From Saprospirales bacterium (GTDB lineage: Bacteria > Bacteroidota > Bacteroidia > Chitinophagales > JADIYW01), in the NCBI GenBank assembly GCA_016711605.1, contig JADJSS010000004.1:194320-258319 (forward strand): a stretch of 64,000 nucleotides of DNA, given 5' to 3'. Under the pieces are notes generated by a model. The model had not been told where the DNA came from, did no database searches, and saw only the letters and a list, made by a program, of their open reading frames with translations. Positions within the stretch are counted from its first letter, which is position 1. Each line of letters begins with the position of its first letter. This document shows, piece by piece, positions 1-64,000 of the stretch. The translations under genes were made by a program, and so were the position numbers.

Positions 1-70
1 TATTTATTTTTATAGATTTTTAGTTCTTCTATTTTTGGCTTATATTTGTTGCAGAATTTACTACTTATAT

Positions 71-979
71 ATGCATTTAAAACTTCAAGAAATCAAACAA
101 TATTTACTCGAACTGCAAAATTCTATTTGCAATGAATTAGAAAAAATAGATGGTAAAGCCAAATTTCAATCCGATGTTTGGCAGAGAACAGAAGGTGGTG
201 GTGGTGATTCGCGTGTTATTGAAAATGGTGCTGTTTTTGAAAAAGGTGGTGTCAATTTTTCACATGTATTTGGTGTGTTGCCTGATGTTTTGAAATCAGA
301 ATCGCGCAATGCAAATTATTTTCATGCAACAGGTGTATCTATTGTTATACATACACAAAATCCATTTGTGCCAATCATTCACATGAATGTGCGTTATTTT
401 TGTATGATGGAAAATGAAAATTCTGAAATTATTGACGAATGGTTTGGTGGTGGCATTGACGTATCACCAGCATATCCAAATGAAACAGATACGTTACATT
501 TACATCAAACGTTGAAAACTGCTTGTGATAAATTTGATGCTTCATTTTATCCAGCATTTAAAACCTGGTGCGATGACTATTTTACGATAAAACATAGAAA
601 TGAAATGCGTGGTGTAGGTGGAATTTTCTTCGATCATTTGCGACCCAAAAATGATGATGAAAAACAACATTTATTTTCTTTTTTACAAGCAATTGGAAAT
701 AGTTTTATTCCAATTTATAAAACCATAGTTGAAAATAATAAAGACATATCTTTTACCGATAAAAATAAAGAATGGCAGTTTATTCGTCGTGGCAGATATG
801 CCGAATTTAATTTAGTGTATGACAGAGGAACGCATTTTGGATTAAAAACTAACGGACGAATTGAGTCTATTTTAATGAGTTTGCCGCCACACGCAGCATG
901 GAAATATGATTATCATCCTGAAAAAAATAGTGAAGAAGAAAAAACATTAACATTTTTTCAACCAAAAAATTGGTTTTAA
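71..979 (+). CDS. hemF: oxygen-dependent coproporphyrinogen III oxidase
   Basis: ORF 35..979; HemF-type motifs along the whole length (RTEGGGGDSRVIENG, GVNFSHV, RRGRYAEFNLVYDRGT); the in-frame ATG at 71 gives the usual ~300 aa. Confidence 0.9.
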   Translation: MHLKLQEIKQYLLELQNSICNELEKIDGKAKFQSDVWQRTEGGGGDSRVIENGAVFEKGGVNFSHVFGVLPDVLKSESRNANYFHATGVSIVIHTQNPFVPIIHMNVRYFCMMENENSEIIDEWFGGGIDVSPAYPNETDTLHLHQTLKTACDKFDASFYPAFKTWCDDYFTIKHRNEMRGVGGIFFDHLRPKNDDEKQHLFSFLQAIGNSFIPIYKTIVENNKDISFTDKNKEWQFIRRGRYAEFNLVYDRGTHFGLKTNGRIESILMSLPPHAAWKYDYHPEKNSEEEKTLTFFQPKNWF

Positions 980-983
980 ATTT

Positions 984-2237
984 TTACGTTTTTTGTGGTT
1001 TCTTTTTTGCTGCTGGAAATAAAATATTATTTAGAATTAAGCGATAACCAGCCGAGTTTGGATGCAAATTTAAGTCTGTAACAGGATCGCCAACACGATG
1101 CTGATAATCTTCCGGATCATGTCCGCCGAAAAATGTCCATGTTCCTTTGCCTAAAACACCGTGAATATATTTTGCTTCGTTTAAACTTTTAGTTTCACCT
1201 AAAATCAATACATCAGATTTGATATATTGTTTTTTAAACGCAGTTGTTTGACCCATAAAACCTTTTATCATTTTCTCATGATCTTGCGTCAACATTGAAG
1301 GAATCTGATCCCATTTTGCAGAAAAATCAAATAACGAAAAATAATCCATTTCTTGTTTTACAGGTCGCATTTGAGAAACATCGATAGTTGAAAATTCGTA
1401 TTCGTACGGATTTGTACTTATCTGATAATTCTGAAATGCAAAACTATTGTCGAAATTTAATTTAGCTTGTGCATTTGGATTCATAGCATCATGATCAAAT
1501 TGAGTTGCACATATATCATTACCTTCTGCTGCCAACGCAATGTCATACGAGTCAGTCGCAGAACACATGGCAAACATAAAACCACCACCTAATACAAAGT
1601 CTTTTATTTTTTTTGCAACGGCTAATTTTTCTTGAGAAACCTTAGTAAAACCTAATAGTTTGGCTCTTTTTTCATAATCTGCAACTTGATTTTGATACCA
1701 CACAGCATTTTGATACATTGCCCAAAATTTACCGTACTGTCCTGTAAAATCTTCGTGATGCAAATGCAACCAATCGTATAAATGCAATTCATCACCTAAA
1801 ATTTCTTCATCATAAATAACTTTATAAGGAATCTCAGCATACGTTAATACTAAGGTTACTGCATCGTCCCATGGTTGATTTGTTTTTGGTGAATACACTG
1901 CCACTTTCGGTGGTTTTTCCAAACGCACCACATCCATATTTATTTCAGGATTTGCAATATCTGCTAAAATTTTACTCATTGCAGCATCTGCAACGGTTTC
2001 GTATTTCACATTTCTAATTAAACATTCTTTTTCAAAATTGGCATCGTATGGAAAAGCAAAACTTCCACCACGATAATTGAGCAACCAATCAACTGGAGAA
2101 TTTTTTGCTAAAATCCAATATGCAATTCCATATGCTTTTAAATGATTGGTTTGCGCATCATCCATTGGAATTAAAATAAATGAAGCCTTACCGTAAAGCG
2201 TAAGAAAGAGTAATATTGAAAAAAATAGTTTATTCAT
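984..2237 (-). CDS. conserved secreted protein of unknown function
   Basis: 417-aa ORF with an N-terminal signal peptide (MNKLFFSILLFLTLYG); uninterrupted; I recall similar Bacteroidota proteins but cannot assign a function. Confidence 0.5.
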   Translation of the reverse strand: MNKLFFSILLFLTLYGKASFILIPMDDAQTNHLKAYGIAYWILAKNSPVDWLLNYRGGSFAFPYDANFEKECLIRNVKYETVADAAMSKILADIANPEINMDVVRLEKPPKVAVYSPKTNQPWDDAVTLVLTYAEIPYKVIYDEEILGDELHLYDWLHLHHEDFTGQYGKFWAMYQNAVWYQNQVADYEKRAKLLGFTKVSQEKLAVAKKIKDFVLGGGFMFAMCSATDSYDIALAAEGNDICATQFDHDAMNPNAQAKLNFDNSFAFQNYQISTNPYEYEFSTIDVSQMRPVKQEMDYFSLFDFSAKWDQIPSMLTQDHEKMIKGFMGQTTAFKKQYIKSDVLILGETKSLNEAKYIHGVLGKGTWTFFGGHDPEDYQHRVGDPVTDLNLHPNSAGYRLILNNILFPAAKKKPQKT

Positions 2238-2288
2238 TGCTAATCAAAAATAATACAAAATTTATACCGATTTGGTTAATTTTTGTTT

Positions 2289-3809
2289 TTAATAACCATA
2301 ATGTGCGTACAAAATATCTATTGCAGCTTGTTGTGCTGGAAATGCTGCTTTTAATTTTGCTTTATAATCAGCAACACTTCTTAAGTCTGAACTAAATACA
2401 TTATATAATTGTGGAAACGTAATGTTTGATACATTATCGAATGTTTCATTGGTGCCATCATCTTGCAAATCGTGATAAACACCATAAGGTATAAAATCTA
2501 TTGCTGGTGTTTCATTATTTTCTAAATATTTTTGTTTATGATAAGTATAAAATAAACCAAAATTAGATAAATCTTCGGCCCAAGCTTCAGACATTCCAAT
2601 GATTCCTGAGTTAGGAAATGCAGCTTCGCCATAACCACCATGTGCATAAATATATTCTACATAAGGCAACCAAAATGCTGGACCAACTTTTGCATAATGG
2701 CTTGCATGCGATAATTCGTGAAACATAGTTTCTATAAAAGAAGAGCGTGCTGCAGTTGCATATCTGCTGTAAAAAGGCGCATATAAATCAGGTAATTGGT
2801 TTTTAATGACAGCTGCTAACGTTCCTGCAAGATTTGCAGGCAAACCAAATAAATTGCTTAATAATTGGGTTGGATTTGCAATATTTTGATCAGCCATATT
2901 ATGTAGCATTGGTGTTGCATAAGATGTGCTGATCGGCGCATCTTTTCCTAACCAAAATAAAAATTTCTGACTTGACATTTGAAAACCATAATGGTTAGCA
3001 AAGTCAACGTATTTATAAAAAGAATACAATGCAGCGCATGAATGCAATAATGCTGCATTATTAAATTCTCTACCAATTTCAATATTTAAATTGGTGAATG
3101 CGCACGATTTTTTAAATCCTAATGAATAAATATTTTGATTAAAAACACCAAAAATATTTGCAACATCTAACGTATGAATTTCTACATAACTGTTATCAAA
3201 CTTAATTAAAACTTCAACGGTATCTGATGTGATATTGGCACCGTAAATGGTGAAATTTCCTTTATCATCTGTGTAAGCATACGCTACTTTTGTTGCATCT
3301 TTTACAATGATGGCAATGTTTTTTAGTGGAACTTGTACACTATCAATTGGATCGAAAAAAGTAACATTTCCTTGAAATTGTTTGCCTTCTTCGCCATTTA
3401 TTTTTCCATCAATCGATTTTTTTTCAGGCATGTATAAATCCTTGATTTTTTCGTACTGATATTTTGAAATATTTACATTATTTGGCACAACACCATAATA
3501 AACAGCATAAGTTGCAGTGTGTTCTATTTTATATTGCAAGTTTTTGTCAGGAATCGCATCGAATGGATGGTCCAATAAAACCACACCGTTTGCTTCTAAA
3601 TTTCTATATTGTTCAATGTTAAACAAGCGGAATTTTACATATTGATGTGTTGAATTTCCTTGCAATAAAACTTCTGAAGTTGCTTCATACGGATTTTTAA
3701 ATTGATGTTTTATTTCTACTGTACATTCATCTTTTGGTGTTTTTGTATCACTTTTTTTGCAAGCAAAAATCACCAATGAAATAATGAAAATAAATAGCGT
3801 ACGATTCAT
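2289..3809 (-). CDS. putative lipoprotein zinc metalloprotease (HExxH)
   Basis: Lipoprotein-type signal ending in Cys (LVIFAC); HExxH motif (MFHELSHASH) in the C-terminal half. Confidence 0.5.
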   Translation of the reverse strand: MNRTLFIFIISLVIFACKKSDTKTPKDECTVEIKHQFKNPYEATSEVLLQGNSTHQYVKFRLFNIEQYRNLEANGVVLLDHPFDAIPDKNLQYKIEHTATYAVYYGVVPNNVNISKYQYEKIKDLYMPEKKSIDGKINGEEGKQFQGNVTFFDPIDSVQVPLKNIAIIVKDATKVAYAYTDDKGNFTIYGANITSDTVEVLIKFDNSYVEIHTLDVANIFGVFNQNIYSLGFKKSCAFTNLNIEIGREFNNAALLHSCAALYSFYKYVDFANHYGFQMSSQKFLFWLGKDAPISTSYATPMLHNMADQNIANPTQLLSNLFGLPANLAGTLAAVIKNQLPDLYAPFYSRYATAARSSFIETMFHELSHASHYAKVGPAFWLPYVEYIYAHGGYGEAAFPNSGIIGMSEAWAEDLSNFGLFYTYHKQKYLENNETPAIDFIPYGVYHDLQDDGTNETFDNVSNITFPQLYNVFSSDLRSVADYKAKLKAAFPAQQAAIDILYAHYGY

Positions 3810-3881
3810 GAAAAATATAGTTTATATAAAGATAGTAAAAAGATGTTGAGTTGATGATGAATTTGTTTTGAAATACTTTTC

Positions 3882-4514
3882 TTATTTCAAGAGTTTTTTC
3901 CAAATTAAAAATTCAATTAATAATAAATTTGGAATAAAACCTAACCATGCAACTAATCTGTAAACATCCATTGGTGCTGGCTGAAACAAGAATACCAAAA
4001 TATATTTCCATGCACGCAATGTGATGGCTGAAAGCGTAAGTGCATAACTTCTGTACATATAATTTTCATGGTTTTTAAAATCTTTTTTCAAAGCCAAACG
4101 AAATGCTTTTGCTGTAAAATAAATCCATAAAATATCTAAAAATAAAAAACCAATTTTTGATGTATAACCACCGTTTGCATAGATTGCCATAATAAAACCA
4201 GAAGGTCCTGTTAAAAATAAAATTACGAATACATATAACTTTCCGATGTTTCTATGAGTTTTTTTATGGTTTTTTAGAATGTATTTTGAAAACTGTGTGA
4301 AGCCAGCAAGTAAAGCAAACATGCTTGTAAAAACATGTGTAAAAAATGCAATTCGCCAAGGAATGATGTTTATGTAATCTTGCTTAATGCGCAGAAAAGC
4401 AACATCTAAATTGATTGGAATATATTGCAATGTGATGCGCAACATAAGAAAAGAAAAAAATGCAAGTAATAATAAAAGCAGCGCAGAACTATATGTTTTT
4501 AATTTGGAATTCAT
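3882..4514 (-). CDS. DUF2306-like integral membrane protein
   Basis: 210-aa ORF with about 5-6 hydrophobic helices; the FTHVF...HRNIGKLY pattern resembles DUF2306. Confidence 0.5.
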   Translation of the reverse strand: MNSKLKTYSSALLLLLLAFFSFLMLRITLQYIPINLDVAFLRIKQDYINIIPWRIAFFTHVFTSMFALLAGFTQFSKYILKNHKKTHRNIGKLYVFVILFLTGPSGFIMAIYANGGYTSKIGFLFLDILWIYFTAKAFRLALKKDFKNHENYMYRSYALTLSAITLRAWKYILVFLFQPAPMDVYRLVAWLGFIPNLLLIEFLIWKKLLK

Positions 4515-4529
4515 TACTTTTAAGCTACT

Positions 4530-5468
4530 ATGAAGAATCTAATTTATATTTTTATTGTGATGTTGCTGTTTGCACAATGCAATAATCAAAATTCAACAGA
4601 CAAAACTACTGAAAAAACACCAGTAGTTGCAGTTTCAACAGATAGTTTAACGGTTGTTGAAATAGTAGATATAAGATCTGAAAAAGATATTTTAGGTATG
4701 TGGTCTGGTGCATTTGACAGTACAAAAATTCTGAAAGAAATTGGTGATACTATTTTTAATATCGAAGATTTTCAGACTGATTATTGGGAAGAATCTGCAG
4801 TGAAAAAATTACCTAAACAGTATCAAAAATTCTTTTATAAAGATCCGTTGTATGGTTATATGAGTTTGCAAACACCAAACAAAATCAGTATTAAAATTGA
4901 AAAATTAGAAAAGGGTGTTTTTTCAGGAAAATCAATTTGTTCTGGGTTTGAAAGAACTTTAAATGGTACGTTCACCAGAGATAAAAATACAATTCAAATT
5001 ATTTGTAAAGAACCTGGTGATGAAAAATATGATGGTGAATTTAATTTAGTTATTGATATGGATAGCTCAACGTTAATAGGTACTTGGAAGCCATTTAATG
5101 ATTCTGTTTCTGAGCAAAAAACATTATCGATGAGTCGTAAAGATTTCAAATATATACCTAATGCAGAAGAATTTAATATTGATAAAGAACTTTTAGATAA
5201 AAATGTTTCAACAGATATTTTAAAAACAAAAGAAGTTGAAAATCAATCGAAACAACGTTTAAGAATGTTGCGCAATTTAATTTATGCACGACATGGTTAT
5301 ACTTTTAAGAACAAGGACGTGCGCAATATTTTTGAAGGTTATGAATGGTATTTACCTGTTTCTGCTGATGTACGCGATTTGCTTTCACCAATTGAAAAAC
5401 AAAACGAAGCATTGATGAAACGCTATGAAGATTATGCGAAAAGTTATTATGATGATTTTGGAAGATAA
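4530..5468 (+). CDS. YARHG domain-containing lipoprotein
   Basis: Signal/lipobox (LLFAQC); C-terminal LIYARHGYTFKN...YEWY motif typical of the YARHG domain. Confidence 0.7.
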   Translation: MKNLIYIFIVMLLFAQCNNQNSTDKTTEKTPVVAVSTDSLTVVEIVDIRSEKDILGMWSGAFDSTKILKEIGDTIFNIEDFQTDYWEESAVKKLPKQYQKFFYKDPLYGYMSLQTPNKISIKIEKLEKGVFSGKSICSGFERTLNGTFTRDKNTIQIICKEPGDEKYDGEFNLVIDMDSSTLIGTWKPFNDSVSEQKTLSMSRKDFKYIPNAEEFNIDKELLDKNVSTDILKTKEVENQSKQRLRMLRNLIYARHGYTFKNKDVRNIFEGYEWYLPVSADVRDLLSPIEKQNEALMKRYEDYAKSYYDDFGR

Positions 5469-5505
5469 TTAAAAAATTACAAGTTGCTAAAATTAGAAGA
5501 ATATT

Positions 5506-6213
5506 TTATGTAAGATAAATGTCTTGCTTACAAAGTTTGTTATTTATAAAAGTTTCGACTAAAACTTGATTATTGTCTGATAATTTTGTTGTGAATACTA
5601 CATCTTGTTTGTTGAGTTTTTGATTGGTGCATATACTACAACTTAATAAATCATGATTAATTGAAAAGAAAAAACAAATATCATCAGCAGTATTATTTAA
5701 AATCTGAAAATCTTTATAACCATATACAATTGTTGCATCTGAACCTAATGGCGCAAATCGAGTATTGTTATCATAAATATCCTTGCTGTGATGATGTCTT
5801 TCTATTATTTTAATATTAGTTTGTAAGCAAAGATGATACATAATCCAAGGCAATTGACATAAGCCGCCGCCAACTTCAGGAACTACTTTTCCATCTTTTA
5901 TACTTCTGCTTTCTTTGTATCCATTTTTTATAGATGGATTGCCAACAACCTTGTTAAACGAAAATATTTTTTGTGTAGGAATTACTAAGTAGTTAATTTT
6001 TTCTATTGCAATATTTAGGTTTTCGATTTTGTTGTCGAAATACTCATTTTGCATTATTTTTTGTGTAATTGTATGTTGAACTGGTAAATCTTTCTTAGTT
6101 CCATATACAGAAATAATTTTTTTAAATTTTCCATTTAACGTATTTTTTATGTTTAAGAAACAGAGTTTGATTAATAACTTAAACGATGATGGTATGTATT
6201 TTTTTATGCTCAT
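5506..6213 (-). CDS. VanW family protein
   Basis: VanW-like core with GGGLCQ motif; start overlaps the stop of the upstream methyltransferase by 4 nt (ATGA). Confidence 0.6.
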   Translation of the reverse strand: MSIKKYIPSSFKLLIKLCFLNIKNTLNGKFKKIISVYGTKKDLPVQHTITQKIMQNEYFDNKIENLNIAIEKINYLVIPTQKIFSFNKVVGNPSIKNGYKESRSIKDGKVVPEVGGGLCQLPWIMYHLCLQTNIKIIERHHHSKDIYDNNTRFAPLGSDATIVYGYKDFQILNNTADDICFFFSINHDLLSCSICTNQKLNKQDVVFTTKLSDNNQVLVETFINNKLCKQDIYLT

Positions 6214-6869
6214 TTCTTTTTAGCGTAGATGCAATAATATGATGCATGTTTTTTTAAGAAACTGTTGCAAAGTAAGATGTCAAGCCATAAAAAATATCGT
6301 CGCAATGAAATAGGTATGCGATGAATTGGTAAAAATAAAATGCCTTTGTATGAAATAATATCAAACTTATTTTCTAATAACTTACTGATTTCTTCAATAG
6401 AATAAGATGTATTGGCGTGCCAACCATCTTTTTTGCTTTTTCTGAAAGGTGATAAAATATCAAAAATAAAAACTCCGTTTGTATCTAATTTATTGTAAAT
6501 AAAATTAATTGTTTCTTTGAATTCATTTTTAGATAAATGCATAATTACGTGAAAAGAATAAATTGCAGTCATAGAATTATTCTCTATTAGCAATCCATTT
6601 TTATCTAACAGAAAATATTTTTTAGCAGGATTTTTTTGTTGTGCTAGTTGCAACATTTTTTCGCTGATATCCATTCCTGAATTTGCAAATTCAGACAATC
6701 TTCCTGTGCCACAACCATAATCTAAAATAGTTTCTTTATTCATTCCAATCAACCATTTGGCTAATATTTTTCGTTCTTCAGCATCAATAAATTTACCATA
6801 CGAATTTCCAAACCTATTTTTGTCATAGTTATTTGCAATCGAATTATAGTATTCTTTAACTTCAGACAT
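6210..6869 (-). CDS. class I SAM-dependent methyltransferase
   Basis: SAM-binding motif LDYGCGTGR; the ORF extends to 6899 but that N-terminus runs into a terminator hairpin, so the MSEVKEYY start at 6869 is more likely. Confidence 0.75.
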   Translation of the reverse strand: MSEVKEYYNSIANNYDKNRFGNSYGKFIDAEERKILAKWLIGMNKETILDYGCGTGRLSEFANSGMDISEKMLQLAQQKNPAKKYFLLDKNGLLIENNSMTAIYSFHVIMHLSKNEFKETINFIYNKLDTNGVFIFDILSPFRKSKKDGWHANTSYSIEEISKLLENKFDIISYKGILFLPIHRIPISLRRYFLWLDILLCNSFLKKHASYYCIYAKKK

Positions 6870-6888
6870 ACTTGCTAAAATATAAAAA

Positions 6889-6926
6889 AAGACTTGCAAT
6901 ATTTACTTGCAAGTCTTAAAAAAAAA
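6889..6926. terminator. hairpin terminator downstream of icd
   Basis: AAGACTTGCAA / TTGCAAGTCTT 11-bp stem flanked by A/T runs on both sides. Confidence 0.6.
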
Positions 6927-6959
6927 TGGGAATAAGTATATTGTTCTTATTGCTCGTTT

Positions 6960-8228
6960 CTAAAAATTCTTAATAATAGCTTCGCCAAATTCAGAACATT
7001 TTAATAATGTTGCGCCTTCCATCAAACGGTGGAAATCATACGTTACTGTTTTATCTTCAATAGCTTTTTCCATGCCTTTGATAATTAAATTTGCAGCTTC
7101 AATCCAACCCATAAATTCAAACATCATCACACCTGATAATATTACCGAACTTGGATTTACTTTATCCAAACCAGCATATTTTGGTGCAGTACCATGTGTT
7201 GCTTCAAAAATTGCCATACCAGTTAAGTAGTTGATATTTGCACCAGGCGCAATACCAATTCCACCAACCAAGGCAGCCAACGCATCAGAAATATAATCGC
7301 CATTTAAGTTTAAGGTAGCAACAACATCATAGTCTTCTGGACGCAAAATAATTTGTTGTAAAAAGTTATCAGCAATCGCATCTTTGATAATTAATTTACC
7401 ATCTGCTTCTGCTTTTTTCATTGCAGCGTTTGCTTCTTCTTGTCCTTCTTCTGCTAAAATTTTATCATACTGATTCCAAGTAAAAACTTTATCTGCGTAT
7501 TCGCGTTCAGCCAATTTGTAGGCCCATTCTTTGAATTTACCTTCGGTAAATTTCATGATGTTGCCTTTGTGTACTATAGTTACTGATTTGCGTTTGTGTG
7601 CCAATGCATAATTCATTGCAGAACGCATTAATCGTTCAGTACCTTCTAAGGAAACTGGTTTAATTCCTAAAGATGATGTTTCAGGAAAACGAATTTTATC
7701 ACCAATATTCATTTCTGTTTGTAAGAAATGTAATAATTTTTTGCATTCATCGGTTCCTTCCATCCATTCAATTCCTGAGTAAATATCTTCTGTATTTTCA
7801 CGGAAAATAACCATATCTACTTTCTCAGGAACTTTTGAATTTGATGGTACACCATTAAAATAACGAACAGGTCGAACACAAGCGTATAAATCTAACATTT
7901 GACGTAATGCTACATTTAAAGAACGAATGCCACCACCAACTGGCGTTGTTAAAGGTCCTTTTATACCAATTAAATTTTCTGTGATAACTGTTAATGTTTC
8001 ATCAGGTAACCAAGAACCCGTTTGTTTGTATGCTTTTTCACCAGCTAATACTTCTTTCCAGTGTATTTTTTTTGTTCCACCGTAAGCTTTTTCAACTGCT
8101 GCGTCTAACACACGAACTGAAGAAGCCCAAATATCTGGACCCGTTCCGTCGCCTTCTATAAATGGAATTATTGGTTCATTTGGCACATGTAAGTGTCCGT
8201 CTTTCATCGTGATTTTTTCTGCTGACAT
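6960..8228 (-). CDS. icd: NADP-dependent isocitrate dehydrogenase
   Basis: 422 aa; E. coli-type IDH signature regions ([34 protein letters not shown]). Confidence 0.95.
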
Positions 8229-8394
8229 ATTATTTTTGTTTATTAATTTTTAGGTTAAAGAATTTTAGTTTTCAGTTCGCAAATATACAAAACATACAGT
8301 CATTAACATAAAATTTACAGAGATTGTTTGTGAAGAAATGTGAAAAAATGCTGTTTTAGTAAAAAAAATTAATTGGTAATTGTAATTTACAAAC

Positions 8395-9255
8395 ATGAAT
8401 AAAATTGTATTTATTTTTTTGTTTCTATCGTTTCAAAGTTCCTTTTCTCAGGAAATAAAAATAATGGCATGGAATATTTTTATGGTTCCGCCAATGATTT
8501 TTAAATCATGTCAAACTGAAAGAGCATATTTAATTGCTGAATATATAAAAGTACAAAACCCTGATATTTTGGTTTTAGAAGAAACATTTATGAAGAGCAC
8601 CAGAAATATTATTAATGATAGTTTAAAAATGATTTATCCATTTCAATCGTCGATTACTAAACCTGGCTTTTTTAAATCTAATAGTGGTGTCTGGATTTTA
8701 AGTAAATATCCAATTGAAAGACAGGCATTCATCACCTATAAAAATAAAACCAGCTCTGATGTTTTTGCCCAAAAAGGAGCTACATTTTTACAACTTGATA
8801 TTTTAAATAAAAAAATACAAATTATTGGAACACATACACAAAGTTTAAATAAAAATGTGTTTGTTAGATTTAAACAATTTAAGCAGTTAAAAACAAAATT
8901 ATTGGATGTTTATATAGATGATACGATTCCGCAATTTATTATTGGTGATTTAAATAGCAATTATTATGATTCTGTTGAATACAATGCAATGATTCAAACT
9001 TTAGAAACTTTACCAGTTAGTTTTAATGGTGAAAAATTCAGTTGGAATGGTTTGGAAAATGATTTAGCGAATAAATTTTCGGAACATTCACTGGAAACAT
9101 TAGATTATATTTTATTGCGAAAACAACATGAGAACATCGCAGAAATTATTTCAACAGAAATTTTAAAACCTACTAAAGACACTTGTTTTTGTAAATATAA
9201 ATTCCAAAATTTATCTGATCACCATCCGATTATTTCTACTATTAAATTGAAGTAA
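8395..9255 (+). CDS. secreted endonuclease/exonuclease/phosphatase family protein (sphingomyelinase-like)
   Basis: Signal peptide; EEP motifs (WNIFM, LVLEE, GTHTQS, GDLN, LDYILL, SDHHPI). Confidence 0.75.
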   Translation: MNKIVFIFLFLSFQSSFSQEIKIMAWNIFMVPPMIFKSCQTERAYLIAEYIKVQNPDILVLEETFMKSTRNIINDSLKMIYPFQSSITKPGFFKSNSGVWILSKYPIERQAFITYKNKTSSDVFAQKGATFLQLDILNKKIQIIGTHTQSLNKNVFVRFKQFKQLKTKLLDVYIDDTIPQFIIGDLNSNYYDSVEYNAMIQTLETLPVSFNGEKFSWNGLENDLANKFSEHSLETLDYILLRKQHENIAEIISTEILKPTKDTCFCKYKFQNLSDHHPIISTIKLK

Positions 9256-9270
9256 AATCAATTAAATATT

Positions 9271-9414
9271 TTAACCACTTAAGAAGCTTAAGAAACGGAG
9301 ATTAAGTATTATAAGAGAACAAAAATATCCAATATTTGAAAACTTAGCTTTCTTATATTTTACTTTGATATTCTGGAATCTGCTTTTGCTTCTTCAGTTT
9401 CTTCAGTAGTTTAA
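9271..9414. repeat. MITE-like intergenic element (~144 bp) with imperfect terminal inverted repeats
   Basis: Left end TTAACCACTTAAGAAGCTTAAGAAAC; reverse complement of right end TTAAACTACTGAAGAAACTGAAGAAG; related in ends, length and internal AGCTTAG-TTTCTT core to 50025..50166. Confidence 0.5.
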
Positions 9415-9501
9415 AAAGGTGTCAAAATTCTTAGTATTTAAATATGATTTTACTTTTATCTTTTTCAAAAATCCTTATTCTATTTATTTATCTTTGCAAT
9501 C

Positions 9502-10527
9502 ATGCAAAATCCAAACTTAGATGCTACTGGCGATTTTCTTTCTAAATCCGAAAAAGATTTGGAAAAAGTGTTGCGTCCGCAAGCATTTGAGCAATTTTCT
9601 GGTCAACCACAAATTATAGAAAATCTCAATATTTTTATTCAGGCAGCCAAGCAACGCGATGAAGCACTCGACCATGTGTTGTTGCATGGACCACCAGGTT
9701 TAGGTAAAACTACTTTGTCAAATATTATTGCAAATGAATTAGGTGTGGAAATGAAAACTACATCTGGTCCAGTATTAGAAAAACCAGGTGATTTAGCAGG
9801 TTTGCTTACTAATTTGCAGCCAAATGATGTGTTGTTTATCGATGAAATTCACCGTTTAAATACGACGATAGAAGAGTACTTGTATTCTGCGATGGAAGAT
9901 TATAAGATTGATATTATGATTGATTCTGGACCAAGTGCAAGAAGTATTCAGATTACGCTGAATCCTTTTACGCTGATTGGTGCTACAACACGTTCAGGTT
10001 TGTTGACAGCACCGTTGCGTGCTAGATTCGGAATCAATTTTAGACTAGAATATTACAATAAAGATGTGTTGAAGAAAATTATCAAACGATCTTCTTCTAT
10101 TTTAAATACTGAAATTGATGAAAAAGGTGCAAGTGAAATTGCAAAACGTAGTCGCGGAACACCACGTATTGCAAATGCATTGCTACGTCGTGTAAGAGAT
10201 TTTGCTCAAATAAAAGGCAATGGAAAAATTGATTTAGAAATTGCAAAATATGCGTTGTCGCAATTAAATGTAGATGAACATGGTTTAGATGAAATGGATA
10301 ATAAAATTTTGTCTGCAATTATTGAAAAATTTGCTGGTGGTCCAGTTGGAATTAATACGATTGCTACAGCAGTAGGTGAGGAAAGTGGTACAATTGAAGA
10401 AGTGTATGAACCATTTTTGATACAAGAAGGATATTTAAAACGAACGCAACGTGGTCGCGAAGCCACCGCAAAAGCATATACGCATATTGGAAAAATTCCA
10501 CCACAACAAACAGGAAGTTTGTTTTAA
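9502..10527 (+). CDS. ruvB: Holliday junction branch migration DNA helicase RuvB
   Basis: Walker [15 protein letters not shown], full-length RuvB pattern. Confidence 0.95.
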
Positions 10528-10536
10528 TTTTCTGAA

Positions 10537-11037
10537 ATGAGATTGTTTTTTATAGCTTGTTTATGCTTGGTTTTTGTTGGATGTAAATCGAATAAAAATG
10601 ATATTAATGAACAAGAGAAAGTAAGTACTGAAGAGAAATTTGATTCAGTGATAATCAAAAATATAGAGAAAATTCAAACTTCGAAAAATAATTATACAGA
10701 TTCATTAGAACGAGCAAAAATATTTAGTAAAATTAGTACTTGGGAAATTCATGGAACAGAACCGTTTTGGAATATTTCGTTAATTAATAACAAAATGCTA
10801 TTTACTAAACTAAATGAAAATATAGATACTGTTTATTTTAGAATAGATGATTTTCTTATCGTTGAAAACAATATTTTATTTAAATTGCAAGATATTAATA
10901 ATAAAAAAGCATATTTAAATTTAGAAAGGAAATCTAATTCAGTTTCAGATGGAATGAGCGATAATTTGTATAATTTTTCTGCTATATTTAAATACAATGA
11001 TATAGAATTAATAGGTGTTGCCGAAAAGATAAAATAA
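10537..11037 (+). CDS. hypothetical lipoprotein
   Basis: Lipobox LVFVGC; no recognisable domain. Confidence 0.5.
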   Translation: MRLFFIACLCLVFVGCKSNKNDINEQEKVSTEEKFDSVIIKNIEKIQTSKNNYTDSLERAKIFSKISTWEIHGTEPFWNISLINNKMLFTKLNENIDTVYFRIDDFLIVENNILFKLQDINNKKAYLNLERKSNSVSDGMSDNLYNFSAIFKYNDIELIGVAEKIK

Positions 11038-11246
11038 TGGAAAATAAACTTATAAAAATAGCAAATTACTACAATAATTTCGATGTTGAATTAGCAAAAT
11101 TGAAATTAGAAGAAAACGATATTTATTGTTTTATAAAAAATGAAAATATTGCTCAATTGCAATTTGGTATTGCCAATTTTGAATTAATGGTAAATGAAAG
11201 TGACAAAGAAATTGCACTTCAAATTTTACATGAAAAAGAAGAATAG
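11037..11246 (+). CDS. DUF2007-like small protein
   Basis: 69 aa; start overlaps the upstream stop (TAATG); pattern resembles DUF2007. Confidence 0.45.
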   Translation: MENKLIKIANYYNNFDVELAKLKLEENDIYCFIKNENIAQLQFGIANFELMVNESDKEIALQILHEKEE

Positions 11247-11271
11247 ATTAACAAATTTCTTCAAAAAAAGT

Positions 11272-11307
11272 GAACCTGTAAGACATTATGGGAAAGCTTA
11301 CAGGTTC
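11272..11307. terminator. bidirectional hairpin between convergent genes
   Basis: GAACCTGTAAG / CTTACAGGTTC 11-bp perfect stem. Confidence 0.6.
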
Positions 11308-11364
11308 TTGCTGAACAAAAAATATACAAACTAAATTCACTAAGTCAGCAATATTAAGAAAGTC

Positions 11365-11733
11365 CTATGGTTTTAATGGTTTAGCCGAATCACCTTCAGA
11401 AGTTGGATTTCCGTCTTTTTTATTAAATGAATTTGCATTATAAATTACTTCAGTGTTGTCTTCCATCGTTGCAATTAGCTGAAAATACAAGTCGTATACG
11501 TTGTTGTTTATCGAATAACTAAATTGGTATCCTTTACTATCAGATTTGTCATCATTTAAAATAATAATATCAGCATCAGGAATTAATTTTCCATTTTGAT
11601 AATTACTATCAGTAGCATACACAGCTACTGAAACAATATTTCCAGCTCCAGCATTTTGCCATAAAATGGTGAGTCGTTTGGTTAGTTCTTCTATAAGTTT
11701 TACAAATCCGATGTGTGTGGTGATAGTTTTCAT
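11365..11733 (-). CDS. hypothetical protein (no signal peptide), co-transcribed with trypsin-like protease
   Basis: 122-aa ORF 31 nt downstream of the protease gene; no recognisable motif. Confidence 0.5.
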   Translation of the reverse strand: MKTITTHIGFVKLIEELTKRLTILWQNAGAGNIVSVAVYATDSNYQNGKLIPDADIIILNDDKSDSKGYQFSYSINNNVYDLYFQLIATMEDNTEVIYNANSFNKKDGNPTSEGDSAKPLKP

Positions 11734-11764
11734 TTGTTTCTATTTTGAGGTTTTAAAATTGCTT

Positions 11765-12676
11765 TTATCTTATAAATAATATTTTTTTGCCATTACTTTT
11801 TGATGATTCAATAACATTTGTTTGTTGTTGTTCTTTGTCTTCTGTTTCAACAAAATCATTTTCACCACTTCCTTTTACGAATCCAATTAATTGATTATTT
11901 TGTTTTAAAAATACAGGTGAGCCGCTGCTGTATTCAAATAAATCAGCGTATGTAGTGAAATGATTTTTATACTTTTTATTAATCACTGCGTTACCTGAAA
12001 TAGTTAAAGACGAACGTAAAGGATAACCAGCAACATAAATTTCCATATCAGGTTTTAATTCACCATTATATGCTTTCGGAATTTCTACGAATGATGGTAA
12101 TTCTTTTTTGATTTTAAAATCGATAAAATCAGCATCTAAGTTATTGTTTGAATAAATAACACTATCTAATTCTATAATTTGATTGGCATGAATTGAAACA
12201 ACTTCTTCGCTTGAATTAGTGTAACCAAACAATACGAAATAATTTTCAATAAATAAATCAACATCCAAACCAGTAGCATTTATTATATGATAAGCAGTGC
12301 TGATAGTTTGATAGTCTTTTGCAAAACAGGTTCCAGCTGCGTGTTTTAGAAATCGTTCGTTATAAAAATAATCACTCGAAATTAAGTTTTTTTGTTTTCC
12401 TATAGAATGTGTTTCAATAATGTAAGTATGTTCGTCTGTTTTTTTTAATTGATCTTTTCTAATAAAAATACCCGCGCTTAGTACATTCTTTTTTTGGTTT
12501 ATATCTACTAAATGACGATGTCTTATCATTGTTGTATAATCATATATTATTCTATAAATAAAATTGTTTGTTTTTTTAAATAATAAAATAATTAGTTGTA
12601 CAACAGCATGAAGCTGATAATTTGCAAACGATATTTTATTTTGAATTGCTAACATAGATAATAAATGTTGTTGCAA
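11765..12676 (-). CDS. cytoplasmic trypsin-like (S1-fold) serine protease
   Basis: Candidate triad in the usual order: TAYHII (His), DADFIDF (Asp), SSGSPVF (Ser); no signal peptide; the first ~49 codons look like translated AT-rich leader, so ATG at 12529 (MIRHRH) is a likely true start. Confidence 0.6.
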   Translation of the reverse strand: MQQHLLSMLAIQNKISFANYQLHAVVQLIILLFKKTNNFIYRIIYDYTTMIRHRHLVDINQKKNVLSAGIFIRKDQLKKTDEHTYIIETHSIGKQKNLISSDYFYNERFLKHAAGTCFAKDYQTISTAYHIINATGLDVDLFIENYFVLFGYTNSSEEVVSIHANQIIELDSVIYSNNNLDADFIDFKIKKELPSFVEIPKAYNGELKPDMEIYVAGYPLRSSLTISGNAVINKKYKNHFTTYADLFEYSSGSPVFLKQNNQLIGFVKGSGENDFVETEDKEQQQTNVIESSKSNGKKILFIR

Positions 12677-12825
12677 TGTTCAATAAAATTGTGCTTAAAT
12701 GAAAATACATTATTTCTAGTTTATTCCTATTTATTTTTCATTTTTATTCTATTTATCGTTTGTAATTCTATGTTTTTCAGATATTTATAGTATTTTTATC
12801 GTTCCTGTTCAAACTAGCTAATTTT

Positions 12826-14199
12826 ATGATTAATTCTAAATTAATTGAGATTTTAAAATCATTTTCTTTAATTGAAATAAAAAATCTATCTGTTTTTATT
12901 TCTAAACATGCAGAGAAAAAAGATACATTGCCACTACGATTATTGATTATTCTAGAAAAACAATATCCAGAATTTATTGAAAAAAATATCTCAAAAGAAA
13001 AAATTTACAACAAGGTTTTTTCTGATAAGAAATTCAACGAAAACAAACTCTCAAAGTTAATGTCTGAATTAACCAAAATAATTGAAGATTATATCGTACA
13101 TATTAAAAGAGAAGAAAATACTGCAGATGAAAAAATGAATTTATTAAAATTTTATTTTGAAAGAAATTTAGATAAATATTTTATTGCAACATCGCGCGAA
13201 GTAAAACAAATTTTAGATGATTTGCCTTTTGGTACCTATCAGAATTTTATGAAATATCAATATGAAGAATTAATTGCAACCTATCATTCAAAGTTAAATA
13301 CACGAGTTGGAGATTACAAAGTTGTGATTAATGAATTAAATGAATTTATTAATGCTGAAAAGTTGAGGTGGGAAAATATTTCATTTCTAGAACCATTTCC
13401 AGTTGAACAAAAACAGCATGACAATCGTGCATTTTATATTATCCATCATTTAATAAATCAACTATTAAAAAAAGATGACGAATCCTATTTTTTTGAAGCG
13501 ATGCTCATTATAGAAAATAATCTGCACAGGTTTGCACAAGAAGAAAGCAGAGATATTTTAAAGTTGTTGTTGTTTTTTTCTATTAAAAAAGTAAATGCAG
13601 GTTTTATTGCATACTACGAACAGCAACTGCGTATTTATCATATTTTTATTAAGCTGAACTTAATTTTAAATCAGTATGGAAAAATTTCTGTTGCTACTTA
13701 TAAAAATTATATCAATGCTTCCTTGAAAACAAAAAAAATAGATGAAGCAGCTCATTTTTTAGAAAATTATAAAATTTATTTAATTGAAGAAACAAAAGAT
13801 GAAGTCTATGGTTTTAATAAAGCATGTATTTATTTTGAAAAGAAAATGTATAGCGAACTAATTGATATTATTCTTAATACAAAGCAAAATGATATTTATT
13901 ACAACTTAGGACAACGACGACTTTTATTAAAAACATATTACGAATTAATGCTGAAAAACAAAAGCTATTATGATATGTTGGAGTCCAGTATACAAACGTT
14001 TAAAAAATTTATTGCTACTAAAAATAATATTCCAGAAACACACATTGCAATGAATAAAGATTTCTTAAAAATGATACATCGATTGGTGGACATTAATTCT
14101 AAAAAAGAAGCACAATTGCTTTATGAAGAACTAAAAAAAATACCGATGCTGGTAGAAAAACAATGGTTTCTACAAAAAATAAATGATTGGATTAGTTAG
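12826..14199 (+). CDS. hypothetical all-alpha (TPR-like) protein
   Basis: 457-aa uninterrupted ORF divergent from the protease operon; helical repeat-like composition; no catalytic motif seen. Confidence 0.5.
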   Translation: MINSKLIEILKSFSLIEIKNLSVFISKHAEKKDTLPLRLLIILEKQYPEFIEKNISKEKIYNKVFSDKKFNENKLSKLMSELTKIIEDYIVHIKREENTADEKMNLLKFYFERNLDKYFIATSREVKQILDDLPFGTYQNFMKYQYEELIATYHSKLNTRVGDYKVVINELNEFINAEKLRWENISFLEPFPVEQKQHDNRAFYIIHHLINQLLKKDDESYFFEAMLIIENNLHRFAQEESRDILKLLLFFSIKKVNAGFIAYYEQQLRIYHIFIKLNLILNQYGKISVATYKNYINASLKTKKIDEAAHFLENYKIYLIEETKDEVYGFNKACIYFEKKMYSELIDIILNTKQNDIYYNLGQRRLLLKTYYELMLKNKSYYDMLESSIQTFKKFIATKNNIPETHIAMNKDFLKMIHRLVDINSKKEAQLLYEELKKIPMLVEKQWFLQKINDWIS

Positions 14200-14947
14200 T
14201 GATTGCTGGCTTTGATGTAATATTATTCAAAAATGCAAATAGAACATAACTTAAAATTACAGTGCTTAATCCTAACCATTTTAAAAAGATTAGTTGTGGT
14301 AGAGCACTTACTATTAAGAGTACTCTGAATTTATTTTGTTTCCAGCTAAATAGATTACCTTTTAAACTAAACATGCTGAATTCTGCTACCATTAAAAATG
14401 CTAAAATAAATGGCAAAATCATAGCTACTATTTTCGCATAAATGGCAAAATCCCAATTTGCTCTGAATTGCCAATCTGTAAAATATTGCATGTAAAATCC
14501 TAACACAAATATTGCACCTGATGGTGTGTTTAAGCCAATAAAATCTACAGTTTGGCGCGTATCAATATTGAATTTTGCTAACCGTAAACATGCAAAAAGT
14601 GTGTATACAAAACCAAGTAATGGTAATAAGTCTCCAGTAAAAAGATTATTTACTTCTGGTGAAAGTGAACCAGTAATTAAATTGACTTTATAATTTATGA
14701 TACTTAACAACATGATACCAGGCAATACACCAAACGTTGTCATATCAGCCAATGAATCTAATTGTCCGCCAAGTTCTGATTTTACATTTAATAAACGAGC
14801 TACAAAACCATCTAAGAAATCAGCAACTAAAGAAATTCCAATAAATATTGGAACTAATTTATATTGATGTTGCAAGCAAGCAACAATTCCACAGCAACCA
14901 CTAAATAAATTTAAAAGTGTCAGTGAATTTGGAATATGTTTTTTCAT
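14192..14947 (-). CDS. pssA: CDP-diacylglycerol--serine O-phosphatidyltransferase (CDP-alcohol phosphatidyltransferase family)
   Basis: D-x2-DG-x2-AR-x8-G-x3-D-x3-D motif (DFLDGFVARLLNVKSELGGQLDSLADM); multi-pass membrane protein. Confidence 0.8.
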   Translation of the reverse strand: MKKHIPNSLTLLNLFSGCCGIVACLQHQYKLVPIFIGISLVADFLDGFVARLLNVKSELGGQLDSLADMTTFGVLPGIMLLSIINYKVNLITGSLSPEVNNLFTGDLLPLLGFVYTLFACLRLAKFNIDTRQTVDFIGLNTPSGAIFVLGFYMQYFTDWQFRANWDFAIYAKIVAMILPFILAFLMVAEFSMFSLKGNLFSWKQNKFRVLLIVSALPQLIFLKWLGLSTVILSYVLFAFLNNITSKPAITN

Positions 14948-15110
14948 AGAAAAAGTTTAGGTAAAAGTAAATTATAACCAAGACATTTTAAAGGAATTTA
15001 ATAAAAATTGTTAATGTGAGAAGCATGGTAACAAGGATTATTAAATTATCTTCTGCTTTCTTCTTTGACAATAAAACCTAAAATGGAAAATATAACAAGT
15101 AAAATTGGCA

Positions 15111-15443
15111 TTAAAAGCATGATAATAGACTAAATGTATAGGAAGTATATCCATGATAATTATACGCTTTTATATTTTTAAATAAGAAAGTCTCATTAAC
15201 GAATATAGTACTGTCTTTAATTGTATTGAAGATTTCATATTGTTCATAATCAATAAGTATTTTTTTGTTTGTAATCTGAAAGTAATACCGATAGTCACTT
15301 GAATTGTGTTTCCGTATTACAAGCTGAGTTTGATTGTCTATTATTTTAGATTCTTGGAATTTCGTTGGAACTATTATATCAACTAAAGAAAAAATACCAA
15401 ATAACAATGAAACTGTAAATAATATTTTTTGAAATAATGACAT
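15111..15443 (-). CDS. hypothetical small membrane-anchored protein
   Basis: 110-aa ORF with a single N-terminal hydrophobic helix. Confidence 0.35.
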   Translation of the reverse strand: MSLFQKILFTVSLLFGIFSLVDIIVPTKFQESKIIDNQTQLVIRKHNSSDYRYYFQITNKKILIDYEQYEIFNTIKDSTIFVNETFLFKNIKAYNYHGYTSYTFSLLSCF

Positions 15444-15623
15444 AATTTAAAAAAGAAACGATAAATATAAAAAAATTGGATGTAGAAAGGATAATATAAA
15501 TGACGAAAATCAAGATTTCTAATTTCTGTACACAGAATTTAAAAATAAGCTTCGTAATTCAACAAAGATAAAATAAATACAGAAAATTTTAGAAGAAACA
15601 ATGTAATTTATAGTGCTATTTTC

Positions 15624-15760
15624 AAACCATCATTAAAGGCAAATGAACTTACGATGGAAATTCATTTGTGCAAAAATTCGGACTGAAGTTGGATTACTGT
15701 AGCATCTTCTAATTCATCAAAATGATCCACATCAACACCAGAAATAGAGATGCAAATGAT
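15624..15760 (-). pseudogene. remnant of the 3' end of a CocE/NonD-family hydrolase gene
   Basis: About 135 bp aligns at roughly three-quarters identity by eye with 17288..17425 (3' end of the hydrolase gene); translation ISISGVDVDHFDELEDAT vs ISIAGADVDHFDEIDDAT, then stops. Confidence 0.7.
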
Positions 15761-15781
15761 TTAATTAATTTGGAATATGTT

Positions 15782-17249
15782 TTACCATAAATAAATAATT
15801 GTAACAAAACTAAACTTTTTATCTTCTTCTGTATATAGTTTATCCAGATAATCTAGTACCAGTTCGTCTAAAGAACCACTGCCAGAAAGTTCGCTCATCA
15901 TTCCGTACATCGCAGCTTTTCTTTTTATTGTCTGGATTTTCGCCACCAGCAAATTTCTTGGTTAAAGATGAAAATTGTTTATCATTCAAGATCTTTTTCA
16001 ATCCTTTCACAGCACCAATTTGCAAGTTGTTTTTTAGTTTATTTACGCTGAATTTTTTAGTAATCGCAATGGCAGATTTTAAATCGTTGATAAACAAATC
16101 ACCTTTGCCAATGTGTATCGCATTTAAAATTATATGCAAGCTCATTGGGTTTTGCTGACGATTAATTGTCCAACCTAAAATAGCCAATTCATCAGCCAAT
16201 TCAAAAACATCTAAACTGTCAGAAGCGATAGCAAATAAAGTAGTTTTCGGCTCTCCTAAAATATACACATCAGGAATTTCTTCTTTGATTACACGTTTGA
16301 TTTTTTGCACTTCTGCATACACTTCTTTGGCTATTCTTGTATAACCATCTAAACCAATAACATTCAATGTTGTCCATGCAGCAGCAATCGGACCACCACC
16401 ACGTGTTCCTAAAAAAGATGGAGAACCATACACACCACCACTCCAATCTGTTTTTACATAAAATTGTGATTTACGTAAATCATTATTTTTATATAAAACA
16501 ACCGATGCACCTTTTGCAGCATATCCATATTTGTGCACATCAGCCGACATCGATGTTACGCCTTTTACGCTAAAATCAAAGTCAGGTAAATCAACGCCAT
16601 TCATTTTTAAAAATGGCAACAAGAAACCACCAACACAAGCATCTACATGCATCAAACAGCCAGTATTATAAGCTATTTCAGCCATTTCTTCAATAGGATC
16701 AATCATGCCTTGCGGATATTGTGGCGCAGAACCAACTATCATAATAGTGTTTGCAGATACTTTGCTTTTTAAGTCAGCAATATCTGTTTTGTATTCATTA
16801 TCTAATTTTATGAGTTGATAATGGATGTCCATATAATCAGCTGCTTTACAAAATGCTGGATGTGCTGATTCTGAAATCAATAATTCTGGTGTTTTAGATT
16901 TTATATTTTTCTTTGCCCAATCTTTTGCTGTTTTAACCGACATGAAAATACTTTCTGTTCCGCCAGAAGTTAAGCTACCACAAGTGTTTTCATCACCATG
17001 TAAAAGATTAGCTGCTATGGAAACAATTTCGTTTTCCATTCTTTTTAAAGATGGAAACGTGCTTGGATTTAAGGCATTGGTAGCAGAAAATTTTGCATAA
17101 GCTTCTTTAATAACACTATAATATTCATCGCCTGGATAATATACATAACCAAAGAATTTTCCATCTTTCCAATTCATGTCATTAATGGTGTATTCATTCC
17201 ATTTTTGGTGAATGGCATCTTTCGATAAACCGTGTTCAGGTAGTTTCAT
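15782..17249 (-). CDS. PLP-dependent enzyme of the sphingosine-1-phosphate lyase / group II decarboxylase family (frameshifted near the 3' end)
   Basis: NALNPSTFPSLKRMENEIV, TSGGTESI, SADVHKYGYA (PLP lysine); the C-terminus continues in another frame (AAMYGMMSELSGSGSLDELVLDYL) after an A-run near 15940. Confidence 0.75.
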
Positions 17250-17286
17250 TTTTATTTTTTAGACAGATGAATTTACGATTAATTTA

Positions 17287-19144
17287 TCAAACAACCATCA
17301 ATGGTAAATGAACAGCAGATGCAAATTCTTTAGTGCAGAAAATTTGCATAGAAGTTGGATTACAAGTTGCATCATCTATTTCGTCAAAATGGTCAACATC
17401 AGCACCAGCAATAGAAATACGAATGCGTTCTCCTTTTTTTATTAAGTGCGATGTTGGAATTAATTCAAAATGTATTTTCTCTACTTTATTTGGAATCCAT
17501 TCTAAAGCATCTTCTTTATTAAAAGTATGATAAGGTGCAAATGTTGGTACTGGCGATTTTTTATTCGATTCTTTTCTATGTAAACCACGAAATTGACCTT
17601 CTGTAATATGCGTTACTTTTCCAAATTTATCTACTGATGAAACATACACAAATAATTGCACATCTTTAGCATTTGAACTTACATAAATCTCTGCGCTTGC
17701 ATGTCCTGTGAGTTCCATGTTTTTTGTTAAGGGCTCTGATGTAAAGTGTAGTAAATCTTTCGTAGGTTTAGTCCAATCTCCATAAGCAATTCGTCTGTTA
17801 TATCTATACTTTACGGTTAAGCTGTTCCAACGTGCGCCACCACTGGTTCCAAATTTTTTATCTATTGCGTAATGCAAACAACCTTCAGTTTTTTCTTTTT
17901 GTTTTTCAGTGATTTTATTATCTGCAGAAAACAAAAACGATTTATTCTTCGAATCATTTGGCATCCAATCATACACATGTCGCCACTGTTCTTTTCCCAT
18001 TGCATAATAAGAAATTGGTGGTTCATCCATGATGCCATTATCAATATCATTTAAATGATAATCGAGAAAACGCAGCATCTCTGTCCAAACAGAAAATGTT
18101 TTTTTATTCGAATGAACGAATGGCGAAATATGTTGAGCTGGACCATGATCCCAAGGTCCGACCAATAATTTTACAGAATTTTTAGTGCTCAGAAATCCTT
18201 TAATTGCAGAGTTTGCTAAAGCGCCATCGTACCAACCACCAATACGATAAATAGGTGTTTTAGACTTTTCAATTTTAACTTTATAATAATGAACCGAAAA
18301 CTCATTAATGCTTCTTCCTAAATCTGGATGAATGTCATTTCTGAATGTAATTTTATACATGCCAGAAAAAATATCGAAATTGCTTTGATGTTGTGCATGT
18401 GCTGTTTGGTACTGTTTTCCTTGTTTGTCTGCTTTTATTGGATTTGGATTTTTAATCACCATATTGGCAACTGCACCAATGTATTTCAAATTATTTTTGT
18501 CAAGTGATAAAGTAGTATCGCGCCAGACTTCAATAAATTTTCCATGACGAACACCACCAGGAAATGCAATATCATTATATAAATCGAAAATGCTGCTTCT
18601 TGGAATGCAAGCTTTTACATTTGGATGTTGATTGACCAATAACATTTCTGCTGTTGTACCTAAGTACGAAATTCCTGTTGAACCAACTTTTTGATTGCTC
18701 CAATTTTGAGTAATAATCCAATCAACAATTTCTCGTCCATCTTCCACTTCTTCAGGACTAAATTCCATATAACGCGTTCCAAACGATGCACCTGTACCGC
18801 GAACATCTATAATTACAACAGCATAACCATAAGAAGTAAAAAACTCAATTTCTTTTTGGTGATTTGTCCAAATAAGGTTTTTGATAATAAGCTAAAAGGA
18901 AATTTAGTTTCAAAGCTTCTCACGTATCTGGTTAAATAAAGAATAGTTGGAATTTTTTTATCTTTTCTAACTTTTTAGGCAAACAAATATCAGCTGCCAA
19001 TTTGATACCATCGCGCATTTCCAAATATTCAGAATGATAGTCGAATCCTTTATAATCTGCAGTTGTATAACCAGCATATTCTCCTAATTCGCTTATTTTT
19101 TCTGGTTAAAAAGTCCTTTTCTTTTTGGCTTCTTTTCTATTCAT
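17287..19144 (-). pseudogene. CocE/NonD family hydrolase (X-Pro dipeptidyl-peptidase-like), N-terminal region disrupted by at least 2 frameshifts
   Basis: Intact ORF 17287..18768. Upstream frames encode MNRKEAKKK..., SELGEYAGYTTADYKGFDYHSEYLEMRDGIKLAADICLPK and EIEFFTSYGYAVVIIDVRGTGAS, separated by a TAG and frame changes. Confidence 0.75.
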
Positions 19145-19319
19145 TTCACATTCATGAATAAAAGTTAAGCATTTTTTATTTTACGACACAATTTTTTTTA
19201 TAAGTGCACTCTAAAATTTTACAGTTGATTTATAAAACGAGTTTCATGAAAAAAATAAATTTTCAAAATTTATGGAATTTGACCATTTCATGTATCTCAA
19301 TAGTAAAAGGAATTAAATT

Positions 19320-20854
19320 ATGTTAGTAAAAACGTTTGGAAGTGCCGTATTTGGCGTAGATGCAACCACCATCACTGTTGAAGTAAATGTTTGCACAGGC
19401 AAAGATTATTTTTTAGTTGGATTACCAGATTCAGCAGTTAAAGAAAGCTGGAGCCGTGTAGAAAGTGCATTACGTATCAATAAATATCAAATGCCGCGCA
19501 TCAAAATTATCATAAATCTTTCACCAGCAGATATTCGCAAAGAAGGTTCTGCATACGATTTGCCAATTGCCATTGGTATTCTGGCTGCGTCCGAACAACT
19601 GTTTACTGAAAAATTAGATAAGTATATAATTATGGGTGAGCTTTCGTTAGATGGAATTTTACAACCCATAAAAGGTGCGTTGCCAATAGCCATCCAGGCA
19701 AAAAAAGAAGGATTTGATGGTTTTATTTTACCAAAACAAAACGCTAGAGAAGCAGCTATAGTTAGTGGTTTAAATGTATATGGTGTTGAAACATTGGATG
19801 AAGTTGTTGATTTTCTTTCTGATAAAATTAATATTGAACCAATCGTTGTAAATACACGTTCTGAATTTTATTCAAATGCAGAAAATGAATTGTTTGATTT
19901 TTCGGATGTGAAAGGACAAGAAAATATAAAACGTGCGTTGGAAATTGCAGCTGCTGGCGGACACAATGTTATTTTAATTGGTCCACCTGGTGCAGGAAAA
20001 ACAATGTTGGCTAAGCGAATGCCAACAATTTTGCCACCACTTTCGTTGCAAGAAGCATTAGAAACTACTAAAATACATTCAGTTGCAGGCAAGCTAAAAA
20101 AAGAAGCATCATTGTTGTATCAGCGACCATTTCGTTCGCCACATCATACTGTTTCTGATGTTGCTTTAGTTGGTGGTGGTGGACATCCGCAACCTGGTGA
20201 AATTTCATTAGCACACAATGGTGTTTTGTTTTTAGATGAATTGCCTGAATTTAAACGAACCGTTTTAGAAGTGATGCGCCAGCCAATGGAAGAACGCAAA
20301 GTCAATATTTCACGAGCACGATATTCTATCGATTATCCAGCAAATTTTATGTTGGTTGCCAGTATGAATCCATGTCCATGTGGTTATTTTAATCATCCTG
20401 AAAAACAATGTGTTTGTGGGCCAGGTGTGGTACAAAAATATTTAGCTAAAATATCTGGTCCATTATTAGACAGAATTGATTTACATGTTGAAGTAACACC
20501 AGTCAATATTTTAGAATTATCATCTAAACGCATTTCAGAAAAAAGTAATGAAATTAGAAAACGTGTTGTTGCTGCACGAACGATTCAAGCTGATAGATTT
20601 AATGAATCAGAAATACATTGCAACGCACAAATGAGTACCAAACAAACGCGCGATACTTGTGCGTTAGATGAAAATTGTCAGCAATTACTAAATACTGCTA
20701 TGAAACGATTAGGTTTATCTGCGCGTGCTTACGAACGAATATTCGAGTAGCAAGAACCATTGCAGATTTAGATAAATCAACAAACATAAAAACTGAACAT
20801 ATTGCTGAAGCTATACAATTCAGAAGTTTAGATCGAGAAAGCTGGAGTGCTTGA
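19320..20854 (+). CDS. comM: YifB/ComM family Mg-chelatase-like AAA+ ATPase (one frameshift near 20745)
   Basis: Lon-like N-domain, Walker [19 protein letters not shown]; C-terminal [33 protein letters not shown] lies in another frame. Confidence 0.9.
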
Positions 20855-20911
20855 GTAAATAATAAAAATTATTATTTAGTTGCATAATTAATTATTTATA
20901 TTTAATTTTGC

Positions 20912-20926
20912 GTGTAAATAATACAC
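20912..20926 (+). promoter_or_regulatory. candidate operator palindrome upstream of the NrtR-like gene
   Basis: GTGTA-N5-TACAC located 19 nt upstream of the ATG at 20945. Confidence 0.25.
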
Positions 20927-20944
20927 ACAAATAATTTATAAAAA

Positions 20945-21617
20945 ATGCAAGTAGCAGTTGATATAGTAATTTTTGGATATGATGGTCAAGATGTAAAAAT
21001 CATGTTGGTGAACGTAAAGGCGAACCATACCATGATAAATATGCTTTGCCTGGTGGTTTGGTTCGTGATACTGAAACTTGCGAATCCTGTGCAAGAAGAA
21101 CTTTGTCAGAAAAACTGGCTATTGATAATTTATACATAGAACAGCTAGGTTCTTTTGATGCTGTAAATCGAGATCCACGTGAACGTATTATTTCTGTTGC
21201 TTATTTTTCTATTATACGACAAGATGCATTGCAAACTATTTTAGGTCGTGGTGTGAGTGATGTCATTTGGGAAAACATGTTTGATATTAAGAAAATCGCA
21301 TTTGACCATAATGAAATTATACATGAAGCTATTAAGCGTGTTCAAGGTAAATTAGCGTATGAACCTATTGCATTTGAGTTACTAAATAAAAATTTGCATT
21401 ATCAGAAGTACAGAAAATTTATGAAACTTTTTATAATCAGGAAATAGATAAACGAAATTTTAGAAAGAAAATATTAGCACTGAATATCTTAAAAATATCA
21501 GGAAATATTGATAGAGCAGGTCGAACACCTTTTATGTATTCAATAAACAAACAGGAATTAAATAAAATTAAAAACCATCAACAATTGATAGAATTAACCA
21601 ACTTATGGAAAAAATAA
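20945..21617 (+). CDS. nrtR: NrtR-like regulator: Nudix domain plus C-terminal winged-helix-like domain (two frameshifts, near 21005 and 21400)
   Basis: Degenerate Nudix box GGLVRDTETCESCARRTLSEKLAI; about 80 aa C-terminal extension (EVQKIYETFYNQEIDKRNFRKKILALNILK); position directly ahead of prs and nadV as in described NrtR regulons. Confidence 0.6.
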
Positions 21618-22438
21618 AAACAATTAATTTATTTGAATTATCAGATGAGTTTATTATCAGCAAATTTGCTGGCGGCGAATGTCATGTTAAATTTCTACAA
21701 AAAATAGAAGATGAATTTGTAAGAATTAATACACGTTTAAATTCTTCTGATGATGTGATGGTTTTATGTTTAACTGTAGATGCTTTACGCAGAATGAATG
21801 TTAAGTATATTGAAGTATTTATTCCATACATTCCTTATGCACGACAAGATAGAGTGATGGTGAAAGGTGAACCATTGTCTATTAAAGTATTTGCCAATAT
21901 TATTAATAGTTTTCAATTAAATAAAGTTATCGTTTTTGATGCACATAGCGATGTTTCTGTTGCATTAATAGATAGATGTGAAAATATGACTAACTATGAA
22001 ATGGTGAACCATATTATAAAAAGCGAATTAAAATATAACGAATTCGTATTGGTGTCGCCAGATATTGGTGCTTATAAAAAGATAGAAAAATTAGGTAAGT
22101 ATACAGGTTGTAAAAATGCATTAGCAGTAGGTATGAAAGTTAGAAATTTAGATACTGGCGATATAATAAAAAGTGAAGTAATAACACACGATGAAGATCA
22201 AGATAAACCACATATTATTGTAGATGATATTTGCGATGGAGGAAGAACTTTTATTGAGATTGCAGCAATCTTAAAACAAAAAAATATTACCAATCTATCA
22301 CTTATTATTTCACATGGTATTTTTAGCCATCATGCAATAGAAAACTTATACGATGCAGGATATAAAAATATCTTCAGTAGCAACTCAATAACAGACAGAA
22401 TAGATACAAACTTTTTTAAACAGATAAATATTTTTTAA
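21605..22438 (+). CDS. prs: short ribose-phosphate pyrophosphokinase-like protein (Prs family; possibly ADPR-directed)
   Basis: 277 aa; VFDAHSD and PRPP-loop IIVDDICDGGRT motifs; start overlaps the end of the NrtR-like gene. Confidence 0.7.
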   Translation: MEKIKTINLFELSDEFIISKFAGGECHVKFLQKIEDEFVRINTRLNSSDDVMVLCLTVDALRRMNVKYIEVFIPYIPYARQDRVMVKGEPLSIKVFANIINSFQLNKVIVFDAHSDVSVALIDRCENMTNYEMVNHIIKSELKYNEFVLVSPDIGAYKKIEKLGKYTGCKNALAVGMKVRNLDTGDIIKSEVITHDEDQDKPHIIVDDICDGGRTFIEIAAILKQKNITNLSLIISHGIFSHHAIENLYDAGYKNIFSSNSITDRIDTNFFKQINIF

Positions 22439-22987
22439 ATGACAACATATAATTTAGATTGGTTGATAAAGAAATGTCAGTCAAAAGAAAATATAAAATA
22501 TATAGCATTCTGGGGACACCAACCCAGTAAGGATGGTAAACTTACTAAAACTTGTTTTAGCCAATGGTGGTATGCTTCATTTGTGGTGGATGAGGTTGAA
22601 TATAAAACAGCTGAACACTGGATGATGGCAGAGAAAGCAAGATTGTTTGATGATAGTAAAATTATAGATAAAATTGTAAATGCTAAAACACCAGCAGAAG
22701 CTAAGAAACTAGGCAGGTTAGTGAATAATTTTGATGCTGCAAAATGGGATTTACATAAGTTTGAAATTGTTGTGAATGGTAACTATCATAAATTCAAACA
22801 GAATAATAATATCAAGAAGATTTTATTGGAAACAAAAGATAATGTTATAGTTGAAGCAAGTCCAGTTGATAAGATTTGGGGAATTGGATTGTCACCAGAA
22901 CATCCACAGGTTAATTATCCTTGGAAATGGAAAGGCGAGAATTTATTAGGCTTCGCTTTAATGGAAGTAAGAGATTTGTTAAAATAA
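22439..22987 (+). CDS. NADAR (YbiA/DUF1768) family protein
   Basis: FWGH...FSQWW, YKTAEHWMMAEKARLF, AKKLGR, EASPVDKIWGIGL motifs; ATG directly abuts the prs stop. Confidence 0.8.
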   Translation: MTTYNLDWLIKKCQSKENIKYIAFWGHQPSKDGKLTKTCFSQWWYASFVVDEVEYKTAEHWMMAEKARLFDDSKIIDKIVNAKTPAEAKKLGRLVNNFDAAKWDLHKFEIVVNGNYHKFKQNNNIKKILLETKDNVIVEASPVDKIWGIGLSPEHPQVNYPWKWKGENLLGFALMEVRDLLK

Positions 22988-22990
22988 AAA

Positions 22991-23030
22991 CGTTGCTTCT
23001 TTGCGTCCTTTGCGTGAAATAAAATTTAAT
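22991..23030 (+). repeat. CTTTGCG-type intergenic cassette, copy 1
   Basis: cgttgCTTCTTTGCGTCCTTTGCGTGAAATAAAATTTAATAA followed by ATGAAAA. Confidence 0.7.
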
Positions 23031-23032
23031 AA

Positions 23033-23443
23033 ATGAAAACAACATTATACAGACCAGTTGGATTAAAAGAGATGGAATTAATTGTTGCATCTGGTTGGAG
23101 AAAATTTCCACTTAGATTAGAATGGCAACCAATATTTTATCCAGTATTAAACCAACAATATGCAGAACAAATTGCGTTAGATTGGAACACTAAAGATGAA
23201 TTTTCTGGTTACTGTGGCATAGTTACTGCATTTGACATAAGTGATGAATATCTTAAGCAATATGAAATTCAAAATGTAGGTGGTGCAGTACATAATGAAC
23301 TTTGGATACCATCAGAAAAATTAGAAGAATTCAATCAAAATATTATTGACAAAATCAGAATGGTAAATGCATATTTTGGTGAAGGTTTCAAACCATCAAT
23401 AAATACTGAATTGATGAATGAGTTGCAAAAATATCAACTATAA
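23033..23443 (+). CDS. conserved hypothetical protein embedded in the ADP-ribose/NAD island
   Basis: 136-aa ORF (LYRPVGLKEMELI...FPLRLEWQPIFYPVLN...DWNTKD...NELWIP); no family name recognised. Confidence 0.6.
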   Translation: MKTTLYRPVGLKEMELIVASGWRKFPLRLEWQPIFYPVLNQQYAEQIALDWNTKDEFSGYCGIVTAFDISDEYLKQYEIQNVGGAVHNELWIPSEKLEEFNQNIIDKIRMVNAYFGEGFKPSINTELMNELQKYQL

Positions 23444-23500
23444 CCTTTGCGCACTTTGCATCTTTGCGTTCCGAAATTTCAGAATTGCGTAAAATAAACA
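23444..23500 (+). repeat. CTTTGCG-type intergenic cassette, copy 2
   Basis: AACCTTTGCGCACTTTGCATCTTTGCGTTCCGAAATTTCAG..., followed by ATGAAAA at 23510. Confidence 0.7.
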
Positions 23501-23509
23501 CAAAACAAA

Positions 23510-24025
23510 ATGAAAATAGAAATAATACAAGCAGATATCACAACCGTACAAGTGGATGCCATTGTGAATGCAGCAAATACGTCTTTGCTTGGTGGCGGCG
23601 GTGTTGATGGCGCAATTCATCGAAAAGGCGGTAAGGTTATATTAGATGAATGTATGACTATCAGAGATAGACAAGGTAATTGCAAAACAGGAAATGCAGT
23701 GATAACTACAGCTGGAAATTTACCTGCAAAATATGTTATTCATACTGTTGGGCCAGTTTGGAATGTTGGTAATAATAAAGAAGAGCAGTTATTAGAAAAT
23801 TGTTATATAAATTCTTTAAAGTTAGCTGTTGAAAATAATGTAAAAACAATTGCATTTCCCAATATCAGCACGGGAATTTACCACTTTCCCAAAAAAAGAG
23901 CAGCTGCTATTGCATTCCAAACTATTCAGAATTTTCCCAACAAAGATTATTTTGATAAAATAGTATTTGTATGTTTTGATGATGAAAATTTTCAGTTGTA
24001 TAAAAATTATCAAACCAATCAATAA
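23510..24025 (+). CDS. Macro domain protein (ADP-ribose-1''-phosphatase / O-acetyl-ADP-ribose deacetylase type)
   Basis: [25 protein letters not shown] and [12 protein letters not shown] motifs. Confidence 0.9.
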
Positions 24026-24030
24026 GATAA

Positions 24031-24884
24031 AACAAGCTTTTAGGTTTAGCAATCGGCGATGCATTAGGAGTTCCTGTTGAATTCTACTCAAGGGAACAAC
24101 TAGAAAATCGACCTATTAAAGATATGATAGGATATGGTAGTTGGAATCAACCACCAGGTACTTGGTCAGATGATAGTTCACTTACTTTTTGTACCGCTGA
24201 AAGCTTGTTGGATGGATATGATGCAGAAAAAATGTTGACCTTATTTGTAAGATGGTATAAAGAAGGTTATTGGGGCGCACATCATAAATTATTTGATATT
24301 GGACAAACTACTCGATTATCTATAGCCAGATTTATAAAAAATGGATTTAGTAATATGAATGGTGAATTTGATGTGGACTCCAATGGCAATGGTTCTTTGA
24401 TGCGTATACTGCCAATGGCATTCTATCTAACAAAAATACAGGATATAGATACAAGATATAATATCATTAAAGAAGTATCATCTTTAACGCATGCGCATTT
24501 TCGAAGTGTTTTATCTTGTTTTATTTATGTTGAATTTGCTATTCATTTAATAAATGGAAATAAACCACAAGATGCATATAATTCAATGCAAAAAACAGTG
24601 AATGATTTTGTTGCAAAAATGGAATTTAATCAAAAAGAAGTGGAGCTTTTTGATCGAATTTTAAAAATGAATATTGCAATTGTTGATGTTGATTTTATTC
24701 GCTCATCTGGATATGTATTGTCAACATTAGAAGCAAGTTTGTGGTGTGTATTAAAATCAACAACTTATGTAGAATCGACTCTAAAAGCAGTAAATCTTGG
24801 TGGCGATACAGATACACTGGACCGTAAGGTGGTATTGCGCAACTATGGTATTGATGATATCCAGATAGATGGTTGAAAAAATAA
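24031..24884 (+). pseudogene. ADP-ribosylglycohydrolase (DraG/ARH family), no start codon for the conserved N-terminus and several 3' frameshifts
   Basis: LLGLAIGDALGVPVEF and WSDDSSLT motifs lie upstream of the first ATG (24124). The C-terminal GGDTDT...GIDDIP-DRWLKK can only be read by switching frames about 4 times between 24815 and 24870. Confidence 0.8.
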
Positions 24885-24890
24885 AATAAC

Positions 24891-25444
24891 ATGAATGAAC
24901 AACATAAAAAAAGTATCAGCAAATTTTTAAGCTTGATACTGCGACACAGTCCACAAACGATTCAGCTACAACTCGATGAAAATGGCTGGGTAAACACAGA
25001 TGAATTAATTTCTAAATGTGCTAAACATAAACATGTCTTTACTTTTAAAGAGTTGGAAGAAGTTGTTGCAACAAACGATAAACAACGTTTCATCTTCAAT
25101 GAAGATAAAACAAAGATAAGAGCCAATCAAGGTCATTCAATTGCTATTGATTTAGTATTGCAACCACAAACACCACCTGATTATTTATATCATGGCACTG
25201 TTTCGAAATTTCTGAATGATATAAAGAAAGATGGTTTGTTGAAGATGAGTCGCCAGCACGTGCATTTAAGTTCAGATAAAGAAACAGCTATAAAAGTGGG
25301 CAGCAGAAGAGGTGTGCCTGTTATTCTTACAGTAAAATCTGTAAAGATGTATCAAGATGGTTACTCATTCTATCTTCAGAAAATGGTGTTTGGTTAACCG
25401 ATCACGTACCAGCAAATTATATCGAATTTAAAATTAAAAGATGA
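24891..25444 (+). CDS. kptA: RNA 2'-phosphotransferase Tpt1/KptA (one frameshift near 25375)
   Basis: KFLSLILRHSP, GWV, NQGHS, LYHGT, HVHLS motifs; the C-terminus SENGVWLTDHVPANYIEF lies in another frame; TGA overlaps the next ATG (ATGA at 25441). Confidence 0.85.
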
Positions 25445-26174
25445 ACACAACTTATGTTATTGGTGATATACATGGTGCTTTAAAAGCGTTGATACAAGTA
25501 TTGAATAAAGTACAACCAACGAATGAAGATACCTTTATTTTTTAGGTGATTATGTAGATGGCTGGTCTGAATCAGCACAAGTAATAGACTATTTGATTGA
25601 ATTTAATAAACATCACCAATGCGTATTCGTTAAAGGGAACCATGATGTTTGGACAATGGATTGGCTGCAAGGAAAATCAGTAGATCCAATTTGGCTGAAA
25701 CATGGCGGTATGGAAACAATTGATAGTTATAAAGGTTTGGGTGATGAAAGAAAAGCTCAACATCTGGATTTCTATCAAAATCTGCAGAATTATTTTATCG
25801 ATGACAAAAACAGATTATTTATTCATGCAGGATTTTCTTCTATGCACGGACCAGCTTCTGAATTCTATATGACCAATTATACTTGGGATAGAACACTTTG
25901 GGAAATGGCATTAACGTTGGATAATCGCATTCAAAAAGATTCTGTCCTATATCCAAATAGATTGAAGTTATACCATGAAATTTATATAGGTCATACACCA
26001 ACGATTAATTATAAAGTTGATGTTCCAATGAATGGTTGTAATGTGTGGAATATAGACACAGGTGCAGCATTTACGGGCAAACTCAGCATCATGAATATAG
26101 ATACCAAACAATTTTTTCAAAGCGATATTATTAAAGAATTATATCCAAATGAAGTTGGTAGAAATAAAAGATAA
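25441..26174 (+). CDS. calcineurin-like metallophosphoesterase (one frameshift in the T-run at 25531-25536)
   Basis: VIGDIHG, (F)LGDYVDGW, VKGNHD, GHT motifs; adding one T to the T-run restores TFIFLGDYVDG. Confidence 0.8.
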
Positions 26175-26186
26175 AATACTTTAAAA

Positions 26187-26240
26187 ACTTTGCGCCTTAG
26201 CTTCTTTGCGCTCTTTGCGTGAAATTAAAATTTAAAAATG
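26187..26240 (+). repeat. CTTTGCG-type intergenic cassette, copy 3, followed by a dead copy of the nadV start
   Basis: ACTTTGCGCCTTAGCTTCTTTGCGCTCTTTGCGTGAAATTAAAATTTAAAA, then ATGAAAATTAATCCATACTAA (compare nadV ATGAAAATCAATCCATTCTTA). Confidence 0.7.
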
Positions 26241-26300
26241 AAAATTAATCCATACTAAATTAAGTATAAAAATAGCAGACAAAAAATGAATCAATAAAAG

Positions 26301-26345
26301 CAGCGCCTTTGCTTCTTAGCGTTCTTAGCGTTAAATCAAAATTCA
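26301..26345 (+). repeat. CTTTGCG/CTTAGCG-type intergenic cassette, copy 4
   Basis: GCGCCTTTGCTTCTTAGCGTTCTTAGCGTTAAATCAAAATTC upstream of nadV. Confidence 0.7.
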
Positions 26346-26366
26346 ATCAAAATCAAATAAAAAAAA

Positions 26367-27817
26367 ATGAAAATCAATCCATTCTTATTAACCGACTTTT
26401 ATAAAGTTGGGCATCCATTTCAGTATCCTGAAAAAACAACATTAGTGTATTCAAATCTAACTGCCAGAAAAAGCAGATTAGTAAATGTTAATGAAATGGT
26501 GTTCTTTGGTTTGCAATATTTTATGAAAGAATATCTATTAGAATATTTCAATGAATCCTTTTTTCAACAACCTAAAGAAAAAGTAATAAATGAATACAAG
26601 CGAAGAATTAGTTCAGCATTAGGTGGCGATTTACCAACTTACATTCATATTGAAAAATTACACGATTTAGGTTATTTGCCAATAGAAATTAAAGCATTGC
26701 CAGAAGGTAGTAAAGTTCCAATGCGTGTTCCGTGTTTAACCATCGTAAATACATTACCAGATTTTTATTGGTTAACCAATTTTCTAGAATCATTATTATC
26801 TGCTGTTATTTGGCAACCTTGTACTTCTGCAACTATTGCGCATGAATATCGTAAACTACTAGATAAATATGCTATAGAGACAGGTATGCCATTAGATTTT
26901 GTACAATGGCAAGGACACGATTTTAGCTTTCGTGGCATGAGTTCTTTAGAGTCAGCTATCTTATCTGGTATGGGACACCTACTGTCTTTTTCTGGTACAG
27001 ATACCATACCAGCCATTGATGCATTAGAATATTATTATCATGCAAATTCAGATAAAGAATTAATTGGTGGAAGTGTGCCAGCAACCGAACACAGCGTTAT
27101 GTGTAGCGGTGCAAAAGACGGCGAATTAGAAACCTTTAAAAGATTGATTACAGAAGTGTATCCAAATGGCATTGTAAGTATTGTTTCTGATACTTGGGAT
27201 TTATGGAAAGTATGTACAGAATATTTGCCTCAATTAAAACAAGATATTTTGGCAAGAGATGGCAAAGTCGTGATACGACCAGATAGTGGCGATCCTGTTT
27301 TAATTATTTGTGGTAATCCAAATGGTAAAACAGGAGCAGAGCGTAAAGGCTTAGTCGAGTTATTATGGGATGTATTTGGTGGAACGATTACAGATAAAGG
27401 GTATAAATTGTTAGATAGTCATATTGGTGCTATTTATGGTGATAGCATAAATATTGACAGAGCAACGCGTATTTGTGAAAATTTAAAAACGAAGGGTTTT
27501 GCTTCGCAAGTGGTATTTGGAATTGGTAGTTATACCTATCAATACAACACACGTGATACCTTTGGTATGGCAATGAAAGCTACTTATGTAGAGATAGATG
27601 GTGAAGCAAGAGAAATATTTAAAAGTCCAATTACTGATGATGGTACAAAGGTTTCTGCAACTGGATTGTTATCTGTAAAAAAGAGAATAATAAATTTGTG
27701 TTGCAAGATAAAGTAAGCTGGAATGAAGAAAAAAATAGCGATTTAAAAACAGTTTTCTTAAATGGAAAAATTATTAAAGAGTTTACTTTACAAGAAATTA
27801 GAGAAAATTTGATTTAA
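26367..27817 (+). CDS. nadV: nicotinamide phosphoribosyltransferase-like protein (NadV/NAMPT family; one frameshift near 27690)
   Basis: NAMPT-type pattern (TDFYK, FGLQY, GHDFSFRGM, IRPDSGDP, GDS...GIGS); C-terminal FVLQDKVSWNEEKNSDLKTVFLNGK in another frame. Confidence 0.85.
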
Positions 27818-27890
27818 TGTAATCAACACACGTTGAGTATTTACTATTTCATAAAAAATGTAAAGCATTAAATTTGCTAAAATACTAAGC

Positions 27891-29029
27891 ATGATTTCAG
27901 ATTTTTTGCAGCCAGTTGATCAACGTATCATTAATGATTATTACATTGCCAATCCATATATTTCAGATTATATTCATTTATATCACGAAAAAAATCATTA
28001 GAAAATTATACTATTGCCATTTTAGGTGTGGAAGATTATCGTGGTTACATTGCCAATAAAGGAACCGAAAATGCAGCAAATGAAGTTCGCAAACAACTCT
28101 ATCAGTTTTCGGCTTTTACGAATGGAATGCAATTGCTCGATTTAGGAAACATTAAAGCAGGTGATACCTATGTAGATACTTTGGTAGCTGTCGTTGAAAC
28201 CTTGCACGAGCTTTTTAAAAACAACATTATTACAATTGTAATTGGTGGCGATGCTGCTTTAGCTTCGCAATTCAAAGCGTATGATATTTTTGAAAACGAA
28301 ATCACTGTGGCACATATTGCATCCAAAGTTGTTTGGGAAAACAGCGATGTTGATATTCACAAAACGTATTTGAAAGATTTTTTCTTAAGTACAAATTTAA
28401 AAAAATACAATTTAGTTGCGTATCAATCTTATTTTCTACATGAAAAACAATTGTCGTTTTTAAGTAGTAAAGAACATGATGTATTGCGTGTTGGAAAAAT
28501 TCGCGAACATATTTTTGAAGCAGAACCATTATTGCGTGAAGCTGCGATGGTTACATTTAATATCAACGCTATTCGTTATTCTGATGCACCAGCACAACTC
28601 GAACCTTCACCAAATGGTTTGTTTGGTGATGAAGCATGTGGTTTAGCGCGTTTTGCTGGCATGAGTGATTTGTTGATGAGCATTGGTTTTTACGATTATA
28701 ATCCAGCATTAGATAAAAGCGATGTGACTGCAAAACAACTTGCACAAATGGTTTGGTATTTTGTGGAAGGCGTGAGCTTGCGCAGAAATGACTATCCAAT
28801 TGTTGACGAAAAAGATTTTAATATGTTTATTGTTCAGATTGAAGACGCGGAAAATGATTTTATCTTTTTAAAAAGCAAAAAAAGCGATCGTTGGTGGATG
28901 AAAATTATGTATGATAAAAATGGTAAATCCATTCATAAATTAATTCCATGTACGTATAAAGATTATTTAGCTGCTATCAACAATGAAATTCCAGAACGCT
29001 GGATGCGCGAATGGATGCGTTTGAGTTAA
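27891..29029 (+). CDS. arginase/formiminoglutamase-fold protein with substituted metal ligands (one frameshift in the A-run near 27985)
   Basis: IGGDAAL where the family has GGDHS, VAHIAS where it has DAHxD, FNINAI where it has SxDxD; the N-terminal 32 codons (from ATG 27891) are in another frame. Confidence 0.55.
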
Positions 29030-29164
29030 ACAAACTTTTTCAACTTTTATATTAAGATTATTTTAATGCATATCGTTAAGTTAATTAGTAGTTAATTAAA
29101 TGGTTTCTGTTAAACATAGTACGATATTTGTACGCTATATAATTGTTGCATTGTAAAATTATCT

Positions 29165-32064
29165 ATGATTAGACTTGTCATTTCTGTATTTCTGTATTTC
29201 TTTTGTTCTTCGTTTTCTATTGCTCAAAATTTTACCATTTCTGGTAAAATATTAGATTCAAAAGATAACGCACCTTTAATCGGTGTAAATGTTTTACTTA
29301 CAAAAGAAAATGACTCTGTTTTTCAAAAAGGTGCAAGTACCGATTTAGAAGGTAATTTTTCAATTGAAAATGTAGAAACTGGTAATTATAAGTTGAATAT
29401 TAGCTATGTAAGTTTTAAATCTTTCGACAAATCTATTTTAGTTAACGCGAATCTAGATTTGAAAACAATTACATTGGTAGAAGATAGTAAATTATTGAAA
29501 GAAGTAATAGTAGAAGAAAAACAGATTCGTGTACAACAACTTGGTGATACATCACAATTTAATGCAAACGCATTTAAAACCAATAAAGATGCAACTACAG
29601 AAGATTTATTGACAAAAATGCCAGGCGTTACTTCTGAAAATGGAACCGTAAAAGTAAATGGTGAAGAAGTAAAAAGAGTTTTAGTTGATGGTAGACCATT
29701 TTTGGCGATGATCCACGAACTGCAGTGCAAAATTTACCTGCTGATATCATAGATAAAGTTCAAGTGTTCGATAAGATGAGCGATCAGTCTGCATTTACTG
29801 GTTTTGACGATGGAAACTCTCAAAAAACTATAAATATTATTACAAAAATGGATTGAATAATTCAAAATTCGGAAGAGTTTTTGCTGGTTACGGTGGAAAA
29901 AATAACAGATATAATATTGGCGGAAATTATAATTCTTTTAAAGGTGATAAACGTTTTTCTGTTTTAGCTATGAGTAATAATATTAAACAACAAAATTTTA
30001 ATATTCAAGATTTGGTTGGTGCTACCAACACAGGAAATACTGGTGGTTCAGGTAATAGTGGTCGCGGTGGACCAAATGGAATTGGAAGAAATAATCCAGC
30101 AAATAATTTTTTAGTTGGTCAACAAAATGGTATTGCTACAACCACAGCTTTAGGTTTAAATTATGCTGATAAAATTGGTAAACAAAGGAAAGTTACGTTA
30201 ACTGGTTCGTACTTTTTTAATGGTACAAAAAATGTAAATGAAAGTTCAGCTATTCGTAATTATATTTCATCCAACGATAGTAATTTGGTGTATAACGAAA
30301 ATAAAAACACTACCAGTAAAAATTTCAATAATCGTGTAAACCTTAGAATTGAATATGCGATTGATTCATCGAATTTATTAACGTTTACGCCAAGTTTCAC
30401 ATCACAAAATTACAATTCAACATCTATTTTAGATGCGGCAAATTCAAAAAATAATACCGCAATAATTAACTCAACCAATAATACTCAAACGTCAAAACAA
30501 GTAGGTTTTAATTTTTCAAATGATATTTTATATCAACATAAATTTGCAAAGAAAGGCAGAACGATTTCATTTAATTTAAACACTTCTGGAAATTTTAAAA
30601 ATACGAATGGTACTTTATTTACTTACAATCAATTTGAAACAGATTCTACTATAACTGTTGATTCTATTGATCAAAAATCTACCTTAAAAACTAAAAAGTT
30701 ATACGGTTGGCGGAAATATAATGTACACAGAACCTATTAAAAAATTTGGTCAACTTTCTATTAATTATTCACCATCTTATACCAATTCAACATCACAAAA
30801 AAATACGAATAATTTTGATGTTACTTCACAAGATTATTCAAGACAAGACATTGCATTAAGCAATCAATTCAACAATAAATACATTACCAACAAACTTGGA
30901 ATTTCGTATCGATATAACAATAAAAAAATAAACTGGACAATTGGTTTAGTTGGTCAAGATGCTTTATTACGCAGCGAACAAGTGTCACCTAATCAAATTT
31001 CTGTCAATAAAAATTTCTTATCATTATTGCCAAATTCAGAATTAAATGTCAAGTTTTCTAAAACAGAAAATTTGCGTGTTACTTACAGAACATCAACCAA
31101 TCCACCAACTGTTACACAATTGCAAAATGTAATTGATAATAGTAATTCATTGATATTAACTTCAGGAAATCCTGATTTAAAACAAAATTTTCAACAAAAT
31201 ATTGGTTTACGATATAGTAAAACAAATACAAAAAAAGCAACCAATTTATTTGTGTTTGCAAATGCAACAAACACGATAAATTATATTGCTAATTCAACCA
31301 CTATTTTTGTCCGTGATACAATAATTAATAATATTGCTGCAAAAGCAGGAGCACAATTTATTCAACCAATAAATATAAATGGATATTGGAATACTCGAAC
31401 ATTTATAACGTATGGATTTTCAATCACCAAATTAAAAAGCAACATGAATGTGAATGGCGGTTTTGTTTATACACGCACACCAACGCTAATTAATGATGCG
31501 CGAAACAATGCAAATTCTTACGCGTTAAATGCAGGATTTTCTTTAAGCAGCAACATCAGCACAAAGATTGATTTTACGGTTTCGTATAACGCAAATTATA
31601 CAATTGTTCGAAATACATTACAAACTAAAAACAATAATAATTACTTTAATCACACAGCATCAGCTAAGTTTAATTATCAATTCTGGAAAGGATTTGTTTT
31701 TAACACATCTGTGAGTAATACTTTAAATGCTGGTGGTTCGAGCTCTTTCAACACAAGTTACTGGTTGTTGAATGCATCGTTAGCATATAAGTTTTTGAAA
31801 GACGAAAGTTTAGAAGTGAAGTTTAGTGCGAATGATATTTTAAATCAAAATAGAAATATCACGAGAAATGTTACAGATACGTATACAGAAGATACGCGTT
31901 CAACTGCATTGCAACGATATTTCTTAGGAACGATTACTTACACATTTAAAAAAGTAGGTGCGAAGTCTGAAAACCCAAATGAGAAACCAAAAGATTTTAT
32001 GATGATGCCACCACCACCAACTGGTGCTGCTGGACCACCAATGATGCCACCACCTGGAAATTAA
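29165..32064 (+). pseudogene. TonB-dependent-receptor-like outer membrane beta-barrel protein (3 frameshifts: near 29700, 29845, 30695)
   Basis: Signal peptide, CarboxypepD_reg-like N-domain (GKILDSKDNAPLIGVNV), plug-like segment (LLTKMPGVT...VLVDGRPF(F)GDDP), long beta-rich Asn/Thr-rich body ending in aromatic residues, then a Pro/Met-rich tail. Confidence 0.7.
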
Positions 32065-32100
32065 TTAGTTTGTTTATGCTTAATGATAAAGAAAGAAAAA

Positions 32101-33653
32101 TTACTTTTCGTCTTTTTTCTTCTTCTTTTAAAATTGGTGTTAAGCTGATACTTTTAACTATCGGTTTTTTATTTTGAGTAGTTTTTATTTTTAATTCACT
32201 ATTGATATAACCATCTTTCGATGCTTTAATGATATAGTTTGAATTTGGTTCTAAGTTTTCCGTAAATTTTTTTATAGAAAAGAATCCAACATAATTTTTC
32301 CATTTTTTCTAAACTAACTTGTACGCTATCTATTGGATTTCCGTTGCTGTAAAAACTAATTTCCAAAGGAATATTGGTGTATTCAAACTCATAAATATCA
32401 TCCATACCTTTTCCGCCAACTCTATCGGACGAAAAATAACCGATGCTATAATTTCCATCTAAATAAAAACCAAAATCATCTGTTGAAGAATTAAATGGCT
32501 TTCCTAAATTTTCTGGTTTACCAAATTCACCAATTTTATTTGGTACACTTTTGTAAATATCCATTCCACCAAAACCTGCATAACCATTCGAAGAAAAATA
32601 CAAGGTTCCATCTGCATGTATAAATGGATAACGTTCGTCACCGCTAGTGTTTATTGACTTTCCACAGTTTTTAGGTTTGCTCCAAACACCATTTGTTTTC
32701 ACAGAAAAATAAATATCTTTTCCACCAAAACCACCACCACGATCAGATGCAAAATATAAAACTGTTCCTTGATTACTAATAGATGGAAACGCGCAAGAAT
32801 ATTCAACATCATTTAATTCTAATAATTTTATGTCATTCCAGCCATTGTGATTTTTTTCTGCAGAAAATATTTTTAAAGTAACATCGCCTTTTTTATTGGT
32901 AATAGCATCGCCGTATTGGAAATTATTTTTGGTAAAATATATGATGTTATGTGACGTATCAACACAAGCTGGACCGCTATTCATTTTCTTAGTATTCACT
33001 ACACCTTTTATTGGCTCAACCACATATACGGAATCTTTATTTAGTTTAGCAACGTATACTTGTTGAAAACCCATTCCTGAAGTTCCGTTTATTTTTCCTT
33101 CACGTGTAGAAGTAAATAAAATTCCTTTTTCAAATGGCATTGCACAAAAGTCTGACGTTTTAGAGTTTATTTTTTCTAGATTTCGAACAATAATTTTACG
33201 GATTGATTCTGTATTGGTTTTTCCTTTTTCACAAGATGCAATTAATGCTTTGGTGAAAGTGGAATCTGCATTTTTTAAAGCATAATATTTTTGCAGCCAA
33301 ATTTTTGCAGTATCATATTTTTCATTGTTCATCAACATTTGACCATAATATAAAAATGATTTTGGAATAGCATTTTTATCAGCAACAACTAAAGCATAAT
33401 ATTTCTCAGCATTTTCGTACTCATTTATTTTACGATAACAGTCGGCAATTTTGCGTATTGCACGAATATTGCCTTTATCAGCTTCAGGTTTGTATAATTC
33501 AGCAGCTTGTGCATACTTATAATCATTGTATAATTTATCACCTTTTTCAATTTGTGAAAAAGAGTAGAAAGTAGAAATTAATAAGGAAAAAGTTATAAAC
33601 GACTTTTTAAATAAAAATCGTAAATCGTAAATCGTAAATCTTAAATTGTTCAT
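32101..33653 (-). CDS. secreted TPR plus PD40/TolB-like beta-propeller repeat protein (frameshifted near 32230-32290)
   Basis: Signal peptide; TPR-like N-region; repeated FSSDR/GGxGGxDIY motifs; C-terminal ASKDGYINSELKIKTTQNKKP in another frame. Confidence 0.65.
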
Positions 33654-34488
33654 TATATTTCTTCTAATTTCATTAACCTATCAACTTCTATGCCTTTTTC
33701 TGAGCGTTTCAACGTGCAACACTCAATTTCTTTGTCGTGTTCAAAAATAAAATATGATTATTTTCCAATGCTTTTTCTAAAAAAATCGTTTTTTCCTGCA
33801 AGGTATCCATTGGACGAATATCATACGCCATGATGTAAGGTAAGCGCACATGATGATGCGATGGAATTAAATCTGCAATGTAAGAAATAGTTTGTTTTTC
33901 CTTGTAAATATGGCAAATCATCATTGATTCAGTATGTCCAAAAACAAATTCGATTTCGATATTTTTCATTCCTAAATCTTCATTTTCAATAAATTTTAAT
34001 TTTTTAGAATCCGCAATTGCTTGTAAATATTCTTTTACATAAGATGCTTTTTCGCGTGGATTTGGATTCATGGCTGATTTCCATTGTGTGTAAGAAGACC
34101 AATGTGTTGCATTTGGAAAACGCAAAGTTGGTTTTCCGTTGCCATCATCTTTGAGTGCGCCAATACAATGATCGAAATGAAGATGCGTTAAAAAAACATC
34201 GGTAATATCAGTAGGTGAGAAGCCGTGTTTTGCTAAAGAAGTTTCTAATGTTGCATCGCCAAATGGTTGATAGCGTTTTTTGTAAGTATCATCGATAAAG
34301 TCACCCATTCCAGTATCAATAAGTATCAACCGATTTTCATCTTCCACCAATAAACAGCGCATCGACCAAGTACACATATTGTTTTCATCTGGTGGATTTA
34401 ATTTTTGCCACATGGTTTTGGGCACCACACCAAACATCGCGCCACCATCGAGCTTAAAATAACCAGTATCTATTGTGTATAGTTTCAT
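33653..34488 (-). CDS. MBL-fold metallo-hydrolase (one frameshift near 33740)
   Basis: HLHFDH motif; C-terminal FFEHDKEIECCTLKRSEKGIEV in another frame; stop overlaps the next ATG (TAATG). Confidence 0.75.
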
Positions 34489-34557
34489 ATCTGAGAATTG
34501 ATAAGTAAAGATAAGAAGATAGTGAAAATATTTTTAATGATTTTAACTAAGGTTATT

Positions 34558-35253
34558 TCAACATATCAACAATAATCTTTTTTGTCTGTTTTCTTTTGGT
34601 GCACGATGAATACAAGGCAAAACCTTACTTTCAGGATGTTTAAGCGCCAGTTTCCATAAGTGACCGACACCTAAGTTGACAGGTCTTGCCTCAGGTTTGG
34701 TATGATAGTGCAGATCAAAAAAATGTTCACTTAAAAATTCTTCAAAACCTTTATCGGCTCCACCATATAGTTTTTTGAGTTCGGCACGTATTTCTGGAAC
34801 AAGCACTTTTTGTTCAGCTTGTACATTTGGTAATAATTCACTTGATTCGCCGTAGTAAGTGCATAAAAATGTATTAGTTGGAATAGGTGAGCTATCTACA
34901 TGAAAAGAATAAACGTCAGTTGGAAAAAACGGATATGCATCATCTCTTTCATAGTATTTGATTAGATTAAGAGTTGGCGATGCGCCGTGTAGTTTTAGCA
35001 ATTTTAAATCATTTATAAGAATTTCACGCGCAAGCTGCCCTTGTACACTCAATTGCAATTCTAAAAGTTCGTCTTCATCAATTACCGCTATATTTTCGTT
35101 GAGCTCTATCTTTCCAACAATCTCCGAAAAATCACCTGTAAGATTTCGAGACCAGCAAACAGCATTTATTGCTCCATGAAAAGGCGTTGAAACAAGGTCT
35201 TGGAAACTCTTAACATATTGAATTTGATGCTCAATTGTAGATAATTCGATCAT
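34558..35253 (-). CDS. conserved hypothetical protein
   Basis: 231-aa uninterrupted ORF; possibly DUF1826-like, not verified. Confidence 0.45.
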   Translation of the reverse strand: MIELSTIEHQIQYVKSFQDLVSTPFHGAINAVCWSRNLTGDFSEIVGKIELNENIAVIDEDELLELQLSVQGQLAREILINDLKLLKLHGASPTLNLIKYYERDDAYPFFPTDVYSFHVDSSPIPTNTFLCTYYGESSELLPNVQAEQKVLVPEIRAELKKLYGGADKGFEEFLSEHFFDLHYHTKPEARPVNLGVGHLWKLALKHPESKVLPCIHRAPKENRQKRLLLIC

Positions 35254-35262
35254 TAGTGATGT

Positions 35263-35718
35263 TTACTTTTTATAATTCTTCTCATAAACTTCAATCCAAT
35301 CTTTCACGGTCATTTTTGAAGCTAATTCACCAATTAGTTTGTATGGAATTTGTTCTGGTTTTTTGAAACGAATACAAGATTTTCCCATATCTAGCTTTGC
35401 CGTGGTATGTTTCGGAAACTCTGAAACAAACCAATTTAATAACTTTTCATCTGCATACATACCCATATTGTAAACGGCAATAAAGTTTTTCTGTGAAGCA
35501 ATAGATAAAAATGGCAATGGTAATTTTGGCGTACAATGGTAACCAGCTGGATAGATAGAATGTGGTACCACATAACCAATCATACCGTAACTCATTTCTT
35601 CGTGAAATCCTTTTGGTATATTTTTTATAATTACTTTGCGTAATTCACTCATCGCTGCTTTTCTGTCTTCAGGCAACGAATCAATGTATTCATCTGGTGT
35701 AGCTGCTGTTGATGTCAT
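35263..35718 (-). CDS. DUF1801 (YdhG-like) domain protein
   Basis: N-terminal TPDEYIDSLPEDRKAAMSELRKVI pattern typical of DUF1801. Confidence 0.6.
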   Translation of the reverse strand: MTSTAATPDEYIDSLPEDRKAAMSELRKVIIKNIPKGFHEEMSYGMIGYVVPHSIYPAGYHCTPKLPLPFLSIASQKNFIAVYNMGMYADEKLLNWFVSEFPKHTTAKLDMGKSCIRFKKPEQIPYKLIGELASKMTVKDWIEVYEKNYKK

Positions 35719-35735
35719 AAAATTGCTTTTTTGTT

Positions 35736-36548
35736 CTACAATTTAAACACTTTTGCAATAATTTTATGATAATTATTTGGGAAAAGTCGCACCATAAAAT
35801 CTAGTGCTTTTGCATCGCTGCCAATTAAAATGCGTGATTTGTCTTTTTTGATTCCATCAATAATTACATCTGCTGCAGCTTCAGCAGTCATTTTTAAAGC
35901 TACTTTTTCAAACTTTGCCATTGTTGCTTTGGCTTTTGCAATATCTTGAGTAACAGAAATTCTTGAATTTTTGGCTACATTGGTTTTAATTCCACCTGGA
36001 TGCACGGATGAAATTTTTACATTCGTTCCTAATAACTCAGCTTTTAATACATCTGTAAAACCTTTTACACCAAATTTTGCGGTACAATATGCCGAATTAG
36101 TAGGCATTCCTGCTAAACCATACACACTGGAAACGTTGATGATATGACCTTTGTTTTGTTGTACAAGATGTGGTAAAAATGCTTTTGTCATACGCACCAC
36201 ACCGTATAAATTAATGTTCATCAACCATTCAAAATCTTCTAAAGGTGTTTCTGTAAAATTTCCTGAGGCCAGACCAACACCAGCGTTATTAACCAAAATT
36301 ATTTTTTCGTCTGGATATTTTTGCAAGATGGTTTTTGCAAATAATTTTATTGCATCGTGATTTGCAACATCTAAAATATATTTTTCTGCCTTACCGTTTG
36401 TTTTAGCAATAGTTTCATCTAAACCTTTTTCGTTTACATCGCTTGCAATTACATGCGCGCCTTCTGCAAGTGCTTTTAAAGTGAGCGCTTGTCCAATTCC
36501 CGAACCTGCACCTGTAATGATGAAAAGACTGTTTTTTATTTCACTCAT
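35736..36548 (-). CDS. SDR family oxidoreductase
   Basis: TGAGSGIG cofactor motif, NNAG, S...YCTAK catalytic motif. Confidence 0.85.
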   Translation of the reverse strand: MSEIKNSLFIITGAGSGIGQALTLKALAEGAHVIASDVNEKGLDETIAKTNGKAEKYILDVANHDAIKLFAKTILQKYPDEKIILVNNAGVGLASGNFTETPLEDFEWLMNINLYGVVRMTKAFLPHLVQQNKGHIINVSSVYGLAGMPTNSAYCTAKFGVKGFTDVLKAELLGTNVKISSVHPGGIKTNVAKNSRISVTQDIAKAKATMAKFEKVALKMTAEAAADVIIDGIKKDKSRILIGSDAKALDFMVRLFPNNYHKIIAKVFKL

Positions 36549-36605
36549 GCTTGTAATATTTTATACAAACATACAGAAACCAAAATAAAATTTAGAGATA
36601 AAGAA

Positions 36606-37082
36606 TTAAATAGCACTCATTTTCAGCGCAGTCACTGCTGCTTCAACGCCTTTATTGCCATGTACACCACCTGCGCGGTCGAGTGCTTGTTGCTCATTAT
36701 TTGGTGTTAGCACGCCAAATATAAAAGGAATATCAAATTGGATATTTAAGTTTTGAAGAGCATTTGCTACCGAAGTGTTGATATATACATCATGGTCGGT
36801 TTCGCCTTTTATGACACAACCTAAGCAAATAACTGATGAAAGGTGATGGCTTTGTGTTAATTTTTTAGCAGCATAAGGTAATTCAAAGGTTCCTGGAACA
36901 AATGTTACATGTATATCATTGTCTGCAACACCATGTTTTATTAATGTTTCAACACAACCTTTCAATAATTCAAAAGTGATATGTTTATTCCATTCAGCAA
37001 CTACAATACCAAATACTTTACCAGTTCCACTCGGAACTTTTTGTGTATCGTAGGTAGATAAATTTTGTAATGCAGATGCCAT
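36606..37082 (-). CDS. ribH: 6,7-dimethyl-8-ribityllumazine synthase
   Basis: 158 aa; FGIVVAEWN, VPGTFELP, GVLT...QALDRAG pattern. Confidence 0.9.
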   Translation of the reverse strand: MASALQNLSTYDTQKVPSGTGKVFGIVVAEWNKHITFELLKGCVETLIKHGVADNDIHVTFVPGTFELPYAAKKLTQSHHLSSVICLGCVIKGETDHDVYINTSVANALQNLNIQFDIPFIFGVLTPNNEQQALDRAGGVHGNKGVEAAVTALKMSAI

Positions 37083-37112
37083 AGTTTAGTAGTAGTAAGT
37101 AATAAGTGATAA

Positions 37113-37148
37113 GGAATAAGTAGTGATAGTAAACTTACTACTTATTCC
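37113..37148 (-). terminator. perfect 12-bp-stem hairpin between the TPR gene and ribH
   Basis: GGAATAAGTAGT / ACTACTTATTCC. Confidence 0.5.
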
Positions 37149-37161
37149 TTACTATTTACAA

Positions 37162-37866
37162 CTATAATGTTTGTGCTTCTAATTTAGCAATATAAATTTC
37201 AGATGCCATTCCTTCTTGTGAAGCTGGATAGTTTTTGTTCACTTTCTTATACAATTCCAACGCCTCTTTTTTGTTGCCTTTTTGTTCTAAAGCTAATGCA
37301 GCTCTATATAAATAAGTTGGAGTAGTAATTTCGTTATCAGCAGCATCAGCAGCTTTTTTGTAATTTTCAATTGCTTTTTCCATTTGATTTTGCTCAGCAA
37401 ACGCATCTGCAATACAACCAAATTTTCTTGCAGTTAATAAAGCATCACCTGCATTAAAATCTTCTAAATATTTTATTGCTTCTGGATATTTTCCAAGTTT
37501 TAAATTACAAATTCCTGCACAAAATCTTGCTCTGTTTCCTGCAGCTGTGCCACTGTATTGTTTAGCTATTGCTTCAAAACCTAAATGAGCGCCATCACCT
37601 TTTAATGCAAAATTTAATGAATCCATTTCAAAATAATTTTGTGCATCTAAAATAGCAGTTGCTGCTTTTTGTTCTTTTGGTTTTTTAATTAAATTGTTGT
37701 AAGACCACCAACCTGCAATTAGTGCTACTATTGCAATTAAAACACCAATAATTATATTTTTATATTGTTCAAAAAAGTATTCTGCAGATTCAAAAATCTG
37801 AGTCATTTTTTCATTACTATCATCTAAAATATCGTGTGATGAAGCTGTTGTGTTTTTCTTTGCCAT
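37162..37866 (-). CDS. membrane-anchored tetratricopeptide repeat protein (YfgM-like)
   Basis: Single TM helix (IIGVLIAIVALIAGWW) followed by TPR-like repeats. Confidence 0.65.
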   Translation of the reverse strand: MAKKNTTASSHDILDDSNEKMTQIFESAEYFFEQYKNIIIGVLIAIVALIAGWWSYNNLIKKPKEQKAATAILDAQNYFEMDSLNFALKGDGAHLGFEAIAKQYSGTAAGNRARFCAGICNLKLGKYPEAIKYLEDFNAGDALLTARKFGCIADAFAEQNQMEKAIENYKKAADAADNEITTPTYLYRAALALEQKGNKKEALELYKKVNKNYPASQEGMASEIYIAKLEAQTL

Positions 37867-37888
37867 AAAAATTGTTTAAAATAGAGCG

Positions 37889-37896
37889 CAAAGGTA
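37889..37896 (-). promoter_or_regulatory. Bacteroidota -7 promoter box TACCTTTG
   Basis: Exact TAnnTTTG match 23 nt upstream of the ATG at 37866. Confidence 0.4.
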
Positions 37897-37977
37897 CATT
37901 TTTTTGCTGATTTTTTAAATAGTTGAAAATGATTTATCCACGATTTATTCTAATTCACATTTCTTCAATATATTTGA

Positions 37978-39087
37978 GTGGTGAGTACGTCATTTTTTAT
38001 CCAACATATCAAGTTAAATAATTACAAAAACTACATTTTCAAAGAGTTAGAGTTTTCACCAAAGCTCAATTTTATTGTTGGAAAAAATGGTTTAGGTAAA
38101 ACTAATTTATTGGATGCTATCTATTATACTTGTTTTACGAAGAGTTATGTTAGTAACGATGCACTTGCTTTTCGATTTGAAAATGATTTTTTCAGAATTA
38201 TTACTTCAATTTCAAAAACAGCAGAAAATCAGCTTGTTGAGATTAAAAATAGTAAAACAGGTAAAAAAGAAATTTTTATTAATCAAGTAAAACAGGAAAA
38301 ACAAGCTGAATATATCGGAAAATTTCCAGCAGTCATCATTACACCAAATGATAATGAACTAATTATTGGTGCAAGCGAAAACCGAAGACGATTTATTGAT
38401 GCTACTATTTCACAATATTCTTCTGAATATTTAAATAATTTATTGACTTACAATAAATTAATAGCACAACGCAACGCATTGCTGAAGTCATTTGCAGAAA
38501 ATAGGAATTTTAACCAATTGCTGTTGGATGCTTATTCTGAAAAATTGATTCCAATTGGAAATTTTATTTTTGAGCAACGAAAACTGTTTATAGATTCTTT
38601 TTATCCAATTTTTCTAAAGACATATAGTTCAATTTTTGAAGGAAACGAACAAATAAGATTGGATTACGAATCTGATTTATTACAAGATAATTTAGAAAAT
38701 TTATTCAAAAACTCCATTCAAAATGATAGAAATGCACAACGAACTACAAAAGGTACGCATCTAGATGACCTTTCTTTTAATTTAAATACTTATCCAATTA
38801 AAAAAATTGGTTCTCAAGGTCAACAAAAAACGTTTCTTTTGTCGCTAAAATTAGCACAGTTCGAAATTATAGCATCTAAGCAAGGAATAAAACCATTACT
38901 TTTACTGGACGATATTTTTGATAAATTAGATACCGAACGTATTTCAAAGATTTTCCAATTAATTTATTCAGACGCTTTTGGACAAGTCTTTATTTCAGAT
39001 ACGAATGAAAATCGAATTCAACAATTAATTAAAGAAAATAATATCACAAACTATAAAATTATTGCACTTGGCGAAGTACCGAAATAG
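37978..39087 (+). CDS. recF: DNA replication/repair protein RecF
   Basis: Walker A GKNGLGKTNLLDAIYY, signature GSQGQQKT, LLLDD; non-ATG start. Confidence 0.9.
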   Translation: MVSTSFFIQHIKLNNYKNYIFKELEFSPKLNFIVGKNGLGKTNLLDAIYYTCFTKSYVSNDALAFRFENDFFRIITSISKTAENQLVEIKNSKTGKKEIFINQVKQEKQAEYIGKFPAVIITPNDNELIIGASENRRRFIDATISQYSSEYLNNLLTYNKLIAQRNALLKSFAENRNFNQLLLDAYSEKLIPIGNFIFEQRKLFIDSFYPIFLKTYSSIFEGNEQIRLDYESDLLQDNLENLFKNSIQNDRNAQRTTKGTHLDDLSFNLNTYPIKKIGSQGQQKTFLLSLKLAQFEIIASKQGIKPLLLLDDIFDKLDTERISKIFQLIYSDAFGQVFISDTNENRIQQLIKENNITNYKIIALGEVPK

Positions 39088-39367
39088 CAAAACCTTGTCA
39101 CTGAAAGATGTGTTAGACGACATGATTCAGGAAATGCGCATTGGTGGCAAAATGAACGAAATGAAAGTGCGCAAATATTGGCACGAACTCATGGGTGGCT
39201 TTATTTCCAATCATACTAAAAGTATTTATTACAAAAACGGAAAATTGTTTGTTTATTTAGATTCTTCGGCACTTAGACAAGAATTATTTATGGCTCGCGA
39301 CAAAATGAAAGATAAGCTAAATGAAAAATTAGAAGAGCAATTAATACAGGAAATTATCATTAAATAG
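39062..39367 (+). CDS. DUF721 domain protein
   Basis: About 100 aa immediately after recF, the conserved position for DUF721; KYWHELMG pattern; start codon uncertain. Confidence 0.6.
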   Translation: MHLAKYRNSKTLSLKDVLDDMIQEMRIGGKMNEMKVRKYWHELMGGFISNHTKSIYYKNGKLFVYLDSSALRQELFMARDKMKDKLNEKLEEQLIQEIIIK

Positions 39368-39476
39368 TTTTAGCTTATTCACGTATCAATTTTTATTATC
39401 AAAATAAATGCGTTCATTACATTAATTTTGGAACATAATTTGATAAATCATTGTTATAAATTTAAATACAAATAAA

Positions 39477-39797
39477 ATGGCATTAGAAATTACAGATGGT
39501 AACTTTTCTGAAACAGTTACAACAAACAAAGGCGTTGCTTTAGTAGATTTTTGGGCAGAATGGTGCGGACCGTGTCGCTTAATTGGACCAGTTGTGGAAG
39601 AATTAGCGAAAGAATACGAAGGCAAAGCAACTATTGGAAAAGTAAATGTGGACGATAACCGCGAAACAGCTGCACAATTTGGCATTATGAGCATTCCAAC
39701 TTTATTATTTTTCAAAGATGGACAAATGGTTGACAAACATGTTGGTGTTGCATCAAAATCTGAGCTAAAAAAGAAATTAGATGCGTTAATTGCGTAA
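39477..39797 (+). CDS. trxA: thioredoxin
   Basis: WAEWCGPC active site; 106 aa. Confidence 0.95.
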   Translation: MALEITDGNFSETVTTNKGVALVDFWAEWCGPCRLIGPVVEELAKEYEGKATIGKVNVDDNRETAAQFGIMSIPTLLFFKDGQMVDKHVGVASKSELKKKLDALIA

Positions 39798-39820
39798 AAA
39801 GTTAATAGTTATTTGATAAA

Positions 39821-39860
39821 GTTATAAGTTAAGCATTCTCTTTTCTTATAACTTTTTTTA
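39821..39860 (+). terminator. rho-independent terminator after trxA
   Basis: GTTATAAG / CTTATAAC stem followed by a T-run. Confidence 0.6.
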
Positions 39861-39907
39861 TTTTTATTTAAAACTTATAACATCTATCTTGTAACTTATA
39901 TCTATTT

Positions 39908-40825
39908 ATGCAAACCATTCAACAACAAGATTTTTTTCAGTTCGATAAACTCGATGTTCTTGCACGGCAAGTAGTTGAAGGTTTTATTATTGGTTTGCAT
40001 AAAAGTCCGTACCATGGTTTTTCCGTAGAGTTTGCAGAACATCGCTTGCATAATGTTGGTGATTCTATTAAAGATATTGACTGGAAAGTTTTTGCACGAA
40101 CAGAAAAATTATACACCAAAAAGTTTGAAGAAGAAACTAATTTGCGTTGCCAAATTGTAATTGATGCATCTTCATCGATGTATTTTCCGCAAGAGAAAGA
40201 AAAAGGTAAATTAAACAAGATAGAGTTTTCTTGTTTGGCAACTGCTGCGCTGCTGTTTTTGTTGCGCAAACAACGCGATGCGGTTGGTTTAACTATTTTT
40301 GACAATGAAATAAAAACACAAACTTCTGCCAAAACAAATGCGTTGCATCAACAAGTTTTATTGAGCAATTTATATCAACTATTAAATAATACAGCTGTAC
40401 AAAAATCAACAAATGCTGCTAAATGTTTGCATCAAATTGCCGATTCTATTCATAAACGTTCGTTGGTTTTTATTTTCAGTGATATGTTAGATAGCATGGA
40501 TGAAAATGAGATTTTTTTGGCGTTGCAACATCTTAAACATAGCAAACACGAAGTCGTTTTATTTCATGTGATTGATAAATCAAAAGAACTGGATTTTAAT
40601 TTTGAAAATCGTCCATATAAATTTATAGATTTGGAAACGAATGAAGAATTGAAGTTGCAGCCAAATCAAGTAAAAGAGTTTTATGTAGAAAAGATGAACG
40701 AACGCAAAGCCAATTTAAAACTAAAATGCGCACAATATAAAATTGATTTTGTAGAAGCAGATATCAACGAAGGTTATCATCAAATTTTGTTGTCGTATTT
40801 GGTGAAAAGAAGTAAAATGATTTAA
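39908..40825 (+). CDS. DUF58 domain protein (vWA-like)
   Basis: HRLHNVGDSIKDIDWKVFARTEKLYTKKFEEETN...VIDASSSM pattern. Confidence 0.75.
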   Translation: MQTIQQQDFFQFDKLDVLARQVVEGFIIGLHKSPYHGFSVEFAEHRLHNVGDSIKDIDWKVFARTEKLYTKKFEEETNLRCQIVIDASSSMYFPQEKEKGKLNKIEFSCLATAALLFLLRKQRDAVGLTIFDNEIKTQTSAKTNALHQQVLLSNLYQLLNNTAVQKSTNAAKCLHQIADSIHKRSLVFIFSDMLDSMDENEIFLALQHLKHSKHEVVLFHVIDKSKELDFNFENRPYKFIDLETNEELKLQPNQVKEFYVEKMNERKANLKLKCAQYKIDFVEADINEGYHQILLSYLVKRSKMI

Positions 40826-40840
40826 TTTTTAAAATTAATT

Positions 40841-41281
40841 ATGACAAGATTTAACGTTGTATATTCCGATTCTAAAGGTGAGATAGAACGCAAAAATCTA
40901 TTGGCTTCTGAAGTGCTAGATTATTTTAAATCACTTCCATGGCAAGAATCTTTTGAAGATTGCCTTAAAACAGAAGATGCTGTTTATGATTACATGTTCA
41001 TCGTTTATTATACGGATGCAGAACAGTTAGAACAATCATTAGATATTGAGATTTTTATGGATGATGAAAATAAATCTTTAAATCAGAATATAAGTTTTGA
41101 TGTAAGTGTGTGGTATGAGAAATATATTATGAAGAAAGTATTTTTTGGATTGTTAGGTGAAAAAAAAGAAGTGAAAAATGATTCTATTATTTTAGAAAAT
41201 CAAGATACTTACAATACACTAAAATGTTTGCAATCATTTGTTCATTTGGATAGTCAATATCTGAAATCTTTGACGCAGTAA
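40841..41281 (+). CDS. hypothetical protein
   Basis: 146-aa ORF, no recognisable motif. Confidence 0.4.
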   Translation: MTRFNVVYSDSKGEIERKNLLASEVLDYFKSLPWQESFEDCLKTEDAVYDYMFIVYYTDAEQLEQSLDIEIFMDDENKSLNQNISFDVSVWYEKYIMKKVFFGLLGEKKEVKNDSIILENQDTYNTLKCLQSFVHLDSQYLKSLTQ

Positions 41282-41319
41282 TTCAACAATTCTATAATTC
41301 ATTACCTCAATAATTATCT

Positions 41320-42081
41320 TTGCAGCTCAACTATAAAAAATTCGGCGATTCAGGTTCAACCATTTTAATACTGCATGGTTTATTAGGTTCATTAGATAAT
41401 TGGCAAACGATTGCAAAACAAGTAGCAATTACACATCAAGTATACATCATTGATCAACGCAATCATGGTCGTTCGCCACACAGCGAAAATTTTAATTATG
41501 AAATTTTAGCAAAAGATATTTTAGATTTTTGTGTTGAACATAAAATTGAAAAAACAACCATCATTGGTCATTCAATGGGTGGCAAAGTTTCCATGTTATT
41601 AGCTTTGGAACATCCAACATTCATAGAAAAATTAATTGTTGTTGATATTGCTCCAACTCATTACAATGGTGGACACGAAGAAATTTTGTTTGCGATGGCT
41701 GAAGCGCCGATTCATGCAACAACTGACAGAAATGAGATTGACTTATTTTTACAAAAAAGAATTCCTGAGTTTGGAGTTCGACAATTTGTGATGAAAAATC
41801 TGTCTCGTGATGCAAATGGAAAATTTGAATGGAAATGCGACTTAGAAATCTTAATAAAAAACTACAGAGTTTTAATGGATTTTCCTTCAACTGAAAATAT
41901 ATTTTTAGGTGAATCGTATTTCATAAAAGGCGCACAATCTAATTATATAACGAATGAAAACTGGAATTCATGTTTGCATTATTTTCCAACTGCGAAATTG
42001 TTGTCTGTTGAAAATGCAGGACATTGGGTGCATGCCGAAAATCCAATTGAGTTTGTAGAAAAAATAAAATCTATTCTATAA
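41320..42081 (+). CDS. alpha/beta hydrolase
   Basis: HGLLGS, nucleophile elbow GHSMGG, C-terminal GHWVH; non-ATG start. Confidence 0.8.
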   Translation: MQLNYKKFGDSGSTILILHGLLGSLDNWQTIAKQVAITHQVYIIDQRNHGRSPHSENFNYEILAKDILDFCVEHKIEKTTIIGHSMGGKVSMLLALEHPTFIEKLIVVDIAPTHYNGGHEEILFAMAEAPIHATTDRNEIDLFLQKRIPEFGVRQFVMKNLSRDANGKFEWKCDLEILIKNYRVLMDFPSTENIFLGESYFIKGAQSNYITNENWNSCLHYFPTAKLLSVENAGHWVHAENPIEFVEKIKSIL

Positions 42082-42087
42082 AAAAAA

Positions 42088-42111
42088 CTGCTTCGATTCA
42101 CATCGAAGCAG
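42088..42111. terminator. bidirectional hairpin between convergent genes
   Basis: CTGCTTCGAT / ATCGAAGCAG 10-bp stem with A/T flanks. Confidence 0.6.
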
Positions 42112-42140
42112 TTCAAAATCACACGGCAGTTTAACAACGT

Positions 42141-42578
42141 CTATTGATTCATAGCCAATTGATCGTTATTTGATTTTTCAATTTTTTGTGTTGGCAATTC
42201 TTTCGTTTGTGAAATCATTTTTTGACCTTTTAACAAGTCGCCAACTTTACAATTTGTACCAAAAATTGCTGTTTGTTTGCCTTTCTCATTCAACAACACA
42301 ATGTTATTTCCAACAATAGTGTAACGTTGAACAGAATTGTTTTTTACTTCAATATTTGTTCGGCAATTCATTACTTTAGATTCTTTCACACAGGTGTTGT
42401 CAGAATAAAAATAATAGTTGTCAATTTGTGAAGTACACACAGCGCCGTTTGACAAATATGTTGTTTTATATTGCCAGCTAGCAATTAATTCAGTGTTGGG
42501 TTTTAATGTTGCTTTTTTGTCTGCTGCATAGTTCATCATTGTTGAGAACATCATGCAAATTAAAATTAGTTTTTTCAT
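42141..42578 (-). CDS. hypothetical secreted protein
   Basis: Signal peptide begins at MKKLILICMMFSTMMNYA (ATG 42578); the ORF extends to 42644. Confidence 0.45.
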   Translation of the reverse strand: MKKLILICMMFSTMMNYAADKKATLKPNTELIASWQYKTTYLSNGAVCTSQIDNYYFYSDNTCVKESKVMNCRTNIEVKNNSVQRYTIVGNNIVLLNEKGKQTAIFGTNCKVGDLLKGQKMISQTKELPTQKIEKSNNDQLAMNQ

Positions 42579-42758
42579 AGGAACTTGTTTTAGTTTTGTT
42601 ATTGTTATTTGATGATGTAAATATGAATCAAACTTTTTTTTCACAACGGATCTATTGAGTGAATGGCAGATTGAATGTTTAAATGGTTAAAATTGTTGTT
42701 AGAATTTATTTTTTACATTTTTAAAGTATTTTAAAGGTTCATTCGTCTTTATAATAGA

Positions 42759-43352
42759 ATGAATAATCGTACGCAAATTATAATGCAGGAAATCGACCAT
42801 CAAAACAATCAGAAAATTGAACACGTAATTTCAAAAGAGAAATCACGTTTGTTGAATTTTATTCGTCAACGAACACCAACGTTAGAAGATGCTGAAGATA
42901 TTTTGCAAGATGTATTTTATGAATTAGTACAAAGTTATCGGCTAATGAAGCCAGTAGAACAGCTAGCTTCGTGGTTGTTTACTGTAGCTCGTAACAAAAT
43001 CACCGATTCATATAGAAAGAAAAAATCAAGTTCTTTGGAAGATGTTGCGCACATGCAAGAAGAAAATGATGAACCTTTATTTTTAGCAGATATTTTAAAA
43101 AGCAATGCACTTTCAGCTGATGAGAAAATGATGAATGATTTGATTATGGAAACCATTGCAGATTGTTTAGATGAATTACCAAAAGAACAACGCGATGCAT
43201 TTGTGATGCATGAACTGGAAGATAAAAGTATGCAGCAAATTGCCGACGAAATGAATGTTTCTGTTAAAACGGTTATCTCACGAAAACGTTATGCTGTATT
43301 GTTTTTGCGCGAACGATTACAATTCATTTACAAACAAATTTTAAACAATTAA
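42759..43352 (+). CDS. ECF-type RNA polymerase sigma-70 factor
   Basis: Region 2 (DAEDILQDVFYEL...WLFTVARNKITDSYR) and region 4 (LPKEQRDAFVMHELEDKSMQQIADEMNVSVKTV). Confidence 0.85.
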   Translation: MNNRTQIIMQEIDHQNNQKIEHVISKEKSRLLNFIRQRTPTLEDAEDILQDVFYELVQSYRLMKPVEQLASWLFTVARNKITDSYRKKKSSSLEDVAHMQEENDEPLFLADILKSNALSADEKMMNDLIMETIADCLDELPKEQRDAFVMHELEDKSMQQIADEMNVSVKTVISRKRYAVLFLRERLQFIYKQILNN

Positions 43353-43362
43353 AAAAATAAAA

Positions 43363-43728
43363 ATGAACAAGAAATTTTGGATTTTTAAAGCAATAAAAAT
43401 TGCAATCATGGTTACACTATTTATTAATGTAGCTGGTTTTGGTACCATGTATTTATGGAATTGGTTGATGCCACTTTTATTTAAATTGCCTGCAATTACA
43501 TTCTTGCAAGCTATTGGTTTGTTAGTATTGTCTAAAATCTTATTTGGTGGTTTTAGAGGTCGCGGTGGTCGATTTGGTGCTGGTCGCGCTAGATGGCAAC
43601 AACGAATGCAACAAAAATTTGCAAACATGACACCTGAAGAAAAAGAAATGTTTAAAACCAAAATGCAAGGTAGATGTGGCAATAGATTTAGTGGTTTTGA
43701 AGATGGAACTGTGGTTACGCAAGAATAG
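43363..43728 (+). CDS. small membrane protein with Arg/Gly-rich segment (candidate anti-sigma partner)
   Basis: Two TM helices, then GGFRGRGGRFGAGRARWQQRMQQ; 10 nt downstream of the sigma gene. Confidence 0.4.
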   Translation: MNKKFWIFKAIKIAIMVTLFINVAGFGTMYLWNWLMPLLFKLPAITFLQAIGLLVLSKILFGGFRGRGGRFGAGRARWQQRMQQKFANMTPEEKEMFKTKMQGRCGNRFSGFEDGTVVTQE

Positions 43729-43740
43729 TTGTACTTTATT

Positions 43741-43771
43741 AAAAAGAGAAATCGTATTGGTTTCTCTTTTT
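43741..43771 (+). terminator. rho-independent terminator after the sigma operon
   Basis: AAAAAGAGAAA / TTTCTCTTTTT stem followed by T-rich sequence. Confidence 0.6.
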
Positions 43772-43822
43772 AAATTTTTTCTAAGAATAGCTTATTCGTA
43801 TCTTACGAAATAAATTTATACA

Positions 43823-44761
43823 ATGTTTAAGAAAATTTTTATTTCCGCTTTTATTATAGTTGCAGCAGTTTTTTTGTTTATGTGTTATGGAAGAAAGAAT
43901 CTGCATATCTCTAAAGAAACTATAAAAGCAACCTATAGCTTACCAAATTCTCATTTTATAAAATGGAATAATGGTGAAATTCATTATACAGAAAGTGGAA
44001 AAGGTTTTCCTATTTTAATGATTCATGGATTTGGTGGTAGCAATTATGATTTCAAGCAATTAGATTCTTTGCTAAATGATCAATTCAGAATAATCCGAAT
44101 TGATTTACCAGGTTTTGGTATGTCTGATTTTCCAAATCAATTGTTAAATGAAAAAAGCTATACAGATATCTATAAAGATTATTTTACTTTTTTAATAGAT
44201 ACGTTGCATTTAGATTCCATGTATGTGATGGGAAATTCATTAGGTGGAATGATGGCTTGGAATGTAACGGTAAATCATCCTGAAAATGTAAAAAAATTAA
44301 TTCTGTTTAATAGTGCTGGTTATGATATGAAAGAGGTAATAAAATCTGCTAATGCTGATATTTTTACTCATTCTTGGGTACGTATGATGCTGAGAAATGG
44401 ATTGCCTTTATTTATGACGAGCAAAGGTGTGCATCGCATATTTTACAATCCTTCAGTGGTGCCTAAAGAAAAAATGGTTCGAATGAATGCTCTGTGGAAT
44501 CGTGATGGAAACTTAAATCATTTAATGAGCATGGCTTCTTCTGATAAGTATGTAGATGAATCATTAATTAAAACAATTACTTGTCCGACACTGATAATTT
44601 GGGGCAAGCAAGATGTTGTTGTTTCACTAAAGTATGCCGAATATTTTCATCGTGATATTAAAAACAGTCGTGTAATAGTATATGATTCTTGTGGACATGT
44701 TCCGATGGTGGAAAAACCATTACAAGTAAAAACAGATGTGTTGGAATTTTTGAAAGAATAA
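43823..44761 (+). CDS. alpha/beta hydrolase
   Basis: HGFGGS, GNSLGG nucleophile elbow, CGHVP. Confidence 0.8.
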   Translation: MFKKIFISAFIIVAAVFLFMCYGRKNLHISKETIKATYSLPNSHFIKWNNGEIHYTESGKGFPILMIHGFGGSNYDFKQLDSLLNDQFRIIRIDLPGFGMSDFPNQLLNEKSYTDIYKDYFTFLIDTLHLDSMYVMGNSLGGMMAWNVTVNHPENVKKLILFNSAGYDMKEVIKSANADIFTHSWVRMMLRNGLPLFMTSKGVHRIFYNPSVVPKEKMVRMNALWNRDGNLNHLMSMASSDKYVDESLIKTITCPTLIIWGKQDVVVSLKYAEYFHRDIKNSRVIVYDSCGHVPMVEKPLQVKTDVLEFLKE

Positions 44762-44775
44762 CAATTAACTTTTCT

Positions 44776-45684
44776 CTATTTCTTAAATCTTGGATGGTGC
44801 ATAGATAAAGATTCCTTTAAATACTGCTGATCTAAATGCGTGTAAATTTCTGTAGTTGTAATAGAAGCATGACCAAGCATTTGTTGAATAGCACGCAAGT
44901 CTGCACCACCTTCAATTAAATGAGTTGCAAATGAATGTCGAAAGGTGTGTGGTGAAATGCTTTTATTTAAACCAATTTTTTCTGCTAATTTTTTTATCAC
45001 CAAAAATACCATAACACGTGAAATTGGAGCACCACGTCGGTTTAAAAAAAGTATATCCGAATATTTTGCATATTGTGGTAATTTATTGCGAACATGATCT
45101 AAATATATATCAATGTGCTTGATTGCCTCGCTGCCAATAGGCACTAATCTTTCTTTGTTTCCTTTTCCAATTACACGTATAAATTCTACGTCTTTATAAA
45201 TATGTGAAATGCGCAAATTAATCATCTCTGTTACGCGTAAACCACTGCTGTATAAAGTTTCAAGCATGGCTTTGTTTCGTATATTTTCATCTTTACTTAA
45301 ATCTAAAGCACCAATTAGTTTTTCTATTTCTTCAAACGAAAGTGTATCTGGCAGTTTTTTTCCAAGTTTTGGTCCTTCAATTAAAGCAGTCGGATCTTCT
45401 TTTATATAATCATCAATTACCAAGTATTTATAAAATGCTTTTAAGCCAGAAATTATGCGCGCCTGACTTCTGTCAGCCAAACCTAAATCATGCAAATGCG
45501 CCAAAAAATGTTCTAAATCTTGTAACGATAAATCGTCTGGTTTTGCATCGTTTTTTTCTAACAATAAATAATTTTGTAGTAATTGTACATCATGTAAATA
45601 TGCTTCAATAGAATTTGATGATAAGGATTTTTCAATCTTTAAATACGATTCAAAATTTTTAATATAATGATTCCAATTAGACAT
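44776..45684 (-). CDS. xerD: site-specific tyrosine recombinase XerD
   Basis: SSGLRVTE, HTFRHSFATHL, LGHASITTTEIYTH catalytic region; housekeeping length. Confidence 0.85.
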   Translation of the reverse strand: MSNWNHYIKNFESYLKIEKSLSSNSIEAYLHDVQLLQNYLLLEKNDAKPDDLSLQDLEHFLAHLHDLGLADRSQARIISGLKAFYKYLVIDDYIKEDPTALIEGPKLGKKLPDTLSFEEIEKLIGALDLSKDENIRNKAMLETLYSSGLRVTEMINLRISHIYKDVEFIRVIGKGNKERLVPIGSEAIKHIDIYLDHVRNKLPQYAKYSDILFLNRRGAPISRVMVFLVIKKLAEKIGLNKSISPHTFRHSFATHLIEGGADLRAIQQMLGHASITTTEIYTHLDQQYLKESLSMHHPRFKK

Positions 45685-45786
45685 AGTTGTATATGCAAGA
45701 TATGAGAAATGAGATAATGGAATTTAGTTTTTATGATTTATTTTTTATCTTGTATCTCTATTCTCATTTTTAAAATATCTTTTTCA

Positions 45787-46203
45787 GTGAAAAAAATTAT
45801 CATCATCAACGGACCTAATTTAAATTTATTAGGCAAACGCGAGCCATCGGTTTATGGTTCTGAGACTTTTGAACATTTTTTAGAAGAAATGAAATCAAAA
45901 TATGCGAATCTGGAAATTTCCTATTTCCAAAATAATATAGAAGGTGAATTGATTAATAAACTGCACGAAGTTGGTTTTTCATACGATGGAATTGTATTAA
46001 ATGCTGCTGGTTACACGCACACATCAATTGCCATTGCAGATGCGATTCGAGCTATAAAAACACCAGTAATTGAAGTGCATATCAGCAATACGTTTTCAAG
46101 AGAAGAGTTTCGTCATCATTCATTTATTTCGCCAGTTTCTAAAGGTGTCATCGTTGGCTTTGGTTTAAAAAGCTATGAGTTAGCGTTGAAGTATTTTGAG
46201 TAA
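45787..46203 (+). CDS. aroQ: type II 3-dehydroquinate dehydratase
   Basis: IIIINGPNLNLLGKREPSVYG, NAAGYTHTS, EVHISN; probable GTG start at 45787 (ORF from 45733). Confidence 0.9.
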   Translation: MKKIIIINGPNLNLLGKREPSVYGSETFEHFLEEMKSKYANLEISYFQNNIEGELINKLHEVGFSYDGIVLNAAGYTHTSIAIADAIRAIKTPVIEVHISNTFSREEFRHHSFISPVSKGVIVGFGLKSYELALKYFE

Positions 46204-46471
46204 AAAATATTAACAATAGGATTCTTAAGTTTTTTCTAAGTTTGTGTAAGCGTAAGTTTAAAAATTTTAGATGATAAAAAACAGAGAATATTTTCTGAAA
46301 ATTATGATATTTGCAAAAATCTTTAGTTAAAAGTTAGGTGCAGAACGTTTACCGAATCTTATTAAATACATCTAGCACCACCTTCGTCATTGACTAACAC
46401 TTTCATTCCGAATTATTTCGATCTCTTTAAACTAAAGCAAATTTGTATATTATGCAGCATTTAGTTCTCTT

Positions 46472-47727
46472 TTAGATAGATATTTTAGTAAAAACTATTT
46501 TTTTATGTTTATTAGATCGGTTTTTATTAAACCGTTTCTTACCGTTTCCAAACGATTTTTTGTTTGATTTTTTTCTCGGCTCATAAGCTGGTGCTTCGCC
46601 AAATTCTGCTGGCAATTCTGCTTTCGGAACTTCTTTACCAAGCAATTCTTCAATCACCAATAATTTTGATTGTTCTGCTTCGCTTACCAATGTAATAGCA
46701 GTTCCTTCTGTTTCTGCTCGTGCCGTTCTGCCAATTCTGTGTACATAATCTTCGCCATCGTTCGGCACATCATAATTAATAACTAAATCAATATCTTCAA
46801 TATCAATACCGCGCGATATAACATCTGTAGCAATTATTATATGTGTTTTACCACTTCTAAAATTCAACAACACCTTCTCACGTTCGTCTTGTTCTAAATC
46901 AGAATGAATTTCTTCGTTATTTATTTTTGCTCGATTTAGTTCTTTACTCAAATTTTTAACGCTTTCTTTTCTTGAACAAAAAACTACGATTTTATTATAA
47001 TTTACATCTTTCAGTAAATATTTTATCAATGGAATTTTTTGCGGCTCATAAACGATATAAGCTTTTTGAATTATTTTTTCTGGTGGTTTGGATATTGAAA
47101 TATTTATTTGTTCAGGATTTTTTAAAATTTTCAAACCCATTTCACGCATTTTTGGTGGCATCGTTGCAGAAAATAAAAGCGTTTGTCTTTCTACAGGTAA
47201 AAACGAAATGATACGCATAATATCATCATAAAAACCCATGTCAAGCATTCGATCTGCTTCATCTAAAACAAGATGTTTTAGTTTTTTTATTTTGACGTAA
47301 TCAGAAGCTAAATGACTAATCATTTTCCTGGTGTACAAATCACAATATCAACACCATTAGAAAGTGCGCGTTTTTCCTGTTCAAATGAAATTCCGTCTTT
47401 TCCACCATAAATTGCAATTGAAGAAATAGGTGTAAAGTACGAAAACGCTTCAAGGTTTTGAGCAATTTGAATGGCCAGCTCACGAGTAGGTACAATCACT
47501 AATGAATTGATTTCGTCTTCGTGATGCTCAGTAGTAATTAATTCGTTGATGATAGGCAATAAAAACGCAGCGGTTTTTCCAGTTCCAGTTTGAGCAGATG
47601 CAATTACATCTTTTCCTGCTGTAATAATCGGAATTACTTGCTCTTGCACTGCCGTGGCAAGTTTATAATTCATCGCATCGATACCTTCTAATAATCGCTC
47701 ATCAAATCCAAAGTCTTTAAAATCCAA
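46472..47727 (-). CDS. DEAD-box ATP-dependent RNA helicase (one frameshift in the A-run near 47330)
   Basis: AQTGTGKTAAF, PTRELA, VLDEADRMLDMGF, SAT, RGIDI, HRIGRTAR; TPGK-MISHL is restored by adding one A. Confidence 0.9.
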
Positions 47728-47784
47728 TTTTTTATGAAATTATAAAATGAAAAAAATATTAGGTGCTAAGATACGCTTTGTTCA

Positions 47785-48480
47785 TTACATCGGAACACTG
47801 CTGTTTTTCTTTATGTCTCGTTCTCCAAAAATAGCAGAACCAACACGAATAATGGTAGCACCACATTCAAGTGCTATTTGATAATCACTACTCATACCCA
47901 TAGATAATTCCTTAAATTCAGTGTTATTTTTAAAATAGGTAGATTTTAGCTCATCAAAAAAACGCTTTAAACCAGTAAATTCATTTTTTATTAAGATTTG
48001 ACTTTTTGTATTGGTTGCCATACCCATTAAACCAACAATTCTGATGTTTTTTAATGCGTCAAATGCTTTAATATCCAAATGGTCAATCAATTCTTCTTCA
48101 GAAAAACCAGATTTACTCGTTTCTGCTGCTATGTAGATTTCCAATAAAACATCAATAACTCTATTGTTTTTTAATGCTTGTTTATTAATCTCAATAGCCA
48201 ATTTCAAACTATCAACAGAGTGTATTAGATGAATAAACGGTGCAATATATTTTACTTTATTAGTTTGCAAGGTACCAACCATGTGCCATTCAATATCTTT
48301 TGGCAATACTTCGTATTTAGCTACTAAATCCTGTACTTTATTTTCACCAAATACTTTTTGTCCATGGTTATACGCTTCTAAAATTAATTCAACAGGTTTT
48401 GTTTTTGAAATCGCAACTAGTTTGCTGTTTTTTAATTTTGCTAATTTTATTATATCTTGCAAAGCAGAAAAGTCTATCAT
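47785..48480 (-). CDS. yggS: YggS family pyridoxal-phosphate-dependent protein
   Basis: LVAISKTKP, FGENKVQ, WHMVGTLQTNK, SMGMSSDY. Confidence 0.85.
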   Translation of the reverse strand: MIDFSALQDIIKLAKLKNSKLVAISKTKPVELILEAYNHGQKVFGENKVQDLVAKYEVLPKDIEWHMVGTLQTNKVKYIAPFIHLIHSVDSLKLAIEINKQALKNNRVIDVLLEIYIAAETSKSGFSEEELIDHLDIKAFDALKNIRIVGLMGMATNTKSQILIKNEFTGLKRFFDELKSTYFKNNTEFKELSMGMSSDYQIALECGATIIRVGSAIFGERDIKKNSSVPM

Positions 48481-48486
48481 ATCAAC

Positions 48487-48936
48487 ATGTTTAAGTTACT
48501 ACAAAAATATAGTTCTAAATTAGTATTCTTTACATTTATCACCATATTTATTTTATCGTGTGCTCAAAAATCAAAGTATGACAAGCATCAAAGAGTATTA
48601 TCTGACACTAAAATGATAGTTATTCTAGAAGATGTTTTAATTATGGAATCATATGTGATGGAAAAATTGCCAAATCTTCGTACAGATTCGTTAAATGCAA
48701 TAAAAAATAAGTTTTACGCTGAAATTTTCAAAAAACATAAGGTTGATAGTGCATCTTTTTATTCAACGTTATACTATTTTCAAGTGAGACCAATAGAATT
48801 CGATTCATTATTAAATAAAGTTGATATAAAATTAAGTAAAATAGTACCTAAAGACACAACACGAGTAATTCAAACGCCACAAATGTTGCCAACTGGCTTG
48901 CCTGTCGGAAATGTTGTTGACGAAGAAAAAAATTAA
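48487..48936 (+). CDS. DUF4296-like lipoprotein
   Basis: Lipobox FILSCA; ATG at 48487 avoids overlap with yggS. Confidence 0.5.
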   Translation: MFKLLQKYSSKLVFFTFITIFILSCAQKSKYDKHQRVLSDTKMIVILEDVLIMESYVMEKLPNLRTDSLNAIKNKFYAEIFKKHKVDSASFYSTLYYFQVRPIEFDSLLNKVDIKLSKIVPKDTTRVIQTPQMLPTGLPVGNVVDEEKN

Positions 48937-49028
48937 AGGAACAATTTGCTAAACATTTTCCCAGATTAAATGAAAATTTAAATAAAGATTCCTTATAAAT
49001 TTGTTATTTTAACCTCCTAAAAATTCAT

Positions 49029-50006
49029 ATGCAAATCAGAAATAATTGGACATTTTCAGAAATTCAAGAAATATATCATCAGCCACTATTAGAGTTGATG
49101 TATCAGGCAGCAACCGTACATCGAAACTTCAACCAAACTGGTGAAGTGCAGGTATGTACGCTTTTATCAGTTAAAACAGGTGGCTGCTCTGAAGATTGTG
49201 CGTATTGTCCACAAGCAGCTCGCTACCACACCAACGTAAAAGCACATAAATTATTGAAAGTTGATGAAGTGCTGGAAAAAGCCAATGAAGCCAAACAAAA
49301 TGGTTCTACACGGTTTTGTATGGGTGCTGCCTGGCGCGAAGTACGCGATAACCGCGATTTCGACAATGTACTAGAAATGGTGAAAGGTGTGAACGAAATT
49401 GGATTAGAAGTTTGCTGCACCATGGGTATGTTGACCGAAGAACAAGCCGACAAATTGAAAAATGCTGGTTTATATGCGTATAACCACAATTTAGATACGT
49501 CTGAAGATAATTACGAAAACATCATTACCACACGCACGTTTGAAGAAAGATTGAACACGATTGGAAATGTGCGTAAAGCTGGAATCAGCGTTTGCAGTGG
49601 TGGAATCATCGGAATGGGTGAGAGCCATGACGCCAGAATTGGTATGATTCATACATTAGCTACCTTGCCAGAACATCCTGAATCGGTGCCTGTTAATGCT
49701 TTAGTAGCGGTTGAAGGAACACCTTTGGAAAACATGAAACGTGTTTCCGTTTTTGAAATGGTACGTATGATTGCAACTGTTCGCATTACCATGCCTAAAA
49801 CCATGGTGCGTTTAAGCGCTGGACGCTTAGATATGCCAGTGTCTGAGCAAGCGCTGTGCTTTATGGCTGGTGCAAACTCTATTTTTGCTGGTGATAAATT
49901 GCTGACAACACCAAATCCAACCTTTACCGATGATATGGCAATGTTTGAATTATTAGGTTTAAAACCACGAGAAGCATTTAAAAAGGAAATGGCTTTGTCT
50001 AATTAA
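49029..50006 (+). CDS. bioB: biotin synthase
   Basis: Radical-SAM [10 protein letters not shown]; full-length BioB pattern. Confidence 0.95.
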
Positions 50007-50024
50007 AATATAAATAGTCAAAAA

Positions 50025-50166
50025 TAACCACTTAAGGCACATAAGTAACTTAAGTTATAATATAGAAGATTTCAAAAATAGGAAAGTAAGAAAGCTTAGT
50101 TTTCTTCCGAAGTTTCAAAACTATTTTAGATTATTACCTTAAATTTTCTTTTTTCTTATGTTTCTT
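50025..50166. repeat. MITE-like element (~142 bp) with near-perfect ~21-bp terminal inverted repeats
   Basis: TAACCACTTAAGGCACATAAG ... CTTATGTTTCTTAAGTGGTTA; related to 9271..9414. Confidence 0.6.
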
Positions 50167-50219
50167 AAGTGGTTAAAAATTCAGACTACTATTTTATTAT
50201 TTTATTGAAATAGGTCGAT

Positions 50220-50429
50220 TTAGGGTCTTGAACTGGTGCGTTAGGGTCTCAAACCCTAAATTTAGGGTCAACAACCCTAAAGTTAAGGTCTCAAACCCTA
50301 ATTTTAGGGTCTGGAATCCTAAAGTTAAGGTCTGCAATCCTAAATTAAAGGTCTCAAACCCTAACGTTAGCGTCTAGAACCCTAACGTTGGAGTTCAGAA
50401 CCCTAACGATAGGTTTTAGAACCCTAAAT
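50220..50429. repeat. tandem array of ten 21-bp units, each a 7-bp-stem palindrome (consensus TTAGGGTCTCAAACCCTAA)
   Basis: Unit starts at 50220, 50241, 50262, 50283, 50304, 50325, 50346, 50367, 50388 and 50409 (exact 21-bp phase); the outer units are degenerate. Confidence 0.9.
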
Positions 50430-50467
50430 CAGCATGTTGAATTTTATTTATTTTCTTTGAAATTAAA

Positions 50468-51601
50468 ATGAATATAAACGATAGAATTGAAAACTACCTA
50501 CTTAAACGAAAAGAAGCACATCTTTTTCGTCAATTATCTGTAAATCAAATGCTTATTGATTTTTCATCTAATGACTATTTGGGTTTATCTAAGTCTGCAT
50601 ATATTAAACAACAAGTTGATATTGAATACAATATATTAAAAACTACAAAATCAGGTGCAACAGGTTCTCGTTTATTAAATGGAAACTCTTCTCTTTTTGA
50701 AGATTTAGAGCAATTGCTGGCTGATACGCATCATGCTGAAGCTGCATTACTGTTCAATTCTGGCTTTGATGCGAATGTTGGTTTGATTTCGACAGTTGCT
50801 CGACCGAATGATGTCATTTTTTATGATGAATTGGTACATGCATCTATTCACCAAGGTATGCAATTAAGTGACGCAAAACTGGTTGCTTTTGCACACAATG
50901 ATATGATTGATTTGGAAGAAAAGTTGAAATTGAAAGCTGTTGGTCAGATAGGTTTTATCATTACTGAATCGCTCTTTTCCATGGAAGGTGATCAGCCTGA
51001 TTTACAAAAATTAGCTGATTTAGCTTCAAACTACGAAGTTGAATTAATCATTGATGAAGCACATGCAACTGGACTTTTTGGCAGAAAAGGTGCAGGTTTA
51101 TGTAATGTTGCAGCAATAGAAACAAAGTGCTTTGCACGTGTTTATACTTTTGGAAAAGCCATTGGAAGCCACGGTGCAGTAGTGGTTTGCAGCCAAAAAC
51201 TAAAACAGTATTTGATTAATTTTTCAAAACCATTTATCTATTCAACAGCTTTAGAAACGCATAATTTATTGTCTGTGAAACATAGTTATTTTTATTTACA
51301 AAGTACTATAAATCAACAAATTAAATTAAATAATTTAATCTTTTACTTTAAAAATAAATTTCACTCATTAAAAACTAAATTTTCGCTCATTGGCGATGGT
51401 CCAATTTTTGGAATATTGGTTTCTGGTAATGAAAGCTGTCGAAAAATAGCCAAGCATCTTCAAGAAAATGGATTAGATATCCGACCAATTGTTGCACCAA
51501 CCGTTCCCAAAGGAACAGAACGATTGAGAATTATACTGCACAGCTATAATTCAAAAGAAGAAATTGATTTATTGTGCAATTTACTAACTGATTATCAATA
51601 G
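50468..51601 (+). CDS. bioF: 8-amino-7-oxononanoate synthase
   Basis: Alpha-oxoamine synthase pattern, DEAHATG, TFGKAIGSHG (PLP lysine). Confidence 0.9.
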   Translation: MNINDRIENYLLKRKEAHLFRQLSVNQMLIDFSSNDYLGLSKSAYIKQQVDIEYNILKTTKSGATGSRLLNGNSSLFEDLEQLLADTHHAEAALLFNSGFDANVGLISTVARPNDVIFYDELVHASIHQGMQLSDAKLVAFAHNDMIDLEEKLKLKAVGQIGFIITESLFSMEGDQPDLQKLADLASNYEVELIIDEAHATGLFGRKGAGLCNVAAIETKCFARVYTFGKAIGSHGAVVVCSQKLKQYLINFSKPFIYSTALETHNLLSVKHSYFYLQSTINQQIKLNNLIFYFKNKFHSLKTKFSLIGDGPIFGILVSGNESCRKIAKHLQENGLDIRPIVAPTVPKGTERLRIILHSYNSKEEIDLLCNLLTDYQ

Positions 51602-51610
51602 AATATAAAA

Positions 51611-52228
51611 ATGAAGAAATACATCATTGCTGGAATTGGAACCAATATTGGTAAAACAGTTACATCTGCAGTTTTAGTGGAGGCACTGCATGCTGATTAC
51701 TGGAAGCCAGTACAATCAGGTAATTTAAACGAAACGGATACTGATTTTGTGCGAAAATATGCAAAAAACCATCAAACTATTTTTCAAGAAGCATTTTTAT
51801 TAAAAGAGCCAGTTTCACCACATTTAGCTGCTAAATTAGAATCAAAAGTTATTGATATAGAACAGATTAAATTAGTTAATACAAATAATCACTTAATAGT
51901 AGAAACTGCTGGTGGTTTGCTTTCACCTTTATCAGAAAAATATTTATGTATTGATTTAATTAAAGAACTACAACTATCTGTTATACTTGTTTCTATGAAT
52001 TATTTAGGAAGCATTAATCATACCTTATTGTCAATTGAAGCATTAAAACAAAGAAATATTCCAATTGAAGGAATAATCTTTTGTGGTGATCCAAATTTTG
52101 AAACTGAAAGATTTATTTTAGAATATTCTAAAATACCTTTACTTGGTAAAATTCCATTTACTGACAATTTGACGCAAGAATTTATTTCAGAACAAGCAAA
52201 ACAATTTAGTCATCTACAAGGTAATTAG
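51611..52228 (+). CDS. bioD: dethiobiotin synthase
   Basis: GTNIGKT P-loop, ETAGG; operon position. Confidence 0.85.
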   Translation: MKKYIIAGIGTNIGKTVTSAVLVEALHADYWKPVQSGNLNETDTDFVRKYAKNHQTIFQEAFLLKEPVSPHLAAKLESKVIDIEQIKLVNTNNHLIVETAGGLLSPLSEKYLCIDLIKELQLSVILVSMNYLGSINHTLLSIEALKQRNIPIEGIIFCGDPNFETERFILEYSKIPLLGKIPFTDNLTQEFISEQAKQFSHLQGN

Positions 52229-52247
52229 ATAAAATAATTGTAATTTT

Positions 52248-52272
52248 GATACTATCAAATGATACTATCAAA
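52248..52272 (+). promoter_or_regulatory. perfect tandem direct repeat GATACTATCAAA x2 immediately upstream of the Fic gene
   Basis: Copies at 52248-52259 and 52261-52272, ending 3 nt before the ATG at 52275. Confidence 0.4.
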
Positions 52273-52274
52273 AA

Positions 52275-53237
52275 ATGAAACCACCGTTTGAAGTTACCAA
52301 TACAATCTTGAAATTAATTTCATTAATTTCTGAAAAAATTGGTGAAGTCAATGCCAAATTTTTAGATAAACAAAATCCACAATTACGAAAACAAAATAAA
52401 ATTAAAACTATTCATTCCTCTTTGCAGATTGAAGGTAACACACTAACTATTGAACAAATTACTGCAATTGTTGAAAATAAGCGTGTGGTTGGTCCACAAA
52501 AAGATATTGTAGAAGTTATTAATGCAATTGAGGTTTATGATAATTTATCAAAATTTAATCCAACTATAGAAAATGATTTTCTGCTTGCTCACCAAATGTT
52601 GATGAAAAACCTCATTCAGAATAGTGGTAAATATAGAACTCAATCTGTTGGAATTGTGAATGGAACTATCGTTAAACATATTGCACCATCTTACCAGAAT
52701 GTACCTTTTTTGATGAAAGATTTATTTAATTATTTAAATTCAGATGATGACATTGCTTTACTTAAAAGTTGTGTTTTTCATTATGAAATGGAATTTATTC
52801 ATCCGTTTACAGATGGAAATGGAAGAATGGGACGGCTTTGGCAAACGCTTATTTTAATGTACTCGTATCCTGTTTTTGAGTATTTACCTTTTGAAACTTT
52901 AATTAGCAAAAATCAAGATAACTACTATGCAGCACTTTCTATGAGCGATAAACAGGGAAAGTCAACTATTTTTATCGAATTTATGTTGAACATTATTTAT
53001 CAGTCGCTGTCTGAATTAACTAATTATAACAACAGAATAATAAAAGACACAGATAGAATAGATTATTTCATAAATAAAAATATAAATGAGTTTTCCAGAA
53101 AAGATTATCTAAACATATTTAAAGAATTATCAACTGCATCAGCCAGTCGAGATTTAAAAAAAGGTGTAGAATTAGGTTATTTTGAAAAAACTGGCGACAA
53201 AAAATTGACAATTTACAGACTTAAAAAGAATCAATAA
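52275..53237 (+). CDS. fic: Fic family protein (AMPylase-type) with N-terminal inhibitory motif and C-terminal winged-helix-like domain
   Basis: HPFTDGNGRMGR matches HxFx(D/E)GNGRxxR; SLQIEG matches (S/T)xxxE(G/N); C-terminal STASASRDLKKGVELGYFEKTG. Confidence 0.85.
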   Translation: MKPPFEVTNTILKLISLISEKIGEVNAKFLDKQNPQLRKQNKIKTIHSSLQIEGNTLTIEQITAIVENKRVVGPQKDIVEVINAIEVYDNLSKFNPTIENDFLLAHQMLMKNLIQNSGKYRTQSVGIVNGTIVKHIAPSYQNVPFLMKDLFNYLNSDDDIALLKSCVFHYEMEFIHPFTDGNGRMGRLWQTLILMYSYPVFEYLPFETLISKNQDNYYAALSMSDKQGKSTIFIEFMLNIIYQSLSELTNYNNRIIKDTDRIDYFINKNINEFSRKDYLNIFKELSTASASRDLKKGVELGYFEKTGDKKLTIYRLKKNQ

Positions 53238-53238
53238 T

Positions 53239-54504
53239 ATGCATTTATCCAAAATCGATCAACAAAATATTTGGCATCCGTTTACGCAACATCAAACAGC
53301 AAGTGAAAATTTGGTGATTGTAAAAGGTAAAGATGCGATTTTGACCGACGAGCATGGAAACGAATATATTGATGCGGTTTCAAGTTGGTGGACGAATATA
53401 TTTGGTCACTGCAATGAACATATTTCCAAACGTATCAAAAAGCAATTGGACGAATTAGAGCATGTGATTTTTGCAGGTTTTACGCATCCAACTGCGATTG
53501 AGCTTTCTGAAAAACTGCTTGCTATTTTACCAAAGAATCAAACAAAAATCTTCTTTTCTGATAATGGTTCGACTTCGGTTGAAGTAGCTTTGAAGATGGC
53601 TATTCAGTTTTGTCACAACCAAAACCAACCAAAAAACACCATCATTGCGTTCAAAAATGCCTATCATGGCGATACATTTGGAGCGATGTCGGTTGGTGCG
53701 CGTGGAACTTTTAACCAGCCATTTGAACCATTTTTGTTTGATGTGGATTTTATTGATTTGCCCAATGAAGCCAATTTTGAACACGTTCAACATGAATTTC
53801 AGCAGATTATTCAAGAAAAAAAGGTAGCAGCGTTTATTTTTGAACCATTAATTCAAGGTTCGGCTGGTATGTTGATGTATGAAGCAAAATTTTTGGATAA
53901 ATTGGTCGATATAGCACAACAAAATCAAGTAATTTGTATTGCTGATGAAGTAATGACTGGTTTTTATCGTACAGGAAAAATTTTCGCAACAGACCATTTG
54001 ACAAATAAACCAGACATTTTTTGCATTTCGAAAGGTATAACTGGTGGTTTTTTGCCATTTGGAATTACGAGTTGTTCGCAAAAAATCTACGATGCGTTTT
54101 TAAGTAATGATAAACTAAAAACATTTTTTCACGGACATTCATACACAGGAAATCCGCTGGCTTGTGCGGCTGCCTGCGCGAGTTTGGAATTAATACATGA
54201 TGCACAATTAACGATTAACAATTTAGTTGAATGGCAAAGTCAATATTTATCAAAACTAAAATCAAACACAAAAATTGAAAATTTACGTCAAACTGGTACA
54301 ATCGTGGCTTTTGATGTAAAAACAGATGCTTCATCCAATTATTTCAATAATATTCGCGATTTTTTGTACGATAATTTTATAAAACGCGGCGTTTTACTGC
54401 GACCGCTTGGCAACACCGTTTACGTTTTACCACCATATATTATCACCAAAGAGCAGTTGCAAAAAGTGTATGATGTGATTGATGAAGTGTTGGAAATTAT
54501 TTAA
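53239..54504 (+). CDS. bioA: adenosylmethionine-8-amino-7-oxononanoate aminotransferase
   Basis: Class III aminotransferase pattern, ADEVMTGFYRTGK, DIFCISKGITGG (PLP lysine). Confidence 0.9.
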   Translation: MHLSKIDQQNIWHPFTQHQTASENLVIVKGKDAILTDEHGNEYIDAVSSWWTNIFGHCNEHISKRIKKQLDELEHVIFAGFTHPTAIELSEKLLAILPKNQTKIFFSDNGSTSVEVALKMAIQFCHNQNQPKNTIIAFKNAYHGDTFGAMSVGARGTFNQPFEPFLFDVDFIDLPNEANFEHVQHEFQQIIQEKKVAAFIFEPLIQGSAGMLMYEAKFLDKLVDIAQQNQVICIADEVMTGFYRTGKIFATDHLTNKPDIFCISKGITGGFLPFGITSCSQKIYDAFLSNDKLKTFFHGHSYTGNPLACAAACASLELIHDAQLTINNLVEWQSQYLSKLKSNTKIENLRQTGTIVAFDVKTDASSNYFNNIRDFLYDNFIKRGVLLRPLGNTVYVLPPYIITKEQLQKVYDVIDEVLEII

Positions 54505-54687
54505 GTGTACAGCTTGTTTCTGACCATGGAATATCTATTTAAACTTTCTCTCTGCTCTTTGTGTCATGAATATAAAACTCAGCGCGATTACCACTGAATT
54601 GTTAGATTAGAAATATTAGATTTTCATTGCAATAAGATTTTCAAATTTATATGTTTAATTCTTAAATATAATTTAGCAATATTTTAT

Positions 54688-55150
54688 TTATTTATCACCA
54701 ACTTTATTATTCAAATCCTTAAATGCAAATATAATTTCGTGTAATTTTGGATGATGTTTTTCAATAAGCAAAGCATTAACAATTTCAATTCCTTCAATCA
54801 TAGCAATGCCATCTTCTTTTATAATATTTCCATCATTATATTTCCAAAACCAAGTGTCAAATTTTCGTTTGCGGCTAATGTTTCTTATCAGTTGTATCAC
54901 AAACATAAACTACAACGTTCTCAATTTTTGTAAAGAATTTTTTAAATACTTCAACAACAGTAATCCCAATTCTTTCATCAGTAATTGCTAGTCTTTCATC
55001 ACCATCAATTACGTCAATATTAAAAGTATAAATGAATTTAGCAATAGTTGGATAATCATCAAACATTGCACTATAATCTAAAAATAAATTTGATATGTAA
55101 TTCCTTGAGTCGTTACAAATTCATACGAAAAATCGTCTGCTTCAATTAAA
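54688..55150 (-). pseudogene. hypothetical gene broken into at least 3 frames
   Basis: Fragments YEFVTTQGITYQIYF, then MFDDYPTIAKFIYTFNIDVIDGDERLAI..., then ...KFDTWFWKYNDGNIIKEDGIAMIEG; the first junction is restored by one extra T in a T-run near 55085. Confidence 0.4.
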
Positions 55151-55309
55151 TTATATGGGTTTGACAAACTTGTATTTATCTTTTAGTTCAGATAATTTTC
55201 CACCATTTTGAAGATGTTTAGAAATAGCGTTTTTATCTTCCAACATTTTTTTGAAGATAGCAGCACCTTTTGAGTTTAAGGTTTTGTTTATTTTTTCTTT
55301 AACTTCCAT
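55151..55309 (-). CDS. small hypothetical protein
   Basis: 52 codons from MEVKEKINK; the ORF extends to 55354 and overlaps the comEC stop. Confidence 0.35.
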   Translation of the reverse strand: MEVKEKINKTLNSKGAAIFKKMLEDKNAISKHLQNGGKLSELKDKYKFVKPI

Positions 55310-55350
55310 TTCTATTGTAAAGATAATAAAAACTATATTAAACTGCAAGT

Positions 55351-57438
55351 TCACAACTCAATCACCAACGCTTTTTCGCTCAAATCCACAAATTTTAGGT
55401 TGTTCTCATTCAATAATTTTCTGAAGATTTTTAAATGGTAATTGTTGTTGTCGCTTGATAAAATGAGTTGCTGATATTGAAAATTTGCTTTCACACTTTC
55501 AATATTTAAGAAGCAATTGTCACTTAAAATTAAATAATCAACTTTCAACGGTGTTGAAAATGCTTTGCGCGTGTTGTCGTGATTCATTAAGTAAAAACTT
55601 TTTCCATTTATATACATCACATCTTTATTGCAATAAAAATTTTTGTTTGAAATAGAATCGTTGAGTAAGTAATTTTTGTAATCAGAAATTCTAAAATTGC
55701 GATAAGAGTTTTTGATGCAGAATGAAAACGATTTTTCTGAAATACTATCTTTTGAAATAATAATTTGTTGTTGATTTACGTTGCTTGCAATCACCAGATT
55801 TTTAGGAACAGAATAGATTATGATTTCGTTTTTTGAAATTTCATTTTTTGAATAAACAAACGACATCATAATAGTACATAAAAACAAACTTAAACAAGCC
55901 AATAAGAATTTTGGTTTTTGTTTTACGATGGATATTGTCAATAGAATAATGGCTATAAATAAAATCAATAATTGCCATTTGGTGATGTATAAATTAAAGA
56001 GTTTTCCAAATGGCAAATTTGAAAAGAAATAGGTGAGTTGTATAAAAATAGAAATGACAAATGAATTGACGAAACCAATTATTTTTGCTAAAAATGGAAT
56101 AAAACTAAATGGAATTAACGCAACACTTAACCATAAAATGACTGCTGATAATGGTATGGCAAAAATATTGGCGAATAAGAAATAAGTAGGAAAGTTTCCG
56201 AAGTAATAAATACTCAAAGGTACCGTAAAAACTTGCGCTGCCAACGATGCCGACCATAATTGCCAGGTCCAGTCAACTGCTTTATTTGGATGGTAAAAAA
56301 GTGCATAAATTGGTTTATAGAAAATAAATAAACCAAGCATGGCTAAGTATGATAATTGAAATCCAATATCATACAAATTATTTGGATCGATTAATAATTG
56401 CAGCAATGCAGCACCACCAAGTAAATTCAAGTTGTTAGAATTTTCTTTGCTGATTTTTCCATAATTCAATAAAGTAAACAGAATCGCGGCACGCACACAC
56501 GCAGCAGAAAAACCGGTGACAAATGCAAACAACCAAATGAACAACGTAATGAAAATGAATTTTGCAATTCTAATTTTCTTGTTTTTGTCTTTTATAAATG
56601 ACAATATAAAAAGCAGCATTCCATAAATAATACCAACATGCAAACCTGAAACTGATAAAATATGCAGAATACCTGTGTACGCAAATGCGTTGTATAATTC
56701 TACATCAATATTTGCACGATGACCTAATAATATTCCATCAGCCAGTGCAAAATTGGCTGGTTTTGGTATGTATATTTTTAAGAGAGTTTGTACATACTTT
56801 CCGATATTATCACTGATGCGTTTTACAAAAAGCGATTTATGTTTTGTTAGTAGTTGATATTGTTGCAGCGCAATATATTGCTGATGAAAAATAGATTTGT
56901 ATTTCAAATAATTTCTGTAATCAAATTGTCCAGGATTTTTTGGTGCTTCAACTGTATTGTATTTAAGATTAAACAATATTTCATCACCAATTTCTAATTC
57001 TTTTAGTGATGAATCTTTTGCTAAATAAACCAATAGCTTTCCGGTTGCTACATGCGTTTTTTCTAAGCTATCAATTGTTTCATTAACTTGAATTACAGTT
57101 TTATACGACTTATCTTTTTCTTGTAAAGATTCAAATATTATTCCTTTTGCAAATACTGCATTTTGCTTGCTAAAATGTAAATCCTGTGTTGAATATTTCT
57201 TATTGGTTGCCATTAAACCACCAACCAAAAACACAACAACATAAGCAATAGATGCACTTGCTTTTTTTATTGATAAATTGGAAACATTGTAATGAAATGC
57301 AATAAATAAAATGAAAATAAACAAACAGAAATACAAGCAATATTGAAATGGAATTGTAACTAAATTGAAAAGAAAAATTCCAGCAATGAGTGCTAAAACT
57401 ATTTTAATTAACGGTAAATATTTGAAATGAAAACCCAA
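55351..57438 (-). CDS. comEC: ComEC/Rec2 family competence membrane protein
   Basis: 695 aa; N-terminal TM pair plus OB-like segment, then a polytopic competence domain (GILHILSVSGLHVG). Confidence 0.8.
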   Translation of the reverse strand: MGFHFKYLPLIKIVLALIAGIFLFNLVTIPFQYCLYFCLFIFILFIAFHYNVSNLSIKKASASIAYVVVFLVGGLMATNKKYSTQDLHFSKQNAVFAKGIIFESLQEKDKSYKTVIQVNETIDSLEKTHVATGKLLVYLAKDSSLKELEIGDEILFNLKYNTVEAPKNPGQFDYRNYLKYKSIFHQQYIALQQYQLLTKHKSLFVKRISDNIGKYVQTLLKIYIPKPANFALADGILLGHRANIDVELYNAFAYTGILHILSVSGLHVGIIYGMLLFILSFIKDKNKKIRIAKFIFITLFIWLFAFVTGFSAACVRAAILFTLLNYGKISKENSNNLNLLGGAALLQLLIDPNNLYDIGFQLSYLAMLGLFIFYKPIYALFYHPNKAVDWTWQLWSASLAAQVFTVPLSIYYFGNFPTYFLFANIFAIPLSAVILWLSVALIPFSFIPFLAKIIGFVNSFVISIFIQLTYFFSNLPFGKLFNLYITKWQLLILFIAIILLTISIVKQKPKFLLACLSLFLCTIMMSFVYSKNEISKNEIIIYSVPKNLVIASNVNQQQIIISKDSISEKSFSFCIKNSYRNFRISDYKNYLLNDSISNKNFYCNKDVMYINGKSFYLMNHDNTRKAFSTPLKVDYLILSDNCFLNIESVKANFQYQQLILSSDNNNYHLKIFRKLLNENNLKFVDLSEKALVIEL

Positions 57439-57500
57439 CGAGTTGTTTTTTCAAAGATACATTTTTGTTGTATAAATTCTATATTGACTGAAAAATAAAA

Positions 57501-57531
57501 AAGTTCGGAATTCTTTAAGAGTTCCGAACTT
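57501..57531 (-). terminator. hairpin terminator downstream of yidC
   Basis: AAGTTCGGAA / TTCCGAACTT 10-bp stem with A/T flanks. Confidence 0.6.
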
Positions 57532-57602
57532 TTATAACTTTCATTTTTCAAGACACATTCTATGCGTCTCTATGCTATCACCATCATTTTCACTTTCTAA
57601 AA

Positions 57603-59517
57603 TTACTTTCCTTGTTTTTTCTTCATTTCTTCTTGTTGTTTCAACATCTCTTGCATTTTTGTTTGAAATGCATTTTGCTTCACTGGTTTCTTTTTATTTG
57701 CTTGAATTTCTAAATGAATTTTATCTTCATCTACAAAGAATTTTTGAATAATCCAGTTTTGTGCTAACGTAAGAATATTGAATAAAAAATAGTAATAACT
57801 CAAAGCAGCTGGCTGTTTGTTAAACATAAACAACAACATAATTGGCATCACATATTGCATGATTTTCATTTGTTGTGCCATCATATCAGCAGTTCCACCA
57901 CCACCAACTGATGCTGGTTGTTGTTGCTGCGTTAATTTTGTTACTAATATAGATGAAGCAGCCATTAAAATCGTAAATAAACTAATGTGGTTTCCTATTA
58001 ATGGAATGGCTGTTTTCCAAGTTACAATTGCATCAAAGCTAGATAAATCGGTTGCCCATAAAAATGGTTGTTGCCTTAATTCTATCGATGCTGGAAACAA
58101 TCGATACATGGCTATTAATATTGGCATTTGAAGCAACATTGGTAAGCAACCACCAAATGGACTCACACCAGATTGTGAAAATAATTTCATTTGTTCTTGT
58201 CCAAATTGTGCTTGGTCTGGAAACTTCTTTTTCAATTCGTCAATTTCTGGTTTTAGCACTTTCATCTTTGCCATTGACATTGATGATTTAAATGTAAATG
58301 GAAACGTAACTAATTTTATGATGATAGCTAATATCAAAATGATAATTCCATAATTTAGAGTAATTTTTTCTAATAAATGAAATATTGGTAAAATGAAAAA
58401 CTTGTTGATTAAAGATAAAATACTCCAACCTAATGGAACAATATTATCTAAACTTACATCCATTTTTTTCAATTCGTTAAATTTATTCGGACCCATGTAT
58501 AAACGCATTGGAAAACTAAATGCGTTAGAATTATTAAATGGAATTTGTAATTGTGTACTAAATGTTTTTACTGTATCAACTCCTTTTGTTGGTGTACTTA
58601 CTTTTATTTTTGCATCTTTATTAAATAATTCTTTCGATGCAATAAGCGATGTATTGAAGAATTTTTGTTTATAGGAAACCCATTGTATAGGTGACTCTAG
58701 TGTTTTTTCTTTATCATTTGTAAATTCATCATCTTCTTTTTCACCATTCATGTAATGCAATGAAGCATTGTAGCGCTCATCATCAATTCCACCTTCTTTT
58801 GCTGGAATATTTTGAGTCCAGTTTAATGTAATCGAATTGTTTGCAGGAATTACGTCAGCAAAATTAATTGCATTGATAGTAAAATCAGCAGCGTAACCTT
58901 TTCCGTTTAGAGTGTATTTGTGCTCATAAGTTTTACCATTTCCTAAATCTATTTTGTAAACTATATCTAATTTTTGATCACCAGAAATTTTTTGCGAAGT
59001 TGCAGAAGATGCAAAAAATAATTTTTCTGTTTCAATGATAGTTTTACTAGTATTTGCCAAAAATGAAAAGTTGAAATCAGAACCATGATCTTCAAATAAA
59101 ATCAATGGTTTTTTGGTTGATGTTTTGTAATCTTTTAAAACTACTTTTTTAATAACACCACCTTTGTTGGAAAATGTATAAATACAATCTTCATTTTCAA
59201 TAATAGTTAATTGTTCGTTAGCTTGTGCAAACGCAGCAAAACTACCTAAGTTTTGAGCTTGTGTTGAATCAGTTACATTTTTTAAGAACTCACTAGCATC
59301 CGTCTTTTTTCCAACTAAAGAATCAACTAAATTGGATGCTTTAGTTGAAGTTGCTGAATCACCAGTTGGATATTTAGAAGCATCTGTTTTTATTTTGGAT
59401 GCGTTTTTTCATATTCAGCTTGCTGTTTAACGTTGTAAATTTCAAAACCGAAAAATATCAACATGATTAATGCAATTCCAATTACTGTATTTTTATCAAA
59501 TCCCATTTTTTTTTAAT
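57603..59517 (-). CDS. yidC: membrane protein insertase YidC (one frameshift in the A-run at 59401-59410)
   Basis: GCLPMLLQMPILIAMY and the long Bacteroidota-type periplasmic domain; N-terminal MGFDKNTVIGIALIMLIFFGF...EYEK joins NASKIKTDASKYP... if one A is added. Confidence 0.9.
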
Positions 59518-59524
59518 TGAGTGC

Positions 59525-59532
59525 CAAAGGTA
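59525..59532 (-). promoter_or_regulatory. Bacteroidota -7 promoter box TACCTTTG upstream of yidC
   Basis: Exact TAnnTTTG match 8 nt upstream of the ATG at 59517, implying a very short leader. Confidence 0.35.
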
Positions 59533-60228
59533 CAAAATACACTCAACGTTGCAAAATCACTTGACTATGAAATGTTTAATTATTTTTAGCTAGTGTTAAA
59601 TAATTAAATTTTAACGTTTTAAATGGAACTTTCTTTTACTCAACTGTTTTTGGTCGGTCGACTTTGTGCCGTCTCTTGCAGCTATTTGGTGTGTAACCAA
59701 CAATCACCAACCAAATAAACCCAATGAACCAAAAATTAATACTTAATTTAACTTTAGCCGCCACGCAGGTAATGCTTAATTCCACCGCTACAATTATAGA
59801 AATACATATATAGGAGTTGATGCTGAGCTATCCAAAGCAAATACTTAGTGATTTTAAATAAATTGGCATATCACAATCATTTATGCTATCACAGCTGCTA
59901 CAAATGCTTTGGCTTTAAATATTATTCAGCAAAAAAATAATTTACGCTGTACCTTTAACTATTTATACATGCTCATCAACCTTAGTTGCAATAGCATCAA
60001 CTGCTTGTGCTGTATAGAAATTTAATACTGCTGTGGCATCAATAGCTAAAAAATAAGAAGTATAGCGTATTGCAATTATTTTATTGTTGATGCTTCAGCT
60101 TTTGCTACTAATGCTGAATAATTTACAATTTTTAACACATTTAATAAAATAAATAAAAATCACTATCGTTATCTATTTAACTGTACAGTATTTTTTAAAA
60201 TAATTTTTAACTTTTAATCAATAATAAA

Positions 60229-60858
60229 ATGTCAACAGGATATTTTCTGCCGAGCGATGATGCAGGCAAAGAGCTTTGGCTCAAAAATTTTGCAGCCAAA
60301 TTACCCACCTATGCTACTAAATATGCCATACCAACTTCTGATGTAACAGATATGCAAAAAAGTAGCACCTACTTTACCTTTATTTTAGATTATAACAATC
60401 AATTTAAAGACTACAGTAAAAAATTAACTGAGTACAAAAATGAAATGCGAAGTGGCAACACTCAAAATAATACACCAAGTGTATTGCCTCAAACGCCTAA
60501 TTTCGCTACCATTCCACCAGTAGTAGAACCTAGTATTTTCGATAGAGCCGTTTCAATTGCAAATCGTATAAAAAGCCACACAAAATACACGATAGCAGAT
60601 GGCACAGATTTAAGTATTGAAAGTTTACCAAAGCCACGAAAAGTGGTAGATGCCATCAATGCTAAACCATTGTTGCAATTGAGTTTAGTACAAGGCGGAC
60701 ACCCAGAAGTAGCATGGACAAAAAGCGGTTTCGATGCTTTAGAAATACATGTGGATAGAAGCGATGGCAAAGGTTTTGGTCCTGTTTCGGATGGTAGTTA
60801 CCTTTTTTTTGCGGGCTTTTTTTCGGAAGCATTGGACAAAAAAATCGCTTTGTTATAA
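60229..60858 (+). CDS. hypothetical protein in a compositionally atypical region (3' end probably frameshifted)
   Basis: 209-aa ORF, visibly more GC-rich than its neighbours; the last ~25 codons read through T- and A-runs and look non-native. Confidence 0.4.
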   Translation: MSTGYFLPSDDAGKELWLKNFAAKLPTYATKYAIPTSDVTDMQKSSTYFTFILDYNNQFKDYSKKLTEYKNEMRSGNTQNNTPSVLPQTPNFATIPPVVEPSIFDRAVSIANRIKSHTKYTIADGTDLSIESLPKPRKVVDAINAKPLLQLSLVQGGHPEVAWTKSGFDALEIHVDRSDGKGFGPVSDGSYLFFAGFFSEALDKKIALL

Positions 60859-61433
60859 ATAGACTTTTGTTTTTAAAGCAATGCCTTTTCGAGCCGCCTA
60901 AAGTTGGTTTTGTTCGAGTTCTATAAAAATTCAGCCAATTTCTTTTACAAACAACTTTATAATAAGTGGTTTTTTTTTTAGTTTCGTAAGAATAATGGCT
61001 TTATCCAAATGAACAACCACAACTTTTGGCGCTAAAAAGCCATCTACCGATTAGATAATACATTTTTGATTTTACTGCGGTTTTTGCAAACCTACGCGGT
61101 CGCTCTTTCCATTTTAGTGATTTATTTTATACTGTTTTAATTAGAATGAATAATGTGATAACTATCAAAACAGATGTAGTTTTTAATTACCTTTTATAAA
61201 GTTCCCCTTAATTTTTTATTTGCGTTTGGTAGGTTCGCGGCCGGTGGTTTTTTTACCAAACTTTCCCCAAGAATATTTTATTGGAACGTTCGAAGAATTT
61301 TATTTTCTTTTTATTAAATGTTTTTTGCGTTTATATTTTGTAGTATTTGGTTGTTTAAATTTTTTTCTGTTTGTTAGTATCTATATAAATAAAAACTATT
61401 CTATTTTTTGTATAATTGCAAACAACCATATAC

Positions 61434-63212
61434 ATGCGATACACATTTTTACTTTTAAGTTTGATAATAGGTTTGGATTTATTTGCTCAAACACCACAAG
61501 CAGATAAGTTAAAAGAGATTTTGCAAAATCAAAATTTAGAAGATACTGCTAAAATAAGTTACTACCAGCAATTAGCACAATCAATAGTCCAAACTGCACC
61601 TGACTCTGGTTTAAAATATGCTATGTTAGGTTTTGAATTAGCGAAGCAAAAAAATGCAGTAAAAGATCAAATGATTTTTTATAAAATTATGAGTATTGGA
61701 CAAGCTACTAAAGGCGATTATGCTACTGCCAAAGAAACAGTAAATAAAGGAATTGAGCTGTATAAAAATGCAGATCAAAAACAAGCATTAGGTGATTTAT
61801 ATCACAACCTTGGAATTATAAATTATAGATTACAAGATTTTGAAAATAGTATAACTGCCTACCAAAAATCATTAGATATATCTGGTACATTAAATAACAA
61901 TACTGCTTTTGTAAAAACAAAAGTAAGCATGTTGTCATTGTATGTCGATATTAAGAAGTTTGACAAGGCATTACAATTAGGAAATGAGTTAGTTGATTAT
62001 ATAAATAATAAAATGCCCAACGATAAACTAGTATTAGGCAAAGCATATCAAAATATAGGATATGCGTATTGGCGAAGTGGTTATTTAGATAGTGCTATGC
62101 TGAATATTCAGAAAGCATATTCTATTCATAAACCAATAAATCACTATGATGGATTGATAAATGAATTAGGCACATTTGCACAGTATTATACAATAAAAAA
62201 TCAGTATGCAAGTTCAATAGAATATTTAAATGAATCTTTAAGATATTCTAATAAAATTGGACATGCAGAAACACAATGCCGAACCAGTATTTTATTGTCT
62301 GAAAATTATACAAAACTCAATGATTTAGTAAATGCAAAGAAATATGCTGATAGTGCAGTAGTCATTGCGGATAGAACACAATTAAAAAATCTACAAAAAT
62401 CTGCTTATGATAACGTAGCCAAATTAAGTGCAGCACAAGCAGATTATGAAAAAGCATACAAAGTAAAAGTCATTGCTGATTCTATCCAAACTAAAATAAT
62501 AAAAGGACAAAATATAGAACATGCACAAGAGTTAGATATAAAATATGAAGTAAAAGAAAAGCAAAATATAATAACCGAACAAAAGGCTGCAATAAAAACA
62601 CATAAAAGCTTAAATATATTATTGTTTATTTTAGGCGCAATAAGTTTAATAGGCGGCTATTTTATCTACACCTACCTCAATAAACAAGCCCAAAATGCTA
62701 AACAAAAAGCACAGCAATTAGCGATGCAATTAAATGAAGTTTGGTTAAAATATGAACAATTATACGAAAACCAATCTATAGAAACGAGAGGGGTACTGGT
62801 AGAAAACGAGCAATCTACTCCTATTAATTTAGATTCCGATGAACAACAACAAGAAAAAATAATACAACAACATTCAGAAAATAATACGTATATAGAATTT
62901 AAAGAAGATAGAGAAATTAAAAAAATTGCATATACAGCCATATACTATATTAAGAGTGGAAAGAATTATCAAGAGTTTTTTGATAAAAGTGATAAACGAA
63001 TTGGAATGATATTATTACCATTAAGTAATCTACATCAGTTATTGCCAGAAAATTTTTGTAGAGTGCAAAAAAGTTATATTGTAAACAAGAATTATTTAGC
63101 AGAAAAGAAAATTATTAAAAGAGGAAAAAAAGAATTTGTAATGCTTAGTAATGATGTAGAAATTCCATTTAGTGATAAATTTGATGAAATAGACGGTTTT
63201 CCGCTACTTTAA
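61434..63212 (+). CDS. membrane-anchored TPR sensor fused to a LytTR DNA-binding domain
   Basis: Signal peptide, about 380 aa of TPR-like repeats, TM helix (LNILLFILGAISLIGGYFIYTYL), Gln-rich linker, C-terminal LytTR pattern (IYYIKSGKNY...FCRVQKSYIVNKNYL). Confidence 0.75.
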   Translation: MRYTFLLLSLIIGLDLFAQTPQADKLKEILQNQNLEDTAKISYYQQLAQSIVQTAPDSGLKYAMLGFELAKQKNAVKDQMIFYKIMSIGQATKGDYATAKETVNKGIELYKNADQKQALGDLYHNLGIINYRLQDFENSITAYQKSLDISGTLNNNTAFVKTKVSMLSLYVDIKKFDKALQLGNELVDYINNKMPNDKLVLGKAYQNIGYAYWRSGYLDSAMLNIQKAYSIHKPINHYDGLINELGTFAQYYTIKNQYASSIEYLNESLRYSNKIGHAETQCRTSILLSENYTKLNDLVNAKKYADSAVVIADRTQLKNLQKSAYDNVAKLSAAQADYEKAYKVKVIADSIQTKIIKGQNIEHAQELDIKYEVKEKQNIITEQKAAIKTHKSLNILLFILGAISLIGGYFIYTYLNKQAQNAKQKAQQLAMQLNEVWLKYEQLYENQSIETRGVLVENEQSTPINLDSDEQQQEKIIQQHSENNTYIEFKEDREIKKIAYTAIYYIKSGKNYQEFFDKSDKRIGMILLPLSNLHQLLPENFCRVQKSYIVNKNYLAEKKIIKRGKKEFVMLSNDVEIPFSDKFDEIDGFPLL

Positions 63213-63288
63213 ACAGGTAATTTCGTCAAGTAAAATTCCATTTCGTCAATAAATTACGATAAATTGAACATTTTAAAATATAATTGCA
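63211..63288 (+). promoter_or_regulatory. direct repeats TTTCGTCAA x2 (20-bp spacing) plus conserved TTTTAAAATATAATTGCAAAAAA box, copy 1
   Basis: About 80 bp aligning closely by eye with 63663..63748; lies between two LytTR genes. Confidence 0.5.
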
Positions 63289-63324
63289 AAAAAATTACTA
63301 CTGCGCTCAGAAGAATATTTGCAA

Positions 63325-63653
63325 ATGAAAAATTATCTGTTTGTATATGATGAAGATAGGTTACAACATAAAATATACTTTAATGATATTTACTATATTA
63401 TGTGTGAGGAAAACTATGTCAAAATTTTAGGTAAAAGAACAGATAAGTATTTGGCGATGCAATTGATTACATTAAAAAAAATGCACAGCCAATTACCTAA
63501 TAATTTTTGTAGAGTTCAAAAAGATATATCATAAACTTAAACCATATCCAATCAGATGAAGTAATTAAAGAAGGCAAAAAGCAGTTTATCGTACTCACAA
63601 ATGGCACAAAAATTCCAATAAGCGATAATTACGACTTTAAAAAGGAAGTATAA
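63325..63653 (+). CDS. stand-alone LytTR domain protein (one frameshift near 63525)
   Basis: IYYIMCEENYVKI...LPNNFCRVQKD, then (other frame) INLNHIQSDEVIKEGKKQFIVLTNGTKIPISDNY; paralogous to the C-terminus of the 61434..63212 protein. Confidence 0.65.
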
Positions 63654-63662
63654 AACCGATAT

Positions 63663-63748
63663 TTTTGTCCATTTCGTCCATAAAATTCCATTTCGTCCAT
63701 AAAACACAACAAAAATCAATATTTTAAAATATAATTGCAAAAAATTAC
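63663..63748 (+). promoter_or_regulatory. direct repeats (CCATTTCGTCCATAAAA x2) plus conserved TTTTAAAATATAATTGCAAAAAA box, copy 2
   Basis: TTTCGTCCA at 63672 and 63691; box at 63722-63748; immediately upstream of the ATG at 63753. Confidence 0.5.
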
Positions 63749-63752
63749 GCTT

Positions 63753-64000
63753 ATGAGAAATACCTACATTAACATCTTATTATTGCTATTTTTTGGTTGT
63801 GTATTAAATGTGAATGCACAGACTTATACTGTTACATATACACCTACACTTTATAATCCAATTAGTTGTCCATCAAATAATCCTCTAAATAATGAGTATT
63901 TATTACCTAATTGTTCACCATCATCCCAAACCTACACATATAATTCTGGCAATTACAAAGTATCACATAGAGGTTATAATACAAGTACAAAAGAAATTAC
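63753..64000 (+). CDS. secreted protein, 5' partial (runs off the window)
   Basis: ATG at 63753, signal peptide MRNTYINILLLLFFGCVLNVNAQ, open frame to the window end; not in the ORF track because no stop is reached. Confidence 0.55.
   Translation, partial: MRNTYINILLLLFFGCVLNVNAQTYTVTYTPTLYNPISCPSNNPLNNEYLLPNCSPSSQTYTYNSGNYKVSHRGYNTSTKEI

What the first reader, a model, noticed from the sequence alone, without database searches (positions are those of the whole stretch)
20912..27817. NrtR-headed island combining three ADP-ribose eraser families with Tpt1 and an NAD-rebuilding pair
Seen: nine same-strand genes, with overlapping or abutting stop/start codons at three junctions (21605-21617, 22436-22441, 25441-25444). 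In order they are a Nudix plus wHTH-like regulator, a short Prs-like enzyme, NADAR/YbiA, an unknown 136-aa ORF, Macro, ADP-ribosylglycohydrolase, Tpt1/KptA, a calcineurin-like phosphoesterase and NadV/NAMPT-like. Established: Tpt1 consumes NAD and yields nicotinamide plus ADP-ribose 1'',2''-cyclic phosphate. Macro domains remove ADPR-1''-phosphate, O-acetyl-ADPR or mono-ADP-ribose. DraG-type ARHs and NADAR proteins reverse ADP-ribosylation of proteins or nucleic-acid bases. Nudix ADPR pyrophosphatases give AMP plus ribose-5-P. Prs makes PRPP, and NadV joins PRPP to nicotinamide. NrtR repressors are relieved by ADP-ribose. Inference: together the genes form a near-closed loop. ADP-ribose marks and Tpt1 products are stripped to free ADPR and nicotinamide, which are funnelled back toward NAD, and the operon is switched on by ADPR itself. 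That would act as a repair or counter-measure module against NAD-consuming or ADP-ribosylating toxins, immune effectors or RNA damage. The individual families are known. The combination of three erasers, Tpt1 and recycling under one ADPR sensor is what deserves attention.
Basis: partly seen in the sequence, partly recalled or inferred. Interest (0 to 1): 0.8.

Follow-up and report, generated by a model that had tools for sequence, protein, structure and literature searches.

The report
ADP-ribose-switched NAD-rebuilding operon with variable cargo
This is a bacterial chromosomal version of the phage NAD-rebuilding pathway NARP1, probably switched on by ADP-ribose, carrying a changeable set of enzymes that free ADP-ribose from modified molecules. 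It points to what this pathway does in bacteria, but the copy in this window is riddled with frameshifts.

Summary
All nine domain calls hold by HMM, but only after frameshift repair. In the window NrtR, ARH, Tpt1, the metallophosphoesterase and the NAMPT-like gene are interrupted, mostly by 1-nt homopolymer deletions. Relatives about 97.5% identical carry the operon intact. There Macro and ARH are one fused 484-aa protein, and a DUF4291 gene missing from the window follows it.

The recycling chemistry needs revising. The "short Prs" belongs to the phage Adps clade (ADP-ribose pyrophosphokinase). The "NadV" is a Namat: it has the exact GSYTYQYNTRD adenine-clamp motif and scores 643 bits to the SPbetaL1 Namat structure against 263 to true NAMPT. 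ADP-ribose plus nicotinamide are therefore probably rejoined directly (NARP1), not via PRPP and NMN. NrtR's Nudix box is degenerate, so it is a sensor. Two operator-like sites are present.

Among 80 Bacteroidota species, nrtR sits directly upstream of adps in 68, and 70 show adps...namat. Between these two genes lies a variable cargo: Tpt1, phosphoesterase, NADAR, Macro, ARH, DUF4291, PARG and others. Cargo occurs only with clamp-bearing Namat. The unknown 136-aa ORF models confidently as an ADP-ribosyltransferase fold.

Verdict: a real, NrtR-linked, cargo-extended NARP1. It is a new variant of a known kind.

The parts
20909..20929 (.). Variant NrtR operator-like palindrome TGCGTGTAAATAATACACACA (core GT-N7-AC), 16 nt upstream of the nrtR ATG. 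It abuts a Bacteroidota-type -7-like TAATTTTG.
   Evidence: It is identical in L006 and L007. It is the only GTGTA-N5-TACAC match in the 64 kb. It scores below 12 bits with the family PWM because of symmetric changes at positions 2, 3 and 20.
20945..21617 (+). nrtR: degenerate Nudix sensor domain plus NrtR winged-helix domain. Interrupted in the window by two 1-nt deletions (about 21013 and 21393).
   Evidence: Pfam PF00293 3e-12 and PF21906 1.4e-17. NCBIfam TransRepNtr 115 bits, below its cutoff of 400. Indels. Intact 223-aa orthologue in L003.
21605..22438 (+). adps-like gene (the 'short Prs'), 277 aa, intact. Predicted ADP-ribose pyrophosphokinase making ADPR-PP.
   Evidence: phrog_619 256 bits against TIGR01251 157 bits, with all Prs equivalog cutoffs missed. 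40-42% identity to phage Prs-like genes that sit next to Namat. PP loop DDICDGGRTFI identical to phages GAP31 and Boevelstad. Clusters with phage Adps in an NJ tree.
22439..22987 (+). NADAR (YbiA-type) gene, 182 aa, intact.
   Evidence: PF08719 1.7e-54. TIGR02464 173 bits, above its cutoff of 73.7. PADLOC candidate PDC-M42C 143 bits.
22995..23039 (+). 45-nt repeated cassette leader with two CTTTGCG motifs, copy 1 of 3.
   Evidence: the repeat finder family D1. CTTTGCG enrichment.
23033..23443 (+). 136-aa ORF, intact. Small protein with an ADP-ribosyltransferase (ART) fold, from an unnamed and highly conserved family.
   Evidence: No Pfam, NCBIfam or PHROG hit. 3457 homologues. AF2 pLDDT 93.7. 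Foldseek top hits are Tpt1/KptA, pertussis S1, RhsP2 and TreTu toxins and CC0527, with weak E-values of 2.5e-3 and above. Phage ART-like hits. Invariant R7, S58 and E89.
23484..23504 (.). Canonical NrtR operator-like site ATTGCGTAAAATAAACACAAA, 5 nt before the macro-ARH ATG.
   Evidence: PWM score 23.6 bits, the only site of at least 12 bits in the 64-kb window. Conserved in L003, L006 and L007.
23510..24025 (+). Macro domain part (YmdB/MacroD type) of what is a Macro-ARH fusion gene in relatives. It ends in the window at a stop created by a 5-nt deletion at 24020.
   Evidence: PF01661 2e-49. NF001664 225.6 bits, above its cutoff of 200. Fusion of 484 aa in L003, L004, L005 and L007. Indels.
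24031..24884 (+). ADP-ribosylglycohydrolase part of the fusion gene. It lacks its own start, has clustered deletions at 24816-24861, and has lost about 24 C-terminal codons.
   Evidence: Indels and breakpoint.
24876..24878 (.). Deletion junction. About 807 bp of L003 are absent here (ARH 3' end, a spacer and the 220-aa DUF4291 gene). About 130 bp are absent relative to L007, which lacks DUF4291 naturally.
   Evidence: DUF4291 Pfam 4e-63 in L003.
24891..25444 (+). tpt1/kptA (RNA 2'-phosphotransferase), with 1-nt deletions at 25377 and 25434.
   Evidence: PF01885 3e-55. NF002014 270.9 bits, above its cutoff of 239. Indels. Synonymous divergence from L003 is 0.32 against 0.01-0.11 in the other genes compared.
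25441..26174 (+). Metallophosphoesterase of the lambda-phosphatase / Pnkp-phosphatase type, with a 1-nt deletion at 25544.
   Evidence: PF00149 2e-17. phrog_246 7e-45. PDB 1G5B 5e-8 and 4J6O 1e-7. Follows Tpt1 within 150 nt in 15 census loci.
26200..26355 (+). Spacer holding leader copies 2 (26200-26244) and 3 (26311-26355). A 21-nt remnant of the namat 5' end (ATGAAAATTAATCCATACTAA, 26238-26258) follows copy 2.
   Evidence: family D1. The remnant was read: 18 of 21 nt match 26367-26387.
26367..27817 (+). namat-like gene (the 'NadV'), 483 aa after repair of a 1-nt deletion at 27677. Predicted nicotinamide ADP-ribose transferase (ADPR-PP + Nam -> NAD+).
   Evidence: PF04095 and PF18127. Motif GSYTYQYNTRD matches the Namat signature GSX-phi-X-phi-X-phi-TRD. 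643 bits to 9W5X/9W5W, the SPbetaL1 Namat, against 263 to NAMPT. 60.8% identity to SPbetaL1.

Best explanation
The locus is a chromosomal, NrtR-controlled, cargo-extended NARP1 operon.

Proposed mechanism:
1. NrtR has a catalytically degenerate Nudix sensor and a winged helix. It binds 21-bp GT-N7-AC palindromes in front of nrtR-adps and in front of macro-ARH, and is released by free ADP-ribose. Release by ADPR is inferred from characterised NrtRs.
2. The Adps-like enzyme pyrophosphorylates ADP-ribose with ATP to give ADPR-PP. The Namat-like enzyme joins ADPR-PP to nicotinamide to give NAD+ directly. ADP-ribose would then be both the inducer and the substrate.
3. The genes placed between adps and namat widen the input. 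The Macro-ARH fusion and NADAR strip ADP-ribose from proteins, nucleic-acid bases or O-acetyl/phospho-ADPR.
4. Tpt1 yields ADPR-1'',2''-cyclic phosphate. The lambda/Pnkp-type phosphoesterase, together with Macro, is proposed to convert this to ADPR. The same compound was reported as ADPR-cP among the products of the Adps reaction.
5. The 136-aa ART-fold protein, and DUF4291 in relatives, have unknown substrates.

What is shown: domain identities, Adps/Namat clade membership, the clamp motif, the operator motif, synteny, and the restriction of cargo to clamp-bearing loci.

What is inferred: every enzymatic step, ADPR induction, and the physiological trigger (NADase or ART attack versus housekeeping).

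The window's own copy is either mis-sequenced or very recently broken.
For: - Namat. The signature motif is present and the protein scores 643 bits to the solved SPbetaL1 Namat against 263 to NAMPT.
- Adps. It scores best to phage phrog_619, is 40-42% identical to phage Adps next to Namat, has an identical PP loop, and is short at the C-terminus as described for Adps. It clusters with phage Adps away from two Prs.
- NrtR. Domains are confirmed. A consensus TTTG[CT]GTAAAwTTTAC[GA]CAAA was built from 126 sites, usually in tandem about 52 bp apart, upstream of nrtR or between nrtR and adps. The window has two sites, both conserved in relatives. ADPR releases S. oneidensis NrtR from a prs-nadV operator (PMC2330246).
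- Census. nrtR lies directly upstream in 68 of 80 loci, and adps...namat is seen in 70 of 80. All seven scored cargo families lie on the operon's strand. Frequencies are Tpt1 35, MPE 32, NADAR 31, Macro 19, ARH 18, DUF4291 17 and the ART-like ORF 11. Further cargo includes PARG and Macro_2.
- Cargo and clamp. 47 of 57 clamp-bearing loci have cargo or an insert over 600 nt. None of the 9 clamp-less loci do.
- Phage precedents for accessory genes inside NARP1 that make ADPR: Adpp Macro and RyDEP.
- Bacterial NARP1 is catalytically active but its role is open.
- pN/pS of 0.03-0.39 in both broken and intact genes shows that constraint persisted.
Against: - No enzyme here was assayed.
- Identity to the best-validated Adps (SPbetaL1) is only 28-33%, and its PP loop differs (DDLSSFGGTF). 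The tree uses only two Prs outgroups.
- Namat retains some PRPP activity in vitro (heading of section 21). Characterised bacterial NadV enzymes from nrtR-prs-nadV operons have been treated as NAMPT.
- The Macro here is of the YmdB/MacroD type, not the Poa1p-like Adpp.
- ART-fold proteins (Tpt1, the 136-aa ORF, DUF4291) consume NAD. That sits oddly in a pure salvage operon.
- The upstream operator in the window is a variant that scores poorly with the family PWM.
- As sequenced, five genes are broken.
Confidence: 0.6

Rival explanations
1. A canonical Prs makes PRPP, partly from ribose-5-P released by a Nudix ADPR pyrophosphatase. A canonical NadV/NAMPT makes NMN, which enzymes elsewhere in the genome convert to NAD.
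For: The Prs-like protein passes the broad TIGR01251 subfamily cutoff (157 against 113). The NAMPT-like protein passes NF006629. nrtR-prs-nadV operons were originally read this way (PMC2330246). Nine census loci pair an Adps-like gene with a clamp-less NAMPT-like gene.
Against: All Prs equivalog cutoffs are missed and the phage Adps family scores far higher. The Namat clamp motif is exact, and the protein is much closer to a solved Namat than to NAMPT. NrtR's Nudix box lacks two of the three REUxEE glutamates. No NMNAT is in the operon. ADPR-releasing cargo occurs only beside clamp-bearing enzymes. The 2008 authors themselves found the dedicated second prs unexplained.
Confidence: 0.12
2. Primarily a conflict system. 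It would be an inducible counter-measure that removes ADP-ribose marks placed by phage or competitor ART toxins, or repairs NADase damage. This follows the Nudix-HTH/WYL-regulated ARG-centric systems predicted by Iyer et al. 2022, with NAD rebuilding as a secondary benefit.
For: The operon has a repressor, a conserved core and a variable, shuffled cargo of erasers. These are hallmarks listed in PMC9503650 section 3.8. PARG, which protects against the RNA-ART toxin RhsP2, is among the cargo. Single loci carry RES, SIR2 or NERD genes. NADAR hits a PADLOC candidate. Tpt1 divergence suggests cassette exchange.
Against: The conserved core here is adps + namat + nrtR, not ARG (ARH is in only 18 of 70 loci). 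24 of 70 loci carry none of the seven scored cargo families. ART-fold genes are present, whereas the Iyer systems were defined by the absence of ARTs. No known defence system is matched. Flanks are housekeeping genes. This rival overlaps with the best explanation rather than excluding it.
Confidence: 0.3
3. An RNA-repair operon. The Pnkp-like phosphoesterase heals 2',3'-cyclic phosphate ends, Tpt1 removes the resulting 2'-phosphate using NAD, and the other enzymes clear ADPR by-products.
For: Tpt1 followed by the phosphoesterase is the most frequent adjacent pair (15 loci). The phosphoesterase resembles the C. thermocellum Pnkp phosphatase domain (4J6O) and TIGR04075. One locus carries a HAD_SAK_2 RNA-repair domain. 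The role of KptA in RNA repair is summarised in PMC9503650.
Against: No RNA ligase or kinase was found in any cargo. Tpt1 and the phosphoesterase are absent from about half of the bracketed loci, while adps and namat persist. This rival does not explain NrtR, ARH, PARG or the clamp association.
Confidence: 0.1
4. In this particular genome the operon is a decaying pseudogene cluster. The frameshifts, the broken fusion and the deletion would be real, and nothing functions here.
For: At least ten coding lesions lie in five genes. They include a 5-nt non-homopolymer deletion, a clustered patch at 24816-24861 and loss of about 807 bp. L006 is also fragmentary.
Against: 21 of 24 indels against L003 are deletions, 17 of them single bases and mostly in A/T homopolymers. 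They also hit intergenic DNA and unrelated flanking genes. That is the pattern of systematic sequencing error. pN/pS stays at 0.08-0.09 in NrtR, Macro-ARH, Tpt1 and Namat (0.39 in the phosphoesterase). Three independent assemblies of close relatives are intact.
Confidence: 0.15

Closest known systems
[quoted passage not shown] 2024, bioRxiv 10.1101/2024.02.11.579819). Chromosomal bacterial NARP1 was shown to be active for Paenibacillus foliorum (Lan et al. 2026, PMC12774641).
   Same: The same two enzyme families in the same order. The Namat clamp motif is exact, and identity to SPbetaL1 Namat is 60.8%. The PP loop is of the Adps type and the protein is truncated at the C-terminus.
   Different: The locus is chromosomal in Bacteroidota and headed by an NrtR repressor. 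The two genes are separated by about 3.9 kb of accessory genes here, and by 24 nt to 9.3 kb in relatives. The published bacterial example has adjacent genes and no stated regulator or role.
NARP1-AP (Adps-Adpp Macro-Namat; bioRxiv 10.64898/2026.01.28.702374) and RyDEP within NARP1 operons (bioRxiv 10.64898/2026.05.28.727677).
   Same: An accessory gene inserted in the NARP1 operon converts a non-canonical NAD product (ADPR-1''-P or cADPR isomers) into ADPR for NARP1.
   Different: Those are phage counter-defence operons with a single accessory gene. Here there are up to seven of the scored cargo families per locus, plus further families in some loci, drawn from about 20 families. The Macro here is of the YmdB/MacroD type fused to ARH. 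Poa1p-like Macro_2 occurs in only 3 census loci.
NrtR regulon operon nrtR-prs-nadV (Rodionov et al. 2008, PMC2330246; listed for Cytophaga hutchinsonii, Shewanella, Acinetobacter and Chromobacterium).
   Same: The gene order is nrtR, then a prs paralogue, then nadV. Operators are tandem 21-bp palindromes with a GT-N7-AC core, and ADPR is the effector.
   Different: That operon was interpreted as PRPP supply for NMN synthesis, and the dedicated prs paralogue was left unexplained. No cargo genes were described. Here the pair is of the Adps/Namat type and brackets ADPR-processing genes.
ARG-centric systems regulated by Nudix-HTH or WYL factors, predicted to counter viral ADP-ribosylation (Iyer et al. 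2022, PMC9503650 section 3.8).
   Same: An ADPR-sensing Nudix-HTH repressor, ARH, calcineurin-like phosphatase, optional Macro and NADAR, and variable accretion of modules.
   Different: Those systems were described in actinobacteria, planctomycetes and proteobacteria. ARG is their core, they lack NAD-rebuilding genes, and they were defined by the absence of ARTs. Here the core is adps/namat, ARH is optional, and ART-fold genes are present.

Membership tests
Namat (nicotinamide ADP-ribose transferase) | Nampt-like catalytic core | tested here: met
   PF18127 + PF04095. NF006629 595.6 bits, above its cutoff of 405.
Namat (nicotinamide ADP-ribose transferase) | Selectivity-clamp helix motif GSX-phi1-X-phi2-X-phi3-TRD with aromatic X (PMC12774641, section 23) | tested here: met
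   GSYTYQYNTRD, with phi1 = T, phi2 = Q and phi3 = N, all the preferred residues. Clamp-less relatives read GVGGILRNHSRD.
Namat (nicotinamide ADP-ribose transferase) | Closer to validated Namat than to Nampt | tested here: met
   643 bits to 9W5X/9W5W (SPbetaL1 Namat) against 263 bits to mammalian NAMPT. 60.8% identity to SPbetaL1.
Namat (nicotinamide ADP-ribose transferase) | Stacking residue in the beta1-beta2 selectivity loop (SCL) | not tested
   The loop is variable, and no structure-based alignment was made.
Namat (nicotinamide ADP-ribose transferase) | ADPR-PP + nicotinamide -> NAD+ activity | not testable with these tools
   Needs an enzyme assay.
Adps (ADP-ribose pyrophosphokinase) | PRPS-like fold | tested here: met
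   PF13793, PF14572. TIGR01251 157 bits. PDB Prs hits around 1e-20.
Adps (ADP-ribose pyrophosphokinase) | Loss of the C-terminal alpha11-alpha12 module (PMC13586617, section 21) | tested here: met
   277 aa. The alignment to Prs proteins of 317-326 aa ends at about residue 293 of the Prs. Homologues are 273-277 aa. This rests on length and alignment only.
Adps (ADP-ribose pyrophosphokinase) | Remodelled, family-conserved PP loop | tested here: inconclusive
   DDICDGGRTFI is identical to phage GAP31 and Boevelstad Adps-type proteins and differs from Prs DD(M/I)(I/V)DT(G/A)GT. However, SPbetaL1 Adps reads DDLSSFGGTF, and the solved enzyme's loop (Cys215-Ser220) was not aligned here.
Adps (ADP-ribose pyrophosphokinase) | Membership of the phage Adps clade and linkage to namat | tested here: met
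   phrog_619 256 bits. The NJ tree groups it with four phage Adps away from two Prs (a crude tree). namat lies downstream in 70 of 80 loci.
Adps (ADP-ribose pyrophosphokinase) | ADPR + ATP -> ADPR-PP activity, with no PRPP synthesis | not testable with these tools
   Needs an enzyme assay.
NrtR | N-terminal Nudix domain plus C-terminal NrtR winged helix | tested here: met
   PF00293 and PF21906.
NrtR | NCBIfam equivalog NF050029 | tested here: not met
   115.5 bits against a cutoff of 400. It is the best hit but a distant subfamily.
NrtR | 21-bp palindromic operators with a GT-N7-AC core near regulated genes | tested here: met
   126 sites across relatives. Window sites at 20909-20929 (variant) and 23484-23504 (23.6 bits).
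NrtR | DNA binding relieved by ADP-ribose | not testable with these tools
   Shown only for the S. oneidensis and Synechocystis proteins.
Tpt1/KptA | Equivalog model score | tested here: met
Macro (O-acetyl-ADPR deacetylase / MacroD-YmdB type) | Equivalog model score | tested here: met
   NF001664 225.6 bits, above its cutoff of 200.
NARP1-AP Adpp (Poa1p-like Macro phosphatase) | Poa1p-like Macro (PF14519-type) between adps and namat | tested here: not met
   The window's Macro is PF01661 of the YmdB type. PF14519 cargo was seen in only 3 other loci.
ARH subfamilies DraG / Tri1 | Equivalog model score | tested here: not met
   Tri1 168 bits against 490, and DraG 121 against 337. Only the general PF03747 is met.
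Iyer 2022 ARG-centric counter-ADP-ribosylation system | ARG as the conserved core, and no ART in the neighbourhood | tested here: not met
   ARH is in 18 of 70 loci. Tpt1, the 136-aa ART fold and DUF4291 are present.
ADP-ribosyltransferase fold (136-aa ORF) | ART-like three-dimensional fold | tested here: met
   pLDDT 93.7. Every Foldseek PDB hit at E below 0.3 is an ART-fold protein, but E-values are only 2.5e-3 and above and TM is at most 0.53.
ADP-ribosyltransferase fold (136-aa ORF) | Catalytic triad (R-S-E or H-Y-E) in strands 1, 2 and 5 | tested here: inconclusive
   Invariant R7 (strand 1), S58 (before strand 2) and E89 (a short strand) are placed suitably. No residue-level superposition was possible.

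The most novel reading that the evidence does not exclude
The interval between adps and namat may be a dedicated, recombining cargo slot under one ADPR-sensing repressor. In it, Bacteroidota would collect enzymes that turn every class of NAD-derived product into free ADP-ribose for one-step NAD+ resynthesis. Those classes include protein-, DNA- and RNA-linked ADPR, poly-ADPR, ADPR-1''-P and ADPR cyclic phosphate.

On this reading NARP1 originated as a bacterial substrate-induced salvage and repair system that phages later borrowed. The uncharacterised cargo would mark NAD-derived metabolites or immune signals not yet known. That cargo includes the 136-aa ART-fold family, DUF4291, Nuc_deoxyri_tr2, a PurA-like enzyme, a 2OG oxygenase and several families with no Pfam match.
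Probability: 0.35. Interest if true: 0.8.

Novelty: new variant of a known kind. Interest (0 to 1): 0.62.

Why it matters
Lan et al. 2026 call the physiological role of chromosomal bacterial NARP1 an open question. This locus and its roughly 80 relatives supply a concrete, testable answer. The pathway sits under an ADP-ribose-responsive repressor and is physically interleaved with enzymes that liberate ADP-ribose, so inducer, feeders and rebuilders form one unit.

It also explains a puzzle from 2008: why NrtR regulons carry a dedicated second prs next to nadV.

The variable cargo is a ready-made list of candidate enzymes acting on ADP-ribose derivatives. It includes a large unnamed ART-fold family (3457 members) and DUF4291. 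In the library searched, the only paper naming both NrtR and NARP1 does not link them mechanistically.

Tried and rejected
- Rfam gathering scan and tRNA scan of the whole window found nothing.
- The sigma-70 promoter and terminator scan of 20600-28200 found no more than shuffles and no + strand terminator inside the operon. It is uninformative for Bacteroidota promoters.
- Sequence searches for the 136-aa ORF gave nothing meaningful. These covered Pfam, NCBIfam and PHROGs, a lenient Pfam scan of 30 members, a profile search against PDB sequences, and PADLOC. Only fold comparison was informative.
- I tested whether the CTTTGCG spacer motif is a general cassette signal. It is enriched in the window (14 against 6.1 expected, 7 of them in three operon spacers). 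It is not enriched inside the adps-namat interval of the 80 other species. It is therefore lineage-specific and was not used in the mechanism.
- A prophage or mobile-element origin was considered and rejected. Flanks are housekeeping genes and no phage genes are nearby. No known defence system is matched.
- De Souza & Aravind 2012 on NADAR contexts could not be retrieved. Overlap with that paper is unchecked.
- The PDB sequence copy held no Adps structure, so the PP-loop comparison with the solved enzyme could not be made.

Full report
**What is in the window**

After frameshift repair, Pfam gives these results:
- Nudix + NrtR_WHD
- Pribosyltran_N
- NADAR (1.7e-54)
- nothing for the 136-aa ORF
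- Macro (2e-49)
- ADP_ribosyl_GH (4e-62)
- PTS_2-RNA (3e-55)
- Metallophos (2e-17)
- NAMPT_N + NAPRTase (1.4e-43)

NCBIfam agrees. It passes curated cutoffs for Tpt1, a MacroD/YmdB-type Macro, NADAR and the NAMPT-like protein.

As sequenced, however, five genes are not open. NrtR lies in three frames. ARH has no start and has a patch of lesions. Tpt1, the phosphoesterase and the NAMPT-like gene each carry a frameshift.

**Frameshifts, fusion and a missing gene**

A protein search with the Prs-like ORF found a 99%-identical protein. Three independent contigs carry it (L003, L004, L005), and all hold an intact operon. Its gene order is:
- NrtR (223 aa)
- Prs-like (277 aa)
- NADAR (182 aa)
- 136-aa ORF
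- a single Macro-ARH fusion (484 aa)
- DUF4291 (220 aa)
- Tpt1 (182 aa)
- phosphoesterase (244 aa)
- NAMPT-like (483 aa)

The window is 97.4-97.8% identical to L003. It differs by 24 indels. Of these, 21 are deletions in the window and 17 are single-base deletions, mostly in A/T runs. They also occur in intergenic DNA and in flanking genes.

A 5-nt CAATA deletion at 24020 creates the Macro stop. About 807 bp are absent at 24877, covering the ARH C-terminus and DUF4291.

Substitutions against L003 remain strongly biased to synonymous sites in broken and intact genes alike, with pN/pS of 0.03-0.39. The frameshifts are therefore most likely sequencing errors, or else very recent. The ATGA overlap at 25441-25444 depends on one of these deletions and is not present in L003.

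Tpt1 shows synonymous divergence of 0.32, against 0.01-0.11 in the other genes compared. This sits next to the DUF4291 gap. It suggests a real cassette-level exchange rather than an assembly error at that point.

**The recycling pair is Adps/Namat, not Prs/NadV**

The NAMPT-like protein carries GSYTYQYNTRD. This is an exact instance of the Namat selectivity-clamp signature GSX-phi-X-phi-X-phi-TRD, which distinguishes ADPR-PP-using Namat from PRPP-using Nampt (PMC12774641). It scores 643 bits to 9W5X/9W5W, the SPbetaL1 Namat structures, against 263 bits to mammalian NAMPT. It is 60.8% identical to SPbetaL1 Namat.

The evidence on the Prs-like protein is as follows:
- It misses every cellular Prs equivalog cutoff.
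- It scores 256 bits to phage family phrog_619.
- It is 40-42% identical to phage proteins encoded beside Namat.
- It shares their PP loop DDICDGGRTFI, whereas Prs reads DD(M/I)(I/V)DT(G/A)GT.
- It lacks the C-terminal region whose loss is described as a signature of Adps.
- It groups with four phage Adps away from two Prs in a simple NJ tree.

Two caveats apply. Identity to SPbetaL1 Adps is only 28-33%, and that enzyme's PP loop differs.

NrtR's Nudix box reads RTLSEK where REUxEE is expected, so it is probably a sensor only. No NMN adenylyltransferase is present.

**Regulation**

Across relatives I found 126 sites that give the consensus TTTG[CT]GTAAAwTTTAC[GA]CAAA. They usually occur as tandem pairs about 52 bp apart. 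They lie upstream of nrtR in the closest clade, or in the nrtR-adps spacer in Flavobacterium, Pedobacter and others. This is the 21-bp GT-N7-AC architecture reported for NrtR, including tandem sites at the S. oneidensis prs-nadV operator, which ADPR relieves.

The window has two sites:
- A variant site at 20909-20929, identical in L006 and L007.
- A canonical site at 23484-23504, five bases before the macro-ARH ATG. It is the only hit of at least 12 bits in the 64 kb and is conserved in L003, L006 and L007.

**Census**

An alignment of Adps-like proteins recovered at least 556 species-representative hits. I examined the best 80 loci with 10-kb flanks. The results were:
- nrtR lies directly upstream on the same strand in 68 of 80 loci.
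- namat lies downstream in 70 of 80 loci.
- The interval between adps and namat ranges from 24 nt to 9.3 kb.
- 24 loci carry none of the seven window-type cargo families in that interval, and 46 carry one to seven. All of these cargo genes lie on the operon's strand.
- Cargo frequencies are Tpt1 35, phosphoesterase 32, NADAR 31, Macro 19, ARH 18, DUF4291 17 and the 136-aa ORF 11.
- Order varies, but some blocks recur: Tpt1 then phosphoesterase, NADAR then 136-aa ORF then Macro, and DUF4291 then Tpt1.

Unassigned ORFs in the interval add further families:
- Nuc_deoxyri_tr2 (17 loci)
- a divergent Macro (13 loci)
- microbial PARG (11 loci)
- a second ARH type (8 loci)
- a PurA-like enzyme (8 loci)
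- a 2OG oxygenase (6 loci)
- SLOG/LOG and Macro_2 (3 loci each)
- single SIR2, SIR2_2-TPR, RES, HAD_SAK_2 and NERD genes
- several families with no Pfam match

Cargo, or an insert over 600 nt, is present in 47 of 57 loci whose full-length Namat has the clamp. It is present in none of the 9 loci whose partner lacks the clamp (GVGGILRNHSRD). This association is what one expects if the cargo feeds ADP-ribose to Adps/Namat.

The census has limits. It used single-query tblastn, only the 80 hits closest to the query, and one genome per species.

**The unknown ORF**

The 136-aa protein belongs to a family of 3457 proteins with about 60-70% identity across genera. It matches no profile library. Its AlphaFold model is confident, with pLDDT 93.7.

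Every PDB fold hit at E below 0.3 is an ADP-ribosyltransferase-fold protein: Tpt1/KptA, pertussis S1, RhsP2 and TreTu toxins, and CC0527. The E-values are weak (2.5e-3 and above) and TM is at most 0.53. Viral hits include annotated ARTs and a 2'-phosphotransferase. Invariant R7, S58 and E89 sit where an R-S-E triad would be.

DUF4291, which the window has lost, has independently been proposed as an atypical ART. Nudix, Macro, ARH and Tpt1 genes were reported as its neighbours (PMC12522546).

**Comparison with what is known**

- nrtR-prs-nadV operons were listed in 2008, including for Cytophaga. The dedicated prs paralogue was left unexplained.
- NARP1 was defined in phages in 2024, with the remark that some bacteria carry it outside prophages.
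- A bacterial NARP1 was shown to be active in 2026, with its role left open.
- Phage NARP1 operons can hold one accessory gene that makes ADPR: Adpp Macro or RyDEP.
- Iyer et al. 2022 predicted Nudix-HTH-regulated, ARG-centred counter-ADP-ribosylation systems with phosphatases, Macro and NADAR in other phyla.
- In the library searched, the only paper naming both NrtR and NARP1 does not link them mechanistically.

The present locus combines these threads. I rate it a new variant of a known kind.

**Mechanism and confidence**

My best explanation (confidence 0.6) is an ADPR-derepressed, cargo-extended NARP1. Erasers and phosphoesterases would funnel ADPR conjugates and phospho-ADPR species to free ADPR, which Adps and Namat rejoin to nicotinamide.

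Shown here are the domain identities, the clade and motif membership, the operator motif, the synteny and the cargo-clamp association.

Inferred are all catalytic steps, induction by ADPR, the role of the phosphoesterase on ADPR cyclic phosphate, and the trigger. The trigger could be housekeeping NAD turnover or attack by NADases or ARTs. Whether the window's own copy works depends on whether its indels are real.

Noticed in passing
window 19320-20854, 27891-29029, 29165-32064 (and 20907-31604 generally): Genes flanking the operon are also broken by single-base homopolymer deletions relative to L003. They are a ComM/YifB-like gene, an arginase-family gene, and a TonB-dependent receptor-like gene split into three ORFs. 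The problem looks genome-wide or assembly-wide, at about one indel per 450 bp.
   Followed up: partly
window 22995-23039, 26200-26244, 26311-26355; also 23445-23468: A 45-nt leader with two CTTTGCG motifs (GCTTCTTTGCGnnCTTTGCGTGAAAT...) is repeated before several cassettes. 7 of the 14 CTTTGCG matches in the 64 kb fall in three operon spacers. The left half resembles an NrtR half-site. The motif is not enriched in the equivalent interval of 80 other species, so it is lineage-specific.
   Followed up: partly
window 26238-26258: A 21-nt remnant of the namat 5' end (ATGAAAATTAATCCATACTAA, 18 of 21 nt identical to 26367-26387) follows leader copy 2, 129 nt upstream of the real namat start. It looks like a scar of a cassette insertion or deletion.
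   Followed up: no
window 24891-25444 vs L003 4809-5357: Tpt1 has synonymous divergence of 0.32 from L003, against 0.01-0.11 in the other genes compared. It lies directly beside the point where DUF4291 is absent. This suggests a mosaic made by recombination of cassettes.
   Followed up: partly
window 20857-20877: An AT-rich palindrome AAATAATAAAAATTATTATTT (9 of 10 arm positions complementary) lies 52 bp (start to start) upstream of the nrtR-proximal operator. That is the spacing at which relatives have a second NrtR site. It lacks the GT/AC core.
   Followed up: no
L021, L022, L024, L026, L027, L031, L041, L073 (Pedobacter and relatives), L084 (Sericytochromatia): Nine loci pair an Adps-type gene (PP loop DDICDGG[AG]TF) with a NAMPT-like gene that lacks the aromatic clamp (GVGGILRNHSRD). 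None has cargo between the two genes. It is unclear whether these make NAD from ADPR-PP or NMN from PRPP.
   Followed up: partly
L058, L071, L077, L081, L082 and other Flavobacterium loci, between adps and the first window-type cargo gene: Three extra families occur in 8 loci each in the adps-namat interval: a 286-aa protein with no Pfam match (vWA-like by eye), a 111-aa coiled-coil protein, and a PurA-like adenylosuccinate-synthetase homologue. They appear to form one sub-block of unknown role.
   Followed up: no
L075 13753-14598; L046 11301-12935; L079 6054-6743; L042 10774-12381: Single loci carry an NAD-consuming or effector-like gene inside the NAD-rebuilding operon: a RES domain, SIR2_2-TPR, SIR2 and a NERD nuclease.
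   Followed up: no
L001 (Cronobacter phage GAP31) 4759-5292: A 177-aa hypothetical protein sits between the phage Adps and Namat genes. A metallophosphoesterase and an RNA ligase are encoded within 3 kb. The phage operon therefore also has uncharacterised accessory genes.
   Followed up: no
L006 and L007 vs the window and L003: Relatives with 83% Adps identity carry the operon in a different chromosomal context, between an ABC permease and a MauE-like gene. They lack NADAR, and L007 also lacks DUF4291. The operon or its surroundings have therefore moved within a short evolutionary distance.
   Followed up: no

Follow-up and report, generated by a model that had tools for sequence, protein, structure and literature searches.

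An NrtR-led chromosomal island of a wastewater Bacteroidota bacterium with a probable NARP1-type Adps/Namat pair

A Prs-like and a NAMPT-like protein, encoded on a chromosomal island of a wastewater Bacteroidota bacterium together with NrtR and ADP-ribose-releasing enzymes, probably constitute, judging by their sequences, a bacterial NARP1 module within one NrtR-led operon (Table 1). This reading is based on the family membership of both proteins, the conserved gene order, the operator and the canonical prs genes of relatives; from these we infer all catalytic activities, the response of NrtR to ADP-ribose and what the accessory enzymes do. The preliminary description of this DNA had proposed an Adps/Namat-like chemistry in a chromosomal bacterial version under NrtR control. 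The predicted chemistry is supported by the Namat clamp signature, the Adps hallmarks and the trees of both proteins. The NrtR-controlled chromosomal version is supported as well, albeit its novelty is lower than was assumed, since both chromosomal NARP1 (PMC12774641, 10.1101/2024.08.21.608784) and nrtR-prs-nadV operons (PMC2330246) are already published and the locus fits the described kind. What is new is an architecture that combines and extends the two, gated by NrtR. Neighbourhoods of this sort were reportedly perhaps described already by de Souza and Aravind in 2012 and in a 2015 Aravind review.

Table 1 Features of the NrtR-led island (positions in the window)
Feature	Position	Strand	Remarks
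TAATTTTG, putative -7 promoter element abutting the operator	20903..20910	+	inferred from a sequence match to TAnnTTTG
Predicted NrtR operator, palindrome GTGTAAATAATACAC, GT-N7-AC core	20912..20926	.	sole exact GTGTA-N5-TACAC in 64 kb
nrtR, Nudix-like sensor and NrtR winged-helix domain	20945..21617	+	split here by 1-nt homopolymer deletions at ~21011 and ~21388
Adps-like short Prs paralogue	21605..22438	+	277 aa, intact; phage-profile, motif and tree evidence
NADAR-domain protein, ADP-ribose-releasing hydrolase family	22439..22987	+	182 aa; PF08719, E 1.7e-54
Conserved 136-aa protein, family unnamed	23033..23443	+	>3400 homologues
Macro::ADP-ribosylglycohydrolase fusion	23510..24876	+	indels at 24020 and 24038; C-terminus lost
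Tpt1/KptA RNA 2'-phosphotransferase	24891..25437	+	PF01885, NF002014; frameshift at 25375
Calcineurin-like metallophosphatase	25441..26174	+	244 aa in relatives; PF00149 (L011 orthologue), phrog_246; frameshift at 25538
Namat-like NAMPT-family protein	26367..27817	+	483 aa in relatives; 1-nt deletion at ~27677 here

Assignment of the Prs-like and NAMPT-like proteins

On sequence grounds, the NAMPT-like protein is a Namat. In a phmmer search of the PDB it scored 617 bits (E 1.5e-184) against 9W5X/9W5W, the SPbetaL1 Namat structures, and 470 bits against entry 9KE8, versus 244 bits for mammalian NAMPT and 208 bits for Xanthomonas Nampt; its identity to the Namat of SPbetaL1 is 63% and to that of FADO 60%. 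It has the clamp motif GSYTYQYNTRD, the signature of Namat being GS-X-Phi-X-Phi-X-Phi-TRD (PMC12774641). The clamp stacking residue Arg40 and the core residues F189, D215, R306 and D308 (SPbetaL1 numbering) are R, F, D, R and D here, all six Namat-versus-Nampt positions are kept, and 19 of the 21 NAD contacts of SPbetaL1 Namat are identical, the remaining two (A362S and F392Y) being conservative exchanges that occur in other Namats too. In a neighbor-joining (NJ) tree (own NJ code with Kimura distances and bootstrap, also used for the Prs-like protein) a split with 99% bootstrap places it among the Adps-associated Namats and apart from Nampt; both phylogeny and pocket residues side with the phage Namats, in favour of the preliminary description. 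The protein has no GxGGG-LLQ loop of the canonical Nampt/NadV kind, devoid of adenine-stacking aromatics, and has no NMNAT in its island. NARP2 and the classical NadV-NadM salvage of the KVP40 type likewise have a NAMPT-family enzyme and a nicotinamide input, however, the Nampt of NARP2 has GMGGGLLQ..RD instead of the clamp, is without the 8-residue N-terminal insertion and adjoins NadM (as in locus L099), the window protein lying across the 99% split. The broad model NF006629, which the protein passes, has no power to separate Namat from Nampt.

The evidence supports that the Prs-like protein falls with the phage Adps and not with canonical Prs. It has, as described at the outset, 277 aa compared to the 315 aa of E. 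coli Prs and carries both loops (FDAHSD and VDDICDGGRTF). It scored 229.6 bits on a profile built from only nine phage Adps and 108.3 bits on a canonical Prs profile (a panel of four sequences), canonical Prs scoring 86-114 bits on the Adps profile; similarly, phrog_619 gave 256 bits versus 157 for TIGR01251, and all NCBIfam equivalog Prs models stayed far under their cut-offs (the best at 134 bits versus 296). Its closest phage matches are proteins of Vequintavirinae phages (41-42% identity), while E. coli Prs is about 30% identical to relatives of the window protein. To the Bacillus-phage Adps that have been assayed biochemically, the window protein shows little similarity (30-33% identity, about 80 bits). 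In the NJ tree canonical Prs form a separate clade with 100% bootstrap, the short proteins standing outside, with weak bootstrap at internal nodes. A sequence search of a PDB copy that evidently does not include the 2026 Adps structures found canonical PRPS only (77 bits at best).

A hallmark of Adps is a remodelled PP loop (Cys215-Ser220 in ICP1; DDICDGxxxF) that replaces the ribose-5-P loop DDMxDTGGT. The PP loop of the Prs-like protein, DDICDGGRTF, is the same as in the Adps of GAP31, JH2 and LilDestine, whereas canonical Prs have DDMIDTGGTL at this position. The protein ends with FKQINIF, about 24 residues short of the E. coli C-terminus, and is devoid of the C-terminal alpha11-alpha12 module, the loss of which is a defining Adps signature (PMC13586617); the canonical N-terminal helix and the DTGGT loop of class I Prs are missing, too. 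The equivalent of the catalytic Lys185 is kept together with Arg87, His121, Asp161, Asp212 and Asp213, but Lys185 and the acceptor residues are also conserved in canonical Prs and are therefore necessary and not discriminating. A Namat gene is found within ten genes of the Adps-like gene, as the seventh downstream in the window (the whole 64-kb stretch of DNA analysed); in L011, a relative with an intact island, it is the eighth.

Alternatively, the two proteins may serve classical salvage, in which a short Prs makes PRPP for NadV, NadV makes NMN, and NadD, NadM or NadR encoded elsewhere completes NAD. An adenylyltransferase for NMN or NaMN is, to our knowledge, present in all bacteria, and the names given by Pfam and NCBIfam are indeed Prs and NAMPT/NAPRT (both TIGR01251 and NF006629 exceed their cut-offs). 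In vitro, Namat enzymes still make NMN from PRPP, roughly half as fast as human Nampt, thus the NMN route may also operate, and Rodionov et al. (2008, PMC2330246) read the nrtR-prs-nadV operons in the classical way. Nevertheless, we regard classical salvage as unlikely. Every Namat-specific clamp residue is present, the Prs-like protein has DGGRT in place of DTGGT, is short of Prs elements at both ends and fails all equivalog models, and purified SPbetaL1 Adps used ADP-ribose and gave no product in a Prs-type control assay. Relatives already own a canonical prs; a full-length gene accompanies the short paralogue in L054, where one contig carries both, and in JACDED01 and DATMPR01, where the two share an assembly, which bears out that the short protein is not the only Prs homologue of such genomes.

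The preliminary description had stated that the island encodes no NadD, NadM or NadR, and this holds. When all ORFs of the island were scanned with Pfam and NCBIfam, domains of NrtR-type Nudix, Prs-like, NADAR, Macro, ADP-ribosylglycohydrolase, Tpt1/KptA, metallophosphatase and NAMPT proteins were detected, and no adenylyltransferase domain of these three types. A phage NadM used as tblastn query against about 155 related loci matched the Nudix part (NrtR) only. Canonical prs, nadD, nadM and nadR were not found among the ORFs of at least 200 aa in the window.

NrtR, the operator and the accessory genes

The intact NrtR orthologue of L011 has 223 aa and consists of NUDIX and NrtR_WHD domains (PF00293 and PF21906); NF050029 matches the nrtR fragment of the window, and the Adps-like gene begins within the 3' end of nrtR. 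In the Nudix box, which is degenerate, RTLSEK stands where REUXEE is expected. Because of this degeneration the island has no ADP-ribose pyrophosphatase that would make ribose-5-P, which is a further argument against the Prs-like protein supplying PRPP in classical salvage.

The NrtR operator has a GT-N7-AC core (PMC2330246). Of 118 related loci, 72 have a GTGT-N7-ACAC palindrome upstream of nrtR at a distance of no more than 130 nt (0.003 expected per 145 nt), and this strong enrichment of the predicted operator backs the proposed control of the operon by NrtR. An inverted-repeat scan of the window alone did not single out the operator; the comparison across loci did so. The element next to it is presumably the Bacteroidetes -7 element, for which we assume the consensus TAnnTTTG, and the arrangement of TAnnTTTG with the operator recurs in relatives. 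A sigma-70 scan yielded sites no more frequently than in shuffled sequences, the sigma-70 model being unsuited to Bacteroidetes promoters.

Between the Adps-like and Namat-like genes lie the accessory genes. The NADAR gene recurs in many related islands. The gene of the 136-aa protein, which has no Pfam or PHROG match and whose single-sequence structure model shows no usable fold (pLDDT 38), recurs beside Macro/ADP-ribosylglycohydrolase (ARH) in related islands. The Macro::ARH fusion has 484 aa in its intact form (L011-L013), and the best models for its Macro domain are of the O-acetyl-ADP-ribose deacetylase and ADP-ribose-binding types. In the window an 807-bp deletion at 24876/24878 has removed the C-terminus of ARH along with DUF4291. 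Tpt1/KptA consumes NAD, releasing nicotinamide and ADP-ribose 1'',2''-cyclic phosphate.

Relative to contigs of 97.5% identity, 1-nt deletions in A/T homopolymers are found in nrtR and in the Macro-ARH, Tpt1, phosphatase and NAMPT genes; indels also strike the neighbouring TonB-receptor gene. The NAMPT-family gene had been described as spanning 26367-27817. Its start stands, however, the assembled ORF ends at 27716, and the end at 27817 is reached only after restoring one A that is missing from an A7 run, whereupon the frame gives 483 aa, matching relatives. These five frameshifted genes and the 807-bp deletion, which takes the ARH C-terminus and DUF4291, might be taken as signs that the island is a decaying, inactive pseudogene cluster in this genome. 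Against such decay, which we consider quite improbable, most of the indels are 1-nt A/T-homopolymer losses, i.e. the error pattern of long reads, and the genes for the Adps-like, NADAR and 136-aa proteins have intact reading frames. The missing bases are present in short-read contigs from four wastewater metagenomes and in RNA-derived contigs, and since these independent contigs are without the deletions, the deletions look like assembly errors. Metatranscriptome contigs cover the island.

Distribution of the island and comparison with known systems

The layout is common to more than 100 Bacteroidota loci. Among 156 bacterial loci, most combine NrtR, the Adps-like protein and Namat; the contigs reach 6.5 Mb, and many belong to cultured Flavobacterium, Tenacibaculum, Cellulophaga, Pedobacter and Olleya. 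In the contig search these loci were retrieved with an alignment query, whereas a single-protein query gave no close relative. The type strains Cellulophaga fucicola DSM 24786, Tenacibaculum skagerrakense DSM 14836 and Pedobacter soli DSM 18609, as well as Olleya sp. R77988 (complete genome), share the layout, which makes the question accessible at the bench. In Pedobacter-type sister loci a protein of the Adps clade is paired with a clamp-less NAMPT carrying GVGGILRNHSRD, thus the substrate may not follow from belonging to the Adps clade alone.

Is the pair anti-defence cargo of a phage or mobile element, i.e. NARP1 in its original sense, rather than a host housekeeping function? The family is best known from phages (about 1570 phage records have a homologue), the modules look shuffled, with the Adps-like protein and Namat of the window coming from different lineages, and the chromosomal neighbourhood of the island differs between genomes. 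Yet no phage or integration genes lie nearby, the flanks of the island being housekeeping genes (ruvB, comM, recF and TonB-receptor genes), a repressor of the host type, which senses a metabolite and has a conserved operator, stands at the head of the island, and the island is conserved on many Bacteroidota chromosomes. Furthermore, the literature reports enrichment of NARP1 in non-mobile chromosomal regions. A cargo origin of this kind is, in our estimate, hardly probable at all.

The phage NARP1 consists of Adps and Namat (Osterman et al., 10.1101/2024.02.11.579819; structures in PMC12774641 and PMC13586617). The chromosomal pair shares with it both protein families, the signature motifs, the position of Adps upstream of Namat and, by prediction, the chemistry, that is, the conversion of ADPR and ATP to ADPR-PP, and of ADPR-PP and nicotinamide to NAD. 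In contrast to the phage system, the pair resides on a Bacteroidota chromosome with the NrtR repressor in front and six genes (seven in close relatives) between its members, and while the phage gene is an early gene, the operon is presumably induced by ADP-ribose. Chromosomal bacterial NARP1 was surveyed with AntiDefenseFinder (10.1101/2024.08.21.608784), and that of Paenibacillus foliorum (pfAdps/pfNamat) is active in vitro and in vivo (PMC12774641). The likeness to these systems is a host-encoded, non-mobile Adps/Namat pair with a proposed role in NAD/ADPR homeostasis. The P. foliorum system is a Firmicute two-gene module near that of SPbetaL1 (54% and 72% identity), whereas the present system belongs to a Bacteroidota lineage whose Adps shares no more than 30-33% identity with its SPbetaL1 and FADO counterparts. 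Neither a link of NrtR to NARP1 nor ADP-ribose-releasing hydrolases beside bacterial NARP1 appear in the accessible parts of PMC12774641 and 10.1101/2024.08.21.608784; both are present at the window locus.

The nrtR-prs-nadV operons were described in Shewanella, Acinetobacter ADP1, Chromobacterium and Cytophaga hutchinsonii, and ADP-ribose was found to be an anti-repressor of NrtR in vitro (Rodionov et al. 2008, PMC2330246). They resemble the island in that NrtR and a GT-N7-AC palindrome stand over a second prs paralogue and a gene of the nadV family, but they were read as a PRPP supply for NMN, and the role of the second prs was left open by the authors (PMC2330246). NARP1-AP comprises Adps, the Macro phosphatase Adpp (a Poa1p-like ADPR-1''-phosphatase) and Namat (10.64898/2026.01.28.702374). 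Similarly, the island has an in-operon Macro-domain enzyme that may turn an ADP-ribose derivative into free ADP-ribose for Adps; however, the Macro domain here, by its best models a MacroD/YmdB-type O-acetyl-ADPR deacetylase, forms one protein with an ADP-ribosylglycohydrolase, and it is accompanied by NADAR, Tpt1 and the metallophosphatase.

A proposed ADP-ribose recycling regulon

We propose that NrtR would bind the GTGT-N7-ACAC operator beside the promoter while ADP-ribose is scarce, and that a build-up of ADP-ribose would release NrtR, whereupon the operon would be expressed. NADAR, Macro-ARH, Tpt1 and the metallophosphatase, together with the 136-aa protein and, in relatives, DUF4291, would then supply free ADP-ribose and nicotinamide. 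The ADP-ribose may come from ADP-ribosylated macromolecules, from O-acetyl- or phospho-ADP-ribose and from the removal of RNA 2'-phosphates. The Adps-type enzyme would pyrophosphorylate free ADP-ribose at its 1'' position with ATP as the donor, yielding ADPR-PP, from which the Namat-type enzyme would form NAD directly with nicotinamide, without NMN or an adenylyltransferase.

Annotation routinely mislabels such genes as Prs and nicotinate/nicotinamide phosphoribosyltransferase. The locus joins the regulation by NrtR and ADP-ribose (2008), NAD reconstitution by phages (2024) and the unexplained abundance of chromosomal NARP1 (2024-2026), and it offers a testable physiological role, the substrate-induced recycling of ADP-ribose from ADP-ribosylation turnover. 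Whether many Bacteroidota carry a self-contained, ADP-ribose-induced recycling regulon, composed of the NrtR sensor, variable hydrolases with Tpt1 that would act on ADP-ribosylated DNA, RNA and protein and on phospho- or acetyl-ADP-ribose, and Adps/Namat, as the physiological and ancestral role of NARP1, is a proposition that we hold to be evenly balanced. If true, it would account for the additional prs paralogue for which the 2008 work gave no explanation, and would provide a substrate class for two uncharacterised families.

Gene content and assembly state of the island

Between about 20900 and 27820 on the forward strand lies a tightly packed gene row, running from an NrtR-type Nudix regulator through a NAMPT-family gene (see table). 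The Prs-like ORF, at 277 aa against the 315 aa of E. coli Prs, is short and retains the DAHS and VDDxxDGGRT loops, as the preliminary description had it; its claim that the island lacks an NMN adenylyltransferase also held, no adenylyltransferase domain being found among the island genes.

Features of the island and its surroundings in window positions, with protein lengths in the intact island of the closest relatives; island genes in order
Feature	Position	Strand	Intact length (aa)	Remarks
nrtR (NrtR-type Nudix regulator)	start 20945	+	223	
Prs-like (Adps-like) ORF	21605-22438	+	277	motifs FDAHSD, VDDICDGGRTF
NADAR	after Prs-like ORF	+	182	
136-aa protein	23033-23443	+	136	no Pfam or PHROG family
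Macro, then ADP-ribosylglycohydrolase (ARH)		+	484	Macro::ARH fusion in intact island
DUF4291			220	lost from the window
Tpt1/KptA		+	182	
Metallophosphatase	before NAMPT-family gene	+	244	
Repeated words ctttgcgc / cttagcg	26183-26340			GC-richer, two blocks
NAMPT-family (Namat-like) gene	start 26367; stop 27716 as assembled	+	483	
Arginase/formimidoylglutamase family	27891-29029			3' of Namat gene
TonB-dependent receptor	29165-32064			broken by indels
bioD-like	51611-52228			
Fic/DOC-domain ORF	52275-53237			within biotin operon
bioA-like	53239-54504			

The island is intact on 97.5%-identical contigs (two NCBI MAGs and one Logan run, L011-L013), relative to which the window has about 28 small indels across 20938-30693, mostly single-base losses in A/T homopolymers, that break many ORFs, including that of the neighbouring receptor. 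This is the typical pattern of long-read consensus error, and ORF calls in the window are therefore unreliable. Since some of the missing bases are present in contigs assembled from short reads of four metagenomes (wastewater and activated sludge), and others in metatranscriptome contigs, we attribute the frameshifts in the island to assembly error and not to decay; adding back a single A near 27677 extends the NAMPT-family gene to 27817, the end previously assigned to it. An 807-bp deletion at 24876/24878, which takes away DUF4291 entirely and ARH at its C-terminus, reflects either a difference between strains or a fault of assembly; short-read contigs from three metagenomes continue at 24876 into sequence that the window does not have.

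Homologues of the 136-aa protein number more than 3400, and some carry the wrong label 'ADP-ribosylation/crystallin J1'; the protein recurs in islands beside Macro/ARH. Its invariant residues include R7, E13, W31-Q32-P33, N40, W51-N52, S58-G59, Q80-N81 and E89-W91; structure prediction gave no usable model (pLDDT 38). The repeated words lie in the 193-bp gap 5' of the Namat-like gene, of which metagenome contigs carry length variants with joints at 26183-26223 and 26244-26303.

Relationship of the NAMPT-like and Prs-like proteins to Namat and Adps

In a search against all PDB sequences, the NAMPT-like protein matched best 9W5X/9W5W (617 bits), described by the depositors as SPbetaL1 Namat with nicotinamide and with NAD bound, against 244 bits for mammalian NAMPT and 208 for Xanthomonas Nampt. 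Identity is 63% to the Namat of SPbetaL1 and 60% to that of FADO, two enzymes whose function has been tested (10.1101/2024.02.11.579819). The motif exclusive to Namats, GS-X-Phi-X-Phi-X-Phi-TRD, the aromatics of which stack on the adenine of ADPR-PP (PMC12774641), reads GSYTYQYNTRD here. Among the mapped NAD contacts, 19 of 21 residues are identical and the other two are conservative substitutions found in other Namats too; the contacts include Arg40 and six positions differing between Namat and Nampt (Ser190, Ser/Ala362, Ser391, Phe/Tyr392, Tyr394 and Tyr396), which are all Namat-type. An 8-residue N-terminal insertion shared with phage Namats is absent from Nampts of the NARP2 (Nampt plus NadM) type, and a neighbour-joining tree places the protein with nine phage Namats, apart from three NARP2 Nampts, at a split with 99% bootstrap support. 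By its sequence, the NAMPT-like protein is a Namat.

The Prs-like protein has its best phage matches (41-42% identity) in Vequintavirinae phages such as GAP31, which are presumably related to the original Bas63, and is only 30-33% identical to the assayed Bacillus-phage Adps. On an Adps profile made from nine phage Adps alone it scores 229.6 bits, against 108.3 on a canonical Prs profile, while canonical Prs proteins reach 86-114 bits on the former; phrog_619 (256 bits) outscores TIGR01251 (157 bits), and no equivalog-level Prs model is passed. Four canonical Prs form a clade (100% bootstrap) apart from all short proteins in the tree. Such short proteins make up a large family, with 1115 clusters at E <= 1e-30 in an exhaustive search. 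Neither the N-terminal helix nor the C-terminal alpha11-12 module is present in the Prs-like protein; loss of the latter was called a defining signature when the ICP1 Adps structure was published in 2026 (PMC13586617). Aligned to ICP1 Adps, the protein keeps the equivalent of catalytic Lys185 and has the regulatory loop in the same G-E-P-L-S form; its PP loop, DDICDGGRTF, is identical in GAP31, JH2 and LilDestine, as against DDMIDTGGTL in canonical Prs. By these features it belongs with Adps, and both proteins thereby fall on the side that the preliminary description had proposed.

The N-terminal part of a single 547-position profile, phrog_12872, matches the Adps-like protein and its C-terminal part the Namat-like one, which points to naturally fused Adps-Namat proteins in some phages. 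Uncharacterised inserts also occur in phage NARP1 operons: GAP31 has a 177-aa hypothetical gene without a Pfam match between Adps and Namat (L003:3759-4292), and PAK_P1 a small ORF in the equivalent place.

Predicted NrtR control and loci lacking the Namat clamp

The last 13 nt of nrtR are shared with the 5' end of the Prs-like gene. With RTLSEK where the consensus has REUXEE, the Nudix box of NrtR is degenerate; the protein probably serves as a sensor and not as an ADP-ribose pyrophosphatase, in which case the island would hold no enzyme converting ADP-ribose to ribose-5-P. A predicted operator, GTGTAAATAATACAC, stands 19 nt upstream of the nrtR start codon and is the only exact GTGTA-N5-TACAC match in the 64 kb; TAATTTTG, which abuts it, has the form expected of a Bacteroidetes -7 promoter element. 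GTGT-N7-ACAC occurs within 130 nt upstream of nrtR in 72 of the 118 related loci for which the start of nrtR is resolved (114 sites in total), against a background of 38 sites in 1.84 Mb, in agreement with the NrtR control suggested earlier. The window motif contains the GT-N7-AC core defined by Rodionov et al. (PMC2330246).

A second type of nrtR-Prs-like-NAMPT trio was observed in Pedobacter, Mucilaginibacter, Sericytochromatia, Saccharibacteria and Bdellovibrionales (loci L056-L072, L076-L080, L084 and L086). There, nrtR and an Adps-clade gene (PP loop DDICDGGATF) directly adjoin a NAMPT that has GVGGILRNHSRD in place of the Namat clamp motif and glycines at 190, 362 and 391, and that groups with NARP2 Nampts. 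Either the clamp is dispensable in this lineage or some Adps-clade enzymes produce PRPP. A host NARP1 module is the best-supported reading of the pair in the window; mainly because of the clamp-less loci, we hold its chemistry to be probable and not firmer than that.

Distribution, precedents and proposed pathway

Two scans of species-representative genomes gave at least 156 bacterial loci, the second with at least 567 confirmed matches; many come from cultured Flavobacterium, Tenacibaculum, Cellulophaga, Olleya and Pedobacter strains. The clamp motif is present in all 80 loci fetched with a Namat alignment, an Adps-clade gene lies upstream within 6 kb in 61 of them, and nrtR is found in 54. 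Complete Adps-clade ORFs (263-292 aa; two others are cut by the locus edge) score 172-249 bits on the Adps profile against 59-106 on the canonical Prs profile, with the PP loop DDICDGG[GA]TF. Between the Adps-clade and Namat genes stand varying combinations of NADAR, Macro/ARH, Tpt1, metallophosphatase, DUF4291 and the 136-aa gene. The Adps-like and Namat modules look shuffled: the window Namat is closest to those of Chitinophagaceae (76-82%), the Adps-like proteins of which are only 31-38% identical to that of the window, while the window Adps-like protein is closest to those of Fluviicola and other Bacteroidia MAGs (58-67%), in which the Namat motif takes the variant form GSYTYEYVTRD (comparison involving L100-L116).

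A second, full-length prs, for which the preliminary description had asked to look, was found beside the short paralogue in relatives: in L054 a canonical prs whose product shares 49.5% identity with E. coli Prs lies 2 kb away from the island, and the JACDED01 and DATMPR01 assemblies each hold both forms. The window flanks consist of housekeeping genes (hemF, icd, ruvB, comM, recF, an XerD-like recombinase, the bio operon, comEC, yidC), and no phage genes were found in them. A Fic/DOC-domain ORF lies within the biotin operon, between the bioD-like and bioA-like genes. The arginase-family gene follows the Namat gene solely in the window and the nearest relatives; as it does not accompany the island in other genomes, it probably does not belong to it.

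NARP1 outside prophages has been reported in some bacteria by Osterman et al. (10.1101/2024.02.11.579819); the AntiDefenseFinder survey found an enrichment of NARP1 in non-mobile chromosomal DNA (10.1101/2024.08.21.608784), and a study of Paenibacillus showed its NARP1 to be active and discusses a housekeeping origin (PMC12774641). Operons of nrtR-prs-nadV type, including that of Cytophaga hutchinsonii, have been known since 2008, with the role of the second prs left open (PMC2330246). At its core, the island is thus a new case of an already described pathway. The phage system NARP1-AP, in which a Macro phosphatase gene is inserted in the Adps-Namat pair (10.64898/2026.01.28.702374), is a precedent for an accessory gene of this kind. 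A connection between NrtR and NARP1 was not found in the literature searched, where the one paper to mention both draws no link between them, nor was a description of the NrtR-gated, hydrolase-rich Bacteroidota architecture, which is a variant.

We infer all catalytic steps of the pathway as follows. Rising ADP-ribose would derepress the operon; Adps would pyrophosphorylate free ADP-ribose to ADPR-PP, with which Namat would condense nicotinamide to NAD. The accessory genes may feed this pair: NADAR and ARH would take ADP-ribose off macromolecules, Macro domains would deacetylate or dephosphorylate ADP-ribose derivatives, and Tpt1 would consume NAD, releasing nicotinamide and ADP-ribose cyclic phosphate, the latter being returned to ADP-ribose possibly via a phosphoesterase and a Macro domain.

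What the first reader, a model, noticed from the sequence alone, without database searches (positions are those of the whole stretch)
50220..50429. Ten phase-exact 21-bp palindromic units (TTAGGGT-N5-ACCCTAA) inside the biotin operon
Seen: units start every 21 bp from 50220 to 50409. The central units are near-perfect 7-bp-stem, 5-nt-loop inverted repeats (for example TTAGGGTCTCAAACCCTAA) and the outer ones decay. Because each ACCCTAA is followed 2 nt later by the next TTAGGGT, alternative pairings between neighbouring units are also possible. The array sits between bioB and bioF, directly after a MITE-like element. The bioB-bioF gap is therefore 461 bp, whereas bioF-bioD and fic-bioA are separated by 9 and 1 nt. 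Inference: 21 bp is two helical turns, which is typical of iteron-like protein-binding arrays. As RNA it would form ten consecutive hairpins, a strong processing, stability or polarity element splitting bioB from bioFDA. It is neither a CRISPR array nor a coding repeat, and I do not recognise it as a described repeat family.
Basis: seen in the sequence. Interest (0 to 1): 0.7.

Follow-up and report, generated by a model that had tools for sequence, protein, structure and literature searches.

The report
Palindromic 21-bp minisatellite splitting bioB–bioF
A real array of ten 21-bp palindromic DNA repeats was inserted secondarily between two biotin-synthesis genes of a Chitinophagales bacterium, and it belongs to a small, apparently undescribed family of repeat arrays built on the heptamer TTAGGGT; it is a curiosity, not a core regulator of the operon.

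Summary
Ten phase-exact 21-bp units (consensus GTTAGGGTCTCAAACCCTAAA) occupy window 50220-50429 between bioB and bioF. All 11 exact TTAGGGT heptamers in the 64 kb lie inside the array. It is not an artefact: 11 independent assemblies carry the same ten units.

It is a derived insertion. Relatives with BioF 69-82% identical have bioB and bioF overlapping or 9 bp apart. A sister species has six units and lacks the neighbouring MITE-like element.

Related arrays occur in unrelated contexts, at three loci of a Saprospiraceae MAG and on one metagenome contig. They share the heptamer, the 21-bp period and one polarity: TTAGGGT-only units on the left, palindromic units in the centre, ACCCTAA-only units on the right.

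Within units there are no compensatory changes, yet heptamer positions change three times less often than loops and spacers.

Best reading: a foldback-type palindromic minisatellite, probably recognised by an unidentified DNA-binding protein. It is co-transcribed in the operon and folds strongly (-85 kcal/mol), so it probably acts like a REP/BIME intercistronic structure. The iteron/replication, operator and CRISPR readings are not supported.

It is a new variant of a known kind, of moderate interest.

The parts
50220..50429 (.). Array of ten 21-bp units (TTAGGGT-N5-ACCCTAA-N2). Polarity: unit 1 keeps the left half only, units 2-8 keep both halves, units 9-10 keep mainly the right half.
50241..50280 (.). 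The two perfect palindromic units (units 2 and 3).
50430..50467 (+). 38-nt A/T-rich leader directly upstream of the bioF ATG. Together with the last half unit it is 53/54 identical to the sister species, although 4-fold sites differ by 24-35%. Inferred to be the bioF translation-initiation or leader region.
50176..50219 (.). Linker between the MITE-like element and the array. Its 3' part (from CTACTAT) is homologous to the left flank of the six-unit array in L081.
50025..50175 (.). Separate MITE-like inverted-repeat element (24-nt arms, 88% complementary). Absent in L081, present in L083 and L001-L008. A partial second copy of its right end lies at 9269-9355 (-).
49029..50006 (+). bioB (TIGR00433, 399.7 bits, above cut-off).
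50468..51601 (+). bioF (best NCBIfam hit TIGR00858, below cut-off; Pfam Aminotran_1_2).
48996..49003 (+). TAAATTTG, the only + strand match to the Bacteroidota -7 consensus TAnnTTTG near the operon, 26 nt upstream of bioB. There is none in the bioB-bioF spacer, so the array is inferred to be co-transcribed.

Best explanation
The array is a lineage-specific, non-coding palindromic minisatellite. It belongs to a small family of 'convergent phased-heptamer' (foldback-type) arrays in Chitinophagales-like Bacteroidota.

Shown:
- It was inserted into a bioB-bioF junction that was ancestrally overlapping or 9 bp wide.
- It then changed copy number (six units in the sister species, ten here).
- Only later did the locus acquire the neighbouring MITE-like element, and later still the fic gene.
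- Related arrays with the same heptamer, 21-bp period and left/right polarity lie in unrelated intergenic contexts elsewhere.

Inferred:
- The TTAGGGT heptamers, two helical turns apart and pointing towards the array centre from both sides, are recognition sites of a trans-acting DNA-binding protein encoded elsewhere (transposase- or recombinase-like, or another sequence-specific binder). That protein would account for the family's spread and conservation.
- Unit number changes by slippage or unequal exchange.
- In this operon the array has no promoter of its own, so it is transcribed with bioB-bioFDA. The RNA folds into a very stable multi-hairpin/foldback, which replaces the former bioB/bioF translational coupling. 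It probably behaves like a REP/BIME intercistronic structure, acting as a 3'-exonuclease barrier or processing site that favours bioB over bioFDA.
- bioF is then initiated independently from the conserved A/U-rich 38-nt leader.
For: - The array is real and fixed: ten units in 11 assemblies.
- It is a derived insertion. In L084 (BioF 82% identical) the gap is 9 bp, and in L086 and L087 (69%) bioB and bioF overlap by 1 nt with the same DUF4296-bioB-bioF-bioD-bioA synteny.
- Sister species L081/L082 (BioF 87%) has six units, the same flanks and no MITE-like element.
- Family members: L010, L021 and L022 (one Saprospiraceae MAG) and L074 show a 21-bp period with TTAGGGT-only units on the left, palindromic units in the centre and ACCCTAA-only units on the right. 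All 5 independent arrays have this polarity (P = 0.03).
- Their neighbours are unrelated: a type ISP restriction-modification enzyme, a subtilase, a T9SS adhesin and an unknown protein.
- Most units in the Saprospiraceae arrays are not palindromic but keep the heptamer and the phase. This points to sequence recognition, not unit hairpins.
- Within units there are 0 compensatory changes, and pairing is 89.0% against 89.7% in shuffles.
- Between the window and L081, heptamer positions changed at 7/63 sites against 15/42 for loops and spacers (Fisher P = 0.003). The neutral benchmark is 24-35% at 4-fold sites.
- RNA fold is -85 kcal/mol, z = -7.6.
- There is no + strand TAnnTTTG in the spacer; one lies upstream of bioB.
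- The bioF leader is 53/54 conserved.
Against: - No binding protein, transposase or RAYT was identified. None is encoded in the 64-kb window.
- No target-site duplication or shared leader/tail was found at the five loci, so mobility is not demonstrated.
- Only one array is visible in this genome (64 kb seen).
- The family members were found with a pattern that required the heptamer, so heptamer conservation is partly by ascertainment. Period and polarity were not required by the pattern.
- L074 has a perfect 16-nt long-range inverted repeat and mirrored variant heptamers (TTGGGGT/ACCCCAA, TTGTGGT/ACCACAA). L081 has TTAGCGT...ACGCTAA. These fit arm-to-arm pairing or templated repair rather than pure protein recognition.
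- The sister-species array has no perfect unit, so any function is dispensable or decaying.
- The RNA-level effect is entirely untested.
- Promoter inference rests on a consensus match only.
Confidence: 0.5

Rival explanations
1. Neutral by-product. A palindromic sequence expanded in situ by replication slippage and hairpin-templated repair. No trans-acting protein is involved and the array has no effect that matters to the cell.
For: - Copy number differs between species (6 versus 10) with conserved flanks.
- The sister array has no perfect unit.
- Array-less relatives run the same operon.
- Within-species polymorphism density in the array (about 12 of 210 columns) is similar to that in the adjacent MITE-like element (about 8 of 151).
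- Clustered changes in L004 unit 8 look like conversion.
- Another inverted pair of tandem repeats with a different motif lies in L010 at 7733-7900, which suggests a general mutational process.
Against: - The same heptamer, 21-bp phase and convergent polarity recur at four other loci in at least two other genomes with very different GC content (31% versus about 50%). Independent in-situ origin of the same motif is unlikely.
- Heptamer positions change three times less often than other array positions (P = 0.003).
- Copy number is identical in 11 assemblies of the species.
Confidence: 0.22
2. Operator or roadblock array. Each 19-bp palindrome binds a dimeric repressor (for example a DtxR/MntR-like or other helix-turn-helix protein) that controls bioFDA separately from bioB.
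For: - The palindromes have 7-bp half-sites and a 21-bp phase.
- Both half-sites are conserved without covariation, as expected for half-site recognition.
- The outer pentamers resemble the 19-bp DtxR operators listed in PMC524172 (TTAGGATAGCTTTACCTAA, 12/19 identical).
- Similar TTAGGGT-N3-5-ACCCTAA pairs sit in divergent promoter regions of SAR86, Patescibacteria and alphaproteobacterial genomes and of high-GC phages.
- BioB is an Fe-S enzyme (general knowledge).
Against: - The array is absent from four relatives with the same operon and degenerate in the sister species.
- There is no recognisable promoter in the spacer to be repressed.
- Family members sit beside unrelated genes, one of them at a gene's 3' end.
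- Most Saprospiraceae units are single-heptamer direct repeats, not dimer sites.
- No DtxR-type or other candidate regulator is encoded in the window.
- Ten tandem operators have no precedent in biotin regulation (BirA, BioR, BioQ; my own knowledge).
Confidence: 0.13
3. Replication or partition element: iterons of an origin or a plasmid-type centromere, possibly a remnant of an integrated replicon.
For: - The 21-bp (two-turn) phasing and the blocks of oppositely oriented repeats resemble iteron sets of plasmids and the palindromic iterons of lambda ori, as well as sopC-type centromeres (my own knowledge).
- Both flanks are A/T-rich.
Against: - There is no rep, par or phage gene in the 64 kb; the neighbours are housekeeping genes in conserved synteny.
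- There is no GC-skew switch.
- There are no matches in 72,556 plasmids or 50,697 phages beyond one weak chance hit.
- Viral-contig scans gave only unrelated repeats.
- The inserted segment is only about 190 bp in the sister species.
Confidence: 0.03
4. Assembly or sequencing artefact, or a coding repeat.
For: - The window has at least one homopolymer frameshift (T5 run at about 47322), so its base-level quality is not perfect.
- Two frames per strand lack stop codons over parts of the array.
Against: - The same array is present in 11 independent assemblies from several pipelines, and the six-unit form in two more.
- The ORFs are at most 53 codons and are broken by the indel in L081 unit 2.
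- No predicted protein in a database of 5.8 billion matches the translations.
Confidence: 0.01

Closest known systems
REP/BIME elements of Enterobacteria (repetitive extragenic palindromes in tandem clusters inside operons, e.g. malE-malF)
   Same: Both are short imperfect palindromic units repeated head-to-tail in a transcribed intercistronic gap. Both are non-coding, form strongly structured RNA and vary in unit number between relatives. For REP/BIME the expected effect is on upstream mRNA stability and downstream expression (my own knowledge).
   Different: BIME units alternate in orientation, whereas here the polarity is block-wise (left-type, palindromic, right-type). REPs occur in hundreds of copies with a cognate RAYT transposase, whereas here there is one array in 64 kb and no RAYT in view. 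There is no sequence similarity.
BrickBuilt MITE/minisatellite of Porphyromonas gingivalis (PMC4596501)
   Same: Both occur in Bacteroidota. [quoted passage not shown] In both, copy number differs between strains or species.
   Different: BrickBuilt has conserved 'leader' and 'tail' segments with terminal inverted repeats and reported promoter activity. The arrays here share no flanks, and the adjacent inverted-repeat element is an independent insertion. BrickBuilt is reported only in P. gingivalis, and its unit was not compared here.
Plasmid and phage iterons and tandem-repeat centromeres (R6K/P1/F iterons, lambda ori palindromic iterons, F sopC)
   Same: Both have phased repeats about two helical turns apart. 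Both can have blocks of opposite orientation. Both combine palindromic units that fit dimer binding with single half-site units that fit monomer binding (my own knowledge).
   Different: Here there is no initiator or partition gene and no replicon context. The array is a roughly 190-460-bp insert in a housekeeping operon.
Foldback (FB) transposable elements of eukaryotes
   Same: Both consist of two inverted arrays of short tandem sub-repeats that can abut without a central loop. The arms are of unequal length and copy number is variable (my own knowledge; compare).
   Different: FB elements are a eukaryotic family with known target duplications and a transposase in some copies. No duplication or transposase was found here, and the elements here are much smaller (125-270 bp).
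DtxR/IdeR 19-bp palindromic operators (PMC524172, PMC1382209)
   Same: Both are 19-bp palindromes with TTAGG...CCTAA ends. The identity to the tox operator is 12/19.
   Different: DtxR operators are single or few sites in promoters of metal-regulated genes. Here there are ten tandem copies between cistrons with no promoter, and related arrays consist mostly of single heptamers.

Membership tests
REP/BIME | Imperfect palindromic unit of about 20-40 bp in transcribed extragenic DNA | tested here: met
   21-bp units with 7-bp arms lie between bioB and bioF, and there is no promoter motif in the spacer.
REP/BIME | Many dispersed copies per genome | tested here: not met
   Within the 64 kb available there is one array and no other exact heptamer. 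The whole genome was not available.
REP/BIME | Alternating orientation of neighbouring units within a cluster | tested here: not met
   All units are in one register, and polarity changes once, block-wise.
REP/BIME | Cognate RAYT (Y1 transposase) gene | tested here: inconclusive
   No Y1_Tnp hit among 59 of the 62 window ORFs of at least 80 codons, scanned against Pfam. The rest of the genome was not seen.
BrickBuilt-type MITE with internal minisatellite | Spacer-less tandem repeats of about 21-23 nt, imperfect, with variable number | tested here: met
.
BrickBuilt-type MITE with internal minisatellite | Conserved leader and tail with terminal inverted repeats around the repeats | tested here: not met
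   The flanks of the window, L074, L010, L021 and L022 arrays share no sequence. The inverted-repeat element at 50025-50175 is absent in L081.
BrickBuilt-type MITE with internal minisatellite | Sequence similarity of the repeat unit | not tested
   No BrickBuilt sequence was in hand. The paper reports no BLASTn match outside P. gingivalis.
Replication iterons | Phased direct repeats at multiples of the helical repeat | tested here: met
   The period is exactly 21 bp.
Replication iterons | Adjacent initiator (rep) gene and replicon or mobile-element context | tested here: not met
   The neighbours are housekeeping genes in synteny conserved in relatives. There are no plasmid or phage matches.
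Tandem-repeat partition centromere (sopC/parC type) | Adjacent parA/parB-type genes | tested here: not met
   None found in the window.
CRISPR array | Repeats separated by unique spacers of similar length | tested here: not met
   The units abut and only 2 nt lie between palindromes.
Biotin-operon operator (BirA/BioR/BioQ type) | Site in the bio promoter, conserved among relatives with the same operon | tested here: not met
   The array lies between cistrons and is absent in L084, L085, L086 and L087.
DtxR/IdeR operator | 19-bp palindrome matching the TTAGGTTAGCCTAACCTAA-type consensus, in a regulated promoter | tested here: not met
   Only 12/19 identical to the tox operator, with no promoter motif nearby. 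Family members mostly carry single heptamers.
Foldback-type element | Two inverted arrays of tandem sub-repeats | tested here: met
   In L010, L021 and L022 the left units are reverse complements of the right units (TTAGGGTTATTTTGARAAACG). L074 has a 16-nt perfect long-range inverted repeat. The window shows the same polarity in compact form.
Foldback-type element | Evidence of transposition (target-site duplication, filled and empty sites with exact boundaries, transposase) | tested here: inconclusive
   There is no consistent duplication at the five loci. The empty sites (L084, L086, L087) are too diverged to define boundaries.
Rfam RNA families | Match at the gathering score | tested here: not met
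   No hit at gathering score in the window. Only sub-threshold microRNA-precursor hits, i.e. generic long hairpins.

The most novel reading that the evidence does not exclude
The arrays could be the footprint of an undescribed bacterial system. A sequence-specific protein would bind TTAGGGT heptamers phased every two helical turns in two convergent blocks. This could be a prokaryotic foldback-type mobile element with its own transposase or recombinase. Alternatively it could be a chromosomal protein that assembles polar filaments meeting at a palindromic centre, acting as a boundary, loading or termination site. Such a system would be conserved across Chitinophagales/Saprospiraceae.
Probability: 0.15. 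Interest if true: 0.75.

Novelty: new variant of a known kind. Interest (0 to 1): 0.42.

Why it matters
- The locus gives a datable series of insertions into one small housekeeping operon: first the array, then a MITE-like element, then fic. It also offers natural 0-, 6- and 10-unit alleles in close relatives. This is a ready-made comparison for asking how an intercistronic structured repeat changes relative expression of a formerly translationally coupled gene pair (BioB versus BioF).
- The family-level features are a conserved heptamer, a strict 21-bp phase and a single convergent polarity in genomes of 31% and about 50% GC. They suggest an unidentified DNA-binding or mobilising protein in a poorly studied bacterial order that is abundant in wastewater.
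- If the array is only slippage debris, it is still a clean example of how palindromic minisatellites arise and decay in bacteria.

Tried and rejected
- Rfam at gathering score and at E <= 1 gave nothing but sub-threshold microRNA hairpin models.
- tRNA/tmRNA scan found none in the window.
- Sigma-70 promoter and intrinsic-terminator scan gave nothing above shuffles, and the scan is not suited to Bacteroidota.
- The viral-contig scan for ACCCTAA-N14 x3 returned plant-type telomere repeats, coding DPN repeats and unrelated iterons. The viral scan for the palindromic pattern returned only operator-like sites of high-GC phages.
- BLASTN of the array against plasmids and phages gave one weak chance hit and no hit respectively.
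- In the genome scan, the SAR86, Patescibacteria, alphaproteobacterial and Actinomycetota hits are pairs of palindromes in promoter regions with different loop and spacer lengths. I judged them unrelated operators.
- Most metagenome hits were eukaryotic telomere-associated sequence.
- A chimeric query made of array translations, meant to find arrays mis-called as genes in the 5.8-billion-protein database, gave no hit. This search was wasted.
- Coding-repeat reading was rejected.
- Origin or terminus of replication was rejected because there is no skew switch.
- An 18-nt similarity between unit 10 and bioF codons 4-9 (D2) is at chance level.
- A link between the array and the 50025-50175 element was rejected, because L081 has the array without the element and the window has a partial element copy at 9269-9355 without an array.
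- Fic as the array-binding protein was rejected, because L083 and L081 have arrays without fic.
- Two literature searches for this repeat found no description of it.

Full report
**1. The observation**

Reading window 49900-50600 and printing it in 21-base register shows ten units starting at 50220, 50241 ... 50409, with no indel:

| Unit | Sequence |
|---|---|
| 1 | TTAGGGTCTTGAACTGGTGCG |
| 2 | TTAGGGTCTCAAACCCTAAAT |
| 3 | TTAGGGTCAACAACCCTAAAG |
| 4 | TTAAGGTCTCAAACCCTAATT |
| 5 | TTAGGGTCTGGAATCCTAAAG |
| 6 | TTAAGGTCTGCAATCCTAAAT |
| 7 | TAAAGGTCTCAAACCCTAACG |
| 8 | TTAGCGTCTAGAACCCTAACG |
| 9 | TTGGAGTTCAGAACCCTAACG |
| 10 | ATAGGTTTTAGAACCCTAAAT |

- Tandem Repeats Finder reports period 21, 9.0 copies, 72% matches.
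- The palindrome pattern with up to 3 mismatches hits nine in-phase positions here, against 1.57 expected in the whole window.
- All 11 exact TTAGGGT heptamers in 64 kb (both strands) lie in the array, against 3.6 expected for the whole window and none found elsewhere.
The gaps are 461, 9, 46 and 1 nt.
- The inverted-repeat element is 50025-50175 (24-nt arms, 88% complementary), 44 bp upstream of the array.
- Only units 2 and 3 are perfect palindromes.
- The decay is polar. Unit 1 keeps a perfect left half and no right half. Units 7-10 keep perfect right halves while their left halves decay progressively.

**2. Not an artefact, and what organism**

The exact BioB protein is on record in 61 blocks of the public assembly collection. 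Eight contigs from ENA, NCBI and JGI assemblies (L001-L008) carry the same spacer at about 99% identity, with ten units each. A JGI contig (L079) and L083 do so as well.

The closest named BioF relatives are 'Chitinophagales bacterium' MAGs. DUF4296 next to bioB is a Bacteroidota marker, and the window has 30.6% GC. The window is an ordinary chromosomal stretch encoding hemF, icd, ruvB, ribH, trx, xerD, aroQ, comEC and yidC. It has no transposase, rep, par, RAYT or DtxR-type gene among the 59 of 62 ORFs of at least 80 codons that were scanned against Pfam.

**3. The array is a secondary insertion**

| Locus | BioF identity to window | bioB-bioF junction | Other features |
|---|---|---|---|
| L086, L087 | 69% | bioB and bioF overlap by 1 nt | same DUF4296-bioB-bioF-bioD-bioA order |
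| L084 | 82% | 9-bp gap | - |
| L085 | 78% | different upstream gene (HNH) | no array |
| L081 (confirmed by L082) | 87% | 191-bp gap | six-unit array with the window's left (GGTCGAT) and right (CAGCATGTTGAATTTT...) flanks; no MITE-like element; no fic |
| L083 | about 97% over the full-length frame | as in the window | MITE-like element and ten units; no fic |

The order of events is therefore: array acquisition, then change in unit number (six versus ten), then MITE-like insertion, then fic insertion. The operon functions without the array in relatives, so the array is not an ancestral regulatory design.

**4. A family with a characteristic architecture**

A pattern scan of one genome per species found three loci in one Saprospiraceae MAG (L010, L021, L022). 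A metagenome scan found one further contig (L074, 34% GC). These contain 9-13 units with a 21-bp period.

In every case the left units carry only TTAGGGT, a few central units are palindromic (TTAGGGT-N5/6-ACCCTAA), and the right units carry only ACCCTAA. In the Saprospiraceae arrays the left unit TTAGGGTTATTTTGAAAAGCG is the reverse complement of the right unit CGTTTCTCAAAATAACCCTAA. The arrays are therefore two inverted blocks of one asymmetric 21-bp repeat, with unequal arm lengths (2 versus 7, 1 versus 8 and 5 versus 2 units).

The window array is a compact version with the same polarity. All five independent arrays are convergent (P = 0.03 under random orientation). The search pattern demanded only one and a half palindromic units, not period or polarity.

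Neighbouring genes are unrelated: a type ISP restriction-modification enzyme, a subtilase, a T9SS adhesin and an unknown protein whose 3' end abuts the L074 array. The flanks share no leader or tail, and no consistent target duplication is present.

Other hits of the scans were judged unrelated. They were pairs of palindromes in SAR86, Patescibacteria and alphaproteobacterial promoters, phage operators, eukaryotic telomere-associated repeats and coding DPN repeats.

**5. Hairpin or half-site?**

- I aligned 26 palindrome-like units from all arrays and imposed the 7-bp unit hairpin. 89.0% of cells pair, no more than in column shuffles (89.7%), and there is no pair with a change on both sides. 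The palindromy therefore reflects conservation of both half-sites, not maintenance of pairing.
- The mismatches in the window units show no strand bias towards G-U-compatible changes (my count).
- Most Saprospiraceae units are not palindromic at all, yet keep the heptamer and the phase.
- Between the window and L081, orthologous units differ at 7/63 heptamer positions and at 15/42 loop or spacer positions (P = 0.003). 4-fold degenerate sites of bioB and bioF differ by 24-35%. The heptamers are therefore constrained or homogenised, and the rest drifts about neutrally.

These points favour sequence-specific recognition of the heptamer.

Against a purely protein-based view:
- L074 has a perfect 16-nt long-range inverted repeat (CTCCTCCGTTGGGGTT / AACCCCAACGGAGGAG) and mirrored variant heptamers.
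- L081 has TTAGCGT in unit 2 matched by ACGCTAA in unit 3.

Arm-to-arm complementarity is therefore also maintained, either by selection or by hairpin-templated repair.

**6. Likely consequence in the operon**

- The only + strand match to the Bacteroidota -7 consensus TAnnTTTG near the operon lies 26 nt upstream of bioB (48996). The spacer has none. The array is thus probably transcribed within the bioB-bioFDA mRNA. This rests on a consensus match only.
- As RNA, 50210-50440 folds to -85 kcal/mol (shuffles -53 +/- 4.2, z = -7.6). As DNA it folds to -38.7 kcal/mol (z = -5.4). The minimum-energy fold closes unit 1 onto units 9-10 and mixes inter-unit pairs with unit hairpins.
- The last half unit plus the 38-nt A/U-rich leader of bioF is 53/54 identical between the window and L081. 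This is better than the flanking coding sequence at about 90% (P = 0.02) and far better than the neutral expectation. The leader is therefore under constraint, most simply as the new independent translation-initiation region of bioF.
- By analogy with REP/BIME clusters (my own knowledge), the structured block would protect the upstream bioB message and lower or uncouple bioFDA expression. This is inference and nothing here measures it.

**7. Comparison with known systems**

- Closest in kind are REP/BIME clusters and the BrickBuilt MITE/minisatellite of Porphyromonas gingivalis. BrickBuilt has 23-nt spacer-less repeats at 19 loci, predicted long stem-loops and no Rfam match (PMC4596501).
- Membership in both families fails on defining features. 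There is no alternating orientation, no high copy number in view and no RAYT. There are also no shared leader or tail segments with terminal inverted repeats.
- Iterons and centromeres share the phasing and the mix of single and palindromic sites, but lack the required rep or par genes and replicon context.
- The 19-bp DtxR operator shares only the outer pentamers (12/19).
- CRISPR and coding repeats are excluded.
- The inverted blocks of tandem sub-repeats resemble eukaryotic foldback elements, but transposition is not shown.

**8. Verdict**

I rate as most likely (0.5) a foldback-type palindromic minisatellite of a small Chitinophagales family, probably protein-recognised. It was inserted secondarily into the bioB-bioF junction and acts, if at all, as an intercistronic RNA structure.

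Rival readings:
- neutral slippage product: 0.22
- operator or roadblock array: 0.13
- replication or partition element: 0.03
- artefact or coding repeat: 0.01

This is a new variant of a known kind, of moderate interest. The more novel reading is an undescribed heptamer-binding or mobilising system. It is not excluded (about 0.15) and is directly testable by a genome-wide periodic-motif scan and a DNA pull-down.

Noticed in passing
window 52275-53237: A Fic/DOC-domain gene (320 aa; weak NCBIfam similarity to SoFic and 'mobile mystery protein B') sits between bioD and bioA only in the window and L001-L008. L083, which has an otherwise near-identical spacer, and L081 and L084-L087 have bioD and bioA abutting or overlapping (1 nt apart in L081, L083 and L084). 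This is a recent insertion of about 1 kb inside the operon.
   Followed up: partly
window 50025-50175 and 9269-9355 (-): MITE-like element of 151 bp with 24-nt terminal inverted repeats (88% complementary). It is absent from the sister species L081. A partial copy of its right end (27 nt at 93% plus 18 nt at 94%) lies between two genes at about 9.3 kb, so it is a dispersed family independent of the array.
   Followed up: partly
window 46472-47727 (-): The DEAD-box helicase is split into two ORFs by a 1-nt deletion in a T5 run at about 47322. All eight related contigs have an intact gene of 408-410 aa. This is either a homopolymer sequencing error or a fresh pseudogene. Several other window genes also look truncated or split (comEC 620 versus 695 aa; OMP beta-barrel 29970-30740 / 30721-32064).
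   Followed up: partly
window 21605-27716: A co-oriented cluster of ADP-ribose/NAD-related genes: a Prs-like ribose-phosphate diphosphokinase, NADAR, a Macro domain protein, an ADP-ribosylglycohydrolase, Tpt1/KptA RNA 2'-phosphotransferase and a NAMPT-type nicotinate/nicotinamide phosphoribosyltransferase (556 bits). It looks like an NAD salvage or ADP-ribose-processing module.
   Followed up: no
window 51609-52228 versus L081 5143-5760: bioD is about 99% identical in nucleotides between the window and the sister species, whereas bioB and bioF are about 90% identical (4-fold sites 24-35% different). This indicates a recent recombination tract covering bioD.
   Followed up: partly
L010 7733-7900: The Saprospiraceae MAG also has (AAGTGAA)8.6, then 71 bp, then (TTCACTT)5.3. 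This is another inverted pair of tandem repeats with a different motif, which suggests that foldback tandem repeats are a recurrent feature of that genome. L010 also carries a 29-bp G-rich repeat at 45-124 and 4922-5004.
   Followed up: no
L004 and L079, unit 8 of the array (aligned to window 50365-50387): In one strain lineage unit 8 differs at six clustered positions (CGTTAGCGTCTAGAACCCTAA to AATTAGGGTCTCTAACCTTAA), while the neighbouring units differ by one change or none. This looks like a conversion event between units.
   Followed up: no
window 33615-33646 and 37085-37165: A short heptanucleotide repeat (AAATCGT)4.6 lies at the 5' end of, or upstream of, a PD40-repeat gene. A 16-bp-stem hairpin lies between ribH and a TPR gene.
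   Followed up: no
L013, L024, L026, L028, L029, L011 (SAR86 and other Gammaproteobacteria): Two tandem TTAGGGT-N4-ACCCTAA palindromes 3 nt apart sit immediately upstream of a conserved gene whose product starts like a TetR-type regulator. This is probably an autoregulatory operator conserved across SAR86 and unrelated to the array family.
   Followed up: no
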